The notes under the pieces are model-generated. The model did no database searches, was not told the origin of the DNA, and saw only the letters and a list, made by a program, of their open reading frames with translations. The position numbers were made by a program, and so were the translations under genes. Shown here piece by piece: positions 1-64,000 of a stretch of DNA of 64,000 nt. The stretch spans positions 224,001 through 288,000 of the forward strand of contig JBJBCN010000003.1 in NCBI GenBank assembly GCA_047285805.1, in the 5' to 3' direction. Numbering within the stretch: position 1 is the first letter of the stretch; each line of letters starts with the position of its first letter. This DNA is from Synechococcus sp. GTDB taxonomy: Bacteria > Cyanobacteriota > Cyanobacteriia > PCC-6307 > Cyanobiaceae.

Positions 1-2
1 CG

Positions 3-242
3 CTCTCCGTATCGACCTTACGTACCTCTGCTCAAAACTCGATCACGCCAGTGATCGCGATAACCCTGATCGGATTGTCCCTTATCCAGTCAGTCTCCAA
101 CCTCTTTCTTGTTCCACAGATCGCACAAATGACTCAACCTAGAGAATACTTGTGTTTTGAACAGGCCTTTGATCAAGCACTCAGCAGAACAAGCATCGCG
201 ACTTGTGACAACTTTGACGACTACCTCAAAAGGCACTCTTAG
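3..242 (+). CDS. Partial (5'-truncated) hypothetical protein, C-terminus with a hydrophobic segment
   Basis: Frame is open from position 3 to TAG at 240-242. Hydrophobic stretch IAITLIGLSLIQ; AT-richer than the core genes; no family recognised. Confidence 0.45.
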   Translation, partial: LSVSTLRTSAQNSITPVIAITLIGLSLIQSVSNLFLVPQIAQMTQPREYLCFEQAFDQALSRTSIATCDNFDDYLKRHS

Positions 243-289
243 TCAAAAGAGAGCCTGGCCAACTGGCAAGAGACTCTCAGTCGAGACAC

Positions 290-883
290 TCAAACGCGCG
301 CCAAAGTGACCCGCTCGGGCTGGTGCTGGTACTTACCAGCCCGGTCCTTGTAGGTCGTCTCGCAGGGGTCACCCTCAAAAAAGAGCAACTGGCAGATGCC
401 CTCATTGGCGTAGATGCGGCAGTCCGCACCAGAGGAGTTGCTGAACTCCAGGGTCAAATGGCCCTCCCAGCTGGCTTCGGCTGGGGTCGTATTCACGATG
501 ATCCCGAGACGTGCGTAGGTGCTCTTGCCCAAGCAAATCACCGTGATATTAGGGGGCACCCGCATGTTCTCCAGCGCCACACCCAATCCATAGGAATGAG
601 CCGGGAGGATGAAGTACGACCCGTCCTCGTCCTCATGCAGCGGAACCGGCTCCAGGTTCGCCGGGTTGAAGCGCTTGGGGTTCATGATCGTGCCGGGCAC
701 ATGCCGAAAGATCAAGAACTCCTGGGGCGAAAGGCGCAAGTCATAGCCATAGGAGGAGCAGCCGAAGCTCAAGACCGGCTTTTCGATGTTCACTGGATCG
801 AGATGACGAACCAGCTGCGGCTGAAAAGGCTCGAGCATGCCCTGGGCAGCCTGCTCGTTGATCCAACGGTCGTTCTTGAGCAT
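290..883 (-). CDS. dcd: dCTP deaminase
   Basis: Motifs SSYGYDLRL, GKSTYARLG, WEGHLTLE, GICQLLFF and YKDRAGKYQ; 197 aa. Confidence 0.96.
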   Translation of the reverse strand: MLKNDRWINEQAAQGMLEPFQPQLVRHLDPVNIEKPVLSFGCSSYGYDLRLSPQEFLIFRHVPGTIMNPKRFNPANLEPVPLHEDEDGSYFILPAHSYGLGVALENMRVPPNITVICLGKSTYARLGIIVNTTPAEASWEGHLTLEFSNSSGADCRIYANEGICQLLFFEGDPCETTYKDRAGKYQHQPERVTLARV

Positions 884-1473
884 TAGAAACCTCGGCGCAG
901 CTGGGTGACCTGATCAGCCATAGCCAACAAAGCCGTGGGCATGGACGGCCCAGTCAGGATCACATCCAGATTGGACGGCCGCTGCTCCAGAGCCGAGACC
1001 ACCTCCGCTTCCGCCAGATAACCCAACTCCACGGCCAAGCCCAGCTCATCGAGCACCAGCTGGTCCAGCTGCCCGCCCAAAAGCTGTTCGCAGGTGTAAT
1101 GCCAAACCTCCCGCACAGCCTCGGCATCCGCCGGGAATGCCGGCAATGGCCCGGCCAGGCAACCCGCAACTGCAGGCCGAAGCCACTGCAGACGGCCGCA
1201 GAGCCAAACGCTGCGATCTAGCCCTTGATCAACGCCGCCCTTCAGGAACTGGCTGACGAGCACGCGGCTACCCAGACCAGCACTGCGCAACGCCTGACTG
1301 AACACGCCGCTGAAGCTGCCGCGGAAGGGCGCCGTATGCACCTGAAGCTGACCCTCCTGCTGAGCCGCCAGACGCACACTACGGATGGGTGCCGACGCTG
1401 GAAACGAGGCAAGCGGACGCAGGCGCCCAGCACGGGGCGTCGCGCTGGGAGTGGCTGCAATGCTGGCCGTCAT
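883..1473 (-). CDS. Cob(I)alamin adenosyltransferase (CobA/CobO/BtuR)-like protein with a degenerate P-loop
   Basis: QFLKGG, LVLDELG, VILTG and ADQVTQL match the CobA/BtuR family. Start placed at ATG 1473 (alternative 1482) because the 1605 start overlaps the divergent rph. Stop overlaps the dcd start by 1 nt. Confidence 0.8.
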   Translation of the reverse strand: MTASIAATPSATPRAGRLRPLASFPASAPIRSVRLAAQQEGQLQVHTAPFRGSFSGVFSQALRSAGLGSRVLVSQFLKGGVDQGLDRSVWLCGRLQWLRPAVAGCLAGPLPAFPADAEAVREVWHYTCEQLLGGQLDQLVLDELGLAVELGYLAEAEVVSALEQRPSNLDVILTGPSMPTALLAMADQVTQLRRGF

Positions 1474-1537
1474 TGAGTGCATGGCTGCCGCTTGGGATCC
1501 TGAATGTAGCGGCGTTAGGCCATCCGGCAAGCAACAA

Positions 1538-1553
1538 GCACTACCTGTAGTGC
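1538..1553. promoter_or_regulatory. Putative NrdR box (palindrome GCACTACCTGTAGTGC) upstream of cobA-like/dcd
   Basis: 7-bp inverted repeat resembling the NrdR consensus acaCwAtATaTwGtgt; a weaker copy at 1497-1512 lies 41 bp away. Confidence 0.55.
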
Positions 1554-1590
1554 AAACACCCGTACCATCGAGGTCCTCAGTCAGCCCGCC

Positions 1591-2325
1591 ATGAGCAGCA
1601 TCCAACCTCGGAGGGATGGCCGCAGCCCATCGGATCTACGCAGCACACGCTTCGACTGGGATCCGATGGGCTTTGCCCTGAGCTCTCTCACCGTTCACAC
1701 GGGTCGCACCGCTGTGATCTGCAGCGTCTGCCTCGAGGAGGGTGTCCCGAAATGGCGCAAGGGCTCTGGCAAGGGCTGGCTAGGTGCCGACTACAGGCTG
1801 TTGCCCGCCAGCACACCCAGCCGCCAGCCGCGGGAGCTGATGAAGCTCAGCGGCCGCACCCAGGAAATTCAGCGCTTGATTGCCCGCAGCCTTCGTGCCT
1901 GCATCGATCTCGAGCTATTGGGGGAGAGGACACTGCAGATCGATTGCGATGTGCTGCAGGCCGATGCCGGGACCCGCACGGCTTCCATCACCGGAGCCTG
2001 GGCGGCCCTAGCCCTTGGACTGCGCCGGCTCGAACAACGCGGAGTTCTGGAGCACTCGCCCTTGATCGGCCAGGTGGCTGCGGTGTCTGTGGGCCTCGTC
2101 GATGGAGCTGCATTGCTGGATGTGGACTACAGCGAAGACAGCCGCGCCGAGGTGGATTTGAACGTTGTGATGAATCAAGAGCTACATTTGCTCGAAATTC
2201 AGGGCACCGCCGAGGGCGCACCCTTCAGTCGTAAACAGCTTTCTGCCCTGGTCGACCTCGCTGAAGCTGGAATCCAGCAACTTCAAGTGGCTCAGACGCA
2301 GGCCTTGGAAGAAGCCCCGAATTAG
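1591..2325 (+). CDS. rph: Ribonuclease PH
   Basis: SGRTQEIQRLIARSLR, IDCDVLQADAGTRTASITG, DYSEDS and EIQGTAEG motifs. Confidence 0.96.
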   Translation: MSSIQPRRDGRSPSDLRSTRFDWDPMGFALSSLTVHTGRTAVICSVCLEEGVPKWRKGSGKGWLGADYRLLPASTPSRQPRELMKLSGRTQEIQRLIARSLRACIDLELLGERTLQIDCDVLQADAGTRTASITGAWAALALGLRRLEQRGVLEHSPLIGQVAAVSVGLVDGAALLDVDYSEDSRAEVDLNVVMNQELHLLEIQGTAEGAPFSRKQLSALVDLAEAGIQQLQVAQTQALEEAPN

Positions 2326-2366
2326 TTTCAATGGCTACACGGCTGCCCTGGACTGATCCGTAGGTT
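2325..2366 (+). promoter_or_regulatory. NtcA-activated promoter of ntcA (GTT-N8-TAC, N22, TAGGTT -10 box)
   Basis: GTTtcaatggcTAC at 2325-2338, then exactly 22 nt, then a TAN3T hexamer at 2361-2366. One mismatch to GTA-N8-TAC-N22-TAN3T. Confidence 0.75.
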
Positions 2367-2390
2367 CCAGCACACTTCAGTCGAACTGAA

Positions 2391-3131
2391 ATGGTCGGGG
2401 CTACGCAAGGATTCAGCCGCTACTCCCCTAGCCCTTCTACCGGTACTTCTGTGATCGCACCGATCGCGGGAAGTCCGCTTCCACCCAATGCAACGCTCCT
2501 GGATGTCATCCGGGGGCTGAGCGGCAGCACGACTGAAATTGTCGAACGCGGCAAAACGATCTTTTTCCCAGGGGATCCAGCCGAAAAGGTCTACCTCCTG
2601 AAACGCGGAGCCGTTCGCCTCTCCCGGGTCTACGAATCGGGCGAGGAAATCACGGTGGCACTCCTTAGAGAGAACAGCCTATTCGGGGTGCTCTCCCTAC
2701 TGACCGGCCAGCGCTCAGATCGTTTCTATCACTCCATTGCTTTCACGCGTGTCGAGCTGGTGACGGCCCCCGCCACCTCGGTACGCAAGGCGATTGAGCA
2801 AGACCCCGCGGTGGGACTACTGCTCCTGCAAGGTCTGTCCTCTCGGATCCTGCAAACCGAGACAATGATCGAAACCCTCACCCACCGCGACATGTCCTCG
2901 CGCCTGGTGAGTTTCCTGTTGGTGCTCTGCCGCGATTTTGGGGTTCCGAGCAGCGACGGCATCACGATCGACCTGCGTCTTTCCCACCAAGCCATCGCGG
3001 AAGCCATCGGCTCGACCCGGGTCACCATCACACGGCTTCTGGGCGACCTACGCAACGACGGCCTGGTGCAGATCGACCGCAAAAAGATCACCGTGTTCGA
3101 CCCGCTCGCCCTGGCCAAGCGCTTCAGCTAA
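2391..3131 (+). CDS. ntcA: Global nitrogen regulator NtcA (CRP family)
   Basis: [31 protein letters not shown] and [28 protein letters not shown]. Confidence 0.97.
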
Positions 3132-3206
3132 ACGGCTGACCGGGTGGCTTATCCCCGCTGATTTCACACCGCCTGCAACCGATACTGACCTTCGTCGCCC
3201 AACGTC

Positions 3207-4385
3207 GTGTCCGGCTGGCTCCTGATCCTGGCGCTGCTGATCCTCGGGGGAGTGCTCTCCACCCTGGGGGATCGATTGGGATCCAAGGTCGGCAAGGCGC
3301 GGCTTAGCTTGTTTCGTCTGCGGCCCAAGAAAACGGCTGTGGTCATAACGGTCTTAACCGGCAGCTTGATCAGTGCGATTTCACTGGGCTTGATGCTTCT
3401 GGTTAGTGATCGCCTGCGCACTGGGCTGTTCGAACTCGATCAGATCGAACAACGTCTGCGGGACAGCCGCGATGCCCTGGCAAGCAGCCGCAGCGATCTG
3501 GCCGAAAGCCACAGCGCCCTGCGCAGTGCCGAACAGGAGCGCAGCGCAGCCCAGAGCCAACTGAAGGTGGTCGCTCAGCAGGCCAGCCGGCTCCAAAAAG
3601 AACTGGCCCCGCTGATGGAGCAGCGCCGGCAACTAGAAGCCGAACGCGATCGCCTTAGCCGCGACATCGCGGCTAAGGATTCAGACCTGCAGCGAAACCG
3701 CGCCGAGCTCGCCAAGCTCAACATCCAGATCAAGAGGAGCAGCCAAGAACTGGAGCGCCTAGAGCGCAACCTCATTGCTCTCCGGCAAGGCGATGTCGTG
3801 ATTAGCAGCGGGCAACCCCTCGAGGTCGCCAAGGTGCGGATCGAGAACGCCGGTCAGGCCAGGGAGGTGATCCATGCCCTGCTGCAACGCACCAATTTGA
3901 ACGTCTACCAACGGGTGCTACCCGGGGAGACCCCCAACCGTCAGATCCTGCTGGTGCCGCGTAGCGACATCAGCAAGCTGGAGACAACCCTGAGCAAGCG
4001 CGGCGAGTGGGTGGTCAGTTTGATTTCTGCGGCCAACGTGCTTAAGGGTGAGCGTCAGGTGGTGGCCTTCCCAGATGTCAGGCCGAACAAGCGGGTCGTT
4101 CGCAGCGGTGAGCAACTTGCCGCCACCGTTCTAGAGGCCGATGAACGCTCCCAAGACCAGGTGCGCAGCCGTCTCAACCTGCTCCTAGCCGCAGCCTTCA
4201 CCCGCGCCCAACGCCAAGGAGCCCTGGCCAATGGCTTGCAATTTGATCCGACGCGGGTCAGCCAACTGGCCGAGGCTCTTGTGAACCGTCCGCTGGGCGA
4301 GACCGCGAAACTCGAGGCCGTCTCCAGAGCGAATAGCGATCTGGCGGATCCGATTGCCGTGGACATCCGCTGGCAGCGCCCATGA
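3207..4385 (+). CDS. DUF3084-type membrane-anchored coiled-coil protein
   Basis: N-terminal TM with GDRLGSKVGKARLSLFRLRPK, a long coiled coil, and the usual position downstream of ntcA. Confidence 0.8.
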   Translation: MSGWLLILALLILGGVLSTLGDRLGSKVGKARLSLFRLRPKKTAVVITVLTGSLISAISLGLMLLVSDRLRTGLFELDQIEQRLRDSRDALASSRSDLAESHSALRSAEQERSAAQSQLKVVAQQASRLQKELAPLMEQRRQLEAERDRLSRDIAAKDSDLQRNRAELAKLNIQIKRSSQELERLERNLIALRQGDVVISSGQPLEVAKVRIENAGQAREVIHALLQRTNLNVYQRVLPGETPNRQILLVPRSDISKLETTLSKRGEWVVSLISAANVLKGERQVVAFPDVRPNKRVVRSGEQLAATVLEADERSQDQVRSRLNLLLAAAFTRAQRQGALANGLQFDPTRVSQLAEALVNRPLGETAKLEAVSRANSDLADPIAVDIRWQRP

Positions 4386-4831
4386 GCTCCTGGCTCGGTC
4401 TGGATCCAGGCCTCAGCAAATGTGGCTTGATCTTGTCTGATGCCGTTTCAGACACGGTCCTTGCCGCTGGCGTGCTCTCTCCCGACGCTTGCCTTGCTCA
4501 AATTCAAAGCTGGCAGAACGACATGGGCCTGGAGGCGGTGGTGCTCGGCAATGGCACAGGCAGTAAACACTGGCAACAGCAACTCAGCGCCCTGGATATC
4601 AGGGTCGAGGTGATCCCTGAAGCCGGTACTACCCTGGCCGCCCGCGCGCGCTACTGGCAGCTGGAGCCTCCTAGGGGATGGCGGCGATTACTGCCGGAGG
4701 GCGTACGCCTACCGCCCCGGGACTACGACGATGTGGTCGCGCAACTGCTGCTCGAGCGCCACTGGGGGAGAGAACTCAAGCGCCCCCCTGACTTGACCGT
4801 GCTTGGGATTAAAACTTGGCCCGGACGTTAA
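4382..4831 (+). CDS. YqgF/RuvX-like RNase H-fold protein
   Basis: LGLDPGLSKCG, VLGNGTGS, EAGTTLAARARYW and DDVVA motifs; ATGA overlap with the upstream gene. Confidence 0.75.
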   Translation: MSSWLGLDPGLSKCGLILSDAVSDTVLAAGVLSPDACLAQIQSWQNDMGLEAVVLGNGTGSKHWQQQLSALDIRVEVIPEAGTTLAARARYWQLEPPRGWRRLLPEGVRLPPRDYDDVVAQLLLERHWGRELKRPPDLTVLGIKTWPGR

Positions 4832-5066
4832 AGGCGTAGTCCCCCCCCGCCTCCAGCTGGTAATCGGTTTTCAGCAGAAAACGCAGGAGGGCGTCCTGGA
4901 TCAAAGCCCGGCCAAGAGAGGGTTCTACCTGCAACTCACCGCGGTCAAAGAACCACTCGAAAGTCCACTCAAATCCGCCAGCGGTGACCTCACCCTCGAG
5001 CACCCGCTGGCTAAAGCTCTGGCGGAGCACCCGCAATTGCGCCGTTGTGGTGGGGAGGCGACTCAC
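4809..5066 (-). CDS. DUF3146-type conserved cyanobacterial protein
   Basis: PSLGRALIQDALLRFLLKTDYQLEAGGDY; downstream of pth. Confidence 0.75.
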   Translation of the reverse strand: MSRLPTTTAQLRVLRQSFSQRVLEGEVTAGGFEWTFEWFFDRGELQVEPSLGRALIQDALLRFLLKTDYQLEAGGDYAFNVRAKF

Positions 5067-5072
5067 GCGGAC

Positions 5073-5705
5073 TTAGGCGGTTGGTTGCTCGACCAGCTTG
5101 GCGGCAGAGGGAGCCACGAAACCGTTGAGCCTGTTACCGGCCCGCTCAAATCCCAGGCGCTGAATCAGATCCAGGCCCGACAAGACCTCATCGATCACTT
5201 CCTTGAGAACCGGTTGCTCGGCTGCGGCGAAGCGGCCCAGCACGTGACCAACGGTGCGCTGCTTGCGCTCTACAGGATTCAAGGCCGGGGCACCAATGCC
5301 GATGCGCAGACGGGGAAACTCTTGTCCGCCGAGGTGGGAAATGGTGCTGCGCAAGCCGTTGTGGCCACCCGCACCGCCCGAGAGCCTCAAGCGCAAGCGA
5401 CCAAGGGGAAGATCCATGTCGTCCACCAGGATCAGCATTTGGTCTGGCTCAAAGCCAAACCAATCGAGGGCAGCCCGAACCGAGCGACCACTGTCATTCA
5501 TGTAGGTCTGGGGCATCAGCAGACGCAAGCGTTCGGCCCCATAGCCAACCTCAGCAAGGAGAGCATGCAGCTTGGGCTGCCGCTTAAAGCTTCTGGCTTG
5601 ACGCTTCGCTAATTGCTCAAGCGCCGCAAAGCCAACATTGTGGCGGGTGCCGGCGTACTTCTCGCCGGGGTTCCCCAAACCAACAACAAGACTCAGAGGA
5701 GCCAT
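5073..5705 (-). CDS. pth: Peptidyl-tRNA hydrolase
   Basis: VVGLGNPG, TRHNVGF, PQTYMNDSG, GGHNGLRS and RLRIGIG. Confidence 0.97.
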   Translation of the reverse strand: MAPLSLVVGLGNPGEKYAGTRHNVGFAALEQLAKRQARSFKRQPKLHALLAEVGYGAERLRLLMPQTYMNDSGRSVRAALDWFGFEPDQMLILVDDMDLPLGRLRLRLSGGAGGHNGLRSTISHLGGQEFPRLRIGIGAPALNPVERKQRTVGHVLGRFAAAEQPVLKEVIDEVLSGLDLIQRLGFERAGNRLNGFVAPSAAKLVEQPTA

Positions 5706-5712
5706 GGCGATC

Positions 5713-5955
5713 TCAACCGGCCGTTTGCTCGTCTTCGGGCTTGAGTTGAGGCTGAGAGTCGGACTTGACCTCCGCTTCGACTGTGTCGACGGCTTTGCGG
5801 AATTCGCTCTCGAATTCCTTGGAAGCGGACTGGAAGCCCTTGAGGGTTTTGCCCAGGGTGCGACCCAGCTCTGGCAAACGCTTGGGACCGAACACCAGGA
5901 GACCTATGGCGGCAATGACCGCCATCTCTGGCAGTCCGATCCCAAACACGTTCAT
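5713..5955 (-). CDS. tatA: Twin-arginine translocase TatA/E subunit
   Basis: MNVFGIGLPE...LLVFGPKRLPELGRTLGKTLKGF. Confidence 0.93.
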   Translation of the reverse strand: MNVFGIGLPEMAVIAAIGLLVFGPKRLPELGRTLGKTLKGFQSASKEFESEFRKAVDTVEAEVKSDSQPQLKPEDEQTAG

Positions 5956-5959
5956 CGAA

Positions 5960-6160
5960 TCAGCCGATGCCGTTCCAGTTCACGGTGATGCCGTCGAGGA
6001 TCAACGACTTGTTGTACAGCTGGAGGATCACCAGCAGGAACACCAGGAAGAGAGCCATGAACACGCCCATCACGGGGGTCGTACCCCAACCGGGCACAAC
6101 CTTGCCGTACTCGGAGTTCAGGGGACGCAGCAGATCTCCCAGGCGGGTGCGTTGAGCCAT
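5960..6160 (-). CDS. psbH: Photosystem II protein H
   Basis: [32 protein letters not shown], 66 aa from ATG 6160 (the track start at 6280 is too long). Confidence 0.97.
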
Positions 6161-6246
6161 GTCGGGCTGTGCTCTCTGGCAAGGAGTAAGTCTCGTTACT
6201 GTAAGGGGCCTGGCTGCCTGAGCGGCTGGCCCCGTCGAGAGTTGTG
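6161..6246. ncRNA. Structured psbH-psbN intergenic element (psbNH RNA motif candidate)
   Basis: Hairpins AGTAA/TTACT (6185-6200) and GGGGCC/GGCCCC (6205-6233), possibly closed by CTCTC.GGC/GTCGAGAG. Position matches the known psbNH motif. Confidence 0.5.
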
Positions 6247-6387
6247 ATGGAAACCACCTCCCCAGCCATGTCGGTGGCACTGGCCGTCCTGGCCGTGCTG
6301 CTCGGTCTGACCGGCTTCGGGATCTACACGGCCTTTGGTCCTCCCTCGAAGCAGCTCAGCGACCCCTTCGACGACCACGAAGACTAA
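6247..6387 (+). CDS. psbN: PsbN (photosystem II assembly factor)
   Basis: Read manually: [46 protein letters not shown], divergent from psbH; below the ORF-track cutoff. Confidence 0.96.
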
Positions 6388-9380
6388 GTCCGCTCCAACT
6401 CAAGGGCCAGCAGCTGCCAAGGCTTCAGGGCGACTGTGCCCCTCCGCCATCCCTGGGCGTCGTCCTGGCGCCAACGCCAGCTGGAATCCAGCCTCCAGGA
6501 CTGCCGCTGGGGGCTGAGGTTCTGCAAGCGCAGCGCGAGCTGGCCTAGGCATGTTCCCGGCCTGCAACTGAGCACCCGGATTTGAGTGTTAGCCCAATCG
6601 ATGCCCTCCATCAGGGCAATGGGACCGTCACCTTCGGACGAGCCCGCTGAGTTCTCGGCGTGATGTTGCGCCGGCCTAATCCAGAGCGGCTCGCGAAAAC
6701 GCTGCGCCAATCGAGGTACCCCCGCAAGATTCCAGCCGTCCTGACAGGGAGCCAACGCCAGCCGAAGACGTTGGATGCCGTTGTCGGCGGAGGGGTCCGG
6801 CCAGGAGGGAGACCGCAAAAGGGAGACCCCGAGGCGATCCGGGCTGGCAGACACCCCCTGGGGACCATCCAGCAGAACAGCCAGACCACTCCCGCCGGCT
6901 TTGGACTGGGTTGCTGCCCAGCTGATCGCAGTCACCTCCCAGCGCGCCTCTTCCCTCGGCGTCACGGGCTGAGCGGGGCGCTCCAGGACCCCAGCAGAGG
7001 TATCCGCGGCATAGCGCAGCGCGGATTGCTCCAAAGGCAGCTCTAGCCGCAGCAGCTCATGGCGCTGGCGCCAGTCGACAGTCAAGGTCAACTCGAGGCA
7101 AGGGGAGGCGGCCCGCAGCTGAATGTCGAAGCGCAGCGGGCTTTGGCCGCAGCGGCCGCGGACCACGAAGCGGCAACAGAGCGGTCCCTGCTCCACCAGC
7201 TCCGGAGCCCCCTCCCAGGTCAGGGGCAAGGGATGCTCTCGGTAGTCGGCGGCGATATCCCAGGCATCCCAAAACTCCCCCTGATCGCGCCAACGCCGCA
7301 ATTGCATCGGCCCGGAGAGCTGCGGCTGACCATCAGCCCCCCAGAGCTGCTGCACACCCTCAGCCCCGATCTCAACCTCAACCAAGCCGTTGGCCAAGCG
7401 CGCGTTCGACGCGTTGGTCTCCAGAACAACCGGGTTCGTGATGGCAGCAGCGGAACCAGAGAGAACGGCATCCCGCTCGAGGGGGAGCGCCTGGATACCG
7501 GCGGGCAGAGGAAGCTGCACCCAAGTTCCGCCGCTTGATCGGGCCTGGCTCGGGAGCGGGGCTTTGGCTCCTTGGACGTACCAAGACCCAGCGGGCAGGC
7601 GAACGACTAGCGGTTCAGCAGGATGGGGCTGCAACTGCACGAGCCACCAGGGCTGATCGCTGCTGCGGGCCGGGAGCAACTCCTGCAAACAGCAATCCCG
7701 TTGCAGCGCGGCCTGGCGGCGGGCCTGACGCCACTGGGGCTCGGCTTGGTCGAATACCTCGGGGATCGAGGTTCCCGGAAGGATGTCGTGAAACTGCTGA
7801 AAGAGCAGAGGCCGCCAATCCGCCCCAACCCGCTCCACTCCGGAGAGCTGCTGCAGGGCTGCGGCGCAGTCGAGCTCCCGGAGCAAACGCTCCAGGGTCC
7901 GGTTGTGGCGCTTCTGATCCGGGCGGGTCGTCGCACAACCCCGGTGCAGCTCGAGATAGAGCTCATCCCGCCAGACCGGCAGCCTGCTCGCCAGGGGCTC
8001 GAGTCCCTCGAGGTAGCTGCGCAGCGTGCCGTGCTGCTGCGGGCAGGCCACGGGCTGATGTTGCCAAAGGGCCAACTGCTCGAGCATCTCGGCGGTCGGG
8101 CCACCACCGTGGTCGCCCACCCCCGGAAGCCAGAGGGCCTCTTCCACACCCGTCGCGGCCCGCCATTGCTGCCGATAGGTCTCCATGGCTTGGGGATCGC
8201 TGCCGGTGCCGATGGGTGCGGTCGCCAGGGACAACAGCTCGGCGCCATCGGCACTGCGCCAGCGGAACAGACGATGGGGAAAGGCATTGCTGCTGTTCCA
8301 GGCCAACTTGTGGGTGCAGAACCAGCGGACCCCGCTGAATTGCGCCACGGCAGGCAAACCGGCGGCAAAGCCAAAACTGTCGGGCAACCAGCAGAGCTCG
8401 TGGGTCCATTGGGGGAAGCGGCTGCGGCTGTAGGCCTGGCCCTCCTCGAACTGCCGCAACAGCGACGGGACCCCGACCAAGACGCAGTCGGTTTCCACCC
8501 AAGGGCCATTGATCGGCTCAAAGCGGCCCTGCTCCATGGCTGCAAGAAGGCGGGCAAACAGAGCCGGATGGTGCTGCTCAATCCAGGCGTATAACGCCGG
8601 GGTGGAGTGGGCGAAGTGCAGCATTGGGTCCCGCTCCATCAGAGCCAGCGCCGACCCGAAGGTGCGCAGTGCCGCCTGCCAGGTGTCCGCCACCGGCCAG
8701 AGCCAGGCCAAATCCAAATGGGCATGACCCAACACATGGAACCCACCCGAGGGCCTGACCGCAGCGCATTGCTCCAGGACGCTGGAGACAGCCCCCTGTT
8801 CCAACTGAGGCAAGAGGGCTGCAGAGGTCTCCGGTGCTAGACGGGACATCGCAAGGGCCAAGGCATCGGCCGCGAGCACGCCGGTGGGGTCCTCGAGCGC
8901 CGTGGGCTCCTGATCGACCCGGCTGTGGATCAAGGCGCCGTCGTCGTGCACCGGGGAGCGCAGCCTGAGCTGCAGCTGCAAGGGCTCCCCGTCCCACCAA
9001 GAGGCCGGTAAGGGCCAGCGGCAGGCGCTATCGAATAAATCCCCCTGGTGAACCAGTACACCGCCCGCCCAAAGCTCGGCGACATCCGCCCACCAACAGA
9101 GGGCCAAGCGGGCACGCCGGTCCCCCAGCTGAGCCGCCTGCCAGGGCTTCGGACAAACAAGCTCCAGGCGCAGATTCAGCCAACGGCCGCCGCGTGGCCA
9201 ACTCAACAATCCGCGTTGATGCCAGTCGGGACGGTGGCACGCACCCCAGGGGTCATCAATGGCTAAAACGCTGTTGCCAGAGGGACTTTGCACGCGCCAG
9301 AGGGGCAGCACATCCCAACGGGTTTGTACCTGAAACGTTTCAATCCAGGAGCGAACCGCACTCTCTGGCCCCTCAGACAT
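6384..9380 (-). CDS. Alpha-mannosidase, glycoside hydrolase family 38
   Basis: GHAHLDLAWLW, WLPDSFG, GDHGGG, ELYLELHRG and QFHDILPG motifs. Confidence 0.92.
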   Translation of the reverse strand: MSEGPESAVRSWIETFQVQTRWDVLPLWRVQSPSGNSVLAIDDPWGACHRPDWHQRGLLSWPRGGRWLNLRLELVCPKPWQAAQLGDRRARLALCWWADVAELWAGGVLVHQGDLFDSACRWPLPASWWDGEPLQLQLRLRSPVHDDGALIHSRVDQEPTALEDPTGVLAADALALAMSRLAPETSAALLPQLEQGAVSSVLEQCAAVRPSGGFHVLGHAHLDLAWLWPVADTWQAALRTFGSALALMERDPMLHFAHSTPALYAWIEQHHPALFARLLAAMEQGRFEPINGPWVETDCVLVGVPSLLRQFEEGQAYSRSRFPQWTHELCWLPDSFGFAAGLPAVAQFSGVRWFCTHKLAWNSSNAFPHRLFRWRSADGAELLSLATAPIGTGSDPQAMETYRQQWRAATGVEEALWLPGVGDHGGGPTAEMLEQLALWQHQPVACPQQHGTLRSYLEGLEPLASRLPVWRDELYLELHRGCATTRPDQKRHNRTLERLLRELDCAAALQQLSGVERVGADWRPLLFQQFHDILPGTSIPEVFDQAEPQWRQARRQAALQRDCCLQELLPARSSDQPWWLVQLQPHPAEPLVVRLPAGSWYVQGAKAPLPSQARSSGGTWVQLPLPAGIQALPLERDAVLSGSAAAITNPVVLETNASNARLANGLVEVEIGAEGVQQLWGADGQPQLSGPMQLRRWRDQGEFWDAWDIAADYREHPLPLTWEGAPELVEQGPLCCRFVVRGRCGQSPLRFDIQLRAASPCLELTLTVDWRQRHELLRLELPLEQSALRYAADTSAGVLERPAQPVTPREEARWEVTAISWAATQSKAGGSGLAVLLDGPQGVSASPDRLGVSLLRSPSWPDPSADNGIQRLRLALAPCQDGWNLAGVPRLAQRFREPLWIRPAQHHAENSAGSSEGDGPIALMEGIDWANTQIRVLSCRPGTCLGQLALRLQNLSPQRQSWRLDSSWRWRQDDAQGWRRGTVALKPWQLLALELERT

Positions 9381-9480
9381 CGGTCAACGCGTTCACGACC
9401 CATAGGATGATGCGGCTGCCGCAGGCTCGTTACGGGCCCATTTGGCGCTTGTCACTCCCTGTCACCCGCCGGACAGACCC

Positions 9481-9600
9481 ATGCTTGCCCTCAAGATCTC
9501 GGTTTACTCGGTCGTTTTCTTCTTTATCGGGATCTTCGTTTTCGGCTTCCTGGCCAGCGATCCCAGCCGCACCCCGAGCCGCAAAGACCTGGAGGAGTGA
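9481..9600 (+). CDS. psbI: Photosystem II protein I
   Basis: Read manually: [39 protein letters not shown]. Confidence 0.97.
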
Positions 9601-9693
9601 TCCACAGGTCATCTGAGGTGAGCTGAGCAACCGGCACCGCCTCACCCTTGTTGAACAGACGGCCGTGGCAAGATCGCGGCCTTACGCGACCCC

Positions 9694-12600
9694 TTGGTGA
9701 CTCAGCTCCGGAAGAGACTGATCCAGGGTGCTTCTGCATGGTCTGTTGCAGCCCTACAGCTCGCACCAATTGGCGCTGCCTTGGCCTTGCAGCCAACGGC
9801 TGCAGCCACCACATCAGTCCTCACCGAGGCCAGCCCCGAGCAGTCTCCGCCGGTCGTCATCAATCTGCTCTCCAACGAGCAGGGGTTTGATCAAGGCATC
9901 AATCGCTTTGTCGCTAAGGGCGACGTTCAAATCGATCTGGCCGGCGGGCGCGTGCTGGCGGATCGTCTGGAGTACGAGACCGCAACACGCACCCTGCTGC
10001 TGAGCGGGCGGGTCCGCTTCCAGCGCGGTGAGCAGTACTTCCAGGCCAACAGCCTCCGCTACAGCCTCATCGAGAACAGCGGTGATGCGGATGCGGTCTA
10101 CGGGGTACTCGACTTCGACACCAGTGAGGCTGACTTTGACCTCGAGGCCTATCCCTCTGTTGCACTGCCATCTCTGAGCTACTGGCCGACGTGGAGCGAC
10201 TGGGAAAAAGCGAGTTTTTCGACAAACCCGCCCCGCTTGCTTCGTAAAGATCTCAAGGGGAGTGTCCTGGTCGATGTCAGCTGGGCCAATCCGGCCAATA
10301 CCGCCGAATTGGCGCTGGCAGCACATCCACTCGAGGCGCACACAGGCCAGGTCGAGCTCAACGGTCTTGCCCTTGAAGGCCTAAGCAGCAGCGAGCAAGC
10401 CTTAGGCCTTCCAGACAAGCTCAGCCTGGTCCAATGGAGAGTGCCGCCCATTGCCGTGGCACCGTCCGCGCAATCGATGGCATGCACGCCGCTGATTCCG
10501 CCTGTTCCGGATTGGCACCCACATCCCTCTGCCGTGACGGGATGGGCATTCGGACAAGCGATTGACGCCAACTTCGGTGACTCCTTCACCTTCAATGGGC
10601 GCTGGCGACCCGAAAACATCTGGGGTCTGAACTACAACCAGCGCCTAGTGGATGCCGGACCCCTGGCGCTGGAATTTGACTCCAATGCCTTGCTGCACAA
10701 AACCAGCTGGCAACCCGGCGGTGAGTTCAACAACAGCGAGCCTTTTGCACCACTGCCGCCCCAGACCTTTGGCGAATTCACCGCTGCCTTCGGCCTGCGG
10801 GCTTGGCTGCAGCCCTGGCTGAGCCTGGGCTTCTTCGAGGGCGTGAGTTTGCTGACAAACAACAGCCTCTACGAGCAGACCTTCCGGCAGAACTACCAAA
10901 CCTTTCTGAACTACCTGGGGTTTGAGGTCGAAGCCCTGGTCAAACCCCAGTGGTCTGTGGTTGGCCGCCTGCATCACCGCTCAGGCGCCTACGGCACCTA
11001 TGGCGGTGTCAGCGAAGGCAGCAATGCCTACTTAGTCGGTGTTCGCTACCGCTATGGCCGCTCCAAACCACCTCGGATTGCTCCACTGATGCCACCCGCG
11101 GCCAGCTGCCCGGGAGCACCCAGCCCCGACGAAGAGCAGAGGCAAAAGCCTCTTGCTGATCAACTCAATGCTGTTGCGGAGTCGAGAGCTCAGCAGGCAA
11201 CCGGCACTAGCCAACCACCAGCCGTTCCTCCACTCCCTAAGACGACAGCGGCAAAGCGCGAAGCAGAGCGTCACAAGGCCATCGAGGCCATTGCGGACCA
11301 ACGCATCAGCGACCTTTACTACGTCCGCAGCCTCAAAATGGAGCGGCGCCAGGGGGCTGGCTTCTTGAGTCGCTCCAGCGAAGAAGACGCCTTTGGCTCG
11401 GTCCAACCCAGCCAGTTGATGTCACCCGACGGCGATCAGAAACTGATCGAGGGCTTCATCAGCCGCTGGAGGTTCCAGGCTGCCCGAATTCAGATCACAC
11501 CTGACGGCTGGACCGCAACACGCGCTGCTTTCAGCAACGACCCCTTCACGCCTGCCCAATCCTGGATAGACCTTGAAGAGGTTGTTGCCGTTCAGGAAAC
11601 GGATGAGCGCACCAAGATCAGCGCCAAGCGCAGCCGCCTCGTCTTAGAGAACCGGCTTCCGATCCCGATGCGGAAAAACATCGTCCTCGAGCAAGATCAG
11701 CCTACGGATAACCCTTGGGTCATTGCCGACGATGGTATTGACCGCAGTGGCATCTACTTCGGATACAACATGAAGGAAATCGAGCTCAAGAAAGCTCGAT
11801 CGTTAACCAACAAAAAAGGTGTTCAGGTTGATGAACAGCCCCTCAAGCTCAAAATTCAGCCCCAATTCATGGTGGCCCGAGCACTCAACGGGAACGTCAA
11901 CAGCTTTGTTCTACCTGGCGATCCGATTGGAGGACCGAAAGGATCTCAGCCGGCGCAGATAGGGGATCTCTTTGGTGCCTTGATAAAGCTCGAAGGCTCT
12001 GTCTTCGGTTACTCCACCAGTGATTTCACCCTCAGCCTGCCAACGCTGAACCCCCAGAACATGGCGAACGGCACCCGCAGCTGGGGTGACTTCTCAAGAC
12101 AAGTTTTCATTCCCAAGCTGGGGATTATTCCAGCTGGCACCTACACCACACGTCTGTTCGGTGCCTATCGCTACAAGACCTACAACGGCTCACTGGGCCA
12201 GCAGGACGTCTACTCCGCCCTCGGCGCTTCAATCGAGCGCCAAGGCGATCTCAATCCCTGGTGGCAGGTCAAGCACAACTATTACTGGAGGGCAGCCTTC
12301 GGCAACTTCCAAGGCAATAGTTTTAGCGACTCAAATCTTATTGATAGCACGCGCGGAAGTTTCTTTGGTGCCGTCAACAGTTCACTTCAAATTTGGCAAG
12401 CCAAATACGGCGATCGCAACAACCCCAAGACCACCCAGAACACACCTAACCCCATAACGCCTGGACTCCGTTTCAACACCAACGTCAGCACCCGTCTTGA
12501 CTTCTATGGCGATGGCACCCGACAACTTGACCTCAGCCTCTCAGGTGGTCCGACATTGACATTGGGGCGTTTCGTGAAAAACTTCTTCGATTACACCGAA

Positions 12601-12963
12601 CTCACCATTGCTGGCGGCGGAACACTGCAGCAGGGTGAAAGTCCGTTCAGCTTTGATAGAAACGTCGACCTCGCCACGTTGGGTATTGGTTTGCGCCAAC
12701 AACTCGTCGGTCCGCTGTTGATCAGCGGCGGCCTGGGTGTAAACGTCGATCCCAGCTCTCCGTACTACGGCGACTTCACCAATGCCTATGGCGAATTGGT
12801 GTGGTCCCGCCGCGGCTACGAATTCGCGATCTACTACAGCCCCTACGAGCAGATTGGCGGGATCCGCGTGAAGCTCAACGACTTCAACTACAGAGGCACG
12901 GGCCTCCCCTTTGTGCCGTACACCCCGACCGATTTCACCAAGAAGCGCCAGGGGCTTTACTGA
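9694..12963 (+). CDS. LptD/OstA-like outer-membrane protein (DUF3769 type)
   Basis: N-terminal signal, OstA-like segment (FVAKGDV..ADRLEY..GRVRFQRGEQ), FSNDPFTP and a beta-strand-rich C-terminus. Confidence 0.8.
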   Translation: MVTQLRKRLIQGASAWSVAALQLAPIGAALALQPTAAATTSVLTEASPEQSPPVVINLLSNEQGFDQGINRFVAKGDVQIDLAGGRVLADRLEYETATRTLLLSGRVRFQRGEQYFQANSLRYSLIENSGDADAVYGVLDFDTSEADFDLEAYPSVALPSLSYWPTWSDWEKASFSTNPPRLLRKDLKGSVLVDVSWANPANTAELALAAHPLEAHTGQVELNGLALEGLSSSEQALGLPDKLSLVQWRVPPIAVAPSAQSMACTPLIPPVPDWHPHPSAVTGWAFGQAIDANFGDSFTFNGRWRPENIWGLNYNQRLVDAGPLALEFDSNALLHKTSWQPGGEFNNSEPFAPLPPQTFGEFTAAFGLRAWLQPWLSLGFFEGVSLLTNNSLYEQTFRQNYQTFLNYLGFEVEALVKPQWSVVGRLHHRSGAYGTYGGVSEGSNAYLVGVRYRYGRSKPPRIAPLMPPAASCPGAPSPDEEQRQKPLADQLNAVAESRAQQATGTSQPPAVPPLPKTTAAKREAERHKAIEAIADQRISDLYYVRSLKMERRQGAGFLSRSSEEDAFGSVQPSQLMSPDGDQKLIEGFISRWRFQAARIQITPDGWTATRAAFSNDPFTPAQSWIDLEEVVAVQETDERTKISAKRSRLVLENRLPIPMRKNIVLEQDQPTDNPWVIADDGIDRSGIYFGYNMKEIELKKARSLTNKKGVQVDEQPLKLKIQPQFMVARALNGNVNSFVLPGDPIGGPKGSQPAQIGDLFGALIKLEGSVFGYSTSDFTLSLPTLNPQNMANGTRSWGDFSRQVFIPKLGIIPAGTYTTRLFGAYRYKTYNGSLGQQDVYSALGASIERQGDLNPWWQVKHNYYWRAAFGNFQGNSFSDSNLIDSTRGSFFGAVNSSLQIWQAKYGDRNNPKTTQNTPNPITPGLRFNTNVSTRLDFYGDGTRQLDLSLSGGPTLTLGRFVKNFFDYTELTIAGGGTLQQGESPFSFDRNVDLATLGIGLRQQLVGPLLISGGLGVNVDPSSPYYGDFTNAYGELVWSRRGYEFAIYYSPYEQIGGIRVKLNDFNYRGTGLPFVPYTPTDFTKKRQGLY

Positions 12964-13460
12964 GGGGGCAACCCCGGCAACGGCCTCGGTCCATCAACAA
13001 CGTCACCGCCCACCATCAGCTGGCTACCGGTGAAGTCCACCCCCATCAAGACCGTCTGATCGAGCTTGAGCCCAGGGGTTAAAGCCTGAATCATCACGGC
13101 ACCGCTCAAGTTCGCGCTGCTGAGGTCGGCACCAGATAAATCGGCATTGCTCAACCGAGTGCCCTGGAGCTGCGCCCCCTCCAGGTTGGCGCCGCTGAGA
13201 TCCGCCCCCTCCAAATTGCTGCCGCGCAGATCCGCTCCGCGCAGATCCGCCTCGCGCAGGTCGATGCCATTCAGCATCAAGCCGCTCAGGTCAGTTCCGC
13301 GCAGGTCACAGCCTGGGCAAGCGGGCCAGGCCGGGGCGCTGAGCTCAGCTGCCTCTGGGTAAGGCTCAACCTGCAGAGGAGCGGCTTGAACCGATCCAGG
13401 GCCACAGAGCAGGGCGAATGCGACGGCCGCCGATCCCTTCCCAAGCCAGCCGATCGCCAT
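12957..13460 (-). CDS. Exported pentapeptide-repeat protein
   Basis: Signal peptide, CPGCDL, then A(D/N)LXX repeats. Confidence 0.9.
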   Translation of the reverse strand: MAIGWLGKGSAAVAFALLCGPGSVQAAPLQVEPYPEAAELSAPAWPACPGCDLRGTDLSGLMLNGIDLREADLRGADLRGSNLEGADLSGANLEGAQLQGTRLSNADLSGADLSSANLSGAVMIQALTPGLKLDQTVLMGVDFTGSQLMVGGDVVDGPRPLPGLPPQ

Positions 13461-13514
13461 TGCCGCTGCGCCGCTATCTCATTCATAGACAGTGACGCAA
13501 CTGGCCGCCACGGA

Positions 13515-14138
13515 TCAGGCGATTTGGAACAGACGCAGATAGGGAAGGCGTTGGGTGGTGGCCTTGAGGGCCCCGTCATTGGCCAGCAACTGAGCCGTGG
13601 CATCCCACTGCCCGCTGAGCAGCATCTGCTTGGGTCCCTCCGCCAAGGTCAACGCCCACTGCTGGTCGCCGCAAGAGAGCGTCAAGGCATCGACATCAGC
13701 CACGAAAACCGCAGTCGCATCGGCCTCGGCCACCGCCTGAATCGCCATCATGGTCTCGTGATCGGCGCTGAGGCACGGAATGCCCAAGGCCAGGCAGTTC
13801 CCATAGAAGATCTCAGCGAAGCTCTCGCCGACCACCACCCGGATGCCCCAACGCATCAGGGCCTGCGGGGCATGCTCGCGGCTTGAGCCGCAGCCGAAAT
13901 TGCGATTCACCAGCAGGACGGACGCCTCTTGATGCTCCGGGCGATCGAAGGGGTGCGCTCCGGCTAACTCCGCGCGGTCATCGGCGAAGGCCGAAGGCCC
14001 GAGGGCATCAAAGGTGACGCACTTCAGGAAACGAGCCGGAATAATCCGGTCAGTGTCGATATCATCGCCGCGCACCACAACGCTGGTGCCGGAGACCTGA
14101 GTGATCGAGCCAGAGGGGAAAGGAGTGGAGCTAGCCAT
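13515..14138 (-). CDS. leuD: 3-isopropylmalate dehydratase small subunit
   Basis: DIDTDRIIPARFL, NFGCGSSREHAP and SFAEIFYGN. Confidence 0.97.
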   Translation of the reverse strand: MASSTPFPSGSITQVSGTSVVVRGDDIDTDRIIPARFLKCVTFDALGPSAFADDRAELAGAHPFDRPEHQEASVLLVNRNFGCGSSREHAPQALMRWGIRVVVGESFAEIFYGNCLALGIPCLSADHETMMAIQAVAEADATAVFVADVDALTLSCGDQQWALTLAEGPKQMLLSGQWDATAQLLANDGALKATTQRLPYLRLFQIA

Positions 14139-14163
14139 CGGTTGAAAAGAAAAACGCGATCAA

Positions 14164-15573
14164 TCAGGCGTTGAGCAACACGCGCACATCACTGACGCAG
14201 CCCTGAATCGCGGCGGCCGCCACCATCGCTGGGCTCATCAACAGGGTGCGGCCGCTGGAGGAACCCTGGCGTCCTTTGAAATTGCGATTGCTGGAGCTCG
14301 CGCTGATCTGACGACCTTCCAAGCGGTCCGGATTCATCGCCAGGCACATCGAGCAGCCCGGCTCACGCCACTCAAAGCCCGCCGCTTCAAAGACCTTGTC
14401 GAGGCCTTCCGCCTCCGCCGCCGCGGCAACCTGCTCGCTGCCAGGAACTACAAAGGCCTTGATGCCTGCAGCCACATGGCGTCCCTTCGCCACCGCAGCC
14501 GCGGCCTGAAGATCACTCAAACGGCCATTGGTGCAGCTGCCAATAAAGCAGACATCGACAGGCAAGCCAGCGATGGGAGCCCCGGGCTGCAGATCCATGT
14601 AGCGATAGGCCTCCTCCGCGAGGGGACGCTCGTCGGGTTCGGTTTGCTCCAGGGTGGGCACAGCCTCATCCACACCGATGCCTTGGCCGGGGGTGATGCC
14701 CCAGGTGACCGTGGGCGCGATGGAAGCCGCATCACAGCGGACTTCATCGTCGAAGACGGCATCGGTGGAGCTGGCCAAGCCACTCCACCAACGCACCGCC
14801 TCAGACCAGGCCTCGCCACTGGGAGCGAAGGGACGACCCTCGAGGTAGTCAAAGGTGACCTGATCGGGATTGACGTACCCGCAGCGGGCGCCGCCCTCAA
14901 TCGCCATGTTGCAGAGGGTCATCCGCTCCTCCATCGAGAGCGCCTCAATCGCTGGGCCGGCGAATTCGTAGGCGTAGCCGACTCCGCCCTTCACCCCCAG
15001 GGTGCGGATCAGATGCAAGACCAGGTCCTTGGCGTAGACGCCGGGCTGCAGCTGTCCATCCACCCAGATCCGGCGGACATTGAGCTTGCCCATCGCCAGG
15101 CTCTGGCTGGCCAACACATCTCGGACCTGACTGGTGCCAATGCCAAAGGCGATCGCACCGAAGGCCCCATGGGTGGAGGTGTGAGAGTCGCCGCAGGCCA
15201 CGGTCATGCCCGGCTGGGTCAAACCCAGTTCAGGGGCAATCACATGGACGATCCCTTGGCGACCGCTGCCAATGCCATGCAGAGTGATGCCGTGCTCCGC
15301 GCAGTTGGCCTCCAAGGTGGCCAGCATTTCCTCCGCCAGTGGATCCGCGAAGGGGCGCGCCTGGGAGGTAGTCGGAACGATGTGATCGACCGTGGCGACC
15401 GTGCGCTCGGGGTGCCGCACCGTCAAACCCAGGTCCTTCAAGCCGGCAAAGGCTTGGGGGCTGGTGACCTCGTGGATCAAGTGCAGGCCGATAAACAGCT
15501 GGGTGGCCCCACCCGGCAGCTGGGAGACCTGGTGTAGATCCCAAACCTTGTCGTAGAGGGTGCCGGAGCTCAC
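14164..15573 (-). CDS. leuC: 3-isopropylmalate dehydratase large subunit
   Basis: [35 protein letters not shown] and [10 protein letters not shown]. Start placed at GTG 15573 because the longer start overlaps cinA. Confidence 0.96.
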
Positions 15574-15605
15574 GCCGATGCCTGCAGCGGAATCGACGAG
15601 CCTAC

Positions 15606-16847
15606 TCAGGCCAACTGCAGTCTCAATCGGTTCAAGGCCTCGCCGGCGCTCAGGATCTGGATCCATGCGCGGCCGCGACTCGTACCAAAGCGAAGGCCCT
15701 CACTGCTGCAGCCCTTGGGACCGGCCAAAGCGATGTGCACCAGACCCACGGGCTTCTGCTCGCTCCCCCCTCCCGGTCCTGCGACTCCCGTGATCGCCAG
15801 GGCCCAATCCGCTCCCGTCAGCCGTCGCACCCCCTCAGCCATCGCCTCGGCCACGGGATCGCTGACGGCCCCATAGGTGTCCAGGAGCGCCTCAGACACC
15901 CCGAGTACCTGCTGCTTGACGCTATTGGCATAGGCAATCACCCCACCAAGAAACACATCGGACGCGCCAGGGACAGCCGCCAAGGCCGCACCTAGGCCAC
16001 CACCGGTGCAGCTCTCCGCAACGGCGACGCTCTGCCCGAGCTGCCGAAGCCGATCCAGCACCACCGCGGCCAGGCTCTGCTCATCGACGCCAAAACAGCT
16101 CAGGCCCGTTCGATTGCGGATCTCGCGCTCCACCGGCTCAAGCAGGGCTTCGGCTTCGGCGAGGTGCTCGGCTCGGGCCGTGATCCGCAGCTTGACCTCC
16201 CCAGCCCCCGCATAGGGCGCCACGGTGGGGTTGACCTGCTCGAGCAGATCCGCCATGTCCTCGGCCAAGGCCGATTCAGAAACACCCCAGAAGCGCAGCA
16301 TCCGGCTTGCGAACACCCCAGCGGCCAAGCCGGACTGCCGCAACCAAGGGGCCGCGGTCTGCTGCCACATCGCCTTCATCTCACTGGGAACCCCCGGGAA
16401 GGTCAGCACCGTGAAGCCCGGAACCGGGCTCCAGATCATTCCGGGGGCCGTTCCAGTGGGGTTGGACAGCAGCTCAGCCCCTTGCGGCAAGAACGCCTGG
16501 CGGCGATTGCTCGGCGAGCAAGTCCGGCCGCGGGCGGACACGCGCGCCTGGATCTCCGCCCAAACCTCAGGGTGCTCGACCAGGGGGGTCTCAAACGCAG
16601 CAGCGATAGCCTCGGTGGTGAGGTCATCCGGGGTCGGTCCCAGGCCGCCCGTGGTGATCAAGACGCGGCAGCGGCTGGCAGCTTGCCGGACCTCAGCCAT
16701 CAAGCGCTCGCGGTTGTCGCCAACGACCATCTGGCGTTGATGGGGAACTCCGAGGGACGCCAATTGCTCGGCAATCCAGCGGGCATTGCCGTTCGTGATG
16801 TTGCCCAGCAGCAATTCGCTACCGACGCAGAGGATTTCAGCTGTCAA
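15606..16847 (-). CDS. cinA: Competence/damage-inducible protein CinA (NMN deamidase domain)
   Basis: [31 protein letters not shown] and ITGVAGPGG. Confidence 0.93.
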
Positions 16848-17934
16848 CTTCCTGGTCCTGGCGAACTCGCTCGCGGTTCACACTGCGGCGACAAATCGTC
16901 ACCGCCGCGATCAAAACCGCGGTGGCCAAGGTCAGCCAGAGGAAACGCAACTCGGCTCCAGCGAAGACCAAGGCCAAGGCAGCCAGCCACTGAGTGAAGG
17001 CGTAGATCAAGAGCACCGTGCGGCGATGGCTAAACCCGGCCCGCAGCAGGCGGTGATGCAAATGCCGCCGATCGGGATAGAAGGGGGAATGCCCCTCGCT
17101 GACCCGGCCCATGATCACGGCGGACATGTCTGCCAAGGGCAAGGCCAGGATCAAGACCGGGAAGAGCAAACTGACGCTGGTTAAGCCCTTGGCAGGGCCC
17201 ACGATGCTGATGGCGGCAAGGGCAAAGCCCAGGAAGTATGAGCCTCCATCGCCCATAAAAATCTGGGCCGGATTGAAGTTGTGGCGCAGGAACCCCAAGC
17301 AACTGCCCGCGAGTGCCGCGGCCAGAAGGCCAGGGGCCGGCTGAGAGAGGCTATAGCTGACCGAAAGCAAAGCCACAGCGGCAATTCCGCTGACACCGGC
17401 GGCCAGGCCATCGAGACCATCCAGCCAATTTATGGCGTTGGTGATCCCGACAAGCCAGATGACGGTGAAGAGCAAGCTCAGCGGTTCGGACAAGGGAATG
17501 ACCCCTGAACCACCACCGAAGGGCAGATCAATCCCACCAATACGAACGCCCTGGCTCCAAACCGCCATCGCCACCGCCACCTGACCAACAAGACGCGGCA
17601 AGGGAGGCAAGGCAAAGAGGTCATCGGCCAGACCGATGACGAAATAGCAAAGCGACCCCGCCAGGGTGGTCCAAATAAGGGCATCCCGCTGCGGAGGCAG
17701 CTCCACAAAGCCACCCAGGCTCCAGATCAAGAGCAAGCCGAGCACGAAGCCCGCCACAATCCCGATCCCACCCAGGCGCACCATTGGCGTGGTGTGCTGC
17801 TTCCTTGAGTCGGGGTGGTCAATCAGCCCCCAACGCAATCCCAACTGGCGTACGAGGGGAACGATCAAGGCGGTCAGCACTGCAGCGCTTGCGAAAGCCA
17901 GGACAGCGGCAAGATCCGGCCGGCTGGAAATCAT
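16837..17934 (-). CDS. MraY/WecA/TagO-family undecaprenyl-phosphate GlcNAc-1-P transferase (Glycos_transf_4)
   Basis: [25 protein letters not shown] and DRRHLHHRL; multiple TM segments. Confidence 0.9.
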
Positions 17935-18063
17935 CGAAGGCGGTGCTCAATGCAGTGCGCAGTGACCCGCGCGGATCGGCGCCAGGCAAAGGCCCTGCCA
18001 GCCAAAGCTTAAGCAGGGCCTAGGAGTTCGGCGATAGCCAAGGCCCCCTCAGGGGCCAGTCGC

Positions 18064-19353
18064 TCAAGCGGGCTGCAGCTCGCGCCGATGGGCGTACAGG
18101 GGGAAGCGCTCACAGAGGGCACCTACCCGTTCACGGCAACGCTCCTCTATGGCGGAGTCTTCGGGATTGAGCAGGCGATCGGCGATCACATCCGCCACCT
18201 CACGGAAAGCGTCTTCGTCAAAGCCACGGGTCGTGCAAGCGGCCGTCCCCAGTCGCAGACCACTGGTCACGAAGGGGGACTGGGGGTCGAAAGGCACGGT
18301 GTTCTTGTTGGCCGTGATGTGGACTTCACTGACCAGGAGATCAGCCACCTTGCCGGTCATGCCGATACCGCGCAGGTCCAGCAGCACAATGTGGTTATCG
18401 GTGCCCGCACTGACCACATCAATGCCGCGCTCTTTGATACGAGCCGCCAGGGCCTGGGCGTTGGCCACCACCTGTTTAGCGTAGTCCTCGAAGCTGGGCT
18501 GCAGCGCTTCGCCAAAGGCCACGGCCTTCGCCGCGATGACGTGCTCCAGGGGGCCACCCTGGCTGCCAGGGAACACCGCTTTATCGAACTGCCTAGCGAA
18601 ATCCGCATCACGGCAGAGAATTAGGCCTCCGCGTGGGCCGCGCAGGGTCTTGTGGGTGGTGGTGGTGACCACGTCACACACGGGAACCGGGTTGGGGTGC
18701 ACACCGGCAGCAACCAGACCAGCGATGTGAGCCATGTCGGCCAGGAGGAAGGCACCCACTTCATCGGCGATGGCCCGGAAAGCCTGGAAGTCGATCATGC
18801 GGGGGTAAGCCGAGTACCCGCAGACGATCAGCTTGGGCTTGTGCTCGAGGGCGAGCTTGCGGATCGCCTCGAAGTTCAGCTGCTGGGTGGTTTCATCCAC
18901 GCCGTACTGAACGACGTTGAACCACTTGCCGCTGACGTTGACCGGGGAACCATGGGTCAGGTGACCACCATGGCTCAGGTCCATGCCCATGATCGTGTCG
19001 CCCGGCTTCAGCAGCGCCAGGAACACCGCAAAGTTGGCCTGGGCGCCGCTGTGGGGCTGGACGTTGGCCCAGGCCGCACCGAAAAGCTCTTTGGCGCGCT
19101 CAATCGCCAGCTCTTCGATGGCATCGACGTGCTCACAGCCGCCGTAGTAGCGCTTCGACGGCAGGCCCTCGGCGTACTTGTTGGTCAGGACGGAGCCCTG
19201 GGCCTCCATGACGGCCTTGGAGGCGAAGTTCTCCGAGGCGATTAGCTCCAGGTGGGTCTGCTGACGCTGCAGCTCCTTGCCAATCAAGGCAGCGATGGCG
19301 GGATCGCTCGCAGCCAGGGGGCGATTGGTGGCTGCTGCGGTGGACTCCGCCAT
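18064..19353 (-). CDS. glyA: Serine hydroxymethyltransferase
   Basis: [21 protein letters not shown] and [14 protein letters not shown]. Confidence 0.98.
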
Positions 19354-19427
19354 GAGAAATCAGGGCTCAGGTTGAGCTGAATCGTAAGAAACCGCAGCAC
19401 TGCACGCCGACCGGCGCGCAAGCATTG

Positions 19428-19455
19428 AAAAAGTCGCCCCGAAGGACGACTCTTT
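19428..19455 (-). terminator. Intrinsic terminator downstream of tRNA-Arg
   Basis: Minus strand AGTCGTC-CTTCGG-GGCGACT followed by a T run; C(UUCG)G tetraloop. Confidence 0.75.
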
Positions 19456-19460
19456 GAAGG

Positions 19461-19534
19461 CGCGCCTGGAGAGATTCGAACTCCCGACCCTCTGATCCGT
19501 AGTCAGATGCTCTAATCCGCTGAGCTACAAGCGC
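19461..19534 (-). tRNA. tRNA-Arg(ACG)
   Basis: GCGCTTGTAGCTCAGCGGATTAGAGCA TCTGA CT-ACG-GA TCAGA GGGTCGGGAGTTCGAATCTCTCCAGGCGCG; cloverleaf, CCA not encoded. Confidence 0.96.
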
Positions 19535-19617
19535 CTGGGCTTTCCAGGACATTCTGCCCACATCGAGGGCCCACACGTCAACCAACCAAACTGGAGTCAA
19601 CGAGGAGCTGCTCAGAC

Positions 19618-19857
19618 ATGCCGATTCGTTGGTACGGCCCTGCCAACCCTGAGGACCCCACCTACCGGCACTTCAACCGGATCGTGAATCTGGTGCTGCA
19701 CGGCATGGTGTTTGCGGCCCTCAACAGCGGGCTCTGGTTTGTCCAAGAAATGCGCCACCCCTGGAGCCATCTCAGCTGGCTCACTAGTGCCTGGGCGGTC
19801 CTCATAGCGGCCCACCTTGTCAGCGTGGCCATTCAGCGCCCGAAAGCGTCATCCTGA
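19618..19857 (+). CDS. Small 2TM-domain membrane protein
   Basis: DPTYRHFNRIVNLVLH..FAALNSGLWF; two hydrophobic helices. Confidence 0.7.
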   Translation: MPIRWYGPANPEDPTYRHFNRIVNLVLHGMVFAALNSGLWFVQEMRHPWSHLSWLTSAWAVLIAAHLVSVAIQRPKASS

Positions 19858-19880
19858 GCGCAGCTCTGAAGGCGGTTGGC

Positions 19881-20168
19881 ATGGCCCTCTCCCCTAGCGA
19901 GATCCGCGACCTGCAACTCGAGATCGCCGATCGCCTTTACATCCAAATCGGTGGCTGGCACCTTTACCTCGGCGACGCCTGCCTCGCTGAGGCCCTTGCC
20001 ATCGAATGCGCCGCCAGGCTCGAGCAAGGGGCTGGGGTGTGCGCCCGGCAGTCCTTAGAAGCCGTTCAGGTTCCGATTGGCGGTGGAAGCAGCAAGCTGC
20101 CCCTGGCTCGACTGGTCCCGGCAGGGCAACTACAGGACCTGGAGGAGCTCCTGGACAACCGCAGTTAG
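19881..20168 (+). CDS. DUF3181-type conserved protein
   Basis: LYIQIGGWHLYLGDA...VPIGGG. Confidence 0.75.
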   Translation: MALSPSEIRDLQLEIADRLYIQIGGWHLYLGDACLAEALAIECAARLEQGAGVCARQSLEAVQVPIGGGSSKLPLARLVPAGQLQDLEELLDNRS

Positions 20169-20193
20169 GGTTGCCTCCACCTGCCAGGGCCCA

Positions 20194-20448
20194 GTGCTGG
20201 TCATCGAGGTCACCAACGCTCGCGAGGTGGTGCGACAACGCATCGGTCGATTGGGGAGCCGCTTGATCGGCAAAGTCGTCGATGCGGAGGCCCAGGTGGA
20301 AAAGGCCTTGATCCAAGAGATGGAGACCGCCTTCCGAGATTTCGGCATCGAAGCGAGGATCTACTCCGTTGACGGCCCAGCGATGGTGGGCAAAAGCCAC
20401 CTGGAGCTGCCGATCCAGGTCCGCGAAGAGCGGGTTATCGAGCTTTAA
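20194..20448 (+). CDS. Conserved hypothetical protein
   Basis: GTG start (VLVIEVTNAREVVRQRIG...) avoids overlap with the upstream gene; codon usage is core-like. Confidence 0.65.
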   Translation: MLVIEVTNAREVVRQRIGRLGSRLIGKVVDAEAQVEKALIQEMETAFRDFGIEARIYSVDGPAMVGKSHLELPIQVREERVIEL

Positions 20449-22067
20449 CCGCGGCCGGGGAGACTCGCCAGCAGCTGCCTGCCGATCTCCTGGGCCTCCG
20501 GCACCTTGGCGGCGGCCGCAATCAACCCATAAACCAACAGACCCAAGCCGCCGCTGAAGCTGCACTGCAGAAGCAGGCCCAACAGATCCTGGGGCCACGT
20601 AATCCAGACGGACGTGGCCCAAGCGCTCAGACCAGCGGCTAGGGCTGCCGCCAACAACCGCGCGCTGTCCCGCGCCCAAACCGCCAAGGGCATCCCTGAG
20701 ACACGGCGCTGCAGGGCGAGGAGCAGGCCGAAGCAGGTGATCACATTCACCCCCACCGTGGCCAGCACCAGCCCCGGCGCACCAAAGTTCAAGGTGCTCA
20801 GCTGCAGCCCCCAGGGCGTGGGGCCGCCCACCAAGACCCAATCGAAGAGCGCGTTCAGCGCGATCCCCGCTATCGAGAAGCGGAACGGGGTCGTGCCATC
20901 ACCCAAGGCGTAAAACACCCGCACCAGTACGTCCCGTCCCAGGTAAGCCGGCATGCCCACGCCGTAGGCCATCAGCAAGCCGCCCACCAGCGCCGCGGCA
21001 CCCGCATTGAAGGCACCGCGTTCGTAGACCAAAGCAACGATCGGGCCCGCCAAGGCCACCATCAGTGCCCCCAGGGGAAGCATGGAGGCGTTGGAGAGCA
21101 TCAAGCCCTGTCGAATCCGGGCAATCAGTTCAGAGCGATCAGACGGCGCGGTGAGGCGGGCGAACACCGGCAGAAGGGGAACCAGCAAGGCATTGGAGAG
21201 CAAACCCAGCGGGGTCTGCACCAGCAGGTTCGCGTAGCCCAAACCGGCGGCCGCGCCAACGATTCCCGAGGCAAAAAAGAGATCGGTGAAGACGTTGATC
21301 TGGAGCATCCCTGAGGAGAGGGTCGCCGGGCCCATCACCTGAAGCACCTCCTGCACGCCGGAGTGCTTCCAGTCCCAGACCAGCTGGAACTTGTGAAGCC
21401 CCTGCTTGGCCAGAGCAGGCAGCTGAATCAGCCACTGGAAGACGGCCCCCAGCAGGGTCGTTCCGGCCAGAACCGCACCGCCCAAGAAGGCGTACTGAGG
21501 CAGCGCAATGTCCGAGCCCAGATGCAGCCACAAAATCCCCAGACCGCCGATCACCGCCACGCTGGAGAGCAGGGGGCTGACCGAGGGCAGCCAGAACTCA
21601 TCGGCGGCATTGAGGGCGCCAAAGCCCAGGCCAATCAAGCCGGCGAAGAGCGCCATCGGTGCCATCCAGCGCAGCTCCAGCACGGCGATCGCATGGCGCT
21701 CGGCATCCAGCCCGGGACCTACCAGATCGATGAGGGGATCCGCGGCTAAAAACAGCAGCACCGTGACGCCGATGAGGGCCGCTCCGACCAAGGTGTTGAT
21801 CGCAGCCAGCACATGGGCACCCTCCTCGCGGGGACGGCGGGCCAAGGCGCTGACCATGGCGCTGTGGAACGGTCCGTTGATCCCCCCCAGCAGGATCAGC
21901 AGAAAGCCCGGCAGCACATAGGCGTAGTTGTAGGCGTCATAGGCCGCGCCCACCCCGAAGGCAGCAGCAATGGCCTGCTGGCGGACCAGGCCAGCCAACT
22001 TGCTGAGGGCGGTCGCCACCGCAACGATCAAGGCGATTCGCCGCAGCGAGCGGTTGGCTTGGCTCAT
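20445..22067 (-). CDS. murJ: Lipid II flippase MurJ (MviN)
   Basis: SKLAGLVRQQAIAAAFGVG, GGINGPFHS, VYERGAF and RVFYALGD; start at MSQANRS. Confidence 0.93.
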   Translation of the reverse strand: MSQANRSLRRIALIVAVATALSKLAGLVRQQAIAAAFGVGAAYDAYNYAYVLPGFLLILLGGINGPFHSAMVSALARRPREEGAHVLAAINTLVGAALIGVTVLLFLAADPLIDLVGPGLDAERHAIAVLELRWMAPMALFAGLIGLGFGALNAADEFWLPSVSPLLSSVAVIGGLGILWLHLGSDIALPQYAFLGGAVLAGTTLLGAVFQWLIQLPALAKQGLHKFQLVWDWKHSGVQEVLQVMGPATLSSGMLQINVFTDLFFASGIVGAAAGLGYANLLVQTPLGLLSNALLVPLLPVFARLTAPSDRSELIARIRQGLMLSNASMLPLGALMVALAGPIVALVYERGAFNAGAAALVGGLLMAYGVGMPAYLGRDVLVRVFYALGDGTTPFRFSIAGIALNALFDWVLVGGPTPWGLQLSTLNFGAPGLVLATVGVNVITCFGLLLALQRRVSGMPLAVWARDSARLLAAALAAGLSAWATSVWITWPQDLLGLLLQCSFSGGLGLLVYGLIAAAAKVPEAQEIGRQLLASLPGRG

Positions 22068-22112
22068 CCTGGCGCCTTCGGGCCCAAACTCGGGGGATTC
22101 TTGCCGCTTTGC

Positions 22113-22895
22113 ATGCCCGCTGCCGCATCCCCCACAGAACGTCGTCCGGTTCTGGTCCTCGAGGACCTGCATGAAGGGGTGCTTCTCAAGCGCTACAAGC
22201 GCTTTCTGGCGGATGTGGAGCTGAGCAACGGCGAGGTGGTCACAGCGCACTGCGCTAATACCGGACCGATGACCGGAGTGCTGCATGTCGGAGGGCGCGT
22301 CCGGCTGCGCTATGCACCCTCACCCACCCGCAAGCTCGCCTGGACCTGGGAGCAGGCCGAGGTGCCCGGTGCCGATGGCCAGCCGGTTTGGGTGGGCATC
22401 AACACCGCCCTGCCCAACCGACTTGTGCGGGCCACCATCGAGGCAGGTTGCCTTGAACCTTGGCTCGGTCCAATCGCGAACATCCGCGGAGAGGTGGCTT
22501 ATGGCCTCAATCGCCGCAGCCGGATTGACCTGCTACTCACCCCACTGGAGGAGGCTGAAGACCAGCGCCCGATCTACCTCGAGGTAAAAAACACCACCTG
22601 GTGCGAGGGCGATCTCGCCCTCTTTCCTGACACGGTGACCGTGCGGGGGCAGAAGCATCTGGAGGAGCTCATGGGCGTCCTACCCGAGGCCCGGGCTGTC
22701 CTGGTCCCCTGCCTGAGCCGCTCGGACCTGCAACGCTTCGCCCCCGGCGATCAAGCCGACCCGCGCTACGGGGAGCTCTTCCGCGAGGCCCTCGGGGCTG
22801 GTGTTGAGGTGCTGCCCTGCCGCTACAGCTTCAGCGACAGCGGAATCGACTGGATTGGGTTGGCCAGCGTCCAATCCCAGAGAGGAGGCTCATAG
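22113..22895 (+). CDS. sfsA: Sugar fermentation stimulation protein SfsA (DNA/RNA nuclease fold)
   Basis: [30 protein letters not shown] and [13 protein letters not shown]; start at ATG 22113. Confidence 0.93.
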
Positions 22896-22920
22896 AGTTA
22901 GGGACCTCGAGCCAACCGCT

Positions 22921-24141
22921 GTGGATACCCGCGCGTTTAAGCGATCGCTGCATCACTCCGATCGCTACAACCGCCGCGGCTTTGGTCTAGGCGAAGAGGT
23001 GGCCGGCAGCTTGGAGCAGGCCTACCAAAGCAATCTGATCGCAAGCATCCGTGAAAACGGCTATCAGCTGGAGCACGGCCGCCTGAAGGTGAAGTTGGCG
23101 GAAGCCTTCGGGTTCTGCTGGGGCGTCGAGCGGGCCGTGGCCATGGCCTACGAGACCCGGAAGCACTACCCAACCGAGCGGATCTGGATCACCAACGAGA
23201 TCATCCACAACCCCTCGGTGAATGACCACCTGAAGGAGATGGACGTACTATTCATCGACGTCGAGAACGGGGTCAAGGACTTCTCCAAAGTCGCCAGTGG
23301 CGATGTGGTGATCCTTCCGGCATTTGGCGCCACCGTTCAGGAAATGCAACTGCTCAACGAGCGGGGTTGCCACATCGTCGACACCACCTGCCCCTGGGTC
23401 TCCAAGGTGTGGAACACCGTGGAGAAGCACAAGAAGCACGACATCACCTCGATCATTCACGGCAAGGTCAAGCACGAGGAAACCCTCGCCACGAGCTCCT
23501 TTGCCGGCACTTACCTGGTAGTTCTCGATCTGGCCGAAGCCCAGCTGGTCTGCGACTACATCCTCGCCAGTGCGAGCGGGCAAAACCCCAGTGCAGAGCA
23601 GCGCCACGCCTTCATGGAGCGCTTCTCCAAAGCCTGCTCACCGGGCTTTGATCCCGACCAAGATCTAGTGAAGGTGGGCGTGGCCAACCAGACCACCATG
23701 CTCAAGAGCGAAACTGAAGAGATCGGCCGCCTGTTCGAGCGCACGATGCTGCAGCGCTTCGGCCCCGCGGAACTGAATGATCACTTCGTGGCCTTCAACA
23801 CCATCTGCGATGCCACCCAAGAACGGCAGGACGCGATGTTTGCGCTGGTGGATGAGCCTCTCGATCTCATGGTCGTGATTGGCGGCTACAACTCCTCCAA
23901 CACCACCCACCTGCAGGAGATCGCCATCACCCGGGGGATTCGCTCCTTCCACATCGATACCCCCGAGCGCATTGGCCCCAGCAACCGGATTGAGCACAAG
24001 CCCCTCGGCGCCGACCTGGAGGTGATTGAGCCCTTCCTCCCCGGCGGTCCCTTGCGGGTTGGCATTACCTCTGGCGCCTCCACACCCGATCGCGTTGTGG
24101 AAGACGTCATTGGTCGTTTGATCGCCCTGGCCGACGGCTAA
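22921..24141 (+). CDS. ispH: 4-hydroxy-3-methylbut-2-enyl diphosphate reductase
   Basis: [37 protein letters not shown] and TSGASTP; GTG start at 22921. Confidence 0.96.
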
Positions 24142-24163
24142 TTGAGCTGTCACAGACGCTGCA

Positions 24164-24187
24164 GAGCCCGGCACCGAACGGGCTTTA
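24164..24187 (+). terminator. Possible terminator after ispH
   Basis: AGCCCG-gcaccgaa-CGGGCT followed by a short T run. Confidence 0.4.
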
Positions 24188-24236
24188 CATTGATTCATCT
24201 GACCCACAACCAGGCCCTTCAACAGGGCCTTCTGCG

Positions 24237-24875
24237 TTGATCTCATCGGTTACCACACCTGGACCTGAGGTCGACGCCACCGACCTGCCCCTGCGGCGCA
24301 GTGACGACACGCGGGTGCGCTGCTACGGCAGCCAGTTCGCGGATGTAATGGAGATGCGGGCGCCCGCCAAAACCGTGGCGGCCTACCTCGATCGCCACGA
24401 AGGCTGGTTCCACCGCTGTGCAGCCCCCATGGAGGTCGCGAGCCTGGGGCAAAACGGCTACCGGCTGACCCTGGGGCGGTTCGGCAACTTTGGCTTTGAA
24501 ATCGAACCAACAATCGGCCTGGAGCTCCTGCCCCAAAGCCAAGGCGTCTATCGGATTTGCACGGTGCCACCCGAGCAGTTCCAGCCCGGGCTGCGAGACC
24601 TCTATGACGTGGAGTTCAACGCTGCCCTGCGGCTGGAAGAACAAAACGCAGAGAGCCCCCACACCAATGTGCGCTGGGAACTTGATCTGAGCGTCTGGAT
24701 CAAGCTTCCTACAGTGATTGGACTCTTGCCCGAGAGCCTCGTACAGAGCAGCGGCGATCATCTCCTACGCCAAATCGTGCGCCAAATCTCAAGGCGTCTG
24801 ACTTGGAAAGTCCAGGAAGACTTCCACGCCACCCACGGGTTGGAGTGCCCGCCAAGGCGGCGGGCGCAGTTCTGA
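24237..24875 (+). CDS. DUF1997-type protein
   Basis: YLDRHEGWFHRCAAPM, FEIEPTIGL and RRLTWKVQEDFH. Confidence 0.75.
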   Translation: MISSVTTPGPEVDATDLPLRRSDDTRVRCYGSQFADVMEMRAPAKTVAAYLDRHEGWFHRCAAPMEVASLGQNGYRLTLGRFGNFGFEIEPTIGLELLPQSQGVYRICTVPPEQFQPGLRDLYDVEFNAALRLEEQNAESPHTNVRWELDLSVWIKLPTVIGLLPESLVQSSGDHLLRQIVRQISRRLTWKVQEDFHATHGLECPPRRRAQF

Positions 24876-25340
24876 TCAGGCGGGGCGGTTTTCCCAGATC
24901 TTGTTGAGGATCTGCATGCCGCTGACGGCTTGCCAGAGGAACAGGGTGAACACGCCCATGTTCATCATCACGTGCAGCTTGCGGGCGATCAGGTTGCCCT
25001 GCTGCATGAGCGGCGAGAGGGCTGCCGCCAGGGCCAGACCACAGGTCATCGATATGCCGACCAGCAGATGGGGACCGACGAAGAGCTTGCCGTTGTTCAG
25101 GTAGGTCACCGCCATGCCGCCAAAGGTGCCAAGGACCATCACCGCCAGCACGGCACTGCCGAAGAGGTAATGGCGTTTGGCGAACTGACCCTTGATCAGG
25201 ATTTTGCGGGCCTCGGCGTCAGCGGTGCGAGTTTTCTTGGCCTTGATACCAAGAAACATCGCGTAACCGCTCAGGGCGAGCAAACCCCACATCGCCAACG
25301 GATGCAGGAAGTTGAGATTGAAGGCAAGAGCTTCCGGCAT
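24876..25340 (-). CDS. DUF4079-type membrane protein
   Basis: HPLAMW, GKLFVGPHLLVG and ARKLH; TM segments. Confidence 0.75.
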   Translation of the reverse strand: MPEALAFNLNFLHPLAMWGLLALSGYAMFLGIKAKKTRTADAEARKILIKGQFAKRHYLFGSAVLAVMVLGTFGGMAVTYLNNGKLFVGPHLLVGISMTCGLALAAALSPLMQQGNLIARKLHVMMNMGVFTLFLWQAVSGMQILNKIWENRPA

Positions 25341-25378
25341 GGAGCGCTGGCTGAGGGAACGGACCGCGTGACGTTAAG

Positions 25379-26938
25379 TCAGTGCAGGAAATGGCGGCTG
25401 CCCGTCACGACCATCGCCAAACCCAGCTCATCGCAAGCGGCGATGGAGTCGGCATCACGGACGCTGCCACCGGGCTGAATCACCGCGGTGATGCCGTACT
25501 GCGCAGCTAGGCGGACGGTGTCATCGAAGGGGAAGAAGCCATCGCTGGCCAAGACCGCTCCGCGGGCCTTCTCCCCAGCGGTCTCCATGGCAAGTTTCGC
25601 CGAGCCGACTCGGTTCATCTGACCGGCACCGATCCCGAGGCTCTGACCGCCGCGGGCAACGGTGATGGCGTTGGAGCGCACGTGGCGCACTAGACGCCAG
25701 CAGAAAGCCAGGTCGGTCAGCTCTTCGGGACTGGGCTGACGCTTGCTGACCACCTGCCAAGCGGTCTCATCCACGGGCTGATCGTCCAGGTCCTGAACCA
25801 AGAGACCGCCGAGAACGCTGCGCAGCTGTTGACGACTGGCGAGCTCAATCGCCTCCGGTGCCAGCTCCAACAAGCGCAAGTTGGCCTTGGCCGAGAGCAG
25901 ATCGCGGGCTTCGCTATCAAACGAGGGCGCCACCACACACTCCAAAAAGAGGCTGGTCAAATGACTGGCAGTCGCCCCATCAACGGGACCGTTGATCGCG
26001 ACGATGCCACCAAAGGCCGAGAGGCGATCGGCATCGAGCGCCCGCTCAAGCGCTTTGGCGCTGCCGGACCCGGTAGCAACGCCACAGGGGTTGGTGTGCT
26101 TGACCACCACCGCAGCTGGCTTGAAGGCATTGCCGCCAGCGGGCTGGCCGCCGTAACCGAACTCGCGCACCGTGGCGAGGGCGGCTTCGAGGTCAAGGAT
26201 GTTGTTGTAGCTGAGCTCCTTGCCCTGGAGCTGTTCACCAGCGGCCAGACCCGCACCAGGCTGGGCGTACCAGGTGGCGCTTTGGTGAGGGTTCTCGCCG
26301 TAGCGCAGGCTCTGGCGGGCCGGCAGCTCAAGGCGGAAACTACCCACGCGCTCAGTCTGAAGTTGGGAGGTCAACCACTGGCTGATGGCGGCGTCGTACT
26401 CCGCGGTATGGCTAAAGGCCTCCAGGGCCAGCTGACGCCGCAACTCAGAGCTGATCGCCCCTGCGCCCAGGGCCTCCAGGAAGGCGGGGTATTGAGCGGG
26501 GCTCGTCAGAACGGTCACATCGGCATGGTTCTTAGCGGCCGCGCGGACCATCGCCGGACCGCCGATGTCGATGTTTTCGATCGCCGCGTCCCAACTGACG
26601 TCGGGGCGAGCGATCGTCTCGCGGAAGGGATAGAGATTGACCACGACCACATCGATCGGGGCGATGCCCTGATCCGCCAGATCGCTTTGGTGGGAGGACT
26701 CGGAGCGCTTGGCAAGGATCCCGCCGTGAATGCGGGGGTGCAGGGTTTTGACGCGCCCCCCGAGGATTTCGGGTGCGCCGGTGTGCTCGGCGACCTTGGT
26801 GACCGGGACCCCTGCCGCGGCCAACGCTGCTGCGGTGCCGCCGCTGGAGATCAGGTGATAACCGGCCGCCAACAGCCCCTTGGCCAAGGGCACCAGCCCT
26901 TCCTTGTTGGACACGCTGAGCAGGGCCGTGGGCGCCAT
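25379..26938 (-). CDS. purH: Bifunctional AICAR transformylase/IMP cyclohydrolase
   Basis: [38 protein letters not shown] and ASDGFFPF. Confidence 0.97.
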
Positions 26939-26997
26939 GGCGATGCAGAGGTCGGCAGAAGGTCCAACCTACGCAGGAGCAGCTCCCGGATCCGCCC

Positions 26998-27600
26998 ATG
27001 ACCAGCCATCCCGACCAGCTCCAGTGGGGGCCTGAGCACGCCCAACAACGACTCGTTCTGCTGCATGGCTGGGGGGCTGATGCGGATGACCTCCTGGATC
27101 TCGGGGCCCTGCTCGTCAGCCCTCAGACCAGCGTTGTCGCCCTGCGCGCCCCCGAAGCCCATCCCTATGGCACAGGCAGGCAGTGGTACGACCTTCAACC
27201 GATCGACTGGGAGGCCCTGCCGGCGGCCCGCTCCAACCTTCAGGCGCGGCTCCTCTCCCTCGCTGAGAGCGTGCCCCTGGAGAAGACCGTGCTGTTGGGC
27301 TTCTCCCAGGGCGCGGCGATGGCGCTCGATGTCGGTTCCGCCCTTCCTTTGGCGGGGATTGCGGCCTGCAGCGGTTACCCCCATCAGGGCTGGCTAGCGC
27401 CGACGCCCTGTCCACCGGTGCTTCTGACCCACGGCCGAAAGGACCCCGTGGTCCCCTTCATGGCAAGTGAGGAGCTGCAGAAGCAACTGCAAGCCAGCTG
27501 CCAAAGGGCCCGACTGGTGTCCTTTGAGGGCGGCCACGGCATTGATGAATCGGTCCTGCCCGAGCTCAAACGCTTCATTGCGGAGCGAATTGAGGGCTGA
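26998..27600 (+). CDS. Phospholipase/carboxylesterase (alpha/beta hydrolase)
   Basis: LHGWGA, GFSQG nucleophile motif, HGRKDPVV and GGH. Confidence 0.88.
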   Translation: MTSHPDQLQWGPEHAQQRLVLLHGWGADADDLLDLGALLVSPQTSVVALRAPEAHPYGTGRQWYDLQPIDWEALPAARSNLQARLLSLAESVPLEKTVLLGFSQGAAMALDVGSALPLAGIAACSGYPHQGWLAPTPCPPVLLTHGRKDPVVPFMASEELQKQLQASCQRARLVSFEGGHGIDESVLPELKRFIAERIEG

Positions 27601-27605
27601 AGGGC

Positions 27606-27638
27606 AATAAAAAAGCCGGCCTTACGCGGAGGCCGGCC
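27606..27638 (-). terminator. Intrinsic terminator of the DUF3155-type gene
   Basis: Minus strand GCCGGCCT-CCGCGTA-AGGCCGGC-TTTTTT. Confidence 0.8.
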
Positions 27639-27666
27639 AAATGCCCTTCAGGAGAGGTCTTGAAAA

Positions 27667-28038
27667 TCAGACGAAGGCGTATTCGTACTCTTCCATCTCT
27701 TCCCAATCGTCGGCGGCCAAAGCTTCGAGACCAGCGAAGAGGTTCTCTTCACCAATGCGGTCGACGATTTCACGCAGTGAAGGGAACAGGAAGTGGTTCT
27801 CCTCGGCGTATTGAGCACTGAAGAGACCCTTTTCGCCCCAGAAGAAGCGGTCGGTGGTGTGCTCATTGCGACGCACATTGACCAGAGCGGGGGGAACGAT
27901 GCCCGACTCGGCGATGTAGCGGCGAGCAGCCGTCACGGGCTTGTACTCACCGGTTTCAATGTTGTGAACGCCGACATGGGCGAGAACTCGCTGACCGGCA
28001 AGCCGGCGGCGGCTTACGCGCTTACGCTTTTTGGACAT
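27667..28038 (-). CDS. DUF3155-type conserved cyanobacterial protein
   Basis: MSKKRKRVSRRRLAGQRVLAHV...NEHTTDRFFWGEKGLFSAQYAEENHFLFPSL; start at ATG 28038. Confidence 0.8.
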   Translation of the reverse strand: MSKKRKRVSRRRLAGQRVLAHVGVHNIETGEYKPVTAARRYIAESGIVPPALVNVRRNEHTTDRFFWGEKGLFSAQYAEENHFLFPSLREIVDRIGEENLFAGLEALAADDWEEMEEYEYAFV

Positions 28039-28354
28039 GAGAAGAAACCCCGAAGGGCGGAGGGGACGAAGAGAGGAAGACGAGAAGCCTTCAGCAACGC
28101 CCAAACCTCTGACAGCCCAAGGTGACAGCAAAGGGAGCGTTGGCGTTCAATCCAGCAAAGAGACGCATCTCTACTGCTGTAGCCTCTGAAGAACAAAGTT
28201 GCAACCAGAGGCAGAAGCCAATACCGTCCTGCCTGCGTCAGGCCGCTAGGTATTGGTCGATACCCAAAATCTTAAGACTTTTTCTCGGATTTGAACCAAA
28301 TTTCCGAGAAATATCTTTTTGAAGGCCGTGGACCAACCCCAAACCGCCGCATAG

Positions 28355-29491
28355 ATGCAAGTCTCCAAGCGGTTTCTCGCGCTGCTGAAACAGCAACTTG
28401 CCCAATTCGCAGATCGTCCAGACCTGCGAATGCTGGTGGTGTATGCGGCGCTCCCCAGTGCCGACGGAGAGCCCTCGCTGCTCTCGATTGGGGAATGGCC
28501 TCAGACGACCCTAGCCCTCCAGAGCGGCATGAGCGAACCGGCGCCGGAACCAGGCAGCACACGCCGCTGGCTCGCCCTACGGGATGGCCCGCTGCTACTC
28601 GGGGCCCTGCGGATCGATACAGACTGCTGGCCCTGGCCGGCGCCCCTCGGCGATCGACTCGAAGCCACCGCGCTCTGCCTCACAGAAGCGCTCAAGCTCG
28701 ATCTGGAGAAACAACGACTCAGGCGGCAACTGGCCCTCAGGGATGACCAACTGAAGTTGCTGGTCCACCAACTGCGCAATCCGCTGGCCGCACTGCGCAC
28801 CTTCGGGCAACTGCTCAGGCGTCGCCTCGAGGGCGACAGCGACAACCAGGCGCTGGTGGACAATCTGCTGAGCGAGCAACACCAGATCAATCGCTATCTC
28901 GAGGCGATTGACCAGCTGACCCAAACGCCGCTGCTCCCCCCCGCCGAAGGCGGACTGCAACCTCTGCTGCTGCCGCCGGCCTTCAGCCGTGAGGACCTTC
29001 GCTCCCTCAACCTGGTGCTGGAGCCCTTGATCGAGCGCGCAGCTGGGACCGCGGCCCTGCAGGGCCGGCGTTGGGCACCGCCCGGTGAGCTTCCGACCCT
29101 GCCGTGCAACGCTGCGGCCGTCTCCGAGATCGTGGCCAATCTGCTTGAAAACGCCTTCCGCTACAGCCGGGCCGGTGGCTGCGTGGGTCTGAGCTGCCAC
29201 GAGCAAGGCGAAGCGCTGAGGTTGGCGGTTTGGGACGAAGGCCCCGAAATTCCAGACGCGGAACGGGAGCAGATTTTCCGCAAAGGGGTGCGGGGCAGCA
29301 CCGGCAGGGCGCTCGCGGGAAGCGGTTTAGGGCTGGCGCTGGCTCGAGACCTGGCTGAGCGCAGTGGTGGCGCACTGGACTTGCTGACTCCGCCGTCCCG
29401 CCTTGATCCAAAACTCCCCGCGGCGGGGAACGTCTTTCAACTCAGGCTGCCCAAGACGCCAGTGCCGCCAAAAGCAACAGCGTCCAACTAA
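28355..29491 (+). CDS. Orphan cytoplasmic sensor histidine kinase
   Basis: H-box VHQLRNPL, N-box NLLENAFRY, D-box DEGPEI and G-box GSGLGL; no TM segment or adjacent response regulator. Confidence 0.9.
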   Translation: MQVSKRFLALLKQQLAQFADRPDLRMLVVYAALPSADGEPSLLSIGEWPQTTLALQSGMSEPAPEPGSTRRWLALRDGPLLLGALRIDTDCWPWPAPLGDRLEATALCLTEALKLDLEKQRLRRQLALRDDQLKLLVHQLRNPLAALRTFGQLLRRRLEGDSDNQALVDNLLSEQHQINRYLEAIDQLTQTPLLPPAEGGLQPLLLPPAFSREDLRSLNLVLEPLIERAAGTAALQGRRWAPPGELPTLPCNAAAVSEIVANLLENAFRYSRAGGCVGLSCHEQGEALRLAVWDEGPEIPDAEREQIFRKGVRGSTGRALAGSGLGLALARDLAERSGGALDLLTPPSRLDPKLPAAGNVFQLRLPKTPVPPKATASN

Positions 29492-30188
29492 GGCTCCACT
29501 CCACGCACGCCCCATAGCTATCCCCACTGTGGCCGCCGAGGCGCCGGCCCAAGGACCAGGGGATGAGCAAGGCCGGCAGCACTCCGAACCAGCCCAGGAC
29601 CGCCCATTGGCTCCAGCCAAGAGCTAGCAGCAGGCTGCTCAGGGGAAACACCAGAAGCAGGGAGGGCACCAATTCGGCGAGCAGCCCCTGCCAATGGCGG
29701 CGGTGAAAGGCGGCCGTGCCCTCGCTCTGGCGCAGGTAAGGAAACCCTTCCATCGCAAACAGCGGTGAAACCCGAGCCCAGATGGAAGTCCAAACCAAGG
29801 CGATCGGCGCAGCAGCACCCAGCCAGGCCAAGGCCGCCACGCGCAGCAAGAGCGCAACCACCAGGGCCTGAACCCCACTGGCGCCCACCCGGCTGTCATC
29901 CATGGCCTCCAGCCGGCGATCGGCGGGAGCCGCCAACCCATCGGCCGTATCCATCAACCCATCGAGGTGCAAGCCGCCGCTAAGGCTGACACCCAGGGCC
30001 AGCACCAAAGGGATCTGCACCAAAAGCCCAGCGGGCGCCAGCACCTGCCACACCCCGGCTTCCAGGAGGCCAATGGCGATGCCGACCCAGGGCGCAAAAC
30101 GAGCGATGCGCTCAAAGCGCGGGTTCACCCCAGGCGGCAACGGCAAGACGCTGTAGAAAATCCAAGCTCCAGCCAAGTCCCTGAGCAT
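29442..30188 (-). CDS. cobS: Adenosylcobinamide-GDP ribazoletransferase (cobalamin synthase)
   Basis: [25 protein letters not shown] and [10 protein letters not shown]. Confidence 0.93.
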
Positions 30189-30232
30189 GCGGGCGGCCAG
30201 CAACGATGGGACTAGATGATCCTGCCGCCTCG

Positions 30233-31354
30233 ATGAGCTTCCACTTCGAGATCACGGCCCGCTGCACGCGCACCGGAGCGCGCTGCGGCTGCTTTCACAC
30301 CCCCCACGGCATCGTCACCACTCCGCGCTTCATGCCCGTAGGGACGCTGGCGACGGTGAAGGGGGTCACCCCAGCACAACTGAAGGCTACCGGCGCGGAG
30401 ATGGTGCTCTCCAACACCTTCCACCTGCATCTGCAACCCGGTGAGCAGATCGTCGCCGATGGCGGTGGCTTGCATCGCTTCATGGCCTGGGACGGACCGA
30501 TGCTCACGGACTCCGGCGGCTTTCAGGTCTTCAGCCTGGGCGACATCAACACGATTAACGACCGCGGGGTGGTCTTTCGCTCCCCACGCGATGGCGCCCG
30601 AATCGACCTCACCCCAGAGCGCTCCATGGCCATTCAGATGGCCTTGGGTGCGGATGTGGCGATGGCCTTTGACCAGTGTCCGCCCTATCCAGCCAGCGAA
30701 AGCGAGGTAGAGGCCGCTAGCCGGCGCACCCATGCCTGGCTCGAGCGCTGCATCAGCAGCCACGCCAAAAACGATCAGGCCCTCTTCGGCATCGTCCAGG
30801 GGGGCTGCTTCCCCCGCTTGCGCGAGGAATCCGCACGCATCGTCAGTTCGATGGGCCTGCCCGGCATCGCCGTGGGTGGCGTCAGCGTGGGCGAACCCGC
30901 CGAGGAGATGCACCGAATTGTTCGCCAGGTCGGCCCCTTACTGCCCGATGACAAGCCCCGTTACCTGATGGGCGTGGGCACCTTGCCGGAGATGGCGATT
31001 GCCGTGGCCAATGGCTTCGATCTCTTTGATTGCGTCCTGCCCACCCGCCTAGGACGCCACGGTGCAGCCCTGGTGGACGGTGAACGCTGGAACTTGAAAA
31101 ACGCCCGCTTCCGCCACGACCACACTCCGCTTGACCCCAGCTGCAGCTGCCCGGCCTGCACGGTCCACAGCCGCGCGTACCTGCATCACCTAATCAAGAC
31201 GGACGAACTACTCGGAAAGATCCTGCTGAGCCTGCACAACATCACCCAACTGGTGCGTTTCAGCCGTGCCATGGGACAGGCCATTCGGGACGGCTGTTTT
31301 TCAGAGGATTTCGCTCCATGGGAACCCAACTCTCTGGCCGCCCACACGTGGTAG
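30233..31354 (+). CDS. tgt: tRNA-guanine transglycosylase
   Basis: [34 protein letters not shown] and the CxCxxC/H zinc motif. Confidence 0.97.
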
Positions 31355-31384
31355 CTTCCGTCCCTAGCCAACGACGATTCCGGG

Positions 31385-31528
31385 ATGGCCGCTTACGCCC
31401 TGCAGACCCTGGCACAGCTGCCCGAGGCCTACCAAGCCTTCGGTCCTCTGATTGACATCCTGCCCATCATTCCCCTGTTCTTCCTGCTGCTGGCCTTTGT
31501 TTGGCAAGCCTCCGTCGGCTTCCGCTGA
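31385..31528 (+). CDS. psbK: Photosystem II protein K
   Basis: Read manually: [47 protein letters not shown]. Confidence 0.97.
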
Positions 31529-31554
31529 ACAGCAGCTCAACAGCTTTTCTCTCC

Positions 31555-31588
31555 AGCGGTGGAGGCTTTAAGGCTTCCACCGCTTTTT
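31555..31588 (+). terminator. Intrinsic terminator after psbK
   Basis: AGCGGTGGAGGC-tttaag-GCTTCCACCGCT-TTTT. Confidence 0.85.
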
Positions 31589-31595
31589 GCTGGCT

Positions 31596-32342
31596 TCAGC
31601 CACGCCTGAGAACCGCCCAGGCAAATTCGGGCAACGCCAACATCCGCCGCCAACGGCTGGGCTCTTGAATCAGGCGATAGAGCCATTCGATCTGGAGCCT
31701 GCACATCCACTGGGGGGCGCGCTGCTTAGCACCCGACCAAACATCGAAACTGCCGCCCACGCCCATCCAGAGCCCCGGCTGATTGGCATGCATCCGCTGG
31801 ATCCAGGTTTCTTGACGCGGCACCCCTAACGCCACCAGCACCAGATCCGGGCGGGCCTCAATCAGTTGCTGCTCAATCCCAGGCCATTGCTCGGGGCTTT
31901 GATAGCCGTGAACGCTGAACTGCAGCGTCAGGCCAGGAATCTCCTTCTTCAGCCGGGCTGAGACCAGCGCCATCACGTCAGGACTCGCCCCCACCAGGGC
32001 CACCCGCCAGCTTCGGGAGGCGGCTTCAACCAACAGCTGACGTGCGAGCTCAATGCCAGGACTGCGCCGCACCCGCCAACCATTGCGCTTCAGGGCCCAG
32101 ACCACACCGGCCCCATCCGGGATCACGAGGTCAGCAGCCTCGATCGCCCCACCCAGGGCAGGATTGACAAGGGCCGCCATCGTCATTTCGGCGTTCAAGG
32201 TGACGATCTGGCCGCCGCCCTGCTGCTTCAACGCCAGAGCCGCCTCGAGGACATCGGCGGCTACGGCCACCTGCACACCCAGGACCTGGGCGACCTCCCA
32301 GGCAGGCTGATCAAATGCTTGAGGGCTGGCGGGAGTCGCCAT
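31596..32342 (-). CDS. WecB/TagA/CpsF-family glycosyltransferase
   Basis: VTLNAE, PDGAGVVWA, VALGVPRQE, GVGGSFDV and EWLYRL. Confidence 0.92.
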   Translation of the reverse strand: MATPASPQAFDQPAWEVAQVLGVQVAVAADVLEAALALKQQGGGQIVTLNAEMTMAALVNPALGGAIEAADLVIPDGAGVVWALKRNGWRVRRSPGIELARQLLVEAASRSWRVALVGASPDVMALVSARLKKEIPGLTLQFSVHGYQSPEQWPGIEQQLIEARPDLVLVALGVPRQETWIQRMHANQPGLWMGVGGSFDVWSGAKQRAPQWMCRLQIEWLYRLIQEPSRWRRMLALPEFAWAVLRRG

Positions 32343-32405
32343 TGATGCCGTGGGGGATAGGCCGCACGAGAGAATCTATGGCTGGCCTTCAGGCAGTGCT
32401 CGCCC

Positions 32406-35400
32406 ATGCCCCTCAGCAGCGCCCCGGTTGCGAACAGCGCCGCACCGCTGCGACTGAGTGCCGCTGAAGCCTGGCAGCACCTGAAGGAACTGGACCGCCA
32501 AATCGATCAGGTGGTGCTACAGCGCCAACACCCGATCACCGGCCTGCTCCCCGCCAGCACCGCCAACAACGTTCACGGCAACTATGGCGATGCCTGGGTG
32601 CGGGACTGCGTCTATTCAATCCAATGCGTCTGGGGCCTCTCTCTGGCCCACCGGCGCCTCAGTGGTGCCACCTCCCGCGTCTACGAGCTAGAGCAGCGGG
32701 TACTGCAACTGATGCGGGGCCTGCTCAACGCGATGTTGCGCCAAGCCCACAAGGTCGAGCGCTTCAAGCAGACCCTCTCACCGCTCGATTGCCTGCACGC
32801 CAAGTACGACACCGGCAGCGGCGATCCCGTGGTCCCAGACGACGGTTGGGGTCATCTGCAGCTCGATGCCACGGCCCTGTTTCTGCTGCAGCTCGCCCAG
32901 CTGACCCGCTCGGGACTGGTCGTGGTCCAAACCAGCCATGAGCGGGACTTCCTGCAAAACCTTGTGTATTACGTCGCCCGCGCCTATCGCGTGCGCGATT
33001 ACGGCATTTGGGAGCGGGGCGACAAGGGCAACCACGGCCTACCGGAGCGCAACGCCAGCTCTATTGGCCTCGTCAAAGCGGCCCTCGAAGCCCTGGAGGG
33101 TCTGGATCTCTATGGCCCCCACGGCAGCGGGCACTGCCATCTGCACATCCCCCACGACGCCATCGTGCGGCTGCGGCGCGCCCTGAGCGGCCTGCTGCCG
33201 CGCGAGTCCGCCAGCAAGGAGGTGGATGCAGCCTGCCTCTCAGTGATCGGCTACCCGGCCTGGGCCGTGGAAGACCGCGCCCTGGTGGAGCGCACCCGGG
33301 ACAAAATCCGCACCGAACTAGGCGGCCCCTACGGCTACAAGCGCTTCCGCCGCGACGGCCACCAAACCGTGGTAGAGGACCACAACCGGCTGCATTACGA
33401 GCGCGAGGAACTGGCCCAGTTCGAGCACATCGAATGCGAGTGGCCCCTGTTCTTGGCCTACGAGCTGATCACGGCATGCTGCGAAGAGCGCTGGAGTGAG
33501 GCCTGGAGCTGGCGGGAGCGGCTGCGCAAGGTGGCCGTGGAGGTTGACGGGATCGCGCTGCTCCCTGAGGTGTATGTGGTCCCCAAAGAACGTGTTGAAG
33601 CAGAGCGCCAACAACCGGGAAGCCAGGAGCGGATCGCCAACGACAACGTGCCGTTGCTCTGGACGCAGAGCCTGACCTGGCTGGGTGATCTGATGCTGCT
33701 AGGCCTACTGGAGCCGCAGCAACTCGACCCCAGCGAGCGGCGCCGCAGCCGCAGCCTTGGCGCAACGGAGGTGCTGGTCAGTTTTGTTCCCGCACGCGAG
33801 AGCATCGCGGCGGCACTCGAGCAGGCCGGCCTCGCCGTGAGCAGGCCGACCGGTGCCATCAGCATTGCCAGCTCCAAGGAGCTGGCAGTGCTGATGGCAC
33901 CAGTGGGAGCCAATGCCCGTCTGGGGATGAGCGGCCACCCGCGCTTGCGAATGGAGACCATGGCCACAGCCCGTTTCTACCGCCAAGACCGTCAAACGCT
34001 GGCCTTTCTGCCCGCGGTACTGGAAGAGAGCACCTTCTACCTCTCCGATGACCCCGAGCAACTGGTCGATGCGGTCGCCAACGAAATCAGTCAGTTGCAG
34101 CGCCACTGGCGCGGCAGCGGTCTGCCGCTGTTGCTGATCCCCGTCGAAGAAGGTCCATTCCAGCGCAGCCCAGCTACCTTCGTGCGGCTGGGGGAAACCC
34201 TGCGAAGCGGCGTCCTGGGTGGCACCGCTGTTCAACTCGGCAGCCTGGATGACCTCGCCAGCCAAGGCTGCTGGGCCGACCTACCCAGCCACCAACCCAA
34301 AGCGGACGAGATAGCAGCAGCGGAGCTGACCCAGGGGCTGCAAAGCAGCAACCTCGACAAACGGCTAACCGCAGCAGACGAGCAGGAGCTAGAGGAGTCC
34401 AGCCTCGATGCCCTGATGGAGCGGCTCTGGCAAAGCGGATCCCTACAAGAACAAGCTGAGCTGCTGGAACTGCTGGTGCGCCGGCTAGGGCTCTCCACAG
34501 TTCTGACGGGGCCCAGCGGCAACGCCACCCCCAAGGCCCTGCTGGAGGAGGCTTACCGCCGGGGCCTCAAAGAGGGGGACTGGAATGTGGTCCGGCGCTG
34601 CGCTGGCGTCCTGGGCTTGGTGCATCCCCAACTCGAAGATGCACTGACCGATCTATTAGTGCGCCAAAAGCAAGTCGTGGTTGGACGCAATTACACCAAT
34701 GACTCCCTAATCACCCAGCCCCTCAGCAGCAAAACCATTTCTGCACGGATCAGGCGCTATAGCGGCGAGGACAGCCGCGAATGGGTGCTGCAACAGGAGC
34801 TCCTGCTCGCCCTCGATGGCCTCGCCCGGCGTGATCCAGCCCTCCTCAGCGGCAGCCTGACCCTGCAGCTGGGGCAGCTCTTACTGCTACTCACCAGTGA
34901 AGTGGCTAGTCAGAAGAACCTCTCACCAAGCGACGCATTCGAGGCCCTCTGCGATACCCCTCCCCACGCTATTGGGCGCCGGCTCAAGCAGGTTCTCAGC
35001 GATGTGGAACACGCCAAGGCCGCCCTCCAACGCAAAGAGCAACTTCACCTCAGCGGCCGGGTGAGCTGGGAGGCGCCAGCACCCCTCGAGGAACTCGAAA
35101 AGGGCGAGAACTGGCTCAAGCACCGCGAGCGCATGGGAGCGCTACAAAACGTTCCGCGGGACTTCCACCCGGGGATATGGAGCCTCCTGCACCATTGCCA
35201 CGGCCTAGTCATCGGCGACAAGCTCGAGCGCCGCAACCGGCTCGAGAGCGCGCCGCTGCTGAAGGAGAAAACCCCCGGCGAGCGCAACTTCGCGGTGCAC
35301 GTGGAGCACCTGCTCAGCAAGATCGAGGCCCCGGAGTACCGGCGCCTCTGCATCGAGACCCTGGTGACCCTGATTGCCTTTGTCGATACGAACCCGGAGG

Positions 35401-35612
35401 TCAGCGTCGATGACGACATCGTGCTGGATGTAGTGATTGGCCACGCCGTTCGGGTCGGCTGGCAACAACGCCATCCCGACTCCGATCCCTCTGACTACGG
35501 CAGCAACAAAGGCGATGCCTGGGATCAGTTTTATCGCTCGTCTCCAGCCGAATGCCGCCGCTGGCAACTGAAAGCTCTTCAAGAACTATCAAATCCTCAA
35601 AGCAACAACTGA
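32406..35612 (+). CDS. GH15-fold protein related to phosphorylase kinase alpha/beta subunits
   Basis: QHPITGLLPAS, AWVRD, WGHLQLDA, DYGIWERGDK, KRFRRDG, ECEWP and C-terminal TPGERNFA..IEAPEYR. Confidence 0.85.
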   Translation: MPLSSAPVANSAAPLRLSAAEAWQHLKELDRQIDQVVLQRQHPITGLLPASTANNVHGNYGDAWVRDCVYSIQCVWGLSLAHRRLSGATSRVYELEQRVLQLMRGLLNAMLRQAHKVERFKQTLSPLDCLHAKYDTGSGDPVVPDDGWGHLQLDATALFLLQLAQLTRSGLVVVQTSHERDFLQNLVYYVARAYRVRDYGIWERGDKGNHGLPERNASSIGLVKAALEALEGLDLYGPHGSGHCHLHIPHDAIVRLRRALSGLLPRESASKEVDAACLSVIGYPAWAVEDRALVERTRDKIRTELGGPYGYKRFRRDGHQTVVEDHNRLHYEREELAQFEHIECEWPLFLAYELITACCEERWSEAWSWRERLRKVAVEVDGIALLPEVYVVPKERVEAERQQPGSQERIANDNVPLLWTQSLTWLGDLMLLGLLEPQQLDPSERRRSRSLGATEVLVSFVPARESIAAALEQAGLAVSRPTGAISIASSKELAVLMAPVGANARLGMSGHPRLRMETMATARFYRQDRQTLAFLPAVLEESTFYLSDDPEQLVDAVANEISQLQRHWRGSGLPLLLIPVEEGPFQRSPATFVRLGETLRSGVLGGTAVQLGSLDDLASQGCWADLPSHQPKADEIAAAELTQGLQSSNLDKRLTAADEQELEESSLDALMERLWQSGSLQEQAELLELLVRRLGLSTVLTGPSGNATPKALLEEAYRRGLKEGDWNVVRRCAGVLGLVHPQLEDALTDLLVRQKQVVVGRNYTNDSLITQPLSSKTISARIRRYSGEDSREWVLQQELLLALDGLARRDPALLSGSLTLQLGQLLLLLTSEVASQKNLSPSDAFEALCDTPPHAIGRRLKQVLSDVEHAKAALQRKEQLHLSGRVSWEAPAPLEELEKGENWLKHRERMGALQNVPRDFHPGIWSLLHHCHGLVIGDKLERRNRLESAPLLKEKTPGERNFAVHVEHLLSKIEAPEYRRLCIETLVTLIAFVDTNPEVSVDDDIVLDVVIGHAVRVGWQQRHPDSDPSDYGSNKGDAWDQFYRSSPAECRRWQLKALQELSNPQSNN

Positions 35613-35726
35613 AGACAAGTTTTCCTATTCAGCAATAAACGTGCAGGCAAGTCTACATACAACAATAAGAGAGGAAGACAGAGCAGATGCACACCACACA
35701 GATGGTCGGCGGGTTCAAGATCGAAG

Positions 35727-36446
35727 TCAATTAGAGAGCTTAGTAGCAATAATATAGTGGTTATTCGGCTCCTCAGACAAATCGGCCAATGAGAATAACA
35801 GGCAAACAGGAATAGCAATGACTGCAAAAAGAATCATAAATGGCAATAAAGGATAAAAAAGACGCGTTCTTCGATGAATGCCTATATCAGACAAGCCTTG
35901 AACCCTTAATGACTGGAGGATCATATAGAACAAGCGAGATGCAATAGTAAACCAAGCTCCACCCCTTGGCTCAAGCGTGTCAATCGTGAATCCCGCGCTG
36001 TCAAGGGCTTTTTGAATCCAAAAACGCGTGAAGTTATAATAGTGAAATGGAATCATATGTATATTACTAGTCTGCGGGATCAAAAGAATAATTCTTCCTC
36101 CAGTACGGCAGAGTCTGGCACACTCCGACAGCATTAAGGCAGGATCGTAGACATGCTCGAGGACTTGTATGCTGAGCACCAAGTCAAAAGATTCGTCAGG
36201 CAAAGGAACACAACAACCATCGGCACAAATTAGCTCTACCCTGGGATACTGCTGAACAACAGAAGATCGACCAATGGAAGGATCCACAGTCGTCCACGAA
36301 GAAAATTTAATTCCACGACGAAGAACATCCTTATAGAAAGAACCTCCCCCCATGTCTAAAACATCCCCATTTCCGTAAATCTGCAGATCAGAGAATAACT
36401 TCTGACTCAGAAGATTTCTAATGAAATAAAGGAAGCCGCGAACCAT
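35727..36446 (-). CDS. Class I SAM-dependent methyltransferase
   Basis: VLDMGGG, ESFDLVLSIQVLEHV and GGRIILLIP. Confidence 0.85.
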   Translation of the reverse strand: MVRGFLYFIRNLLSQKLFSDLQIYGNGDVLDMGGGSFYKDVLRRGIKFSSWTTVDPSIGRSSVVQQYPRVELICADGCCVPLPDESFDLVLSIQVLEHVYDPALMLSECARLCRTGGRIILLIPQTSNIHMIPFHYYNFTRFWIQKALDSAGFTIDTLEPRGGAWFTIASRLFYMILQSLRVQGLSDIGIHRRTRLFYPLLPFMILFAVIAIPVCLLFSLADLSEEPNNHYIIATKLSN

Positions 36447-36567
36447 CAGAAGGAGGGAGATGGAACATAATCATGCCACAACCTGAAACCATGGAAAAGA
36501 AGCTAAGTCAATCTAGAGCAATCAAGAGCAACCAAAGTAGTAAGCTGATGGTGCCACTCCAGAAAAC

Positions 36568-37497
36568 ATGTCACAACTAGTATCAGTCATAATTCCAGTA
36601 TATAAAACGACAGACACTTTAATCCAGCTGTGCGCTAGGATCAAAGGAGCGCTCCAAGATTATTGCGCTTACGAAATAATTCTGGTTGACGACAACAGCT
36701 CCGAGGAGTCCTGGCCAACAATTAGAGGCATATGCAAAAAAGAGAGACTGGTGCGTGGAGTAAAACTCTTAAAGAATTATGGTCAGCATAATGCACTAGC
36801 TTGCGGCATAAGCAGATCAAAAGGAGACATTATTGCAACACTAGACGATGACTTACAACATCCACCAGAATGCCTGCCTGAACTCATTGCAGAACTAGGG
36901 AGCACGTTTGACGTTGTTTATGGCAAGCCACAAGAAAGATCAACAACATTAATTAGGCAGTTAATAAGCAAAGCAACCAAGAATGTTCTTTCTATATTGG
37001 CACGAGACGAAAATATAGCAGTGAACGCTTCCGCATTAAGAGTGTTCCAGGGTAGATTGAGAGTACTCTTTAACAGTCATGCAAACCCAAGTACAAATGT
37101 GGATGTAGTTTTAAGCTGGGGTGCTAGTAATTACTGCATTAGGCCTGTAAATTTTAACTTCAGAGCCCAGGGCGACTCAGGCTACTCACTTAAAAGACTG
37201 GCGAGACATGCAACTAATATACTTACTGGCATGACAACTACACCACTTAGGCTTGCAAGCATTCTTGGAGTGACGATGTTCGCTTTTGGCCTCTTATTGA
37301 TCATCTACTTGGTAAGCATCGGTATTGCTTATGGGACACCGGTTCCGGGGTTCATGTTCATAGCTACAACGATCTGTCTTTTTAATGGTGCTCAAATGCT
37401 TGCTATTGGTATCATTGGTGAATACCTGGCTAGAGTTTACCTTCGAGCCTCTGATAGACCGTGTTTCATTGTAAGAGAAGAATTGAATGCAACCTGA
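36568..37497 (+). CDS. GT2 glycosyltransferase, ArnC/GtrB (polyprenol-phosphate sugar synthase) type
   Basis: SVIIPVY, ILVDDNS, NYGQHNA, DDDLQHPP and FDVVYG, then two C-terminal TM segments ending GIIGEYLARVY. Confidence 0.88.
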   Translation: MSQLVSVIIPVYKTTDTLIQLCARIKGALQDYCAYEIILVDDNSSEESWPTIRGICKKERLVRGVKLLKNYGQHNALACGISRSKGDIIATLDDDLQHPPECLPELIAELGSTFDVVYGKPQERSTTLIRQLISKATKNVLSILARDENIAVNASALRVFQGRLRVLFNSHANPSTNVDVVLSWGASNYCIRPVNFNFRAQGDSGYSLKRLARHATNILTGMTTTPLRLASILGVTMFAFGLLLIIYLVSIGIAYGTPVPGFMFIATTICLFNGAQMLAIGIIGEYLARVYLRASDRPCFIVREELNAT

Positions 37498-38260
37498 GGA
37501 ATTTCACTTAAAGTCGTGCTCGGTGAAGCTAAGACTAAATTCTTATGATTCATCAGTTTTCAACGGACCTGTCTATGATCTATTTTCGTTGAAGCTTGAT
37601 GATAGCGAACACGCCGCCAGAGACCTAGGATCATTACTATTTGACCTAAAGGCATTTGCAGCGACTAGTTCATCTTCGATATTAGATTACAGGGTTAATG
37701 CGGCTCTACAGCGCTGCGGATTCGTAGTCGCCGATAGCACGATCGAGCCATATCTACTTCATGAGGATTATTTAGATAGTTGCAATGATTACGCTGAGGA
37801 CATCATGGTCATAGATCAGCCTTCTAAATTTGAGAGACGTGCTGCATGTGAGATTGCACGTTTATGCTTTAGAAATCAGCGCTATCATATAGACGATAGA
37901 TTCGATAATAATCTAGCTGATTTGCGCTACGTAAAATGGGTAGAAAGCACGGAGATCTCTGATGAACAAAGATTAGTGATTTTAGCGAATACGGAAGGTC
38001 TGATAAGTTTTTTTGTAACTCAAGAAGTCAGAGATTCAAAATCTGTCTATTGGCATCTTAATGCTATCAATCCAAAATCACAAGGTAAAGGTCTTGGCAA
38101 GATTTGCTGGCAAAAGATGCTAGACTATCATTGGTCAAAGGGAGCATTATCTATTAAGACCACAATCTCCTGCCATAATACGAGGGCTTTGCGTATATAC
38201 TCTTCTTTAGGATTTAGATTTAAGAATCACAATCTTAAGATGCATTGGCAACGGCTTTAG
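37487..38260 (+). CDS. GNAT acetyltransferase, WecD/RffC (dTDP-fucosamine acetyltransferase)-like
   Basis: RYHIDDRF..RYVKW, acetyl-CoA motif QGKGLG and NTRALRIYSSLGF; two genes upstream of a wecE-like gene. Confidence 0.7.
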   Translation: MQPEEFHLKSCSVKLRLNSYDSSVFNGPVYDLFSLKLDDSEHAARDLGSLLFDLKAFAATSSSSILDYRVNAALQRCGFVVADSTIEPYLLHEDYLDSCNDYAEDIMVIDQPSKFERRAACEIARLCFRNQRYHIDDRFDNNLADLRYVKWVESTEISDEQRLVILANTEGLISFFVTQEVRDSKSVYWHLNAINPKSQGKGLGKICWQKMLDYHWSKGALSIKTTISCHNTRALRIYSSLGFRFKNHNLKMHWQRL

Positions 38261-38351
38261 AATCACACCAGCGAAAACTCGTGGACTACGAGTCGGTGGA
38301 GCTGTTGGCTTGTTATGGCTGCTAAGATTAAGATTAAGTTCGGACTACGTC

Positions 38352-38966
38352 ATGCAAAGGACAGACGGATGGCGTAGATTTTTAGGAAAAGCTTCAATCT
38401 ATAACTTGGTGCAGAATATACTTGGTGCCGAAGCCTTTAGAGCAATCTATGTAAAAGACTATATAAAACCAAAGAGTGGGGACAGGGTTCTGGATATTGG
38501 ATGCGGAACTAGCGAAATTCTCAAGCACCTAGATCCTTCTATAGTTTATGTGGGATGCGATATGTCTATAGATTATATTGGATATTCACGAAGCAAGTAT
38601 GGTAATCGAGGCGAATTTCATAATAAGAATGCTTCAGACCTAGAAGGTTTAGCGGATTCAAAATTTGATATCGTGTTGGTCAACGGTCTTTTACATCATC
38701 TTGATGACTCAGAGGTAATTGAGTTACTCAGATATGCAAAGAGGAATCTTGTTCAGGGAGGACGACTGAGCACATTTGATCCTTGTTTGGTTGAGAGTCA
38801 GAATTGGTTGGCCCGGTTTTTAATTAATAGAGATCGCGGCAAGAATGTAAGAACAATAAAAGCATATCTTGACTTGGTTAGCAGTGAGTTTTGTGAAGTT
38901 TCGTATTCAGTTAGGCATGATTTGCTCAGGGTCCCCTATACCCACATAATTATAGATGGAAAATGA
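38352..38966 (+). CDS. Class I SAM-dependent methyltransferase
   Basis: VLDIGCGT, FDIVLVNGLLHHL and DRGKNVR; ATG 38352 preferred over TTG 38310. Confidence 0.85.
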   Translation: MQRTDGWRRFLGKASIYNLVQNILGAEAFRAIYVKDYIKPKSGDRVLDIGCGTSEILKHLDPSIVYVGCDMSIDYIGYSRSKYGNRGEFHNKNASDLEGLADSKFDIVLVNGLLHHLDDSEVIELLRYAKRNLVQGGRLSTFDPCLVESQNWLARFLINRDRGKNVRTIKAYLDLVSSEFCEVSYSVRHDLLRVPYTHIIIDGK

Positions 38967-40102
38967 AGATGATTCCCTTCAATAAGCCGTATCTAACAGG
39001 TGATGAGCTTATAAATATCCAGGCAGCACATCAAATAGGACAACTTGCTGGTGATGGTAATTTTACTAAAGACTGTCAGTCTTGGCTGCAGTCTTACTTT
39101 AATGCTGAACTAGCTCTCATTACTCACTCTTGTACAGCGGCCTTAGAAATGTCAGCGCTTTTGGGTGACATTAAAGCCGGTGATGAAGTGATCTTGCCAT
39201 CATATACATTCGTTTCGACAGCAAACGCATTTGCATTGAGGGGAGCCACACCCGTATTTGTTGATATAAATCCAGAGACGCTGAATGTTGATGAAGATAA
39301 GATGATTAATGCAATTACGAGTAAGACAAAGGCCCTTGTTCCTGTTAATTATGGTGGTTCTTGTTGTGATTTGGATAGGCTCGTCGAAGCCAAGATTGCA
39401 TCTTCGTTGCTTCTCATTGAGGATGCTGCACAATCAATTTTATCGACATATCGAGGAAAGCCACTCGGTTCCATTGGTGATCTGAGTACAATAAGCTTTC
39501 ATGAAACGAAGAATATTATCAGTGGAGAAGGAGGAGCCTTAATTATTAATAATCCTAATTTTTCCGCTCGCGCTGAGATTATTAGGGAGAAGGGAACTGA
39601 TCGTAGTTTGTTTTTCCGTGGGATAACTGATAAGTATACCTGGAGAGATATCGGAAGTTCGTTCTTGCCGGGTGAGTTGATCGCAGCATTCCTCAATGCG
39701 CAGCTAGTGAAGTCTTACGAAATTACCGATAGACGAAAGAGGTTATGGATGCGTTATCACACAGCTTTCGCAGATATTGAATCCATTGGAATTGTCCGTC
39801 GACCAAGAATACCGGAATACTGCAATCACAATGGACATATATATTATCTTCTGCTTAATTCAGAAGCCTCAAGGGATCAGTTTATATCCAGGATGATGGA
39901 GAAGGGGATACGATGCGTTTTTCACTATATTCCCTTACATTCTGCTCCCTTTGGAATTAAAGTCGGTAGAGTTGCTTCTGAAATGAATGCAACGAATCAG
40001 GTCTCTTCAACCATTGTTAGACTTCCTCTTTGGGTTGGACTAGAAGAATACCAAGAATACGTCATAGATGAAGCAATAAATACTCTCAAGACTCTCTTGT
40101 AG
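38963..40102 (+). CDS. wecE: dTDP-4-amino-4,6-dideoxygalactose transaminase (WecE/RffA)
   Basis: IPFNKP, SCTAALEM, EDAAQ, SFHETKN..GEGG, REKGTDRS and DKYTW..GSS. Confidence 0.9.
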   Translation: MKMIPFNKPYLTGDELINIQAAHQIGQLAGDGNFTKDCQSWLQSYFNAELALITHSCTAALEMSALLGDIKAGDEVILPSYTFVSTANAFALRGATPVFVDINPETLNVDEDKMINAITSKTKALVPVNYGGSCCDLDRLVEAKIASSLLLIEDAAQSILSTYRGKPLGSIGDLSTISFHETKNIISGEGGALIINNPNFSARAEIIREKGTDRSLFFRGITDKYTWRDIGSSFLPGELIAAFLNAQLVKSYEITDRRKRLWMRYHTAFADIESIGIVRRPRIPEYCNHNGHIYYLLLNSEASRDQFISRMMEKGIRCVFHYIPLHSAPFGIKVGRVASEMNATNQVSSTIVRLPLWVGLEEYQEYVIDEAINTLKTLL

Positions 40103-41372
40103 AAGCATTAAAGAGTTCGTATGTATATTTTAGAGTATATGCAAGCATGATTCCAAATATGGCCGGACACCATACGAAGTCAAATAGGTCTTGACTAAGG
40201 AATTGCAAACTGGGGTCATAGGGCCTGTAATTAAAAATCAAGACTGGGATGCATAATACATGCAATACAGCACAAGTAGCGCGATTTAGTTTGAATTTAG
40301 TTATCGCGCTCGTATTAATCAAGATGATTTTTGATGGATTTATAAGATGAGCATAAAAGGCAGATGCTCCAATATAAAAGAAACCTACGGATACAAGCTT
40401 GTAGTTTGCAGATGTAGCAAAGAGATACAGCAAACAAAAAGCAGATGCTCCCATTGCTGCGGTCAACGCGGACATTGTTAATTGTGGGTTTAGTCTAAGT
40501 TCTGTTGAGATATTGACTTTTTTCCCTAAGGATAAAAAAAGCATACTCGTCACTACGATGATCGAGATCTTTATAAATAAGTCGCTGTGAGAGTCAACAG
40601 CTACTAGAAGTCCATGTATCTCTCCTGGCTCTATCTGTATACGAGTGGCATTTTTTCCAGGAAGCCCCGAAGGGAATAGGATGAGTACTGCACACAATGT
40701 GGAGAATATTGATGCAACTAATATTGCTTTTTTCTTGCTAAAATGATTGCTTATAATCCCATTTAAAAAAAGCATTGGAAACGTAAAGACTTTAATGGCT
40801 GCACTCAGTAGAATCAAGACCTGGGACAAAAGCATTTTAATGCTAGTCTTGCGAGATTTATGTCTTGATTTATTTGTCAGCGGTATAACCAGACAGCCAA
40901 GAATGCACAAACTCCAAGATATCGAATCAAGTTGTCCTCTTTCAAGCATATACCTTACAGGATAAGAGAGCCAAAAGACTAAGTAAGCTAAATAAAAGCT
41001 TGTACTACCTGGAGCTCTTAAGCTGACCATAAAGACGGCGACTGCAAAAAAGGTAGCAAAAATAATAGCTAGTATGCTCGGGGATAAAAATAAAAACGAT
41101 GGCAGTACTCTTGCTAGCAGAAACGGGAGTATCGGATAATCAAATCCACCTGGAGGAACGCCATAGAATTGATCACTACAAGAACCTGTTGAGTAGAATT
41201 CAAATACTGGTTTAGAGCAAATAGCATTGATTGTAAGTATATAGATGTCCCTAAAAGGCGGGAATGCGGTTGGAATTCCTGCAAATGGTAGGCCTGCATT
41301 ATCTAAGGCATAAAAAATTACCTCGCCAATGACCAATACTGGAGGCAATACCAAGACTAGATATCTAAGCAT
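40086..41372 (-). CDS. Polytopic membrane protein, putative GT-C glycosyltransferase (GT87/DUF2029-like)
   Basis: About 10 hydrophobic segments; loop motifs PFRDI, FDYP, ERGQLD and AAIKVF recall GT87-like proteins. Confidence 0.55.
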   Translation of the reverse strand: MLRYLVLVLPPVLVIGEVIFYALDNAGLPFAGIPTAFPPFRDIYILTINAICSKPVFEFYSTGSCSDQFYGVPPGGFDYPILPFLLARVLPSFLFLSPSILAIIFATFFAVAVFMVSLRAPGSTSFYLAYLVFWLSYPVRYMLERGQLDSISWSLCILGCLVIPLTNKSRHKSRKTSIKMLLSQVLILLSAAIKVFTFPMLFLNGIISNHFSKKKAILVASIFSTLCAVLILFPSGLPGKNATRIQIEPGEIHGLLVAVDSHSDLFIKISIIVVTSMLFLSLGKKVNISTELRLNPQLTMSALTAAMGASAFCLLYLFATSANYKLVSVGFFYIGASAFYAHLINPSKIILINTSAITKFKLNRATCAVLHVLCIPVLIFNYRPYDPSLQFLSQDLFDFVWCPAIFGIMLAYTLKYTYELFNASTRES

Positions 41373-41640
41373 ATTCGGGAAGAGTATATGCCAAAATAAT
41401 CCATATTACTGTGCTGACGAAGTAGCCAATCAGCAAAGAGAATATGATCGTTATAATCTTATACCGCCAACTTGATTTGCTAGACTGCACAGAATTAAGA
41501 ATCAACAATGAGGCGCAGACCTGGAAGATCAAGAATATGATAGTCCAAACGCGAAGCGGAAAAATATCAAAACGCGAGTTAATCGCTCTTGCTGGTCCTA
41601 TCAAGATTTGAACTAGACTAGTCATAGTCAAATAGACCAC
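41365..41640 (-). CDS. Small hypothetical membrane protein
   Basis: 91 aa with 2-3 hydrophobic helices; overlaps the start of the downstream membrane gene by 8 nt. Confidence 0.5.
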   Translation of the reverse strand: MVYLTMTSLVQILIGPARAINSRFDIFPLRVWTIIFLIFQVCASLLILNSVQSSKSSWRYKIITIIFSLLIGYFVSTVIWIILAYTLPEYA

Positions 41641-41771
41641 TCTTTACTCGCAGCAAGGAAACCTGAAGAAATTTGGCCCTGAACAAGCAAAATCATAAGA
41701 TTGAACTTTTATCACACTTGAATAGGCAATTAAATATCTAAGGGTTGGGACTCATGAAATTTATCAATGGT

Positions 41772-42764
41772 TTATATGGGACTTGGCAGTGTCATACAAA
41801 TGTTGGACTGCTCAACGCACTGCTCGATCAAGTCAGCCAGTAGCAAAGCGCGCGAGGCCTGGGGGCCATCTACCGCTGGCTGTTCTTCACCTCGAACACA
41901 CTGGAGGAAGTGCTCGAGCTCAGCTACTAGAGGGTCCACCGGGGAAGTGCTGACCTCTTCGATGAAACCGTCATTGCGGTAAAGCAGTTCGCCGTGGTCT
42001 GCGCTGAAAGACTGATGAGTCCGCCTGTGAATCTGAAGGCTTCGGTTAAGGAAGTCGGTTTCCACAAGGGCGCTGCGGCAGTGGGCTGAGAGGCTGCGAA
42101 TTTTGCGGTGGGCCATCTTGCTGGCGGTCAGGCTGGCGACCACACCATTGGCAAAGCCCAAGGTGGCATTGACGTAATCGATCGGACCAGCGGCGCTGCG
42201 GCCGCCGGCGGCCGCAAGACGAATGACGGGAGCCTGAGCAAGTTCCAGCACCAAATCAATATCATGGATCATTAGATCCAGCACCACCGATACGTCATTG
42301 GCGCGGTCCGGGTTGGGGCTATGGCGACGGGCCTCCAGCACCACCACTTGTTCGCCAGCGACCACCTTGACTAACTCGCGGAAGGCTGGGTTGAAGCGTT
42401 CGATGTGGCCTACCTGCAGCAAACGGCCGGCGGCTTTCGCTGCTCGAATCAGATCGGAGGCCTCGTCTTGGGTGGCTGCGATCGGCTTCTCAATCAATAC
42501 ATGGACCCCGGCATCGAAGCAAGCCATCCCGACGCGATGGTGCAACAGAGTCGGTACCGCGATGCAGACCGCTTCAACTTCCTTCAGCAGATCGGTGTAA
42601 TCGCCAAACCAGCGGCAGCCAAACTGCTCAACCGCGAGCTGACCGCGATGGGGGTCTGGGTCAGCAACGCCGACCAGCTCGGCATCCTTGAGCAAGCTGA
42701 GCACCCTGGCGTGGTGCCAGCCCATATTTCCGATTCCAATCACTCCAACGCGGACTGGCTTCAT
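41772..42764 (-). CDS. Gfo/Idh/MocA-family oxidoreductase
   Basis: GVIGIGNMG, HVLIEKP, VGHIERFNP and DLMIHDID. Confidence 0.92.
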   Translation of the reverse strand: MKPVRVGVIGIGNMGWHHARVLSLLKDAELVGVADPDPHRGQLAVEQFGCRWFGDYTDLLKEVEAVCIAVPTLLHHRVGMACFDAGVHVLIEKPIAATQDEASDLIRAAKAAGRLLQVGHIERFNPAFRELVKVVAGEQVVVLEARRHSPNPDRANDVSVVLDLMIHDIDLVLELAQAPVIRLAAAGGRSAAGPIDYVNATLGFANGVVASLTASKMAHRKIRSLSAHCRSALVETDFLNRSLQIHRRTHQSFSADHGELLYRNDGFIEEVSTSPVDPLVAELEHFLQCVRGEEQPAVDGPQASRALLLADLIEQCVEQSNICMTLPSPI

Positions 42765-42798
42765 GGAGTTGGAGTTCCGGCTCGGCCATTATCAGGGA

Positions 42799-44088
42799 TC
42801 ACAGGTCGTCTTCGCTGCTGGTTTCAGGCAAACGGCGACTGATCTCTACACGCTCAATCCGAGGGCCATCCATCGCCAGGACCTCGAACTGGTGCCCCTT
42901 CCAAAACACACTTTCACCCGGTGAGGGGATGTGCTGAAGGCGCTCCAAGAGGAAACCGGCGAGGGTGTGATGTTCGTCGGATTCAGGCAACAGGAGGTTG
43001 AGCTCCCGGTTGAGCTCGTAAATCTCCAGATCTCCGGCCACCAGCCAGCTGTCGTCCTGGAGCTGCTGGAGGTCCTCCTCGGGATTTTCGGGATCCTTTT
43101 CTTCGCCGACGATCTCGCTGGTGAAATCCGAAATCGTAACCAGACCCTCGGTGCCGCCGTGCTCATCCACCACGAGCAACAGCGGTTGACCACTACGAAT
43201 CAAGGGCAGCAATTCAGCTACCGGTGTGGTCTCTTGGACCTTGGTAACTGCGGTTACATAGGGAGCCAAGGGTGTATGCCGCTGCAGCAGTCCCTTGGCA
43301 ATGGGTTCCGCCAAACGCCTTAGGTCCAGCACTCCGCGCACGTCATCGAGGCAGCTACCCAAGACCGGGAATCGGGCGTGGTGGGTCGTATGGACCGCCT
43401 CCATCAGCTCACCAAAGCGCACCTCCAAAGGCAGGGTGACCATGCCCGAACGGGGGACCATCACCTCCCGCACCTGGGTATCGCGCAGAGAAAAGAGACC
43501 CTCCAACATGTCGCGCTCATCAGGCATCAATCCAGTGACGCTGTTGGACTCAATCAGGGTTTCGAGCTCACCCGCTGAGAGCGCCGGCACCAACTGATCC
43601 CAGTTGCGCGGCAAGCCCAGCAGGCGCAGCATCCCATCGCCCAAGCGCTCCACCACCGCCAAAAACGGCGCTAAAGTTCGAATGATGTTCTCCAGCACCG
43701 GAGCGAGCCGCAGAGCGGTGGCTTCCGGGCGATGCAAGACCCAGGCCTTGGGCACCAAGCCACCCAAAACAGTGGCCAGGAGCACAAGGAGGGCAAAGAC
43801 AGCAATGTCCCACCAGACCTGCTGGCGGGACACAGTGGAGAGCCGTTCCGCCAGGGCGCGGCCGCTCCAACCCAAGGCCAGCATGGCCATGGCCATGCCG
43901 AGCTGCGTCGTCACTAGGGCCCGAAGCAAACGCCGCTGTAGGCGTGCCACGGCAGTCGCGCCGGCGTGGCCGTCCTCCTCGAGCAACTGCACCCTGGTCG
44001 GGCGCAGGCGAATCAGGGCCAATTCGGAGGCGGCAAAAAATGCCAGCAGGATCAGCAGGGCCGCCGGAGCCAGAAATCGCATCGCCAA
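42799..44088 (-). CDS. CNNM/CBS/CorC (hemolysin-family) membrane protein
   Basis: FFAASELAL, VREVMVPR, VVDEHGGTEGLVT and TLAGFLLE. Confidence 0.9.
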   Translation of the reverse strand: MAMRFLAPAALLILLAFFAASELALIRLRPTRVQLLEEDGHAGATAVARLQRRLLRALVTTQLGMAMAMLALGWSGRALAERLSTVSRQQVWWDIAVFALLVLLATVLGGLVPKAWVLHRPEATALRLAPVLENIIRTLAPFLAVVERLGDGMLRLLGLPRNWDQLVPALSAGELETLIESNSVTGLMPDERDMLEGLFSLRDTQVREVMVPRSGMVTLPLEVRFGELMEAVHTTHHARFPVLGSCLDDVRGVLDLRRLAEPIAKGLLQRHTPLAPYVTAVTKVQETTPVAELLPLIRSGQPLLLVVDEHGGTEGLVTISDFTSEIVGEEKDPENPEEDLQQLQDDSWLVAGDLEIYELNRELNLLLPESDEHHTLAGFLLERLQHIPSPGESVFWKGHQFEVLAMDGPRIERVEISRRLPETSSEDDL

Positions 44089-44092
44089 AGAA

Positions 44093-44165
44093 TGGGGGTC
44101 GCGAGGATCGAACTCGCCTAAGGCGGATTATGAGTCCGCTGCATTCACCAGATTGCTAGACCCCC
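44093..44165 (-). tRNA. tRNA with CAT anticodon, probably tRNA-Ile2 (lysidine), otherwise Met
   Basis: GGGGGTCTAGCAATCTGGTGAATGCA GCGGA CT-CAT-AA TCCGC CTTAGGCGAGTTCGATCCTCGCGACCCCCA; lacks the initiator C1:A72 mismatch and the three consecutive G-C pairs. Confidence 0.9.
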
Positions 44166-44180
44166 GGCTGTTGTGGTTTA

Positions 44181-44651
44181 TCACACGCCCCGCACTGGAG
44201 CAGAGAGGTTGCCGCAGCCGCCTTGGGACAACCCTTGGCAGAAGCCATTGGAGGCATCGGTTGTGCGCCAAGGCAGGGGGATGCTCTGCTGATCCAGGAG
44301 AACTTGATAACTGTTATGGACCGCCGAGCCGTCCCAGACGATCGTCTGATCCGGGAAGCCCAGGCCCATCACCCGATTACCCTCACGGCGGCCCATGGCA
44401 ATGCCTAGAACATCAGTGATCTGATTGACGACGCTCACCCCACGTGCATACGGCCCTGTGTAGCGGAAGAAGAACTGCTCCATCAGCTCAGAAGTAGTCG
44501 TCACCGGCGCGCAGCGATTCACCTCCACAAGCAAAGAACCATCGAGGGGGGCCTCGATGCTGGTGCGACAGACAACGGGGCGCGCTGAAGCAGCCGGGCT
44601 CAGTGATCCCCCCGTGGTGGCAGCGATAACGAGTGAATGGAGCAGCTGCAT
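44181..44651 (-). CDS. Conserved picocyanobacterial hypothetical exported protein
   Basis: Signal-like N-terminus; VMGLGFPDQTIVWDG motif. Confidence 0.6.
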   Translation of the reverse strand: MQLLHSLVIAATTGGSLSPAASARPVVCRTSIEAPLDGSLLVEVNRCAPVTTTSELMEQFFFRYTGPYARGVSVVNQITDVLGIAMGRREGNRVMGLGFPDQTIVWDGSAVHNSYQVLLDQQSIPLPWRTTDASNGFCQGLSQGGCGNLSAPVRGV

Positions 44652-44711
44652 CCCTTAGGGCTCTGGGCTCTAGGCGCAAACTAGACAGAACGAGAGTTCG
44701 ACGCCAGCGGA

Positions 44712-45296
44712 GTGACTACCACCGTTCCCCTCCCTTCCACCAGCACCGAACAGCGGCAGCTGCTGCTGGAGCTGCTGGCCACGCGGGCTTACCGCCACGG
44801 CAACTTCACTCTGGCCTCCGGCCGAACCAGCACTCACTACGTCAACTGCAAGCCCGTCAGCCTCAGCGGATTGGGGCTCGCGCTGCTATCAGCCCAAATG
44901 CTGGAACTCGTCGAGCCCGGCGCTGTGGCAGTCGCGGGCCTCACCCTCGGCGCCGACCCACTGGTCAGTGGCGTGGCGCAAGCCGCGGCCTTGGCAGGCC
45001 AAGCCCTGGATGCCCTTATCGTCCGCAAGGAAGCCAAAGGACATGGCACCGGTGCCTGGCTAGAAGGGCCCCTGCCGGAAGCGGGCAGCCTGATCACCGT
45101 GCTCGAGGACGTGGTCACCACTGGGGGCTCCTCCCTCAAAGCGGTGAAGCAGTTGCGCAAAGCGGGGTATGTGGTCGAGCGCGTCGTGACGATCGTCGAT
45201 CGCCAAGAAGGTGGCCTTGCTGCAATGCAGGAAGACGGTCTTGAACTGCGCAGCTTGTTCCAGCTGGATGAAGTCGCAGCCGCACACCAAGCATGA
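44712..45296 (+). CDS. pyrE: Orotate phosphoribosyltransferase
   Basis: [15 protein letters not shown] and the PRPP motif [11 protein letters not shown]. Confidence 0.96.
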
Positions 45297-46153
45297 GCGC
45301 AGCCAGCCGCTGGGGCACTCCCGTAAGCGTGATCCGTCTGGAGGGAAGCGACACCCGTCGCTTTCTCCATGGCCAGAGCAGTCAAGCAATTGAACTGGCC
45401 AAACCCGGAGACTGTCTGCCAACGTGCTTGATAAGCCCAACGGCCCGAATGCGCGGCCTTGCGCTGGCCTGCGTCGATGACGCAGGCGCTGACCTGATCG
45501 TCATCGCAGGCAATGGCGAAGCCATCCGGTCCGGCTTAGACCGGGTACTTTTCCCTGCCGACAACGTGCAGCTGGGTGCTGTTGAGCGGGCCACCCTCTG
45601 GCAGTGGCAGGGCGGCGCCCAAGCCGAGGCGACAGTGCTGCTTCGCCCAGGCGTCGACCTCGGCAGCGGGTCCGATGCCGAGGTTGTCTTGCAGCGATCC
45701 GGCGCGGAGCTGCCACCGTGGCTGGGTGACCTTCAGGAATGGTCCAATGAACAGGTGGAAGCCAACCGGCTGCACCATGGCCTACCCGCCGAACCTGGCG
45801 AACTCAATGACGACACCAATCCGTTTGAGCTGGGACTAACCAATTGGGTGAGCCTGCACAAGGGTTGCTACGTGGGCCAGGAGACCCTGGCGAAACTCGC
45901 TACCTATGACGGGGTGAAGCAACAGCTGCGCTACTGGGAAAGCAGCGAAGCCGTCGAGCCCGGCACAACCCTGAGCAGCTCTGGCGGTGAACGCGCTGGA
46001 GTAGTGACCTCCTCTCAGGGGTGCCGGGGGCTCGCGATGATCCGCCGCTCTCAGCTCAAGGCCAGCAACCTTCAGGCAGATGGCACCGAGGTGACCATCA
46101 GCACACCCCTTGCCTTTGTCGCTCCTCCGATCGGCACTGGCGGTCAGGGCTGA
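45293..46153 (+). CDS. ygfZ: YgfZ/GcvT-like folate-binding protein
   Basis: Signature [19 protein letters not shown]. Confidence 0.88.
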
Positions 46154-47595
46154 TCGAGAAGCCAACGGGCGACCACCCAGGTCGCCAAGGCATCGTCGTG
46201 GTTGTAGCGGAAGATCCGGCGCAGGTTCAGACGAGAGCCACGGCCATCGGCGCCGGCTCCACCCAGGCGCCAGCGGCGCCACCAGAGCAAGGCCCGAGCG
46301 CCATCAACCCCCTGCTGGCTCCAACGGAAGCCAAGCCAACTGGCTACCGCCTTCAGCCCGTAGCTGTTGGTGGGCATCCACCAGTGCTGGCGCAGGCGCT
46401 GATGCACATCCAGCATCCGAGCCCGCAAAGCCTTGAGCTCCCGCTCGCGCAGGCCCAAGCGTTGGCCCATCCTGACCAGGGCCAAGACCTCCGTTTCGCC
46501 GAAGTGCAAGACCGGCCAATCGGGATAGGCCTCGAGTAAGCGCATCAGTCGCTGCCAGAGCCGCTCTTCGCCGTGCTCGAGCAAGGCCAGGATTGGGTGA
46601 TAAGGCGCTTCTGACGCCTGAGCAAGATCGGGCCAGCTGCCATCGGGATTGCGGGGCAGGCGCACAAAGCCATGCAAGAAATCGTCCCGGGCATCGGGAT
46701 CCGATTCGATGTCGTAGATCAGCACCCCAGGGGCATCCAACAATTCTGGCAAGGCCGCCAGAGGGTCACGCCGTAGCGGTTCACCCTTCGCCTGCACCTG
46801 AGCCTGGGTCACCAGCTGTGGGGCGATCTCGGCGTGCTGCTCGCCGTAGGTCATCAGCCGAGCGGCCAGCTCGCTTGGATCGGCCTGAGCCAGGGCCGTC
46901 AGGCGATCAATCCCCAGCTCAAGCAACATGTCGCGCCGCTTCGCGCCAATGCCGCTGACTTCGCTGAGGTGCCCTTCCGCCGCCGCCACTTGATCGCAGC
47001 TGGACTTCCAGCTGCAGAGCACGCACTTCTTGCGATCCGCCACCAACGGGGGAGGCATCGAACGGCATAGGTCGTCGGCGAGGCGGTCCAGCGCCTCATC
47101 CAACTGACGCGGGAGGCTGCCGGCCAACGGCACGGTCTCCTGCTGCAGGCCGCGCCCGGAGCCTGAGAGCACCAAGGCCGTTCGCACCGGCGACTGTTGC
47201 GCCTCCGCCAGTAAGCGACCCCAGAGGGCCAAGACATAACGATGCTCACGGGTGGTGCGCCGGCCGGGCCGGAACAGCACCGGCCGGTAGCTGTGGGAGC
47301 CCCAACGGCTGGAGCCTTTAACCCGCTGCAGCAGAGGGGGATGGGCTTCAATACCGTCACCCTTTAGACGAAAACCGACTAGCGCCGAGGCTCCCGCGCG
47401 AGCCGCCGCCTCGCCATGGCCCGGGCGCTCGGGAAACAAGGTAGCAAAACTGCGGCGCTGCTCATCAAGCTGCAGCTCCCGGTGGGAGGTCCACTGGCGC
47501 TGGGTGCTGTCGCCGTGGCAATCAAGCCAGGCGCGGCGCTTGCAGCGCAGCCAACTGCGCAACAGCCGGTCGGTCAGCAGGATTTGTCCAAGCAC
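46144..47595 (-). CDS. TM0106-family RecB-like nuclease with a C-terminal RNase H-like domain
   Basis: WLRCKRRAWLD, CVLCSW, YDIESDP, SYGLKAVA and YNHDD. Confidence 0.82.
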   Translation of the reverse strand: MLGQILLTDRLLRSWLRCKRRAWLDCHGDSTQRQWTSHRELQLDEQRRSFATLFPERPGHGEAAARAGASALVGFRLKGDGIEAHPPLLQRVKGSSRWGSHSYRPVLFRPGRRTTREHRYVLALWGRLLAEAQQSPVRTALVLSGSGRGLQQETVPLAGSLPRQLDEALDRLADDLCRSMPPPLVADRKKCVLCSWKSSCDQVAAAEGHLSEVSGIGAKRRDMLLELGIDRLTALAQADPSELAARLMTYGEQHAEIAPQLVTQAQVQAKGEPLRRDPLAALPELLDAPGVLIYDIESDPDARDDFLHGFVRLPRNPDGSWPDLAQASEAPYHPILALLEHGEERLWQRLMRLLEAYPDWPVLHFGETEVLALVRMGQRLGLRERELKALRARMLDVHQRLRQHWWMPTNSYGLKAVASWLGFRWSQQGVDGARALLWWRRWRLGGAGADGRGSRLNLRRIFRYNHDDALATWVVARWLLDQP

Positions 47596-47695
47596 CCATT
47601 GACGCTAGGTGGCCGTCTTCGGGTCCGGCACCTGGATCAACGCAGGCGGTGAGGCGGGCTGCTAGCACCATGAATAACGCCCGTGCCCTACTCCG

Positions 47696-49198
47696 ATGGC
47701 TTCAGCGCCCCTGCCCTTGGAGGCCAGCCCGATCGCCTTCGGAACCGATGGCTGGCGCGGCATCCTCGGCTTGGACATCACCGTAGAGAAGCTGCTGCCG
47801 GTGGCGGCGGCTTCGGCGCGTGAGCTCGAGGCTTCGGCTCCGGCCGGCCTGACCAGCCGCGAAGTCGTTATCGGCTACGACCGCCGTTTCCTCGCGCCCG
47901 AACTCGCCGAAGCGATATGCAGCGCCGTCCGCGGAGCCGACCTGGTGCCGGTGCTGGCGGGAGCGCCCATCCCCACTCCGGCCGCCAGTTGGGCCGTGGT
48001 TGAGCGTAAAGCCCTTGGCGCACTGGTCATCACTGCGAGCCATAACCCGCCAGAGTGGCTGGGCCTCAAAATCAAAGGCCCCTTCGGCGGGTCGGTAGAA
48101 GGCGACTTCACACAGCGCGTCGAACGGCGGCTTCAGGCGGGCGGCATCTCCGTGCCGGTCCAAGGGGAGACCCTGCGCTTTGACGCCATGGGGACCTACC
48201 TGGCCGGACTGAAAGCCAAGGTCGACACCCAGTCCCTGAGCGACGGACTGGAACGTCTCGGCCTGCAGGTGATCGTCGATCCCATGCACGGCTCAGCGGC
48301 CGGCGGCCTAAGCCGCCTGCTGGAGGGCGCCGCCCAACGCGATCACCTGCGCGAAATCCGCTCGAACCGCGACACCCTCTTTGGCGGCAATCCACCGGAA
48401 CCCCTAGCCCCCTATTTACAGGAGCTGATCACGGAGGTGCGGGCTTCAACCCTGACGGGCAGGCCAGCGGTGGGCATCGTGTTTGACGGCGATGGCGATC
48501 GCATCGCTGCAGTGGATGAACACGGACGCTTTTGCAGCACCCAGCTGCTGATGCCACTGTTCATCGATCACCTGGCCCGCGCCAAGGGGCTGAGCGGTTC
48601 GGTCGTGAAAACCGTGAGCGGCTCGGACCTTATGCAACTGGTGGCCGAAGACCTGGGCAGGCCCGTGCTGGAGAAAGCAGTGGGCTTCAAGTACATCGCG
48701 GCGGAAATGCTCAGCAGTGACGTGATGGTGGGCGGCGAAGAGTCAGGCGGTGTGGGCTTCGGGAGCCACCTACCGGAGCGCGATGCTCTCTACGCCGCGC
48801 TGCTCTTGATTGAGGCCCTCGTAGAGGGAGGAAAGCCCCTTGGCGTCCGGGTCAGCGAACTCCAAGAGCGCTGCGGAGGTGCCGCGGCCTATGACCGCTT
48901 GGACCTGCGACTACGAGACATGGCCACCCGGCAACGGCTCGAGCAGTACCTAGCCAGCACGCCACCGGCAGAGGTCGCCGGGATCGCGGTGCAAGAGGTG
49001 ATCACAACCGACGGGGTAAAACTGCGTCTGGGCCCCAGCCACTGGTTAATGCTGCGCTTCTCCGGCACCGAGCCATTGCTGCGGCTCTACTGCGAGGCAC
49101 CGTCAGAATCAAGAGTAAAAGAAGTTCTTGCGTGGGCGCAAAGTTTCGCAGGGAGGCAGTCTGAAGCAGAGACATCCCGAAGAGAAACCAGGCCATAA
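47696..49198 (+). CDS. Phosphoglucomutase/phosphomannomutase
   Basis: FGTDGWRG, ITASHNP, DGDGDR, GGEESGG and RFSGTEP. Confidence 0.94.
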   Translation: MASAPLPLEASPIAFGTDGWRGILGLDITVEKLLPVAAASARELEASAPAGLTSREVVIGYDRRFLAPELAEAICSAVRGADLVPVLAGAPIPTPAASWAVVERKALGALVITASHNPPEWLGLKIKGPFGGSVEGDFTQRVERRLQAGGISVPVQGETLRFDAMGTYLAGLKAKVDTQSLSDGLERLGLQVIVDPMHGSAAGGLSRLLEGAAQRDHLREIRSNRDTLFGGNPPEPLAPYLQELITEVRASTLTGRPAVGIVFDGDGDRIAAVDEHGRFCSTQLLMPLFIDHLARAKGLSGSVVKTVSGSDLMQLVAEDLGRPVLEKAVGFKYIAAEMLSSDVMVGGEESGGVGFGSHLPERDALYAALLLIEALVEGGKPLGVRVSELQERCGGAAAYDRLDLRLRDMATRQRLEQYLASTPPAEVAGIAVQEVITTDGVKLRLGPSHWLMLRFSGTEPLLRLYCEAPSESRVKEVLAWAQSFAGRQSEAETSRRETRP

Positions 49199-49223
49199 TG
49201 ACGAATAGGTAATTGCCAAGTGA

Positions 49224-50153
49224 ATGAAGGCTCTAGTCACAGGTGGCGCAGGCTTCATCGGCGGTCATATCGCTAGAGACCTCTGCAGAAAGGGAGAGGA
49301 CGTAACCGTAATTGACAATTTGAGAACGGGAAACATGAAGAATGTGCCGGCTTCATCAAGGTTCCTGAGATTAGACTTAGGAAGAGACAGTCTAGAAGAG
49401 GCTTTCAAGGAAGGTTATGATGTTGTTTATCATTTTGCGGGCCAGAGCTCAGTAGAGATCTCTTATTCCGACCCTCTATACGACCTAGACACGAACTGTA
49501 GATCTACGCTTCAATTGCTAGATCTTTGCAGAAGAAGCGGCACAAATAGATTCATTTTTGCCAGCACTATGTCTGTCTACGGAGGAGAGGGTGAAATGCC
49601 GAAGGATGAAAGTGCACCAAGAAACGGGAAGAATTTTTACGCAATCTCAAAGAAGGCAAGTGAAGACTACCTTTGGATTTATGAGAGGTTTGGAATAAAA
49701 AGTACTGCGCTACGGCTCTTCAACATCTACGGACCAGGTCAGAATTTAGAAAACCTTCGGCAAGGCATGCTCTCTATCTACCTGGCTCAAGCAATGAGAA
49801 CTGGCAAGATTCTTGTCAAAGGAAGCCTTGAGAGGACAAGAGACTTTGTCTATATAGACGATGTCATAGGTGCAACGAGAGCCGTGACAGCAAGTGAATC
49901 ATGCTGGGGCAGAGCCTTGAATGTATGCTCGGGCAAAGAATTCAGCGTTAAAGACATAATAGACTTAATATCCAAGGCACTAATGAAAGATGTGAGCATA
50001 GAGATTGCAGCAGGTACACCCGGAGATATTGACCGGATGGTTGGGTGCCCGGAATTGCTTAAAGAGTTAACCGGGTACGAATGCCGAGTCGGTCTACAAG
50101 ATGGAATAGAATCGATGATAAGCTCAGTCAAAGGAGACAATTACTATGCATAG
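49224..50153 (+). CDS. NAD-dependent epimerase/dehydratase (extended SDR)
   Basis: TGGAGFIG, ASTMSVYG, YAISK, FNIYGPGQ and RDFVYIDD. Confidence 0.9.
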   Translation: MKALVTGGAGFIGGHIARDLCRKGEDVTVIDNLRTGNMKNVPASSRFLRLDLGRDSLEEAFKEGYDVVYHFAGQSSVEISYSDPLYDLDTNCRSTLQLLDLCRRSGTNRFIFASTMSVYGGEGEMPKDESAPRNGKNFYAISKKASEDYLWIYERFGIKSTALRLFNIYGPGQNLENLRQGMLSIYLAQAMRTGKILVKGSLERTRDFVYIDDVIGATRAVTASESCWGRALNVCSGKEFSVKDIIDLISKALMKDVSIEIAAGTPGDIDRMVGCPELLKELTGYECRVGLQDGIESMISSVKGDNYYA

Positions 50154-50892
50154 CAACAGAAAGATAGGGATTGTAACTGGATGCGGCAAAGGAATTGGAA
50201 GAGCAATTCTGGAGGAACTCGGCAAAAAGCCCGAATGGCATTTGGTAGGTATTCACAGGAGTGGGGTTGATAAAGAGCGTCAGCTTAAACAAGTAATAGG
50301 GAATAGGTTGAAGCTAATCCAGGGTGACGTGACATCAACAACGATTTGGGATGAGGCGATTGATGCAGCTACCAATGCATTTGGCAATTCACCGAAACAC
50401 TATATAGCGAATGCTGGCATGAGGTGTAGGGATAGGATAGAGAATGTTTCAACTGAAAGGCTGGGACAATTGTGGAATACCAACTACTTTGCTCTGCGCG
50501 AGATGATTTGTACAATGACAAGGAAAAAAGTAATTGAGACTTCTAATGTAGTATATATATCTTCCATAGTTGGTCAGCTTGGATTTGCCGATTTAGATGA
50601 TTATGGAGCCACTAAAGCCGCTTGCGACTCGTTACTACGATCAATGGCATCAAGGCACGGACAAGCCAGGTTCAACTCAATCGCACCAGGCTTTACAAAA
50701 AGCTCATACGCCGAAGCATTTGAAAAGAATCAAAGAGATCTGCACGAATGGACATTAGAAAGAGCACGAATGCGCAGGTGGGGTGAGTGCCAAGAAGTCG
50801 CGAAGGTTGTTGAGTTCTTGTGCTCAGAAAGCAGCTCATTCATTACAGGTCAAGTCATCAACGTTGATGGAGGTTGGACTACAAATGCCTAA
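50146..50892 (+). CDS. Classical SDR oxidoreductase
   Basis: TGCGKGIG, NAG, ISS, YGATK, NSIAPG and ITGQVINVDGG. Confidence 0.9.
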   Translation: MHSNRKIGIVTGCGKGIGRAILEELGKKPEWHLVGIHRSGVDKERQLKQVIGNRLKLIQGDVTSTTIWDEAIDAATNAFGNSPKHYIANAGMRCRDRIENVSTERLGQLWNTNYFALREMICTMTRKKVIETSNVVYISSIVGQLGFADLDDYGATKAACDSLLRSMASRHGQARFNSIAPGFTKSSYAEAFEKNQRDLHEWTLERARMRRWGECQEVAKVVEFLCSESSSFITGQVINVDGGWTTNA

Positions 50893-51673
50893 TGCAAGAT
50901 TTATGGTTCTGATTCCTTGCCGCCTTAATTCGACAAGGCTACCAGGGAAAGCGCTGAAAAAACTAGGCAACAAAACGCTGATTGAGACTGTTTATTCCAA
51001 TGCAAAGCAAGCATTAGAAGAGATACGCCTTGATGCAGACATTGCAGTATGTACTGACTCAACAGAGATCGTGGCTGTACTCGCCGCAGGTAGGGTGCCT
51101 ACATACATGACTTCTAGCACTCACAAGAACGGAACAGAGCGGATTGCCGAGTGCATAAGGAGATACGACTTAAAGCATGAGTTTATAATCGACATACAGG
51201 GAGACGAGCCCTTTGTCAATGCAGAGATTTTAGAGGTTGTAGCACATGAAATTCTGGCTCAGCAAGATCGAAACAGTCAACGTTCATACATTGTCCTCCC
51301 GCATCAGCAAATGAGCTACGAGGAAGCTGTAAGGGAAAGCGTCGTAAAACTTGTGCTCAATCGCCATGGCAATGTCATGTACATGAGCAGAGCACTGATC
51401 CCACAAACACACAAACCGAACGACGCAGCCAATTCTGTGCTTTACGCGAAACATCTTTCTGTAATTGGTTTCACAAGATCTGCGTTGTCACGGTATGCAG
51501 AGTTAGAAAGAGGTGAGAATGAATCACGTGAGGATATTGAGTTATTGCGAGCCCTTGAAGATGGAATCATGATAGTATCTCCCAGATCAGAATCCAGCAC
51601 ATTTTCAATTGACACAGAAGATGACCTGCATAAGGCTAGAGGCCTTATATGCACAAACGACGATGGCAACTAA
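50885..51673 (+). CDS. KdsB-like (CMP-Kdo synthetase family) cytidylyltransferase
   Basis: IPCRLNSTRLPGKAL, GTERIAE, IQGDEP, MSRALIP, ELLRALE and IDTEDDL; ATG 50885 overlaps the SDR stop. Confidence 0.87.
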   Translation: MPNARFMVLIPCRLNSTRLPGKALKKLGNKTLIETVYSNAKQALEEIRLDADIAVCTDSTEIVAVLAAGRVPTYMTSSTHKNGTERIAECIRRYDLKHEFIIDIQGDEPFVNAEILEVVAHEILAQQDRNSQRSYIVLPHQQMSYEEAVRESVVKLVLNRHGNVMYMSRALIPQTHKPNDAANSVLYAKHLSVIGFTRSALSRYAELERGENESREDIELLRALEDGIMIVSPRSESSTFSIDTEDDLHKARGLICTNDDGN

Positions 51674-51682
51674 AATGGTTAA

Positions 51683-52834
51683 ATGAGCATGACTGGAGAC
51701 TCAATTTGTGCTTACGCAGGTTCAGATTTTGCATATAAGATTTTCATCTGTGCTGAACAACAGGATCTAAAGACGTTTGTTGAAGAAGTCGTCAGAAGTA
51801 AGTCTTCAATTGTATTGTTCATTGACTCGTACATTGTAGATTCTCCTGCCTGCAAAGACATTATTCAAGAGTTCACAATTGCCCTAGATGAGGGCATAGG
51901 ATGCACACTGTTTGTCAAATGCTTAGATGCCGGGAAACAAGCAAAGAGCCTGTCAACATTAGGTGATCTAGCTGAATGGTTAGTTGACACGGGAGTTCAG
52001 AGAGATAGTTTGTTTGTGGGCATTGGTGGAGGAGTTATTGGGGATTTGGTTGGACTTCTTTCTGCACTTTATTATAGAGGTGTAGATCTAGTACATATCC
52101 CAACCAATTTATTGTCGATGACGGATTCGGCAATAGGAGGTAAGACTGCTGTCAACACTAGTCGACATGTAAATAGTCTCGGTACGTACAAGCATCCTAT
52201 AGGAACACTCGTTTATCTGCCATTCTTGGAAACGCTGCCTACGAGAGATCTTTGTGCCGGCTTAGCAGAAGTATTAAAGATTAGTCTCTTAAGAGATGAT
52301 GGGCTTTTAGAAATACTTGAAAGCGCAGACAACCTGCACTCATTACTTAGAAATGGGCAAGGTGCACTTATTATAAAGAAGGCCATAGAGTATAAACTGG
52401 TATTTACTGGCAGCGACATTGAAGAAAGGCATAGAAGGCTATTTCTGAATATCGGGCATACATTCGGACATGCCATTGAGGCAATCCAGGATTTGCGGAA
52501 TGAAGAGTATTACCGTCACGGCGAGGCTGTGGCACTTGGTCTGCTATGTAGCTCATATATATCTGAATCATTGTATGGTATTAATGTGCTAGACAGGGTA
52601 AAGACGTTGTTAGAGAAGTACAACCTGCCTGTCAAGTTAGATCGAATTTTTCATGAAGGTTTTTCCGATGCAGATGAGCTTGTTGAGAGTTTAGTCAGGC
52701 TATCATTAAAGGATAAAAAAGGTCAGCGCGGAAAACTGCGCATTGTTTTAATGGAGAACTATTTTTCACCTGTTATTTTGGAGACTGATAATAGGAGACT
52801 CCTGATAGAGGCGTTTAAATGCATAATAGATTAG
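51683..52834 (+). CDS. 3-dehydroquinate synthase (AroB)-like sugar-phosphate cyclase
   Basis: GGGVIGD, YYRG, PTNLLSMTDSAIGGKTAVN, AEVLK, RLFLNIGHTFGHAIE, HGEAV and DKK. Confidence 0.87.
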   Translation: MSMTGDSICAYAGSDFAYKIFICAEQQDLKTFVEEVVRSKSSIVLFIDSYIVDSPACKDIIQEFTIALDEGIGCTLFVKCLDAGKQAKSLSTLGDLAEWLVDTGVQRDSLFVGIGGGVIGDLVGLLSALYYRGVDLVHIPTNLLSMTDSAIGGKTAVNTSRHVNSLGTYKHPIGTLVYLPFLETLPTRDLCAGLAEVLKISLLRDDGLLEILESADNLHSLLRNGQGALIIKKAIEYKLVFTGSDIEERHRRLFLNIGHTFGHAIEAIQDLRNEEYYRHGEAVALGLLCSSYISESLYGINVLDRVKTLLEKYNLPVKLDRIFHEGFSDADELVESLVRLSLKDKKGQRGKLRIVLMENYFSPVILETDNRRLLIEAFKCIID

Positions 52835-54102
52835 TTAGGGAGATAGTCAGAAGAAGCAATTATCGATGGGGCCGGATAAGCAAGCGAGATGAAGCAGCAA
52901 AGTATGTGGGGGCTACTATCAGGGATCTGCTACGTCGAGCATATTACGCTTTCAGAGTTTTAGTCCAAGCAGAGCGCATTAATAAGCTAGAGAATATTTG
53001 CAGCAAAAGACAGTTAGTTGCCTATAGTAGAAATAGCGATGGATCAATCAATCATTGGTTAGACAAATACTTTGGTGAAGGGACAGAGTTGATTGACTCT
53101 GTAATCGTTGAGATATCAGCATGCGGAACGGTAAATCTCTGGGAAAGCAAAATGATTGCGGGATCATATGTCCAGTTAGTGCTGCCAGGCCTTGCGTGTA
53201 GGGATTATGTTCTTTTGTTATTAAAAGCAATACGCGTGTATAAAGAGGCGATAAGTCAGCGATCGGCATATTATGCGCAGGTCGAGTCATTCAGAATAGC
53301 AATAGACTACATTCTTAAGCATTTTGCACCGAGCAGTATTGCTTTCCCGTTTGAAGGACAATATTGGGAACAGGTAATTTGCATGATGAGTCGAATAAAT
53401 GGATGCAAGACATATGGCGTATTGCATGCTTTGAATATTAGCTGCTCATTGAATAGTCGACTTGAATTTCATAATGTGCTTTCCCCGGATCATTTTATCT
53501 CGCAATCAGTATACACAAGTTTATTCCTGCAAAAGTTCTTTGGATGGCCTAGACATAAAGCTTGCCTGAAGCGACTTAAGGGTAAGTATCCCTTGAGTCG
53601 TGTCATCGGTGTGCAGAATAAAATAAAAGACACTTCGGATGCCAATGAGATCTTGATACTTGGTAGCTACATGCTGACTGAAGATCTTTCAGCCTTTAGG
53701 TTGCTTAAGTTGCACTTCCCTGGCGCAGTTTACTACTATAAGTCTCACCCACTTAGACGTTCAGACAAAGAGTTTATGTTGTCAATCCATAAGCATTGTG
53801 AGATTCTTCTATGGGATGGAGAAGATAGTGTAGTTTTTGATATCATATTGTCACCACTATCTAGTACAGTTTCTCTAGAATTATTCTTGGCCGGTCAGGA
53901 AAATTTGCTTGTGTATGGACTTTCTAATGGATGCACGCCAAACCCATTTGAGCAGTTTGAGATCAAGCTTCGTACTGAAGCAGCGGCGGATGATGCCAAG
54001 CTATGGTCTTTAGAAAGTGAGCAATCTGTAGCTTCTATAAAAGAGGAGATTTGCGCCCATCAACCCTTAGAAATCGGAAAGCTGGCCCGCTGTCCCAAGT
54101 GA
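52819..54102 (+). CDS. Hypothetical surface-carbohydrate protein, candidate HP-motif GT-B transferase
   Basis: FEGQYWEQ, YGVLH, PD, ILILGSY and YKSHP recall CMP-ulosonate transferases and related surface-carbohydrate proteins; family not certain. Confidence 0.5.
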   Translation: MHNRLVREIVRRSNYRWGRISKRDEAAKYVGATIRDLLRRAYYAFRVLVQAERINKLENICSKRQLVAYSRNSDGSINHWLDKYFGEGTELIDSVIVEISACGTVNLWESKMIAGSYVQLVLPGLACRDYVLLLLKAIRVYKEAISQRSAYYAQVESFRIAIDYILKHFAPSSIAFPFEGQYWEQVICMMSRINGCKTYGVLHALNISCSLNSRLEFHNVLSPDHFISQSVYTSLFLQKFFGWPRHKACLKRLKGKYPLSRVIGVQNKIKDTSDANEILILGSYMLTEDLSAFRLLKLHFPGAVYYYKSHPLRRSDKEFMLSIHKHCEILLWDGEDSVVFDIILSPLSSTVSLELFLAGQENLLVYGLSNGCTPNPFEQFEIKLRTEAAADDAKLWSLESEQSVASIKEEICAHQPLEIGKLARCPK

Positions 54103-54144
54103 AGTCTTTTGATAGGTTAAAATAGAAGTTGGCCAAAACAACCA

Positions 54145-56184
54145 ATGACGAGTATTAGTCCTAAATACATAAGGTATATAGATGGGCTAAGAGCACTTGC
54201 TGTTGGTGGTGTGTTCATGAACCACCTCAACGAGGAGCTGCTGAAGAGTGGTTTTTTGGGTGTTGATATATTCTTTGTGATTTCAGGTTTTGTAATTACG
54301 GGGTCGCTTGTAAAGAGCAGAGATCTTTCTCTCGGTGCTTTTTTAAAGCATTTTTATAAACGACGGATCCTAAGGATATTTCCTGCCTTACTATTTTATC
54401 TTCTTGTCGTTGGGTTACTTACAGCATTAATGGTACCCGAGCCATCTTTCTACCTGAAGACAGGCACAAGTGCTGTGTTCGGCTATTCGAATATATTGCT
54501 TGCTAAGGAAGCTGTGAATTATTTCGGCTCTGATGCTGCTTTTAACCCTTTTACTCAGACATGGTCTCTAGGTGTTGAAGAGCAGTTCTATGTATTAATA
54601 CCTGTAATACTCTGGTTGTTCTTTAGATTTAGAGGGCATACTCAATCTGATGGCGACCAAGAGTTGCCTGCTCCCCTGGTCAGATTTATAAGCCTGTTTT
54701 CATTGCTATCACTTTTGTTTTTTGGTGCGGTAGCCGTTATCAGACCACATTTTGCATATTTCTTGATGCCCTTCCGATTTTGGGAAATGGGTCTTGGTGT
54801 CTTAGCATTCCATTTTAGGAACAAGGTTTTTGCGAAAGGGAACCAGCAGCAAGTCCTTTGTAAAGCCATATCAGCAGCTTCCCTTATTATTATCGGCTGT
54901 AGCCTATTTGCGATTAGGGATTATCAGATAGTTTCGACAATAAGTGTGTGTCTTGCGACTACGCTTTTAATAGCTACAACAGCGGATTTGTCTCCTGCCT
55001 CGAGGATACTTTCCTGGAGGCCGTTGGTTTACTTAGGGAAGATTTCCTACTCATTATATCTATGGCATTGGGGCTTGATTGCTTTAAGTAAGTGGAGTTT
55101 CGGGTATACCAGATATTCTTACGTGTTAGTAGTAGTCATGACTTTTGTGCTATCGGTTGCCTCTTATCACCTTATAGAGCAGAAGTTCAGATACATCAAG
55201 CAAAGTCCTGACAGATTAGTTTTTGGCGTTGGTATATCATCCCTTCTTTTGTCATCAGCTGTTTTGTTCGGACTTGAGAATATTTCTAATCTTATTCCAA
55301 TTGGCGTTAATAATAGGCACAAGCCACAAAATATGCTCGTGAACCAGGGGCATATCCATGATCAATTAACGAAGTGCCATACTCCTAAAGATATTTCAAG
55401 GATGGCGAAAAAGTGCTTAGGTACTGAGATAAGTCTATCCTCGAATAAACAAGCGGTTTATATATTAGGTGATAGTCATGCGTCACAACTCTACCCCTCG
55501 GTTGTAAGTGCATTAGACGGACTGCGACGCAATGCTTACGTCTTTTATTTGGCAGAGAATGGCTTTGTGATGAGTATTACAAGCTCAGGTTTTCTGAATC
55601 AGTTTCTTGAAAGAGATGCTTGTTTTGGTTTTACAAGTAGTTCTTGCCTTCCCAACAGCTTTTCTATAATTAAAGACATATTGAGAAACCGACTGAGGCA
55701 CGGAGACGTTGTGATCTTTTCGCTTGCAAGCTATAGGGTAAGTAAGGATAGTGAGGCGAAGCTGCCGCGGAGCTACAATCCGGAATCTGTTTCCAACCTT
55801 GAACATAGCCTCAAGGAATTAGGTAGAGCAATTAAACCTACAAAAGCAACTCTCGTTCTCCTTGACGATATCATTGCAACATGCAGGTATCCCGGGTTGA
55901 ATTACGAGTTCCTAGTCTTGGATAAAGGTAATATCGAGGCATGCACAATCGATAAGTCTATTGGCATTCAAGATAGGGCAGGTTTTACAATGGCGCTCAA
56001 GAATTCAGCTAAAGCTTTAGATAACGTTTTGTATTATGATTTTGCCAGTGAGCTATGCGATAAGAATACCTGCTCTGTTTTAGATCCACGGAGTAAGCGT
56101 CTTCTCTATTCAGACAGCCGCAACCATTTCACAGCTACCTATCCTGACCCATTAAGGGATCAGATGATGAGAGTACTTGAGTAG
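54145..56184 (+). CDS. OafA/OatA-like O-acyltransferase (Acyl_transf_3 plus SGNH)
   Basis: IDGLRALAV, GVDIFFVISGF, RRILRIFP, WSLGVEEQFY, SYSLYLWH, GDSHA and DSRNH. Confidence 0.92.
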   Translation: MTSISPKYIRYIDGLRALAVGGVFMNHLNEELLKSGFLGVDIFFVISGFVITGSLVKSRDLSLGAFLKHFYKRRILRIFPALLFYLLVVGLLTALMVPEPSFYLKTGTSAVFGYSNILLAKEAVNYFGSDAAFNPFTQTWSLGVEEQFYVLIPVILWLFFRFRGHTQSDGDQELPAPLVRFISLFSLLSLLFFGAVAVIRPHFAYFLMPFRFWEMGLGVLAFHFRNKVFAKGNQQQVLCKAISAASLIIIGCSLFAIRDYQIVSTISVCLATTLLIATTADLSPASRILSWRPLVYLGKISYSLYLWHWGLIALSKWSFGYTRYSYVLVVVMTFVLSVASYHLIEQKFRYIKQSPDRLVFGVGISSLLLSSAVLFGLENISNLIPIGVNNRHKPQNMLVNQGHIHDQLTKCHTPKDISRMAKKCLGTEISLSSNKQAVYILGDSHASQLYPSVVSALDGLRRNAYVFYLAENGFVMSITSSGFLNQFLERDACFGFTSSSCLPNSFSIIKDILRNRLRHGDVVIFSLASYRVSKDSEAKLPRSYNPESVSNLEHSLKELGRAIKPTKATLVLLDDIIATCRYPGLNYEFLVLDKGNIEACTIDKSIGIQDRAGFTMALKNSAKALDNVLYYDFASELCDKNTCSVLDPRSKRLLYSDSRNHFTATYPDPLRDQMMRVLE

Positions 56185-56247
56185 ATAAAAGCTATGACGC
56201 ACTAAAGTCAGCTACAATAAACATGTACTTTTCGGCCTCAATACGTA

Positions 56248-57042
56248 GTGTTCACAAGACTTCTGCGATACTTTTGGGATGCAAGGCTTGAGTCCACAAC
56301 CGCTGTTAAGGCAAAGGGTCAGTATCTGTTCGCTGTTTACGACTTTGGGCCAATCACTCGGATGAGGGCGAAGACCTTTGAAGTGAAGGAACCAGATACG
56401 CTTAAATGGATTGATAGCTTTAAAGAAGGCGATACTTTTCTGGATATAGGTGCAAACATAGGCATTTATAGTATATATTGCGCGATGCGCGGGGTTCGAA
56501 CTGTTTGCATAGAACCAGATGCACTAAATTTTGCATTATTAAACCTAAATACGAGGCTAAACTGCTTAGGTGGGCTAATAAGTTCTTACTGTGTCGCAGT
56601 TTATGACGCATGCAAGTATTCTCTCTTTTATAGTTCTTCTAATACATGGGGTGGTGCATTAAACAGTTTTGATCAATCGCCGACAGAATCAAGTCAATAC
56701 ACAAGGCTTGACTCTGAGATCTATGCTCAAGGATGTTATGGAACTACTTTGGATGGTTTCTTATGTTCAATAGATTTTTTTCCATCTCATATCAAGATTG
56801 ATATTGATGGAAACGAATTAGCAACCCTAAGAGGTGCATCAAAGACTCTACATGACACCAGACTCAAGTCGGTACTTATAGAACTTGACGAGTCAGACAC
56901 AGAGTATAAAGACTGCCTCAGCCACCTAGAGTCGTCAGGCTTGGTCTTAGCTTCAAAGCAAATATCTGACTACGTAAAGAGTGCGGGACTAATCAAAAAT
57001 ATTAGCAATCATATTTACTATCGACTGCAAAGTCAGAATTGA
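56248..57042 (+). CDS. FkbM-family methyltransferase
   Basis: KEPDT, FLDIGANIG, IEPD and IKIDIDGNE..LRGA. Confidence 0.88.
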   Translation: MFTRLLRYFWDARLESTTAVKAKGQYLFAVYDFGPITRMRAKTFEVKEPDTLKWIDSFKEGDTFLDIGANIGIYSIYCAMRGVRTVCIEPDALNFALLNLNTRLNCLGGLISSYCVAVYDACKYSLFYSSSNTWGGALNSFDQSPTESSQYTRLDSEIYAQGCYGTTLDGFLCSIDFFPSHIKIDIDGNELATLRGASKTLHDTRLKSVLIELDESDTEYKDCLSHLESSGLVLASKQISDYVKSAGLIKNISNHIYYRLQSQN

Positions 57043-57070
57043 CTTTTGCCTTGGTTCTGAAGTGGATGTA

Positions 57071-57886
57071 TTAGCTATGAAATATATTTAGGCATGAATC
57101 ATCGAGGTCAGGGTTCTGGAATATTACTGGTCTGCAAATCGGCATTCGTGACTTTATAACTAATAGACCTTCAAGATTTGAGATTCTTAGTGACTTTGTT
57201 CCCTTAGCTGAAATTCTTAGCGAAGACAGTACTTGATGATAACTGGTTTGGGCATGGCTTTTTATTGTTATTTCTAAGTTTTTGTCAGTCGGATTATTGA
57301 AGACAAGATCATATATGGATTCAGGATCAAATAGGTAGTTAGGAATGTATTCAAATTCATACCGCCGCTGCTTCGCTGCGTTTTCCTCATAACTTTGAGG
57401 GCTCATGCCTCCAAAGTTACCATGAACAACACTCCCCATTTGACCAACGAGTTTTGATTGACGAAGATAGCCTCTATGAAGAGGTATGGGTTGAATGTCG
57501 TTTACACAGAAGTCATATTGAGTATCTTGGTTAAGATAGACGCTGTGCGTAAAAGAAATATACGGATGGTTAGGCGCTACTGAAGTGCGCGGTGGATCAA
57601 GTTCAAAACGAGGAAAGTACTTATCTGTGTAGAAACGATTTTTCCCCATGGGAAGGCCTTCTGCGTTAAAAAAGTGAAATTCATGGGTTGCATTGCAAGA
57701 TGAGGTCATCAGTAATGCGTAGATATTCTCAGCGAGAAACGTGGAGCTGGCATAGTCAGCTCTCATCACAAATAAGTCGCTATATTCCTGTGCAGGAGCA
57801 AGAGCAGAGCTTAGAGAGTACGGCTTAAAGTCTCTATTCTTGAGGTGTTCAAGTAGTATAGCTATTTTGGCTTTAGTATCAGTCAA
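57071..57886 (-). CDS. Hypothetical protein
   Basis: 271-aa ORF in AT-rich DNA; soluble, beta-rich appearance; HGNFGG motif; no family recognised. Confidence 0.65.
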   Translation of the reverse strand: MTDTKAKIAILLEHLKNRDFKPYSLSSALAPAQEYSDLFVMRADYASSTFLAENIYALLMTSSCNATHEFHFFNAEGLPMGKNRFYTDKYFPRFELDPPRTSVAPNHPYISFTHSVYLNQDTQYDFCVNDIQPIPLHRGYLRQSKLVGQMGSVVHGNFGGMSPQSYEENAAKQRRYEFEYIPNYLFDPESIYDLVFNNPTDKNLEITIKSHAQTSYHQVLSSLRISAKGTKSLRISNLEGLLVIKSRMPICRPVIFQNPDLDDSCLNIFHS

Positions 57887-58781
57887 TGTGTTCAGCCCAT
57901 GAAGATTTCAGCACGGATACTAGCTCAAACTTACTGCTTCCCCATAGCATTTCATGGGGTGGATGAGTATGTTCTACGTCTATTTCTTCGTACTGTGAAT
58001 TGGCTGATATATTCAGAAAGACTGGTATGAATGATGCAGATTTCGAGACGAGCAAATGCGAATCATCAAACAGGGATGGAAATAGACTTGTGATGTTAAT
58101 TAAGTTTGCTGAATTGGTCTTGACGCTAATCTGACCAACCGTCTCTTTAGTATTTGGGTTTAATATTGAGATTTGATGGCTACTTGAGTTCTCCGCGTCA
58201 GCCACTAAGTTCATGAAGAAGCAATATGTCATACATTCTGCTGGGCTTCTATCTGCTCGCAGACTATCAAAACTTAGGAAAGAGCCATTGCATCTCTGTG
58301 CCATACGAGCCGGATATTCACCTTGATAACACGCGACTGAGCGTCCATACTTAAATTGATAAGAAACTCTCTCTGATACAGGCGCCAGGTCAAGCTTTCG
58401 TGAACACGGATCCGGTAGATATCGAGTCTCCTTAGGGCTGTTCACAGAAAGAGTCGGAATCATAATCAAAAATGAAGAAGGCTCATAAGAAGAAGCGCTT
58501 ACCACTCTGCTATCCCCAGGTTCGCATTTAATCGTTTCGAGTAGATGCCACTTGAAAGAATTCAAGTTATATATATGCAGATAAATAGTTTTTGTCAAAT
58601 AACTTAGATCTGAGCCTTTGCTGATCTGATTTGCAGGAGAGTTGACGAATAGCAAGTTCGTCGAAATAATCCTGGAATGTTGACCTAAATCGTTTTGGAA
58701 GGAGTGTGTGAAAGAAGGGAAAAGAGGGAAGTAGCAACTCATGCAAAAGATGTTAGGCGGACGGCCGCGATTATGCGACAA
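57879..58781 (-). CDS. Hypothetical protein
   Basis: 300-aa ORF (true start may be ATG 58742); YQGEYP and VEHTHPP motifs; overlaps the next gene by 8 nt. Confidence 0.65.
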   Translation of the reverse strand: MSHNRGRPPNIFCMSCYFPLFPSFTHSFQNDLGQHSRIISTNLLFVNSPANQISKGSDLSYLTKTIYLHIYNLNSFKWHLLETIKCEPGDSRVVSASSYEPSSFLIMIPTLSVNSPKETRYLPDPCSRKLDLAPVSERVSYQFKYGRSVACYQGEYPARMAQRCNGSFLSFDSLRADRSPAECMTYCFFMNLVADAENSSSHQISILNPNTKETVGQISVKTNSANLINITSLFPSLFDDSHLLVSKSASFIPVFLNISANSQYEEIDVEHTHPPHEMLWGSSKFELVSVLKSSWAEHID

Positions 58782-58803
58782 TTAGGTCGACTGTAAGTGA
58801 CGC

Positions 58804-59406
58804 ATGGAGTATCTAACAATCGCGAGCAGTAATCAGGGAAAATTAAATGAATTTCGTGAGCTCTTGGTTCATGTCCCTGTGTATGTGCAGAGTCAACCCG
58901 ATGGTTTAAACATACAGGAAACTGGTGCAACCTTCTCCGCCAACGCCCGCCTCAAAGCGGAAGCCGTCGCACAAGCAACGGGACAGTGGGCCTTGGCGGA
59001 CGACTCCGGCCTAAGCGTTGATGCCCTCGGTGGCGCGCCTGGGGTGCACTCGGCCCGCTACGCCACTACGGATGCCGCACGCATTGAGCGTTTGCTCCAG
59101 GAGCTCACGGCAGCCGGTGCCCAAGACCCAATCTCCCGTTCAGCCCGCTTTACCGCTGCCTTAGCTCTCGCTGCCCCCAGCGGACAAGTAGTGCTGGAAG
59201 TGGAAGGGCACTGCCCCGGCCAAATCCTGACGGAAAGCCGCGGTGATGGCGGCTTTGGCTACGACCCCGTCTTCTACGTGCCGGAAGTAAAGCTCACCTT
59301 TGCGGAGATGCCGAAGGAGCTGAAAGCGGAGTTGGGGCATCGAGGTCGCGCCTTCGCTGCCCTGAAACCCCAACTGCAGGCCCTCTTGGCTCAAGACAGG
59401 CAGTAA
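58804..59406 (+). CDS. rdgB: Non-canonical purine NTP pyrophosphatase (RdgB/HAM1)
   Basis: ASSNQGK, ETGATF, ADDSGL, PGVHSARY, GFGYDPVF and HRGRA. Confidence 0.94.
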   Translation: MEYLTIASSNQGKLNEFRELLVHVPVYVQSQPDGLNIQETGATFSANARLKAEAVAQATGQWALADDSGLSVDALGGAPGVHSARYATTDAARIERLLQELTAAGAQDPISRSARFTAALALAAPSGQVVLEVEGHCPGQILTESRGDGGFGYDPVFYVPEVKLTFAEMPKELKAELGHRGRAFAALKPQLQALLAQDRQ

Positions 59407-59875
59407 TCGAGGGCCAAGCTGACCGAGTTGCGCGGGGCAGGCTCTTCATCCAGGTTGAAGCTGGCCGAGAGCACGCGGTTGTAGGCCATCGGCCGTGGCC
59501 TGGGCTTGGCCCTGGCCATCCGCCAGGGCCTGACGCATCAATTGGGCTTGCACGATCTCGCTCTGCCGCTCGCAACCAATGAGGTGAAGCCGTTGAGGTT
59601 TACTCCAGCCACTCACCAAAGGCTTCAAAGCAAAGCGCAATCGCTCCAGCCGAGCGTTGATCTGCTGCATGACGTCAGCCTTGCTCGCCGCCGCCTCCGA
59701 GAGGCACAAGTTGAAGCGAAAGCGATCGAAGGCGGTCGCTTCCGCTCTCGTTGACCTGCAGTTGGTACAAGGTGCCGCTGCAACGATTACCACCCCCGGC
59801 CTGGGCGGCTTGGACCACGGCCAAAGGCATCAGGACGAGAGCGCGGCTGAAGGCGGAAGAACGCAAACGGAACAT
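59391..59875 (-). pseudogene. Frameshifted and internally deleted gene for an exported SIMPL/DUF541-like protein
   Basis: Coherent peptide blocks lie in different frames: signal peptide plus CSGTLYQLQVNESG, TAFDRFRFNL..LKPLVSG, GVNLNGFTSL, EIVQAQLMRQALADG..QATA, and PRPMAY..SVSLALDYCLS* (TGA at 59391-59393). Confidence 0.65.
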
Positions 59876-59968
59876 GGCTCCAACGGCTGAGAATTGCGGT
59901 CTAGGGGCGATCGAAGGTGCGGTCACAACAGGACCCAGCCGGAGCTGCGACGAAATCCAACTGGCCCC

Positions 59969-60265
59969 TCAAATCACCCCGAGATCACCCACAACAGAGC
60001 GCCACTGCTGCAGCGTCCACTCGACCCCGCCACTGAGGAGCATCGGATCCTGCTGAATCAGCGCTTCGGCTTCGCGGTAATCCTCCGCCTGCAGCAACAG
60101 CAATCCCCCGCCACCCGGCTGACCCTCGCCGTCAACGAGATAGCCGCTGCTGAGCACCAGACCCTCAGCACGCCGTTGCTCGACCCAGCGGCGATGGGCC
60201 TCGAGATGAGGTTTCATCTCGACGTAGGGCCGCAGGAAGCGCTCTGTTTTAACAAACCAGGGCAT
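59969..60265 (-). CDS. YciI-family protein
   Basis: HLEAHRRW, SGYL..GGGGLL and DPM. Confidence 0.85.
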   Translation of the reverse strand: MPWFVKTERFLRPYVEMKPHLEAHRRWVEQRRAEGLVLSSGYLVDGEGQPGGGGLLLLQAEDYREAEALIQQDPMLLSGGVEWTLQQWRSVVGDLGVI

Positions 60266-61707
60266 CAGGCTTGAGCCCAGCTCCCATGCAAGCCGTGGGG
60301 CACCGCCAAGGGCAGCTCCAGCACGGCCACCTCAGCCAGGCTGGCCGCATCCAAGATCACCAGATCGCTGGCACAGCGGGCGCCGTTCCAAACCAGGCAA
60401 AGCACCCAGCCGTCATCCTCAGCCGTGGCACCGGGGCGGGGCACCATCACGGGCTCACTGACAAAGCCACGGGGCGCCGCACTCCAAACCTTGCCAGCAC
60501 CAGTAGTCAGATCCAACTTCTTGATCGCCTGCAGCGGGTCGTTCCCGCGCTTCCGCTCCGCTACCGCCATCCAGCTGTAGCGGGCATCCAAACCCTGCCG
60601 CTCGGGGGTGACCATCGCGAACTCACAGGTACGAGCCTCCAGCACCTCTGTGCTGACCGCACCGCTGGCCAGATGAATGCGGCAGCGCACCAGCTGACCT
60701 TCCGGGATCGATTCGAAATCGACCTGACGGAAGTCGACATCCGGGCCGATTGAGGGGAAATCGTCGTAGTAGATCGAATCAACCACGAGTTCCTCACCCT
60801 CTTCAAAGGCGTTGAGATGATGGAAAACAAAGCCCTCAGGTGCTGGGATTTGCAGCGGCTTCCCTTCACCGCTGCGGGGGATCAGCCAGAACTGTCCCTT
60901 CTCTCCAGGCTTCGAGGCCAAGCACTGGGCCGCACCCTTTTGGCCAAGAACAAAACCGGTTGGGTTGAACGCCACCGCGTTCTGCAGGAACACCGCCCAG
61001 TTAGGGGTGATCGCGAAGTCATGCAGGAAAGCAAAGCCCTTGAAGCTGTGGCGGCTGTCCGCCAGCAGAACACCGCTGCTGGAGAACTCCATCACCCGAA
61101 TCGTGCTGCGGGGGCCGGTCTTGACCCCGAAAGTCACCATGCGGGGGTCGCCATGGTGGCCGGGGTCGAAGCGCGGGTGGGCACTGAATGCCTCACCCGG
61201 CTTAAGCAACCCCTCCAGCCGACTTAGGCCACGGGTCTCCAGGGTTTCCGGATCCAGCGCGTGGGGCTCTGCTGCTTCCCAGAGCGCCAGCAACTGATCC
61301 CCGAGCCGCACAACATGGGTGTTGGCGATGTTCTTCAGACGCAGGTCAAACGCGTTGGCGGCCAATCCGCCGGGCTTCTGGGTGCCAAAGACACCCCGGT
61401 AAAGGAATTTGTCCGCCTGCTCTTCCGCCTCAAAGCCTTCCGTGCGCACGAAGCGATTGCGCAGCTTTGCTTCACCCCCCTCAAACGTCAGGGCCGTGAT
61501 CATCCCGTCGCCATCGAAGGGGTGATGCACCCACTGCCCGCCACGCTCGAGCCGGCCAGGACCGTTCCGATACAGCGTGCCCTTGAGCTCAGACGGAATC
61601 GCGCCGCGGGCGGCAGTCAGCGCCACGCCGTCGAGCTCCACACCCACGTTGCGGAAAGCGCTTGCCCAATCCGAGCGGTCGTAGCCGATAACAGGAGCAG
61701 CGGTCAT
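60265..61707 (-). CDS. Carotenoid cleavage oxygenase (RPE65 family)
   Basis: GTLYRNGP, HPFDGDG, SAHP, FLHDF, FHHLNA, SEP and GLHG (four Fe-binding His). Confidence 0.94.
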   Translation of the reverse strand: MTAAPVIGYDRSDWASAFRNVGVELDGVALTAARGAIPSELKGTLYRNGPGRLERGGQWVHHPFDGDGMITALTFEGGEAKLRNRFVRTEGFEAEEQADKFLYRGVFGTQKPGGLAANAFDLRLKNIANTHVVRLGDQLLALWEAAEPHALDPETLETRGLSRLEGLLKPGEAFSAHPRFDPGHHGDPRMVTFGVKTGPRSTIRVMEFSSSGVLLADSRHSFKGFAFLHDFAITPNWAVFLQNAVAFNPTGFVLGQKGAAQCLASKPGEKGQFWLIPRSGEGKPLQIPAPEGFVFHHLNAFEEGEELVVDSIYYDDFPSIGPDVDFRQVDFESIPEGQLVRCRIHLASGAVSTEVLEARTCEFAMVTPERQGLDARYSWMAVAERKRGNDPLQAIKKLDLTTGAGKVWSAAPRGFVSEPVMVPRPGATAEDDGWVLCLVWNGARCASDLVILDAASLAEVAVLELPLAVPHGLHGSWAQA

Positions 61708-61772
61708 GAGCGAAGACGCAGAGCGACAGCGCCATCATCGCGTAACGGAGTATTAAGCGGGACCCTGAACGT

Positions 61773-63167
61773 TTAACGCAGGCGCCTTGCGCGGAGAAAC
61801 AACGCGGAGGGGAATGCATAGAGGACTAAAAAAACCGGGAGAACCTTCACAAAGGCCATGAACTCACCCACACCACCAGTGACCACGCCCAAATACACAA
61901 CGGGCACAAGCAAAAAACCCGCTACCTCTATAGAAAGAAACCTGAGCAAGAACCAGAGCAATACACAAATTCCTAATCGGGAAACGGCAAGCCACATGGC
62001 ATAAGACAAGACCGCCAAAGCACTGTCGAATTGGAGAAAAAATGGCAGCGCCTGGGTCTCAACTAAATCGACTTGATTTTTCCCGTAGCATTGACCAATC
62101 AGATATTCAGGAAGTCGGGATGGCTCATATCCGAGCAATCGCCTCAACGGAAGAGGTTGCGAACCAATGAACTCTGATGCTAAAGGCCCTTTGAGCAAGC
62201 TCAACTCAGGCGCGAATGGGCATTTCTTTTCCAAAATCAGATTTCGCGCATGAAGCGCTGTCGAAGAGGAGCCAACACCACTCAAACGATAGCCAAAGTC
62301 TAGAGATAGACGCCGATGCAATGAAAAGAAATGCTGCTCGATTTGGTCTACATTTGGAGCAAAACCTGTTGGACCAAACTGACCCTTAAGCACCGTTGGG
62401 AACGAGTATCCGACGACCAACAATGAACATAAGAGTGCAGAAAGCGTGAGCAGCTTACGTAACGCATGCTGCTGCCAAACCCCCAAAAGGGACGCTAGCG
62501 AGAGCGCAAAAGAAATAGAAGAGATTAGACAGTAAAGACGCTGGCGAAAAACAACAAATAGAATAATGTTCAAAAGACATGCAGTCAATACAAAATAAAG
62601 ATACGACCGTTTTTTGACCGAAACCCCCAAAACCCCAAGGGCAATTGCGGGTCCAGCAGGCACAGAGAAGTAGGTCGAAACAATCGCCTTATCAAAGAAA
62701 TTAAGTGAGCCAAAGTCAAAATATTCCGTACCAATGATTGAACCAAAGCGAAAAGCAATGATTGCGAGAAGCGCAGTTCCAACGAAGCCGTAGATACGCA
62801 GAGAAAACGATTTGACAATCTGCAATATCTGCAGCTCACAAGCAACAAGTCGCCTAGGAAAATTAGCAACTTGCGGACCAGCAATCAGCAATAGAAGGGA
62901 AAGAACAGAGGAGGCCCCAACCATCAAAGCGGCTTTCTGAAATAAGGGAGAATAAATATTCCAGTTGAGGCCTGACGAAGGATTTTCAATGAGATCTGGT
63001 CTCAGCGCCCCAACGATGTTCGTCAAAGGACCAAAAAACCAAAACCAATATAACGAAATCAATAGAGACGCAGCCAAAAGCAAAGAGCTTCTGCCATATA
63101 GTCGTCGAGAGACAAGACATACCCCGAGCAGGGCCAAGGCAACCAAGAGCTCAAGAATTAAAAACAC
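61773..63167 (-). CDS. Polytopic membrane protein, Wzy-like polysaccharide polymerase candidate
   Basis: About 10-11 hydrophobic segments, an RQR loop and a large periplasmic loop with YRLSG; lower GC than the core. Confidence 0.5.
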   Translation of the reverse strand: MFLILELLVALALLGVCLVSRRLYGRSSLLLAASLLISLYWFWFFGPLTNIVGALRPDLIENPSSGLNWNIYSPLFQKAALMVGASSVLSLLLLIAGPQVANFPRRLVACELQILQIVKSFSLRIYGFVGTALLAIIAFRFGSIIGTEYFDFGSLNFFDKAIVSTYFSVPAGPAIALGVLGVSVKKRSYLYFVLTACLLNIILFVVFRQRLYCLISSISFALSLASLLGVWQQHALRKLLTLSALLCSLLVVGYSFPTVLKGQFGPTGFAPNVDQIEQHFFSLHRRLSLDFGYRLSGVGSSSTALHARNLILEKKCPFAPELSLLKGPLASEFIGSQPLPLRRLLGYEPSRLPEYLIGQCYGKNQVDLVETQALPFFLQFDSALAVLSYAMWLAVSRLGICVLLWFLLRFLSIEVAGFLLVPVVYLGVVTGGVGEFMAFVKVLPVFLVLYAFPSALFLRARRLR

Positions 63168-63216
63168 ACTCCCTTCCCTGACCTAATATGGGGAGACTCC
63201 ACTTGAGCTCAAAAAG

Positions 63217-64000
63217 ATGTTGGGCTCAATTGTAGCCTTCGCCCTTGGCCTCAACCCTCCCAGGGCAGTACTGCTATCTGGGATCGCCTTAGCTGGACAT
63301 TCCGCATATCTACTCCTGCGTGAAAAACAAAGGAATAAAAAGTTTTCACTATCAATAACTGTCAGATCTAGCTTTCAAGGATTGCATCTTGAAAGCAAGG
63401 GTAATCAATCACTACTCGTCCTTGGGCTACTTTTGACCTTTGGATTTTTGGTTACTTATTCTAACCTGATCAACGACCAAGACAGCACTTCTTCGACCAT
63501 AGAATACTTGGCATTAATTCCTATCTGCATATCTCTCGCCGCAGGCAGGCTGAATGACATAACCCCAAAAGAACTCACGCAATTAGCAATTTCCTACTCA
63601 GCTGGGAGCCTCATTTACGTTTTAGCATGCCTAATTTATACAAGATCACAGGGAGACTTCAATCTCTTGTCTCTGTTCTTTAAACAATCGCACAATGAAC
63701 TACTCGCTCCCTGGGGACACTTAAACAATTCCGTCAATCTAAGGACAATTGAACAGTCGCTACTCTTCCCAATATCCTTGCTTCCCGTGTCGATTGTCGC
63801 TTTTGCAAGAAGCAAAGCAAAAGCGACAGGCTGGCTTTTCGCTTTACTCACTGGAACGCTTGCGCTTTTTCTTTCACGCGCATTCAATTCATATTTCACT
63901 CTGTTGGCTTTATCTCTGAGCAGTGCGGTAGCGCTCGCTTCGGTTACGTCGACACAAGACAGAATGAAACATTGCTTTATAAGATGCAAAAAGCTCATCA
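63217..64000 (+). CDS. Partial (3'-truncated) polytopic membrane protein, O-antigen ligase/polymerase-like candidate
   Basis: Read manually: frame open from ATG 63217 to the window end (MLGSIVAFALGLNPP...SYSAGSLIYVLAC...APWG..NLRTIEQ); several TM segments; absent from the ORF track. Confidence 0.6.
   Translation, partial: MLGSIVAFALGLNPPRAVLLSGIALAGHSAYLLLREKQRNKKFSLSITVRSSFQGLHLESKGNQSLLVLGLLLTFGFLVTYSNLINDQDSTSSTIEYLALIPICISLAAGRLNDITPKELTQLAISYSAGSLIYVLACLIYTRSQGDFNLLSLFFKQSHNELLAPWGHLNNSVNLRTIEQSLLFPISLLPVSIVAFARSKAKATGWLFALLTGTLALFLSRAFNSYFTLLALSLSSAVALASVTSTQDRMKHCFIRCKKLI

Follow-up and report, generated by a model that had tools for sequence, protein, structure and literature searches.

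Gene content of the islet

The window, i.e. the 64,000-nucleotide stretch of Synechococcus sp. DNA analysed here, contains a low-GC islet (Table 1) in which five consecutive genes of the same orientation overlap by 8, 8 and 16 nt, with 9 nt between the KdsB-like and the AroB-like gene. Their ORF coordinates and their GC content of 41–45%, compared with 59–65% for the flanking genes, confirm the compact AT-rich arrangement described in an initial, sequence-only reading. In a blastn comparison with the same-genus genome L018, similarity ends at 49101 and picks up again at 58916. The islet is flanked by a phosphoglucomutase-family and a Ham1-family gene and replaces the adjoining part of each with its own version: in the phosphomutase gene this is the 3' end, in the Ham1 gene the 5' end. 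Wider than the segment singled out initially, it also encodes an acyltransferase (AT3-SGNH), a methyltransferase (FkbM) and two unknown proteins. A Pfam/NCBIfam family search of all nine islet ORFs yielded neither KdsA, nor NeuB, nor any other shikimate gene, in agreement with what had been stated before, and a promoter/terminator scan of the region gave results no better than chance.

Table 1. Coordinates of the islet and its genes (numbering of the window).
Feature	Position	Strand	Basis or remark
Low-GC replacement islet	49102..58915	.	GC content and blastn to L018
Extended SDR (NDP-sugar epimerase/dehydratase type)	49224..50153	+	PF01370; accessory
Classical SDR, module-specific family	50146..50892	+	PF13561; core gene
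KdsB-type cytidylyltransferase	50885..51673 (ATG at 50885)	+	PF02348, NF003952 KdsB subfamily; core slot
AroB paralogue, distinct clade	51683..52834	+	PF01761+PF24621; core gene
Predicted GT-B transferase, H310-P311 motif	52819..54102	+	fold and profile comparison
AT3-SGNH O-acyltransferase	54145..56184	+	absent from module surroundings in other loci
FkbM-family methyltransferase	56248..57042	+	homologues in 5 other module loci
Unknown protein, 271 aa	57071..57886	-	common to G125 islet
Unknown protein, 300 aa	57879..58781	-	homologues in 3 other module loci

Analysis of the encoded proteins

The AroB paralogue, possibly starting at the second ATG (giving 381 aa and matching proteins P0001–P0006), shares with AroB (TIGR01357; PF01761+PF24621) the fold, about 30% sequence identity and the residues that we take to bind metal, carboxylate and phosphate. 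The predicted structure (pLDDT 87, pTM 0.87) is a two-domain DHQS fold (TM 0.85 to 6lla), and equivalents of E. coli R120, D136, K142, N152, E184, K187, K226, R240, L243, N244, H247, H264 and K323 are retained, these 13 presumed catalytic or metal positions being common to 79/79 housekeeping and 126/126 module-type AroB rows. The equivalent of E. coli H251 is His in the window protein (H263) and Gln in one subclade. The paralogue differs from AroB, however, in that (i) it scores 252.3 bits against the AroB equivalog model, below the cut-off of 305, (ii) it is an extra copy from a separate clade, (iii) it carries fixed changes at E73, K151, F157, Q126 and L263 (E. coli numbers), the first two being K85 and V163, and (iv) such paralogues sit in glycan islets and not among shikimate genes. 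E73 is kept in all 79 housekeeping rows and in none of the 126 module-type rows; the K151 position was used to define the two groups, so that its own count is circular. In a quick tree, the module sequences form their own 48-row clade (SH-aLRT 99) apart from 37 housekeeping rows, and the genome's other AroB clusters with cyanobacterial AroB (support 97). Hence, as the sequence-only reading had anticipated, the islet protein lies outside the core cyanobacterial AroB, and housekeeping aroB and kdsB are found elsewhere in the genome, the latter beside kdsA; a second, ordinary aroB is likewise present in 4/4 relatives carrying the module. Identities as sedoheptulose-7-P cyclase (EEVS, DDGS) or DOIS were rejected, with scores below those of DHQS entries: the paralogue is closer to the latter (120–163 bits) than to 4p53 (108), 2d2x (104) and 5tpr (61), and its score of 176.8 against the EboD-type cyclase model TIGR04425 is under the cut-off of 400.

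The KdsB-like protein passes NF003952 (207 bits, cut-off 193) and fails TIGR00466 (133 vs 155) and three other models. The CTP- and metal-binding residues R13, R18, K22, Q105, D107 and D243 are kept (KdsB R10, R15, K19, Q98, D100 and D235). In the Kdo pocket R157 and H181 are likewise kept, and E. coli Y185, Q211 and G183, all three conserved in 5/5 housekeeping KdsB rows, are changed to I194, L220 and S192, making the pocket more hydrophobic at the Y185 and Q211 positions. Y185, retained in only 3/31 module enzymes, binds the C5-OH of Kdo in an E. coli KdsB model (PMC12199768); for Q211 we found no role in print. A close copy of the module is present in genome G034 (99% complete, one contig), which has no kdsA match and whose only KdsB gene is that of the module. 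Kdo is thus an unlikely substrate, and this gene content argues against an enzyme that activates only Kdo. Across loci, four cytidylyltransferase lineages occupy this slot: at least three of KdsB type, with Y185 and Q211 retained in one, and a NeuA-type domain.

The classical SDR exhibits the triad S140, Y153 and K157 and invariant R38, R93 and R95; its best structure matches are generic FabG-type. Since its similarity to FabG, to gluconate 5-dehydrogenase and to KduD is about the same, its substrate is not readable from its sequence.

The HP protein has no Pfam or NCBIfam family hit; its H310-P311 motif is present in 9/9 aligned rows. Its predicted fold yields GT-B matches (Z 8–12.5), the best solved CMP-dependent one being the polysialyltransferase 5wc6 (Z 11.0, rmsd 5.2, 262 aligned), although UDP-GlcNAc 2-epimerases tie with the polysialyltransferase among the top rows and TagF-like folds match too. 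HHalign relates the protein to TIGR04326-like proteins (96.8%), which occupy its slot in other loci; family F13 transferase candidates, tried as relatives, reached 1% only. The assignment as a transferase made in the sequence-only reading is consistent with these models, and the HP protein is predicted to be a GT-B transferase distantly related to TIGR04326-like proteins. Several module loci have no HP-type transferase in the available flanking DNA.

A conserved three-gene module

A divergent second AroB, the classical SDR and a KdsB-type cytidylyltransferase constitute a conserved three-gene module. The AroB paralogue adjoins the cytidylyltransferase and one SDR family in 19/19 loci with enough flank, compared with 0/128 AroB loci with the usual Lys-Asn motif, so that the AroB-like/KdsB-like pairing is indeed conserved elsewhere, even though many module loci are close kin and the counts are not independent. 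The control set includes at least 80 loci from a genome-collection scan, with no module-type gene among the matches listed. The linkage holds across several gene orders and at 30–37% identity, and the module SDR family never adjoins ordinary aroB. Contrary to the earlier view that both SDRs belong to the pathway, a homologue of the extended SDR (41–54% identity) occurs in only 3/40 other module-type loci; judged by this distribution, the extended SDR is accessory and outside the conserved core.

The module is a swappable gene set that is also present in other ocean microbes and on a viral contig. Profile A2 (E <= 1e-103) matched 0/350 and 0/351 genomes in two proteobacterial class samples (one genome unscored) and 2/251 in a third. 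Both of these are ordinary aroB genes of shikimate operons, so that the score cut-off by itself is not specific. Matches in plasmid and phage collections were of 29–35% only; a viral scan with the SDR profile gave no match, and one with a cytidylyltransferase–DAHP synthase fusion protein (see below) retrieved only the fusion's own contig. In 7 loci the module has NeuB-like genes nearby. In L236, a second AroB lineage, keeping E73 and K151, is accompanied by a TIGR04326 transferase gene and a KdsB-like one, and a TIGR04326-like transferase is found beside NeuB, without an AroB-like gene, in L237. We found no description of the module in the literature; the main text of two papers on Leptospira rfb (PMC10958091, PMC9736851) is silent on dehydroquinate, although their supplements may list such genes.

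Proposed pathway and alternatives

Two loci add a DAHP synthase to the module. L179 encodes, two genes after the AroB paralogue, a fusion of a DAHP synthase (NF006421, 409 bits, cut-off 335) with a cytidylyltransferase domain, and this fusion occurs in 7 clusters at 64–97% identity; in L029, the module overlaps with a DAHP synthase gene of the AroF/G/H type (476 bits against a cut-off of 173). DAHP, named before as one candidate cyclase substrate, is therefore the likely input, a link that comes from two other loci and not from the window genome; the close locus L030 has no such synthase there, and the window paralogue is only ~36% identical to the linked copies.

Judged from gene content and residue conservation, the module likely withdraws DAHP from the shikimate pathway and turns it into a sugar acid of seven carbons that would be activated with CMP and added to a surface glycan, probably an acidic building block not described so far. 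We tentatively favour a non-cyclised 7-deoxy (or 6,7-unsaturated) heptulosonate over a quinate-type residue. DAHP would be supplied by the housekeeping DAHP synthase (or by the module copy in the two other loci), and the AroB paralogue would, DHQS-style, oxidise C5 and eliminate the C7 phosphate, so that no phosphatase would be needed. In what is the weakest step, the final aldol onto C2 would be avoided, either by protonation of the opened enol to a 2,6-diulosonate or because C2 is capped beforehand by CMP. The SDR would then reduce the remaining ketone to a 3,7-dideoxy (or 6,7-unsaturated) heptulosonate retaining its anomeric carbon, which the KdsB-like enzyme would convert into a CMP-ketoside and the HP transferase would move by sialyl/Kdo-type chemistry, with the extended SDR, acyltransferase and methyltransferase possibly acting as local tailoring enzymes. 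Such ordinary ulosonate chemistry suits the varied slot fillers (KdsB lineages, NeuA-type domain, and the transferase of L237). Moreover, E. coli DHQS halts before ring opening on 2-deoxy-DAHP, its last two steps being largely spontaneous (PMC7144000). It counts against the heptulosonate, however, that every catalytic DHQS residue is retained in the window paralogue and that the listed members of the DHQS superfamily are cyclases (PMC4426668). According to PMC7144000 the aldol proceeds spontaneously as soon as ring opening is possible, so that avoiding it requires a change, and we located none in the paralogue; CMP on C2 may also be ill-suited to its pocket, the lining of which is unchanged. 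The E73 and K151 changes are possibly neutral, because the lineage in L236 keeping both residues also sits with KdsB-like and TIGR04326 genes. No paper on such a heptulosonate sugar was found.

A possible, yet doubtful, alternative is close to the original proposal: DAHP would be cyclised to 3-dehydroquinate, reduced by the SDR to quinate or an epimer, and linked to CMP through its tertiary hydroxyl by the KdsB-like enzyme, after which the GT-B enzyme would transfer the carbocycle as an ether. The DHQS fold and the intact catalytic residues would fit this route, as would the hydrophobic KdsB-like pocket with its conserved Arg and His, and cyclisation is spontaneous after elimination (PMC7144000). 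Acarbose synthesis (PMC9200736) exemplifies the logic of cyclase, nucleotidyltransferase and pseudoglycosyltransferase. New chemistry would, however, be required of several families of cytidylyltransferases and of transferases, each on its own, and among the neighbour-family representatives scanned no dehydratase or kinase recurs in the module. A tertiary alcohol is also harder to deprotonate than a hemiketal. This weighs against the quinate route at the activation step, where KdsB must deprotonate the attacking hydroxyl (PMC3149649). At the transfer step, the adduct has neither ring oxygen nor double bond to stabilise a cation: sialyl transfer passes through an oxocarbenium-like state, CMP-quinic acid being the basis of sialyltransferase inhibitors (PMC8470674), and the cyclitol transferase VldE is proposed to rely on its donor's double bond (PMC3441724). 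Of the CMP-activated cyclitol pathway suggested earlier, the AroB/KdsB link holds, but the saturated quinate-like carbocycle is doubtful (PMC8470674, PMC3441724), because non-allylic CMP-quinate cannot form an oxocarbenium ion and four cytidylyltransferase lineages fill the slot. In a highly improbable variant, the KdsB-like enzyme would activate the carboxylate of quinate as an acyl-CMP, and quinate would decorate the glycan in ester or amide linkage; a KdsB model places the carboxyl as well as the C2 hydroxyl near Mg-A (PMC3149649), and an acyltransferase follows the module in the window islet. That acyltransferase was not seen with the module in other loci, however, and the recurring neighbour is the GT-B HP protein. 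CTP-dependent acyl activation has a precedent in CoaB, but we know of no GT-B enzyme using an acyl-CMP. Taken together, it appears rather unlikely that a CMP donor delivers a quinate-type carbocycle to a surface glycan, whether the reaction takes place at a saturated tertiary carbon or via acyl-CMP, and our literature search found no enzymatic precedent for either.

It is improbable that the cyanobacterial copies act on another ulosonate phosphate (Kdo-8-P or a nine-carbon one) or perform epimerisation or deoxygenation only, with DAHP not being their substrate. The window genome does have kdsA and neuB, and the NeuB-like genes near 7 loci and the low identity to the DAHP synthase-linked copies point the same way; but G034 without a kdsA match and G342 without a neuB match both carry the module, the DHQS substrate residues are retained, and module AroBs and DAHP synthase-linked AroBs form one clade. 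We give very little credence to redundant passengers, i.e. spare copies of DHQ synthase and CMP-Kdo synthetase co-travelling by descent without a pathway: the KdsB subfamily cut-off passed and the kinship among loci would allow for it, but linkage survives low identity and reshuffled gene order, G034 has no kdsA, the SDR family keeps away from ordinary aroB, and L179 encodes the fusion.

Relation to known systems

As in the CMP-Kdo and CMP-nonulosonate pathways (KdsA/KdsC/KdsB; NeuB/NeuA), where a PEP-derived sugar acid phosphate is dephosphorylated, CTP-activated and moved by an HP-motif GT-B enzyme, the module combines a cytidylyltransferase with a putative transferase of this kind; it differs in having an AroB paralogue and an SDR in place of KdsA, NeuB and KdsC, a likely seven-carbon input and changed Kdo-binding positions. 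The GDP-valienol pathways of acarbose and validamycin (EEVS, AcbR/ValB, AcbS/VldE) likewise unite a cyclase homologue, a reductase, a nucleotidyltransferase and a GT-B enzyme in one cluster, but feature sedoheptulose-7-P, kinases, GDP on a cyclitol phosphate, an allylic donor and secreted metabolites, whereas the module has a DHQS-type homologue and CMP, and neither a kinase nor a dehydratase for an allylic cyclitol phosphate recurs near 40 module-type loci (one or a few representatives scanned per family). Caryose and bradyrhizose keep the anomeric carbon, unlike quinate, and no link between them and the module was found. Such ring-carbon sugars do occur in bacterial surface glycans (PMC9671505).

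A heptulosonate, if correct, would add to the Kdo/sialic acid class a seven-carbon member derived from DAHP, in whose synthesis a DHQS paralogue halts before cyclisation, and would bear on the old question of enzyme control over the DHQS cascade. A carbocycle would instead be a glycan residue with unusual transfer chemistry, a sialic-acid mimic without a glycosidic bond and resistant to phage enzymes of the sialidase or Kdo-hydrolase type. The module would, in addition, connect surface variation in picocyanobacteria, and in other microbes of aquatic habitats, with the shikimate pathway. Its paralogues are labelled '3-dehydroquinate synthase' in databases, an annotation that may be wrong.

A five-gene run in a probably replaceable islet

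The five closely packed reading frames described in the sequence-only reading are present (overlaps of 8, 8 and 16 nt, and a gap of 9 nt), and Pfam and NCBIfam assign their products as an extended SDR, a classical SDR, a KdsB-type cytidylyltransferase, a DHQS-family protein and one protein without family (the HP protein). The AT-rich islet likewise stands, its genes having a GC content of 41–45% vs 59–65% for flanking genes. DNA similarity to the same-genus genome G125 places the islet at about 49102 to 58915: G125 is 85% like the window up to 49101 and similarity resumes from 58916, which indicates that the islet arrived carrying its own ends of both flanking core genes. In G125 these two core genes abut each other, and its module (AroB paralogue, classical SDR and KdsB-like gene), 34–37% identical to the three genes of the window, lies on the opposite strand at the far side of the Ham1 gene. 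Judged from sequence, the position looks like a swappable surface-glycan site.

Housekeeping counterparts, for which the earlier reading had called, are encoded elsewhere in the host genome (2.37 Mb, 100% complete), namely a second aroB on another contig (33% identity to the AroB paralogue) and a kdsB (30% identity to the KdsB-like protein) located ∼1 kb from a kdsA-like gene, along with genes for DAHP synthase and for a NeuA/NeuB set. Two PF01761 genes occur in each of 4/4 relatives carrying the module, and 3 of these 4 have a separate kdsB and kdsA. The one-contig genome G034 (99% complete), in which five genes match the window's five at 30–54%, contains no kdsA match and no KdsB-like gene besides that of the module.

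Features and their coordinates
Sequence	Coordinates	Feature
Window	50146-50892	Classical SDR
Window	50885-51673	KdsB-like cytidylyltransferase
Window	51683-52834 (+)	AroB paralogue
Window	52819-54102	HP protein
Window	57071-58781	Two proteins without known function, both also encoded in the islet of G125; the one of 300 aa recurs in L040 and L041, look-alikes all unnamed
Window	35727-41640	Second low-GC islet: methyltransferase-like, GT2-like, GNAT, methyltransferase, DegT-family aminotransferase, membrane protein
Window	61773-64000	Third low-GC stretch, starting with a 464 aa membrane protein (no Pfam match), possibly a polysaccharide polymerase
L015 (G034)	6683-7189	Partial second AroB paralogue (168 aa, C-terminal part), the intact copy lying 2 kb upstream
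L179 (viral contig)	10495-11991	NeuA-type cytidylyltransferase domain fused to DAHP synthase
L038; L048; L061	3337-4966; 9081-10710; 3593-5211	Radical SAM/SPASM gene, in many cases with a second SDR after it
L029; L044; L023	3944-4591; 6671-7273; 6411-7112	Degenerate NeuA-like protein
L236 (G131)	970-11421	Second cassette type: KdsB-like gene, AroB-like gene keeping E73 and K151, FkbM, full TIGR04326 member; presumably also HpcH-like aldolase, oxidoreductase, 2-hydroxyacid-dehydrogenase-like gene
L196; L207 (viral contigs)	4344-11639; 4326-11650	AroB-like genes of a third clade (KNQ motif, 100% support); neighbours presumably NeuB-like, thiamine-enzyme-like, SDR, kinase-like, DegT-like

Conserved linkage and a distinct AroB clade

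The proposed AroB–KdsB pairing recurs well beyond the window. Where 2 kb or more of flank is available on each side, with loci classed after omission of eight fragments or divergent rows lacking a readable motif, a cytidylyltransferase and the module SDR lie within 3.5 kb of the AroB paralogue in 19/19 clade loci, and neither is near AroB in any locus with the usual Lys-Asn motif (0/128). These counts rely on SDR and cytidylyltransferase profiles that were themselves derived from the module, and several of the loci are nearly identical to one another. Of the 19 clade members whose contigs are short, 11 show both partners, 5 show one and 3 show none. Gene orders vary (SDR-KdsB-AroB; AroB-SDR-KdsB; KdsB, gap, AroB-SDR), the AroB paralogue and SDR forming a fixed pair, and the extended SDR lies outside the conserved core, a homologue (41–54%) occurring in just 3 of 40 other loci. 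Eight loci have, close to the module, a radical SAM/SPASM gene that often precedes a second SDR and whose enzyme may modify the product. In 7 loci, genes for degenerate NeuA-like proteins, which lack the CTP motif and Pfam matches, immediately precede the AroB paralogue.

In a quick maximum-likelihood tree of 96 rows, many with skewed composition, from which eight loci were excluded as truncated or near-duplicate, the AroB paralogue falls within a 48-row clade (SH-aLRT 99) separate from 37 housekeeping AroBs; the genome's other aroB groups with cyanobacteria (97), so that the paralogue is indeed distinct from the core enzyme. With the groups defined by the K151 position (E. coli numbering here and below), the 126 module-type rows, compared with 79 housekeeping rows, keep every invariant catalytic position, and have Glu at E73 in 0/126, Tyr at F157 in 125/126, Arg at L263 in 120/126 and His at Q126 in 106/126. 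In the window's AroB paralogue K85 and V163 stand at E73 and K151, with Y169, H138 and R278 at the other changed positions. The changes at E73 and K151, both of which we take to be NAD contacts in DHQS, may represent a compensating swap. Searched by profile, 1.84 billion representatives gave 28 clade members among the best 150 rows. The clade is sparse, with members in 5/401 genomes of the host's family, 2/45 of its genus and none of 701 sampled proteobacterial genomes. Named sources are Prochlorococcus (among them Prochlorococcus sp. MIT 1341 and P. marinus MU1402), Synechococcus (among them Synechococcus sp. KORDI-52), an uncultured Sulfurovum and an Opitutales bin, among others. In one subclade (P0049, P0067, P0081-P0083, P0085-P0088, L016-L018) Gln replaces the proton-relay His (H263 in the window; His275 in A. 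nidulans), and the module is nonetheless kept in genomes G342, G281 and G125.

Activation, transfer and substrate

In the KdsB-like protein the CTP and metal positions are conserved, as are R157 and H181, but Y185 is replaced by Ile and Q211 by Leu. These two residues are retained in 5/5 housekeeping enzymes vs 3/31 module enzymes; in a published model (PMC12199768), Y185 binds the Kdo C5 hydroxyl. Module cytidylyltransferases do not form a single group: 26 rows make up the main clade, 3 form a lineage in which Y185/Q211 are canonical, 2 form another lineage, and the NeuA-type fusion is of a further kind, in a tree whose long branches leave the deep joins unsure. For the HP protein a GT-B fold is predicted (pTM 0.76, model from 9 rows), matching UDP-GlcNAc 2-epimerase (Z 12.5) and polysialyltransferase (Z 11.0). 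It also matches TIGR04326-like proteins (96.8%) and a second family (95%), which adjoin the module elsewhere, in 9 loci and 6 loci, respectively; in L237 a TIGR04326-like gene lies beside NeuB without an AroB-like gene.

Downstream of the AroB paralogue and SDR in L179 come an MptE/Maf-like gene and then the fusion gene, whose product keeps the KPRT motif that we take to be DAHP-specific. Such fusions form 7 protein clusters (P0137-P0143); their CMP-transferase domain stands where a DAHP synthase usually has its N-terminal regulatory domain, and among named relatives without the fusion the nearest belong to Marinimicrobia. In L029, which shows no transferase, an AroF/G/H-type synthase overlaps the first module gene, while its close relative L030 is without the synthase. 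Because of these DAHP synthase links and the retained DHQS pocket, DAHP is the best candidate for the module's substrate; that the module acts on another one is improbable. A module without need of a KdsC-type phosphatase would fit phosphate loss via elimination.

Which product is formed

Very probably the genes act together as a single dedicated route to a surface glycan, and the chance that they form no pathway at all is very slight. The last step of DHQS consumes the anomeric carbon, and reduction afterwards leads to quinate, as in the route first proposed, in which a CMP-activated carbocycle is attached to LPS/EPS. CMP on quinate would be an ester of a saturated tertiary alcohol; CMP-quinic acid is reportedly, from a title cited in PMC8470674, a basis of inhibitors. 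Sialyl transfer is described as proceeding via an oxocarbenium-like state (PMC8470674), and for VldE the donor olefin is proposed to be critical (PMC3441724). Taken together, the carbocycle route demands two difficult reactions from several unrelated families of enzymes, and we consider a quinate ether rather unlikely, an acyl-CMP variant having only a small probability. A route without cyclisation depends on a single change, within or close to the AroB step, and a 7-deoxy or 6,7-unsaturated heptulosonate is our tentative choice, at a little under an even chance. E. coli DHQS halts before ring opening when C2 is unable to open, and the aldol step follows spontaneously (both PMC7144000). Against a non-cyclised product stand this spontaneous aldol, the unchanged pocket, and the similar cassette of L236, where another AroB lineage retains E73 and K151.

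Relation to known pathways and other cassettes

The module is real, conserved and uncharacterised; the literature searched, with most subscription journals outside its coverage, holds no description of it. It would work like the CMP-Kdo and CMP-nonulosonate pathways and has its logic in common with GDP-valienol pathways (PMC9200736), but departs in defining features from AroB, from KdsB and from the valienol route. The cassettes of L196 and L207, which carry AroB-like genes of the third clade, could build branched or carbocyclic higher sugars.
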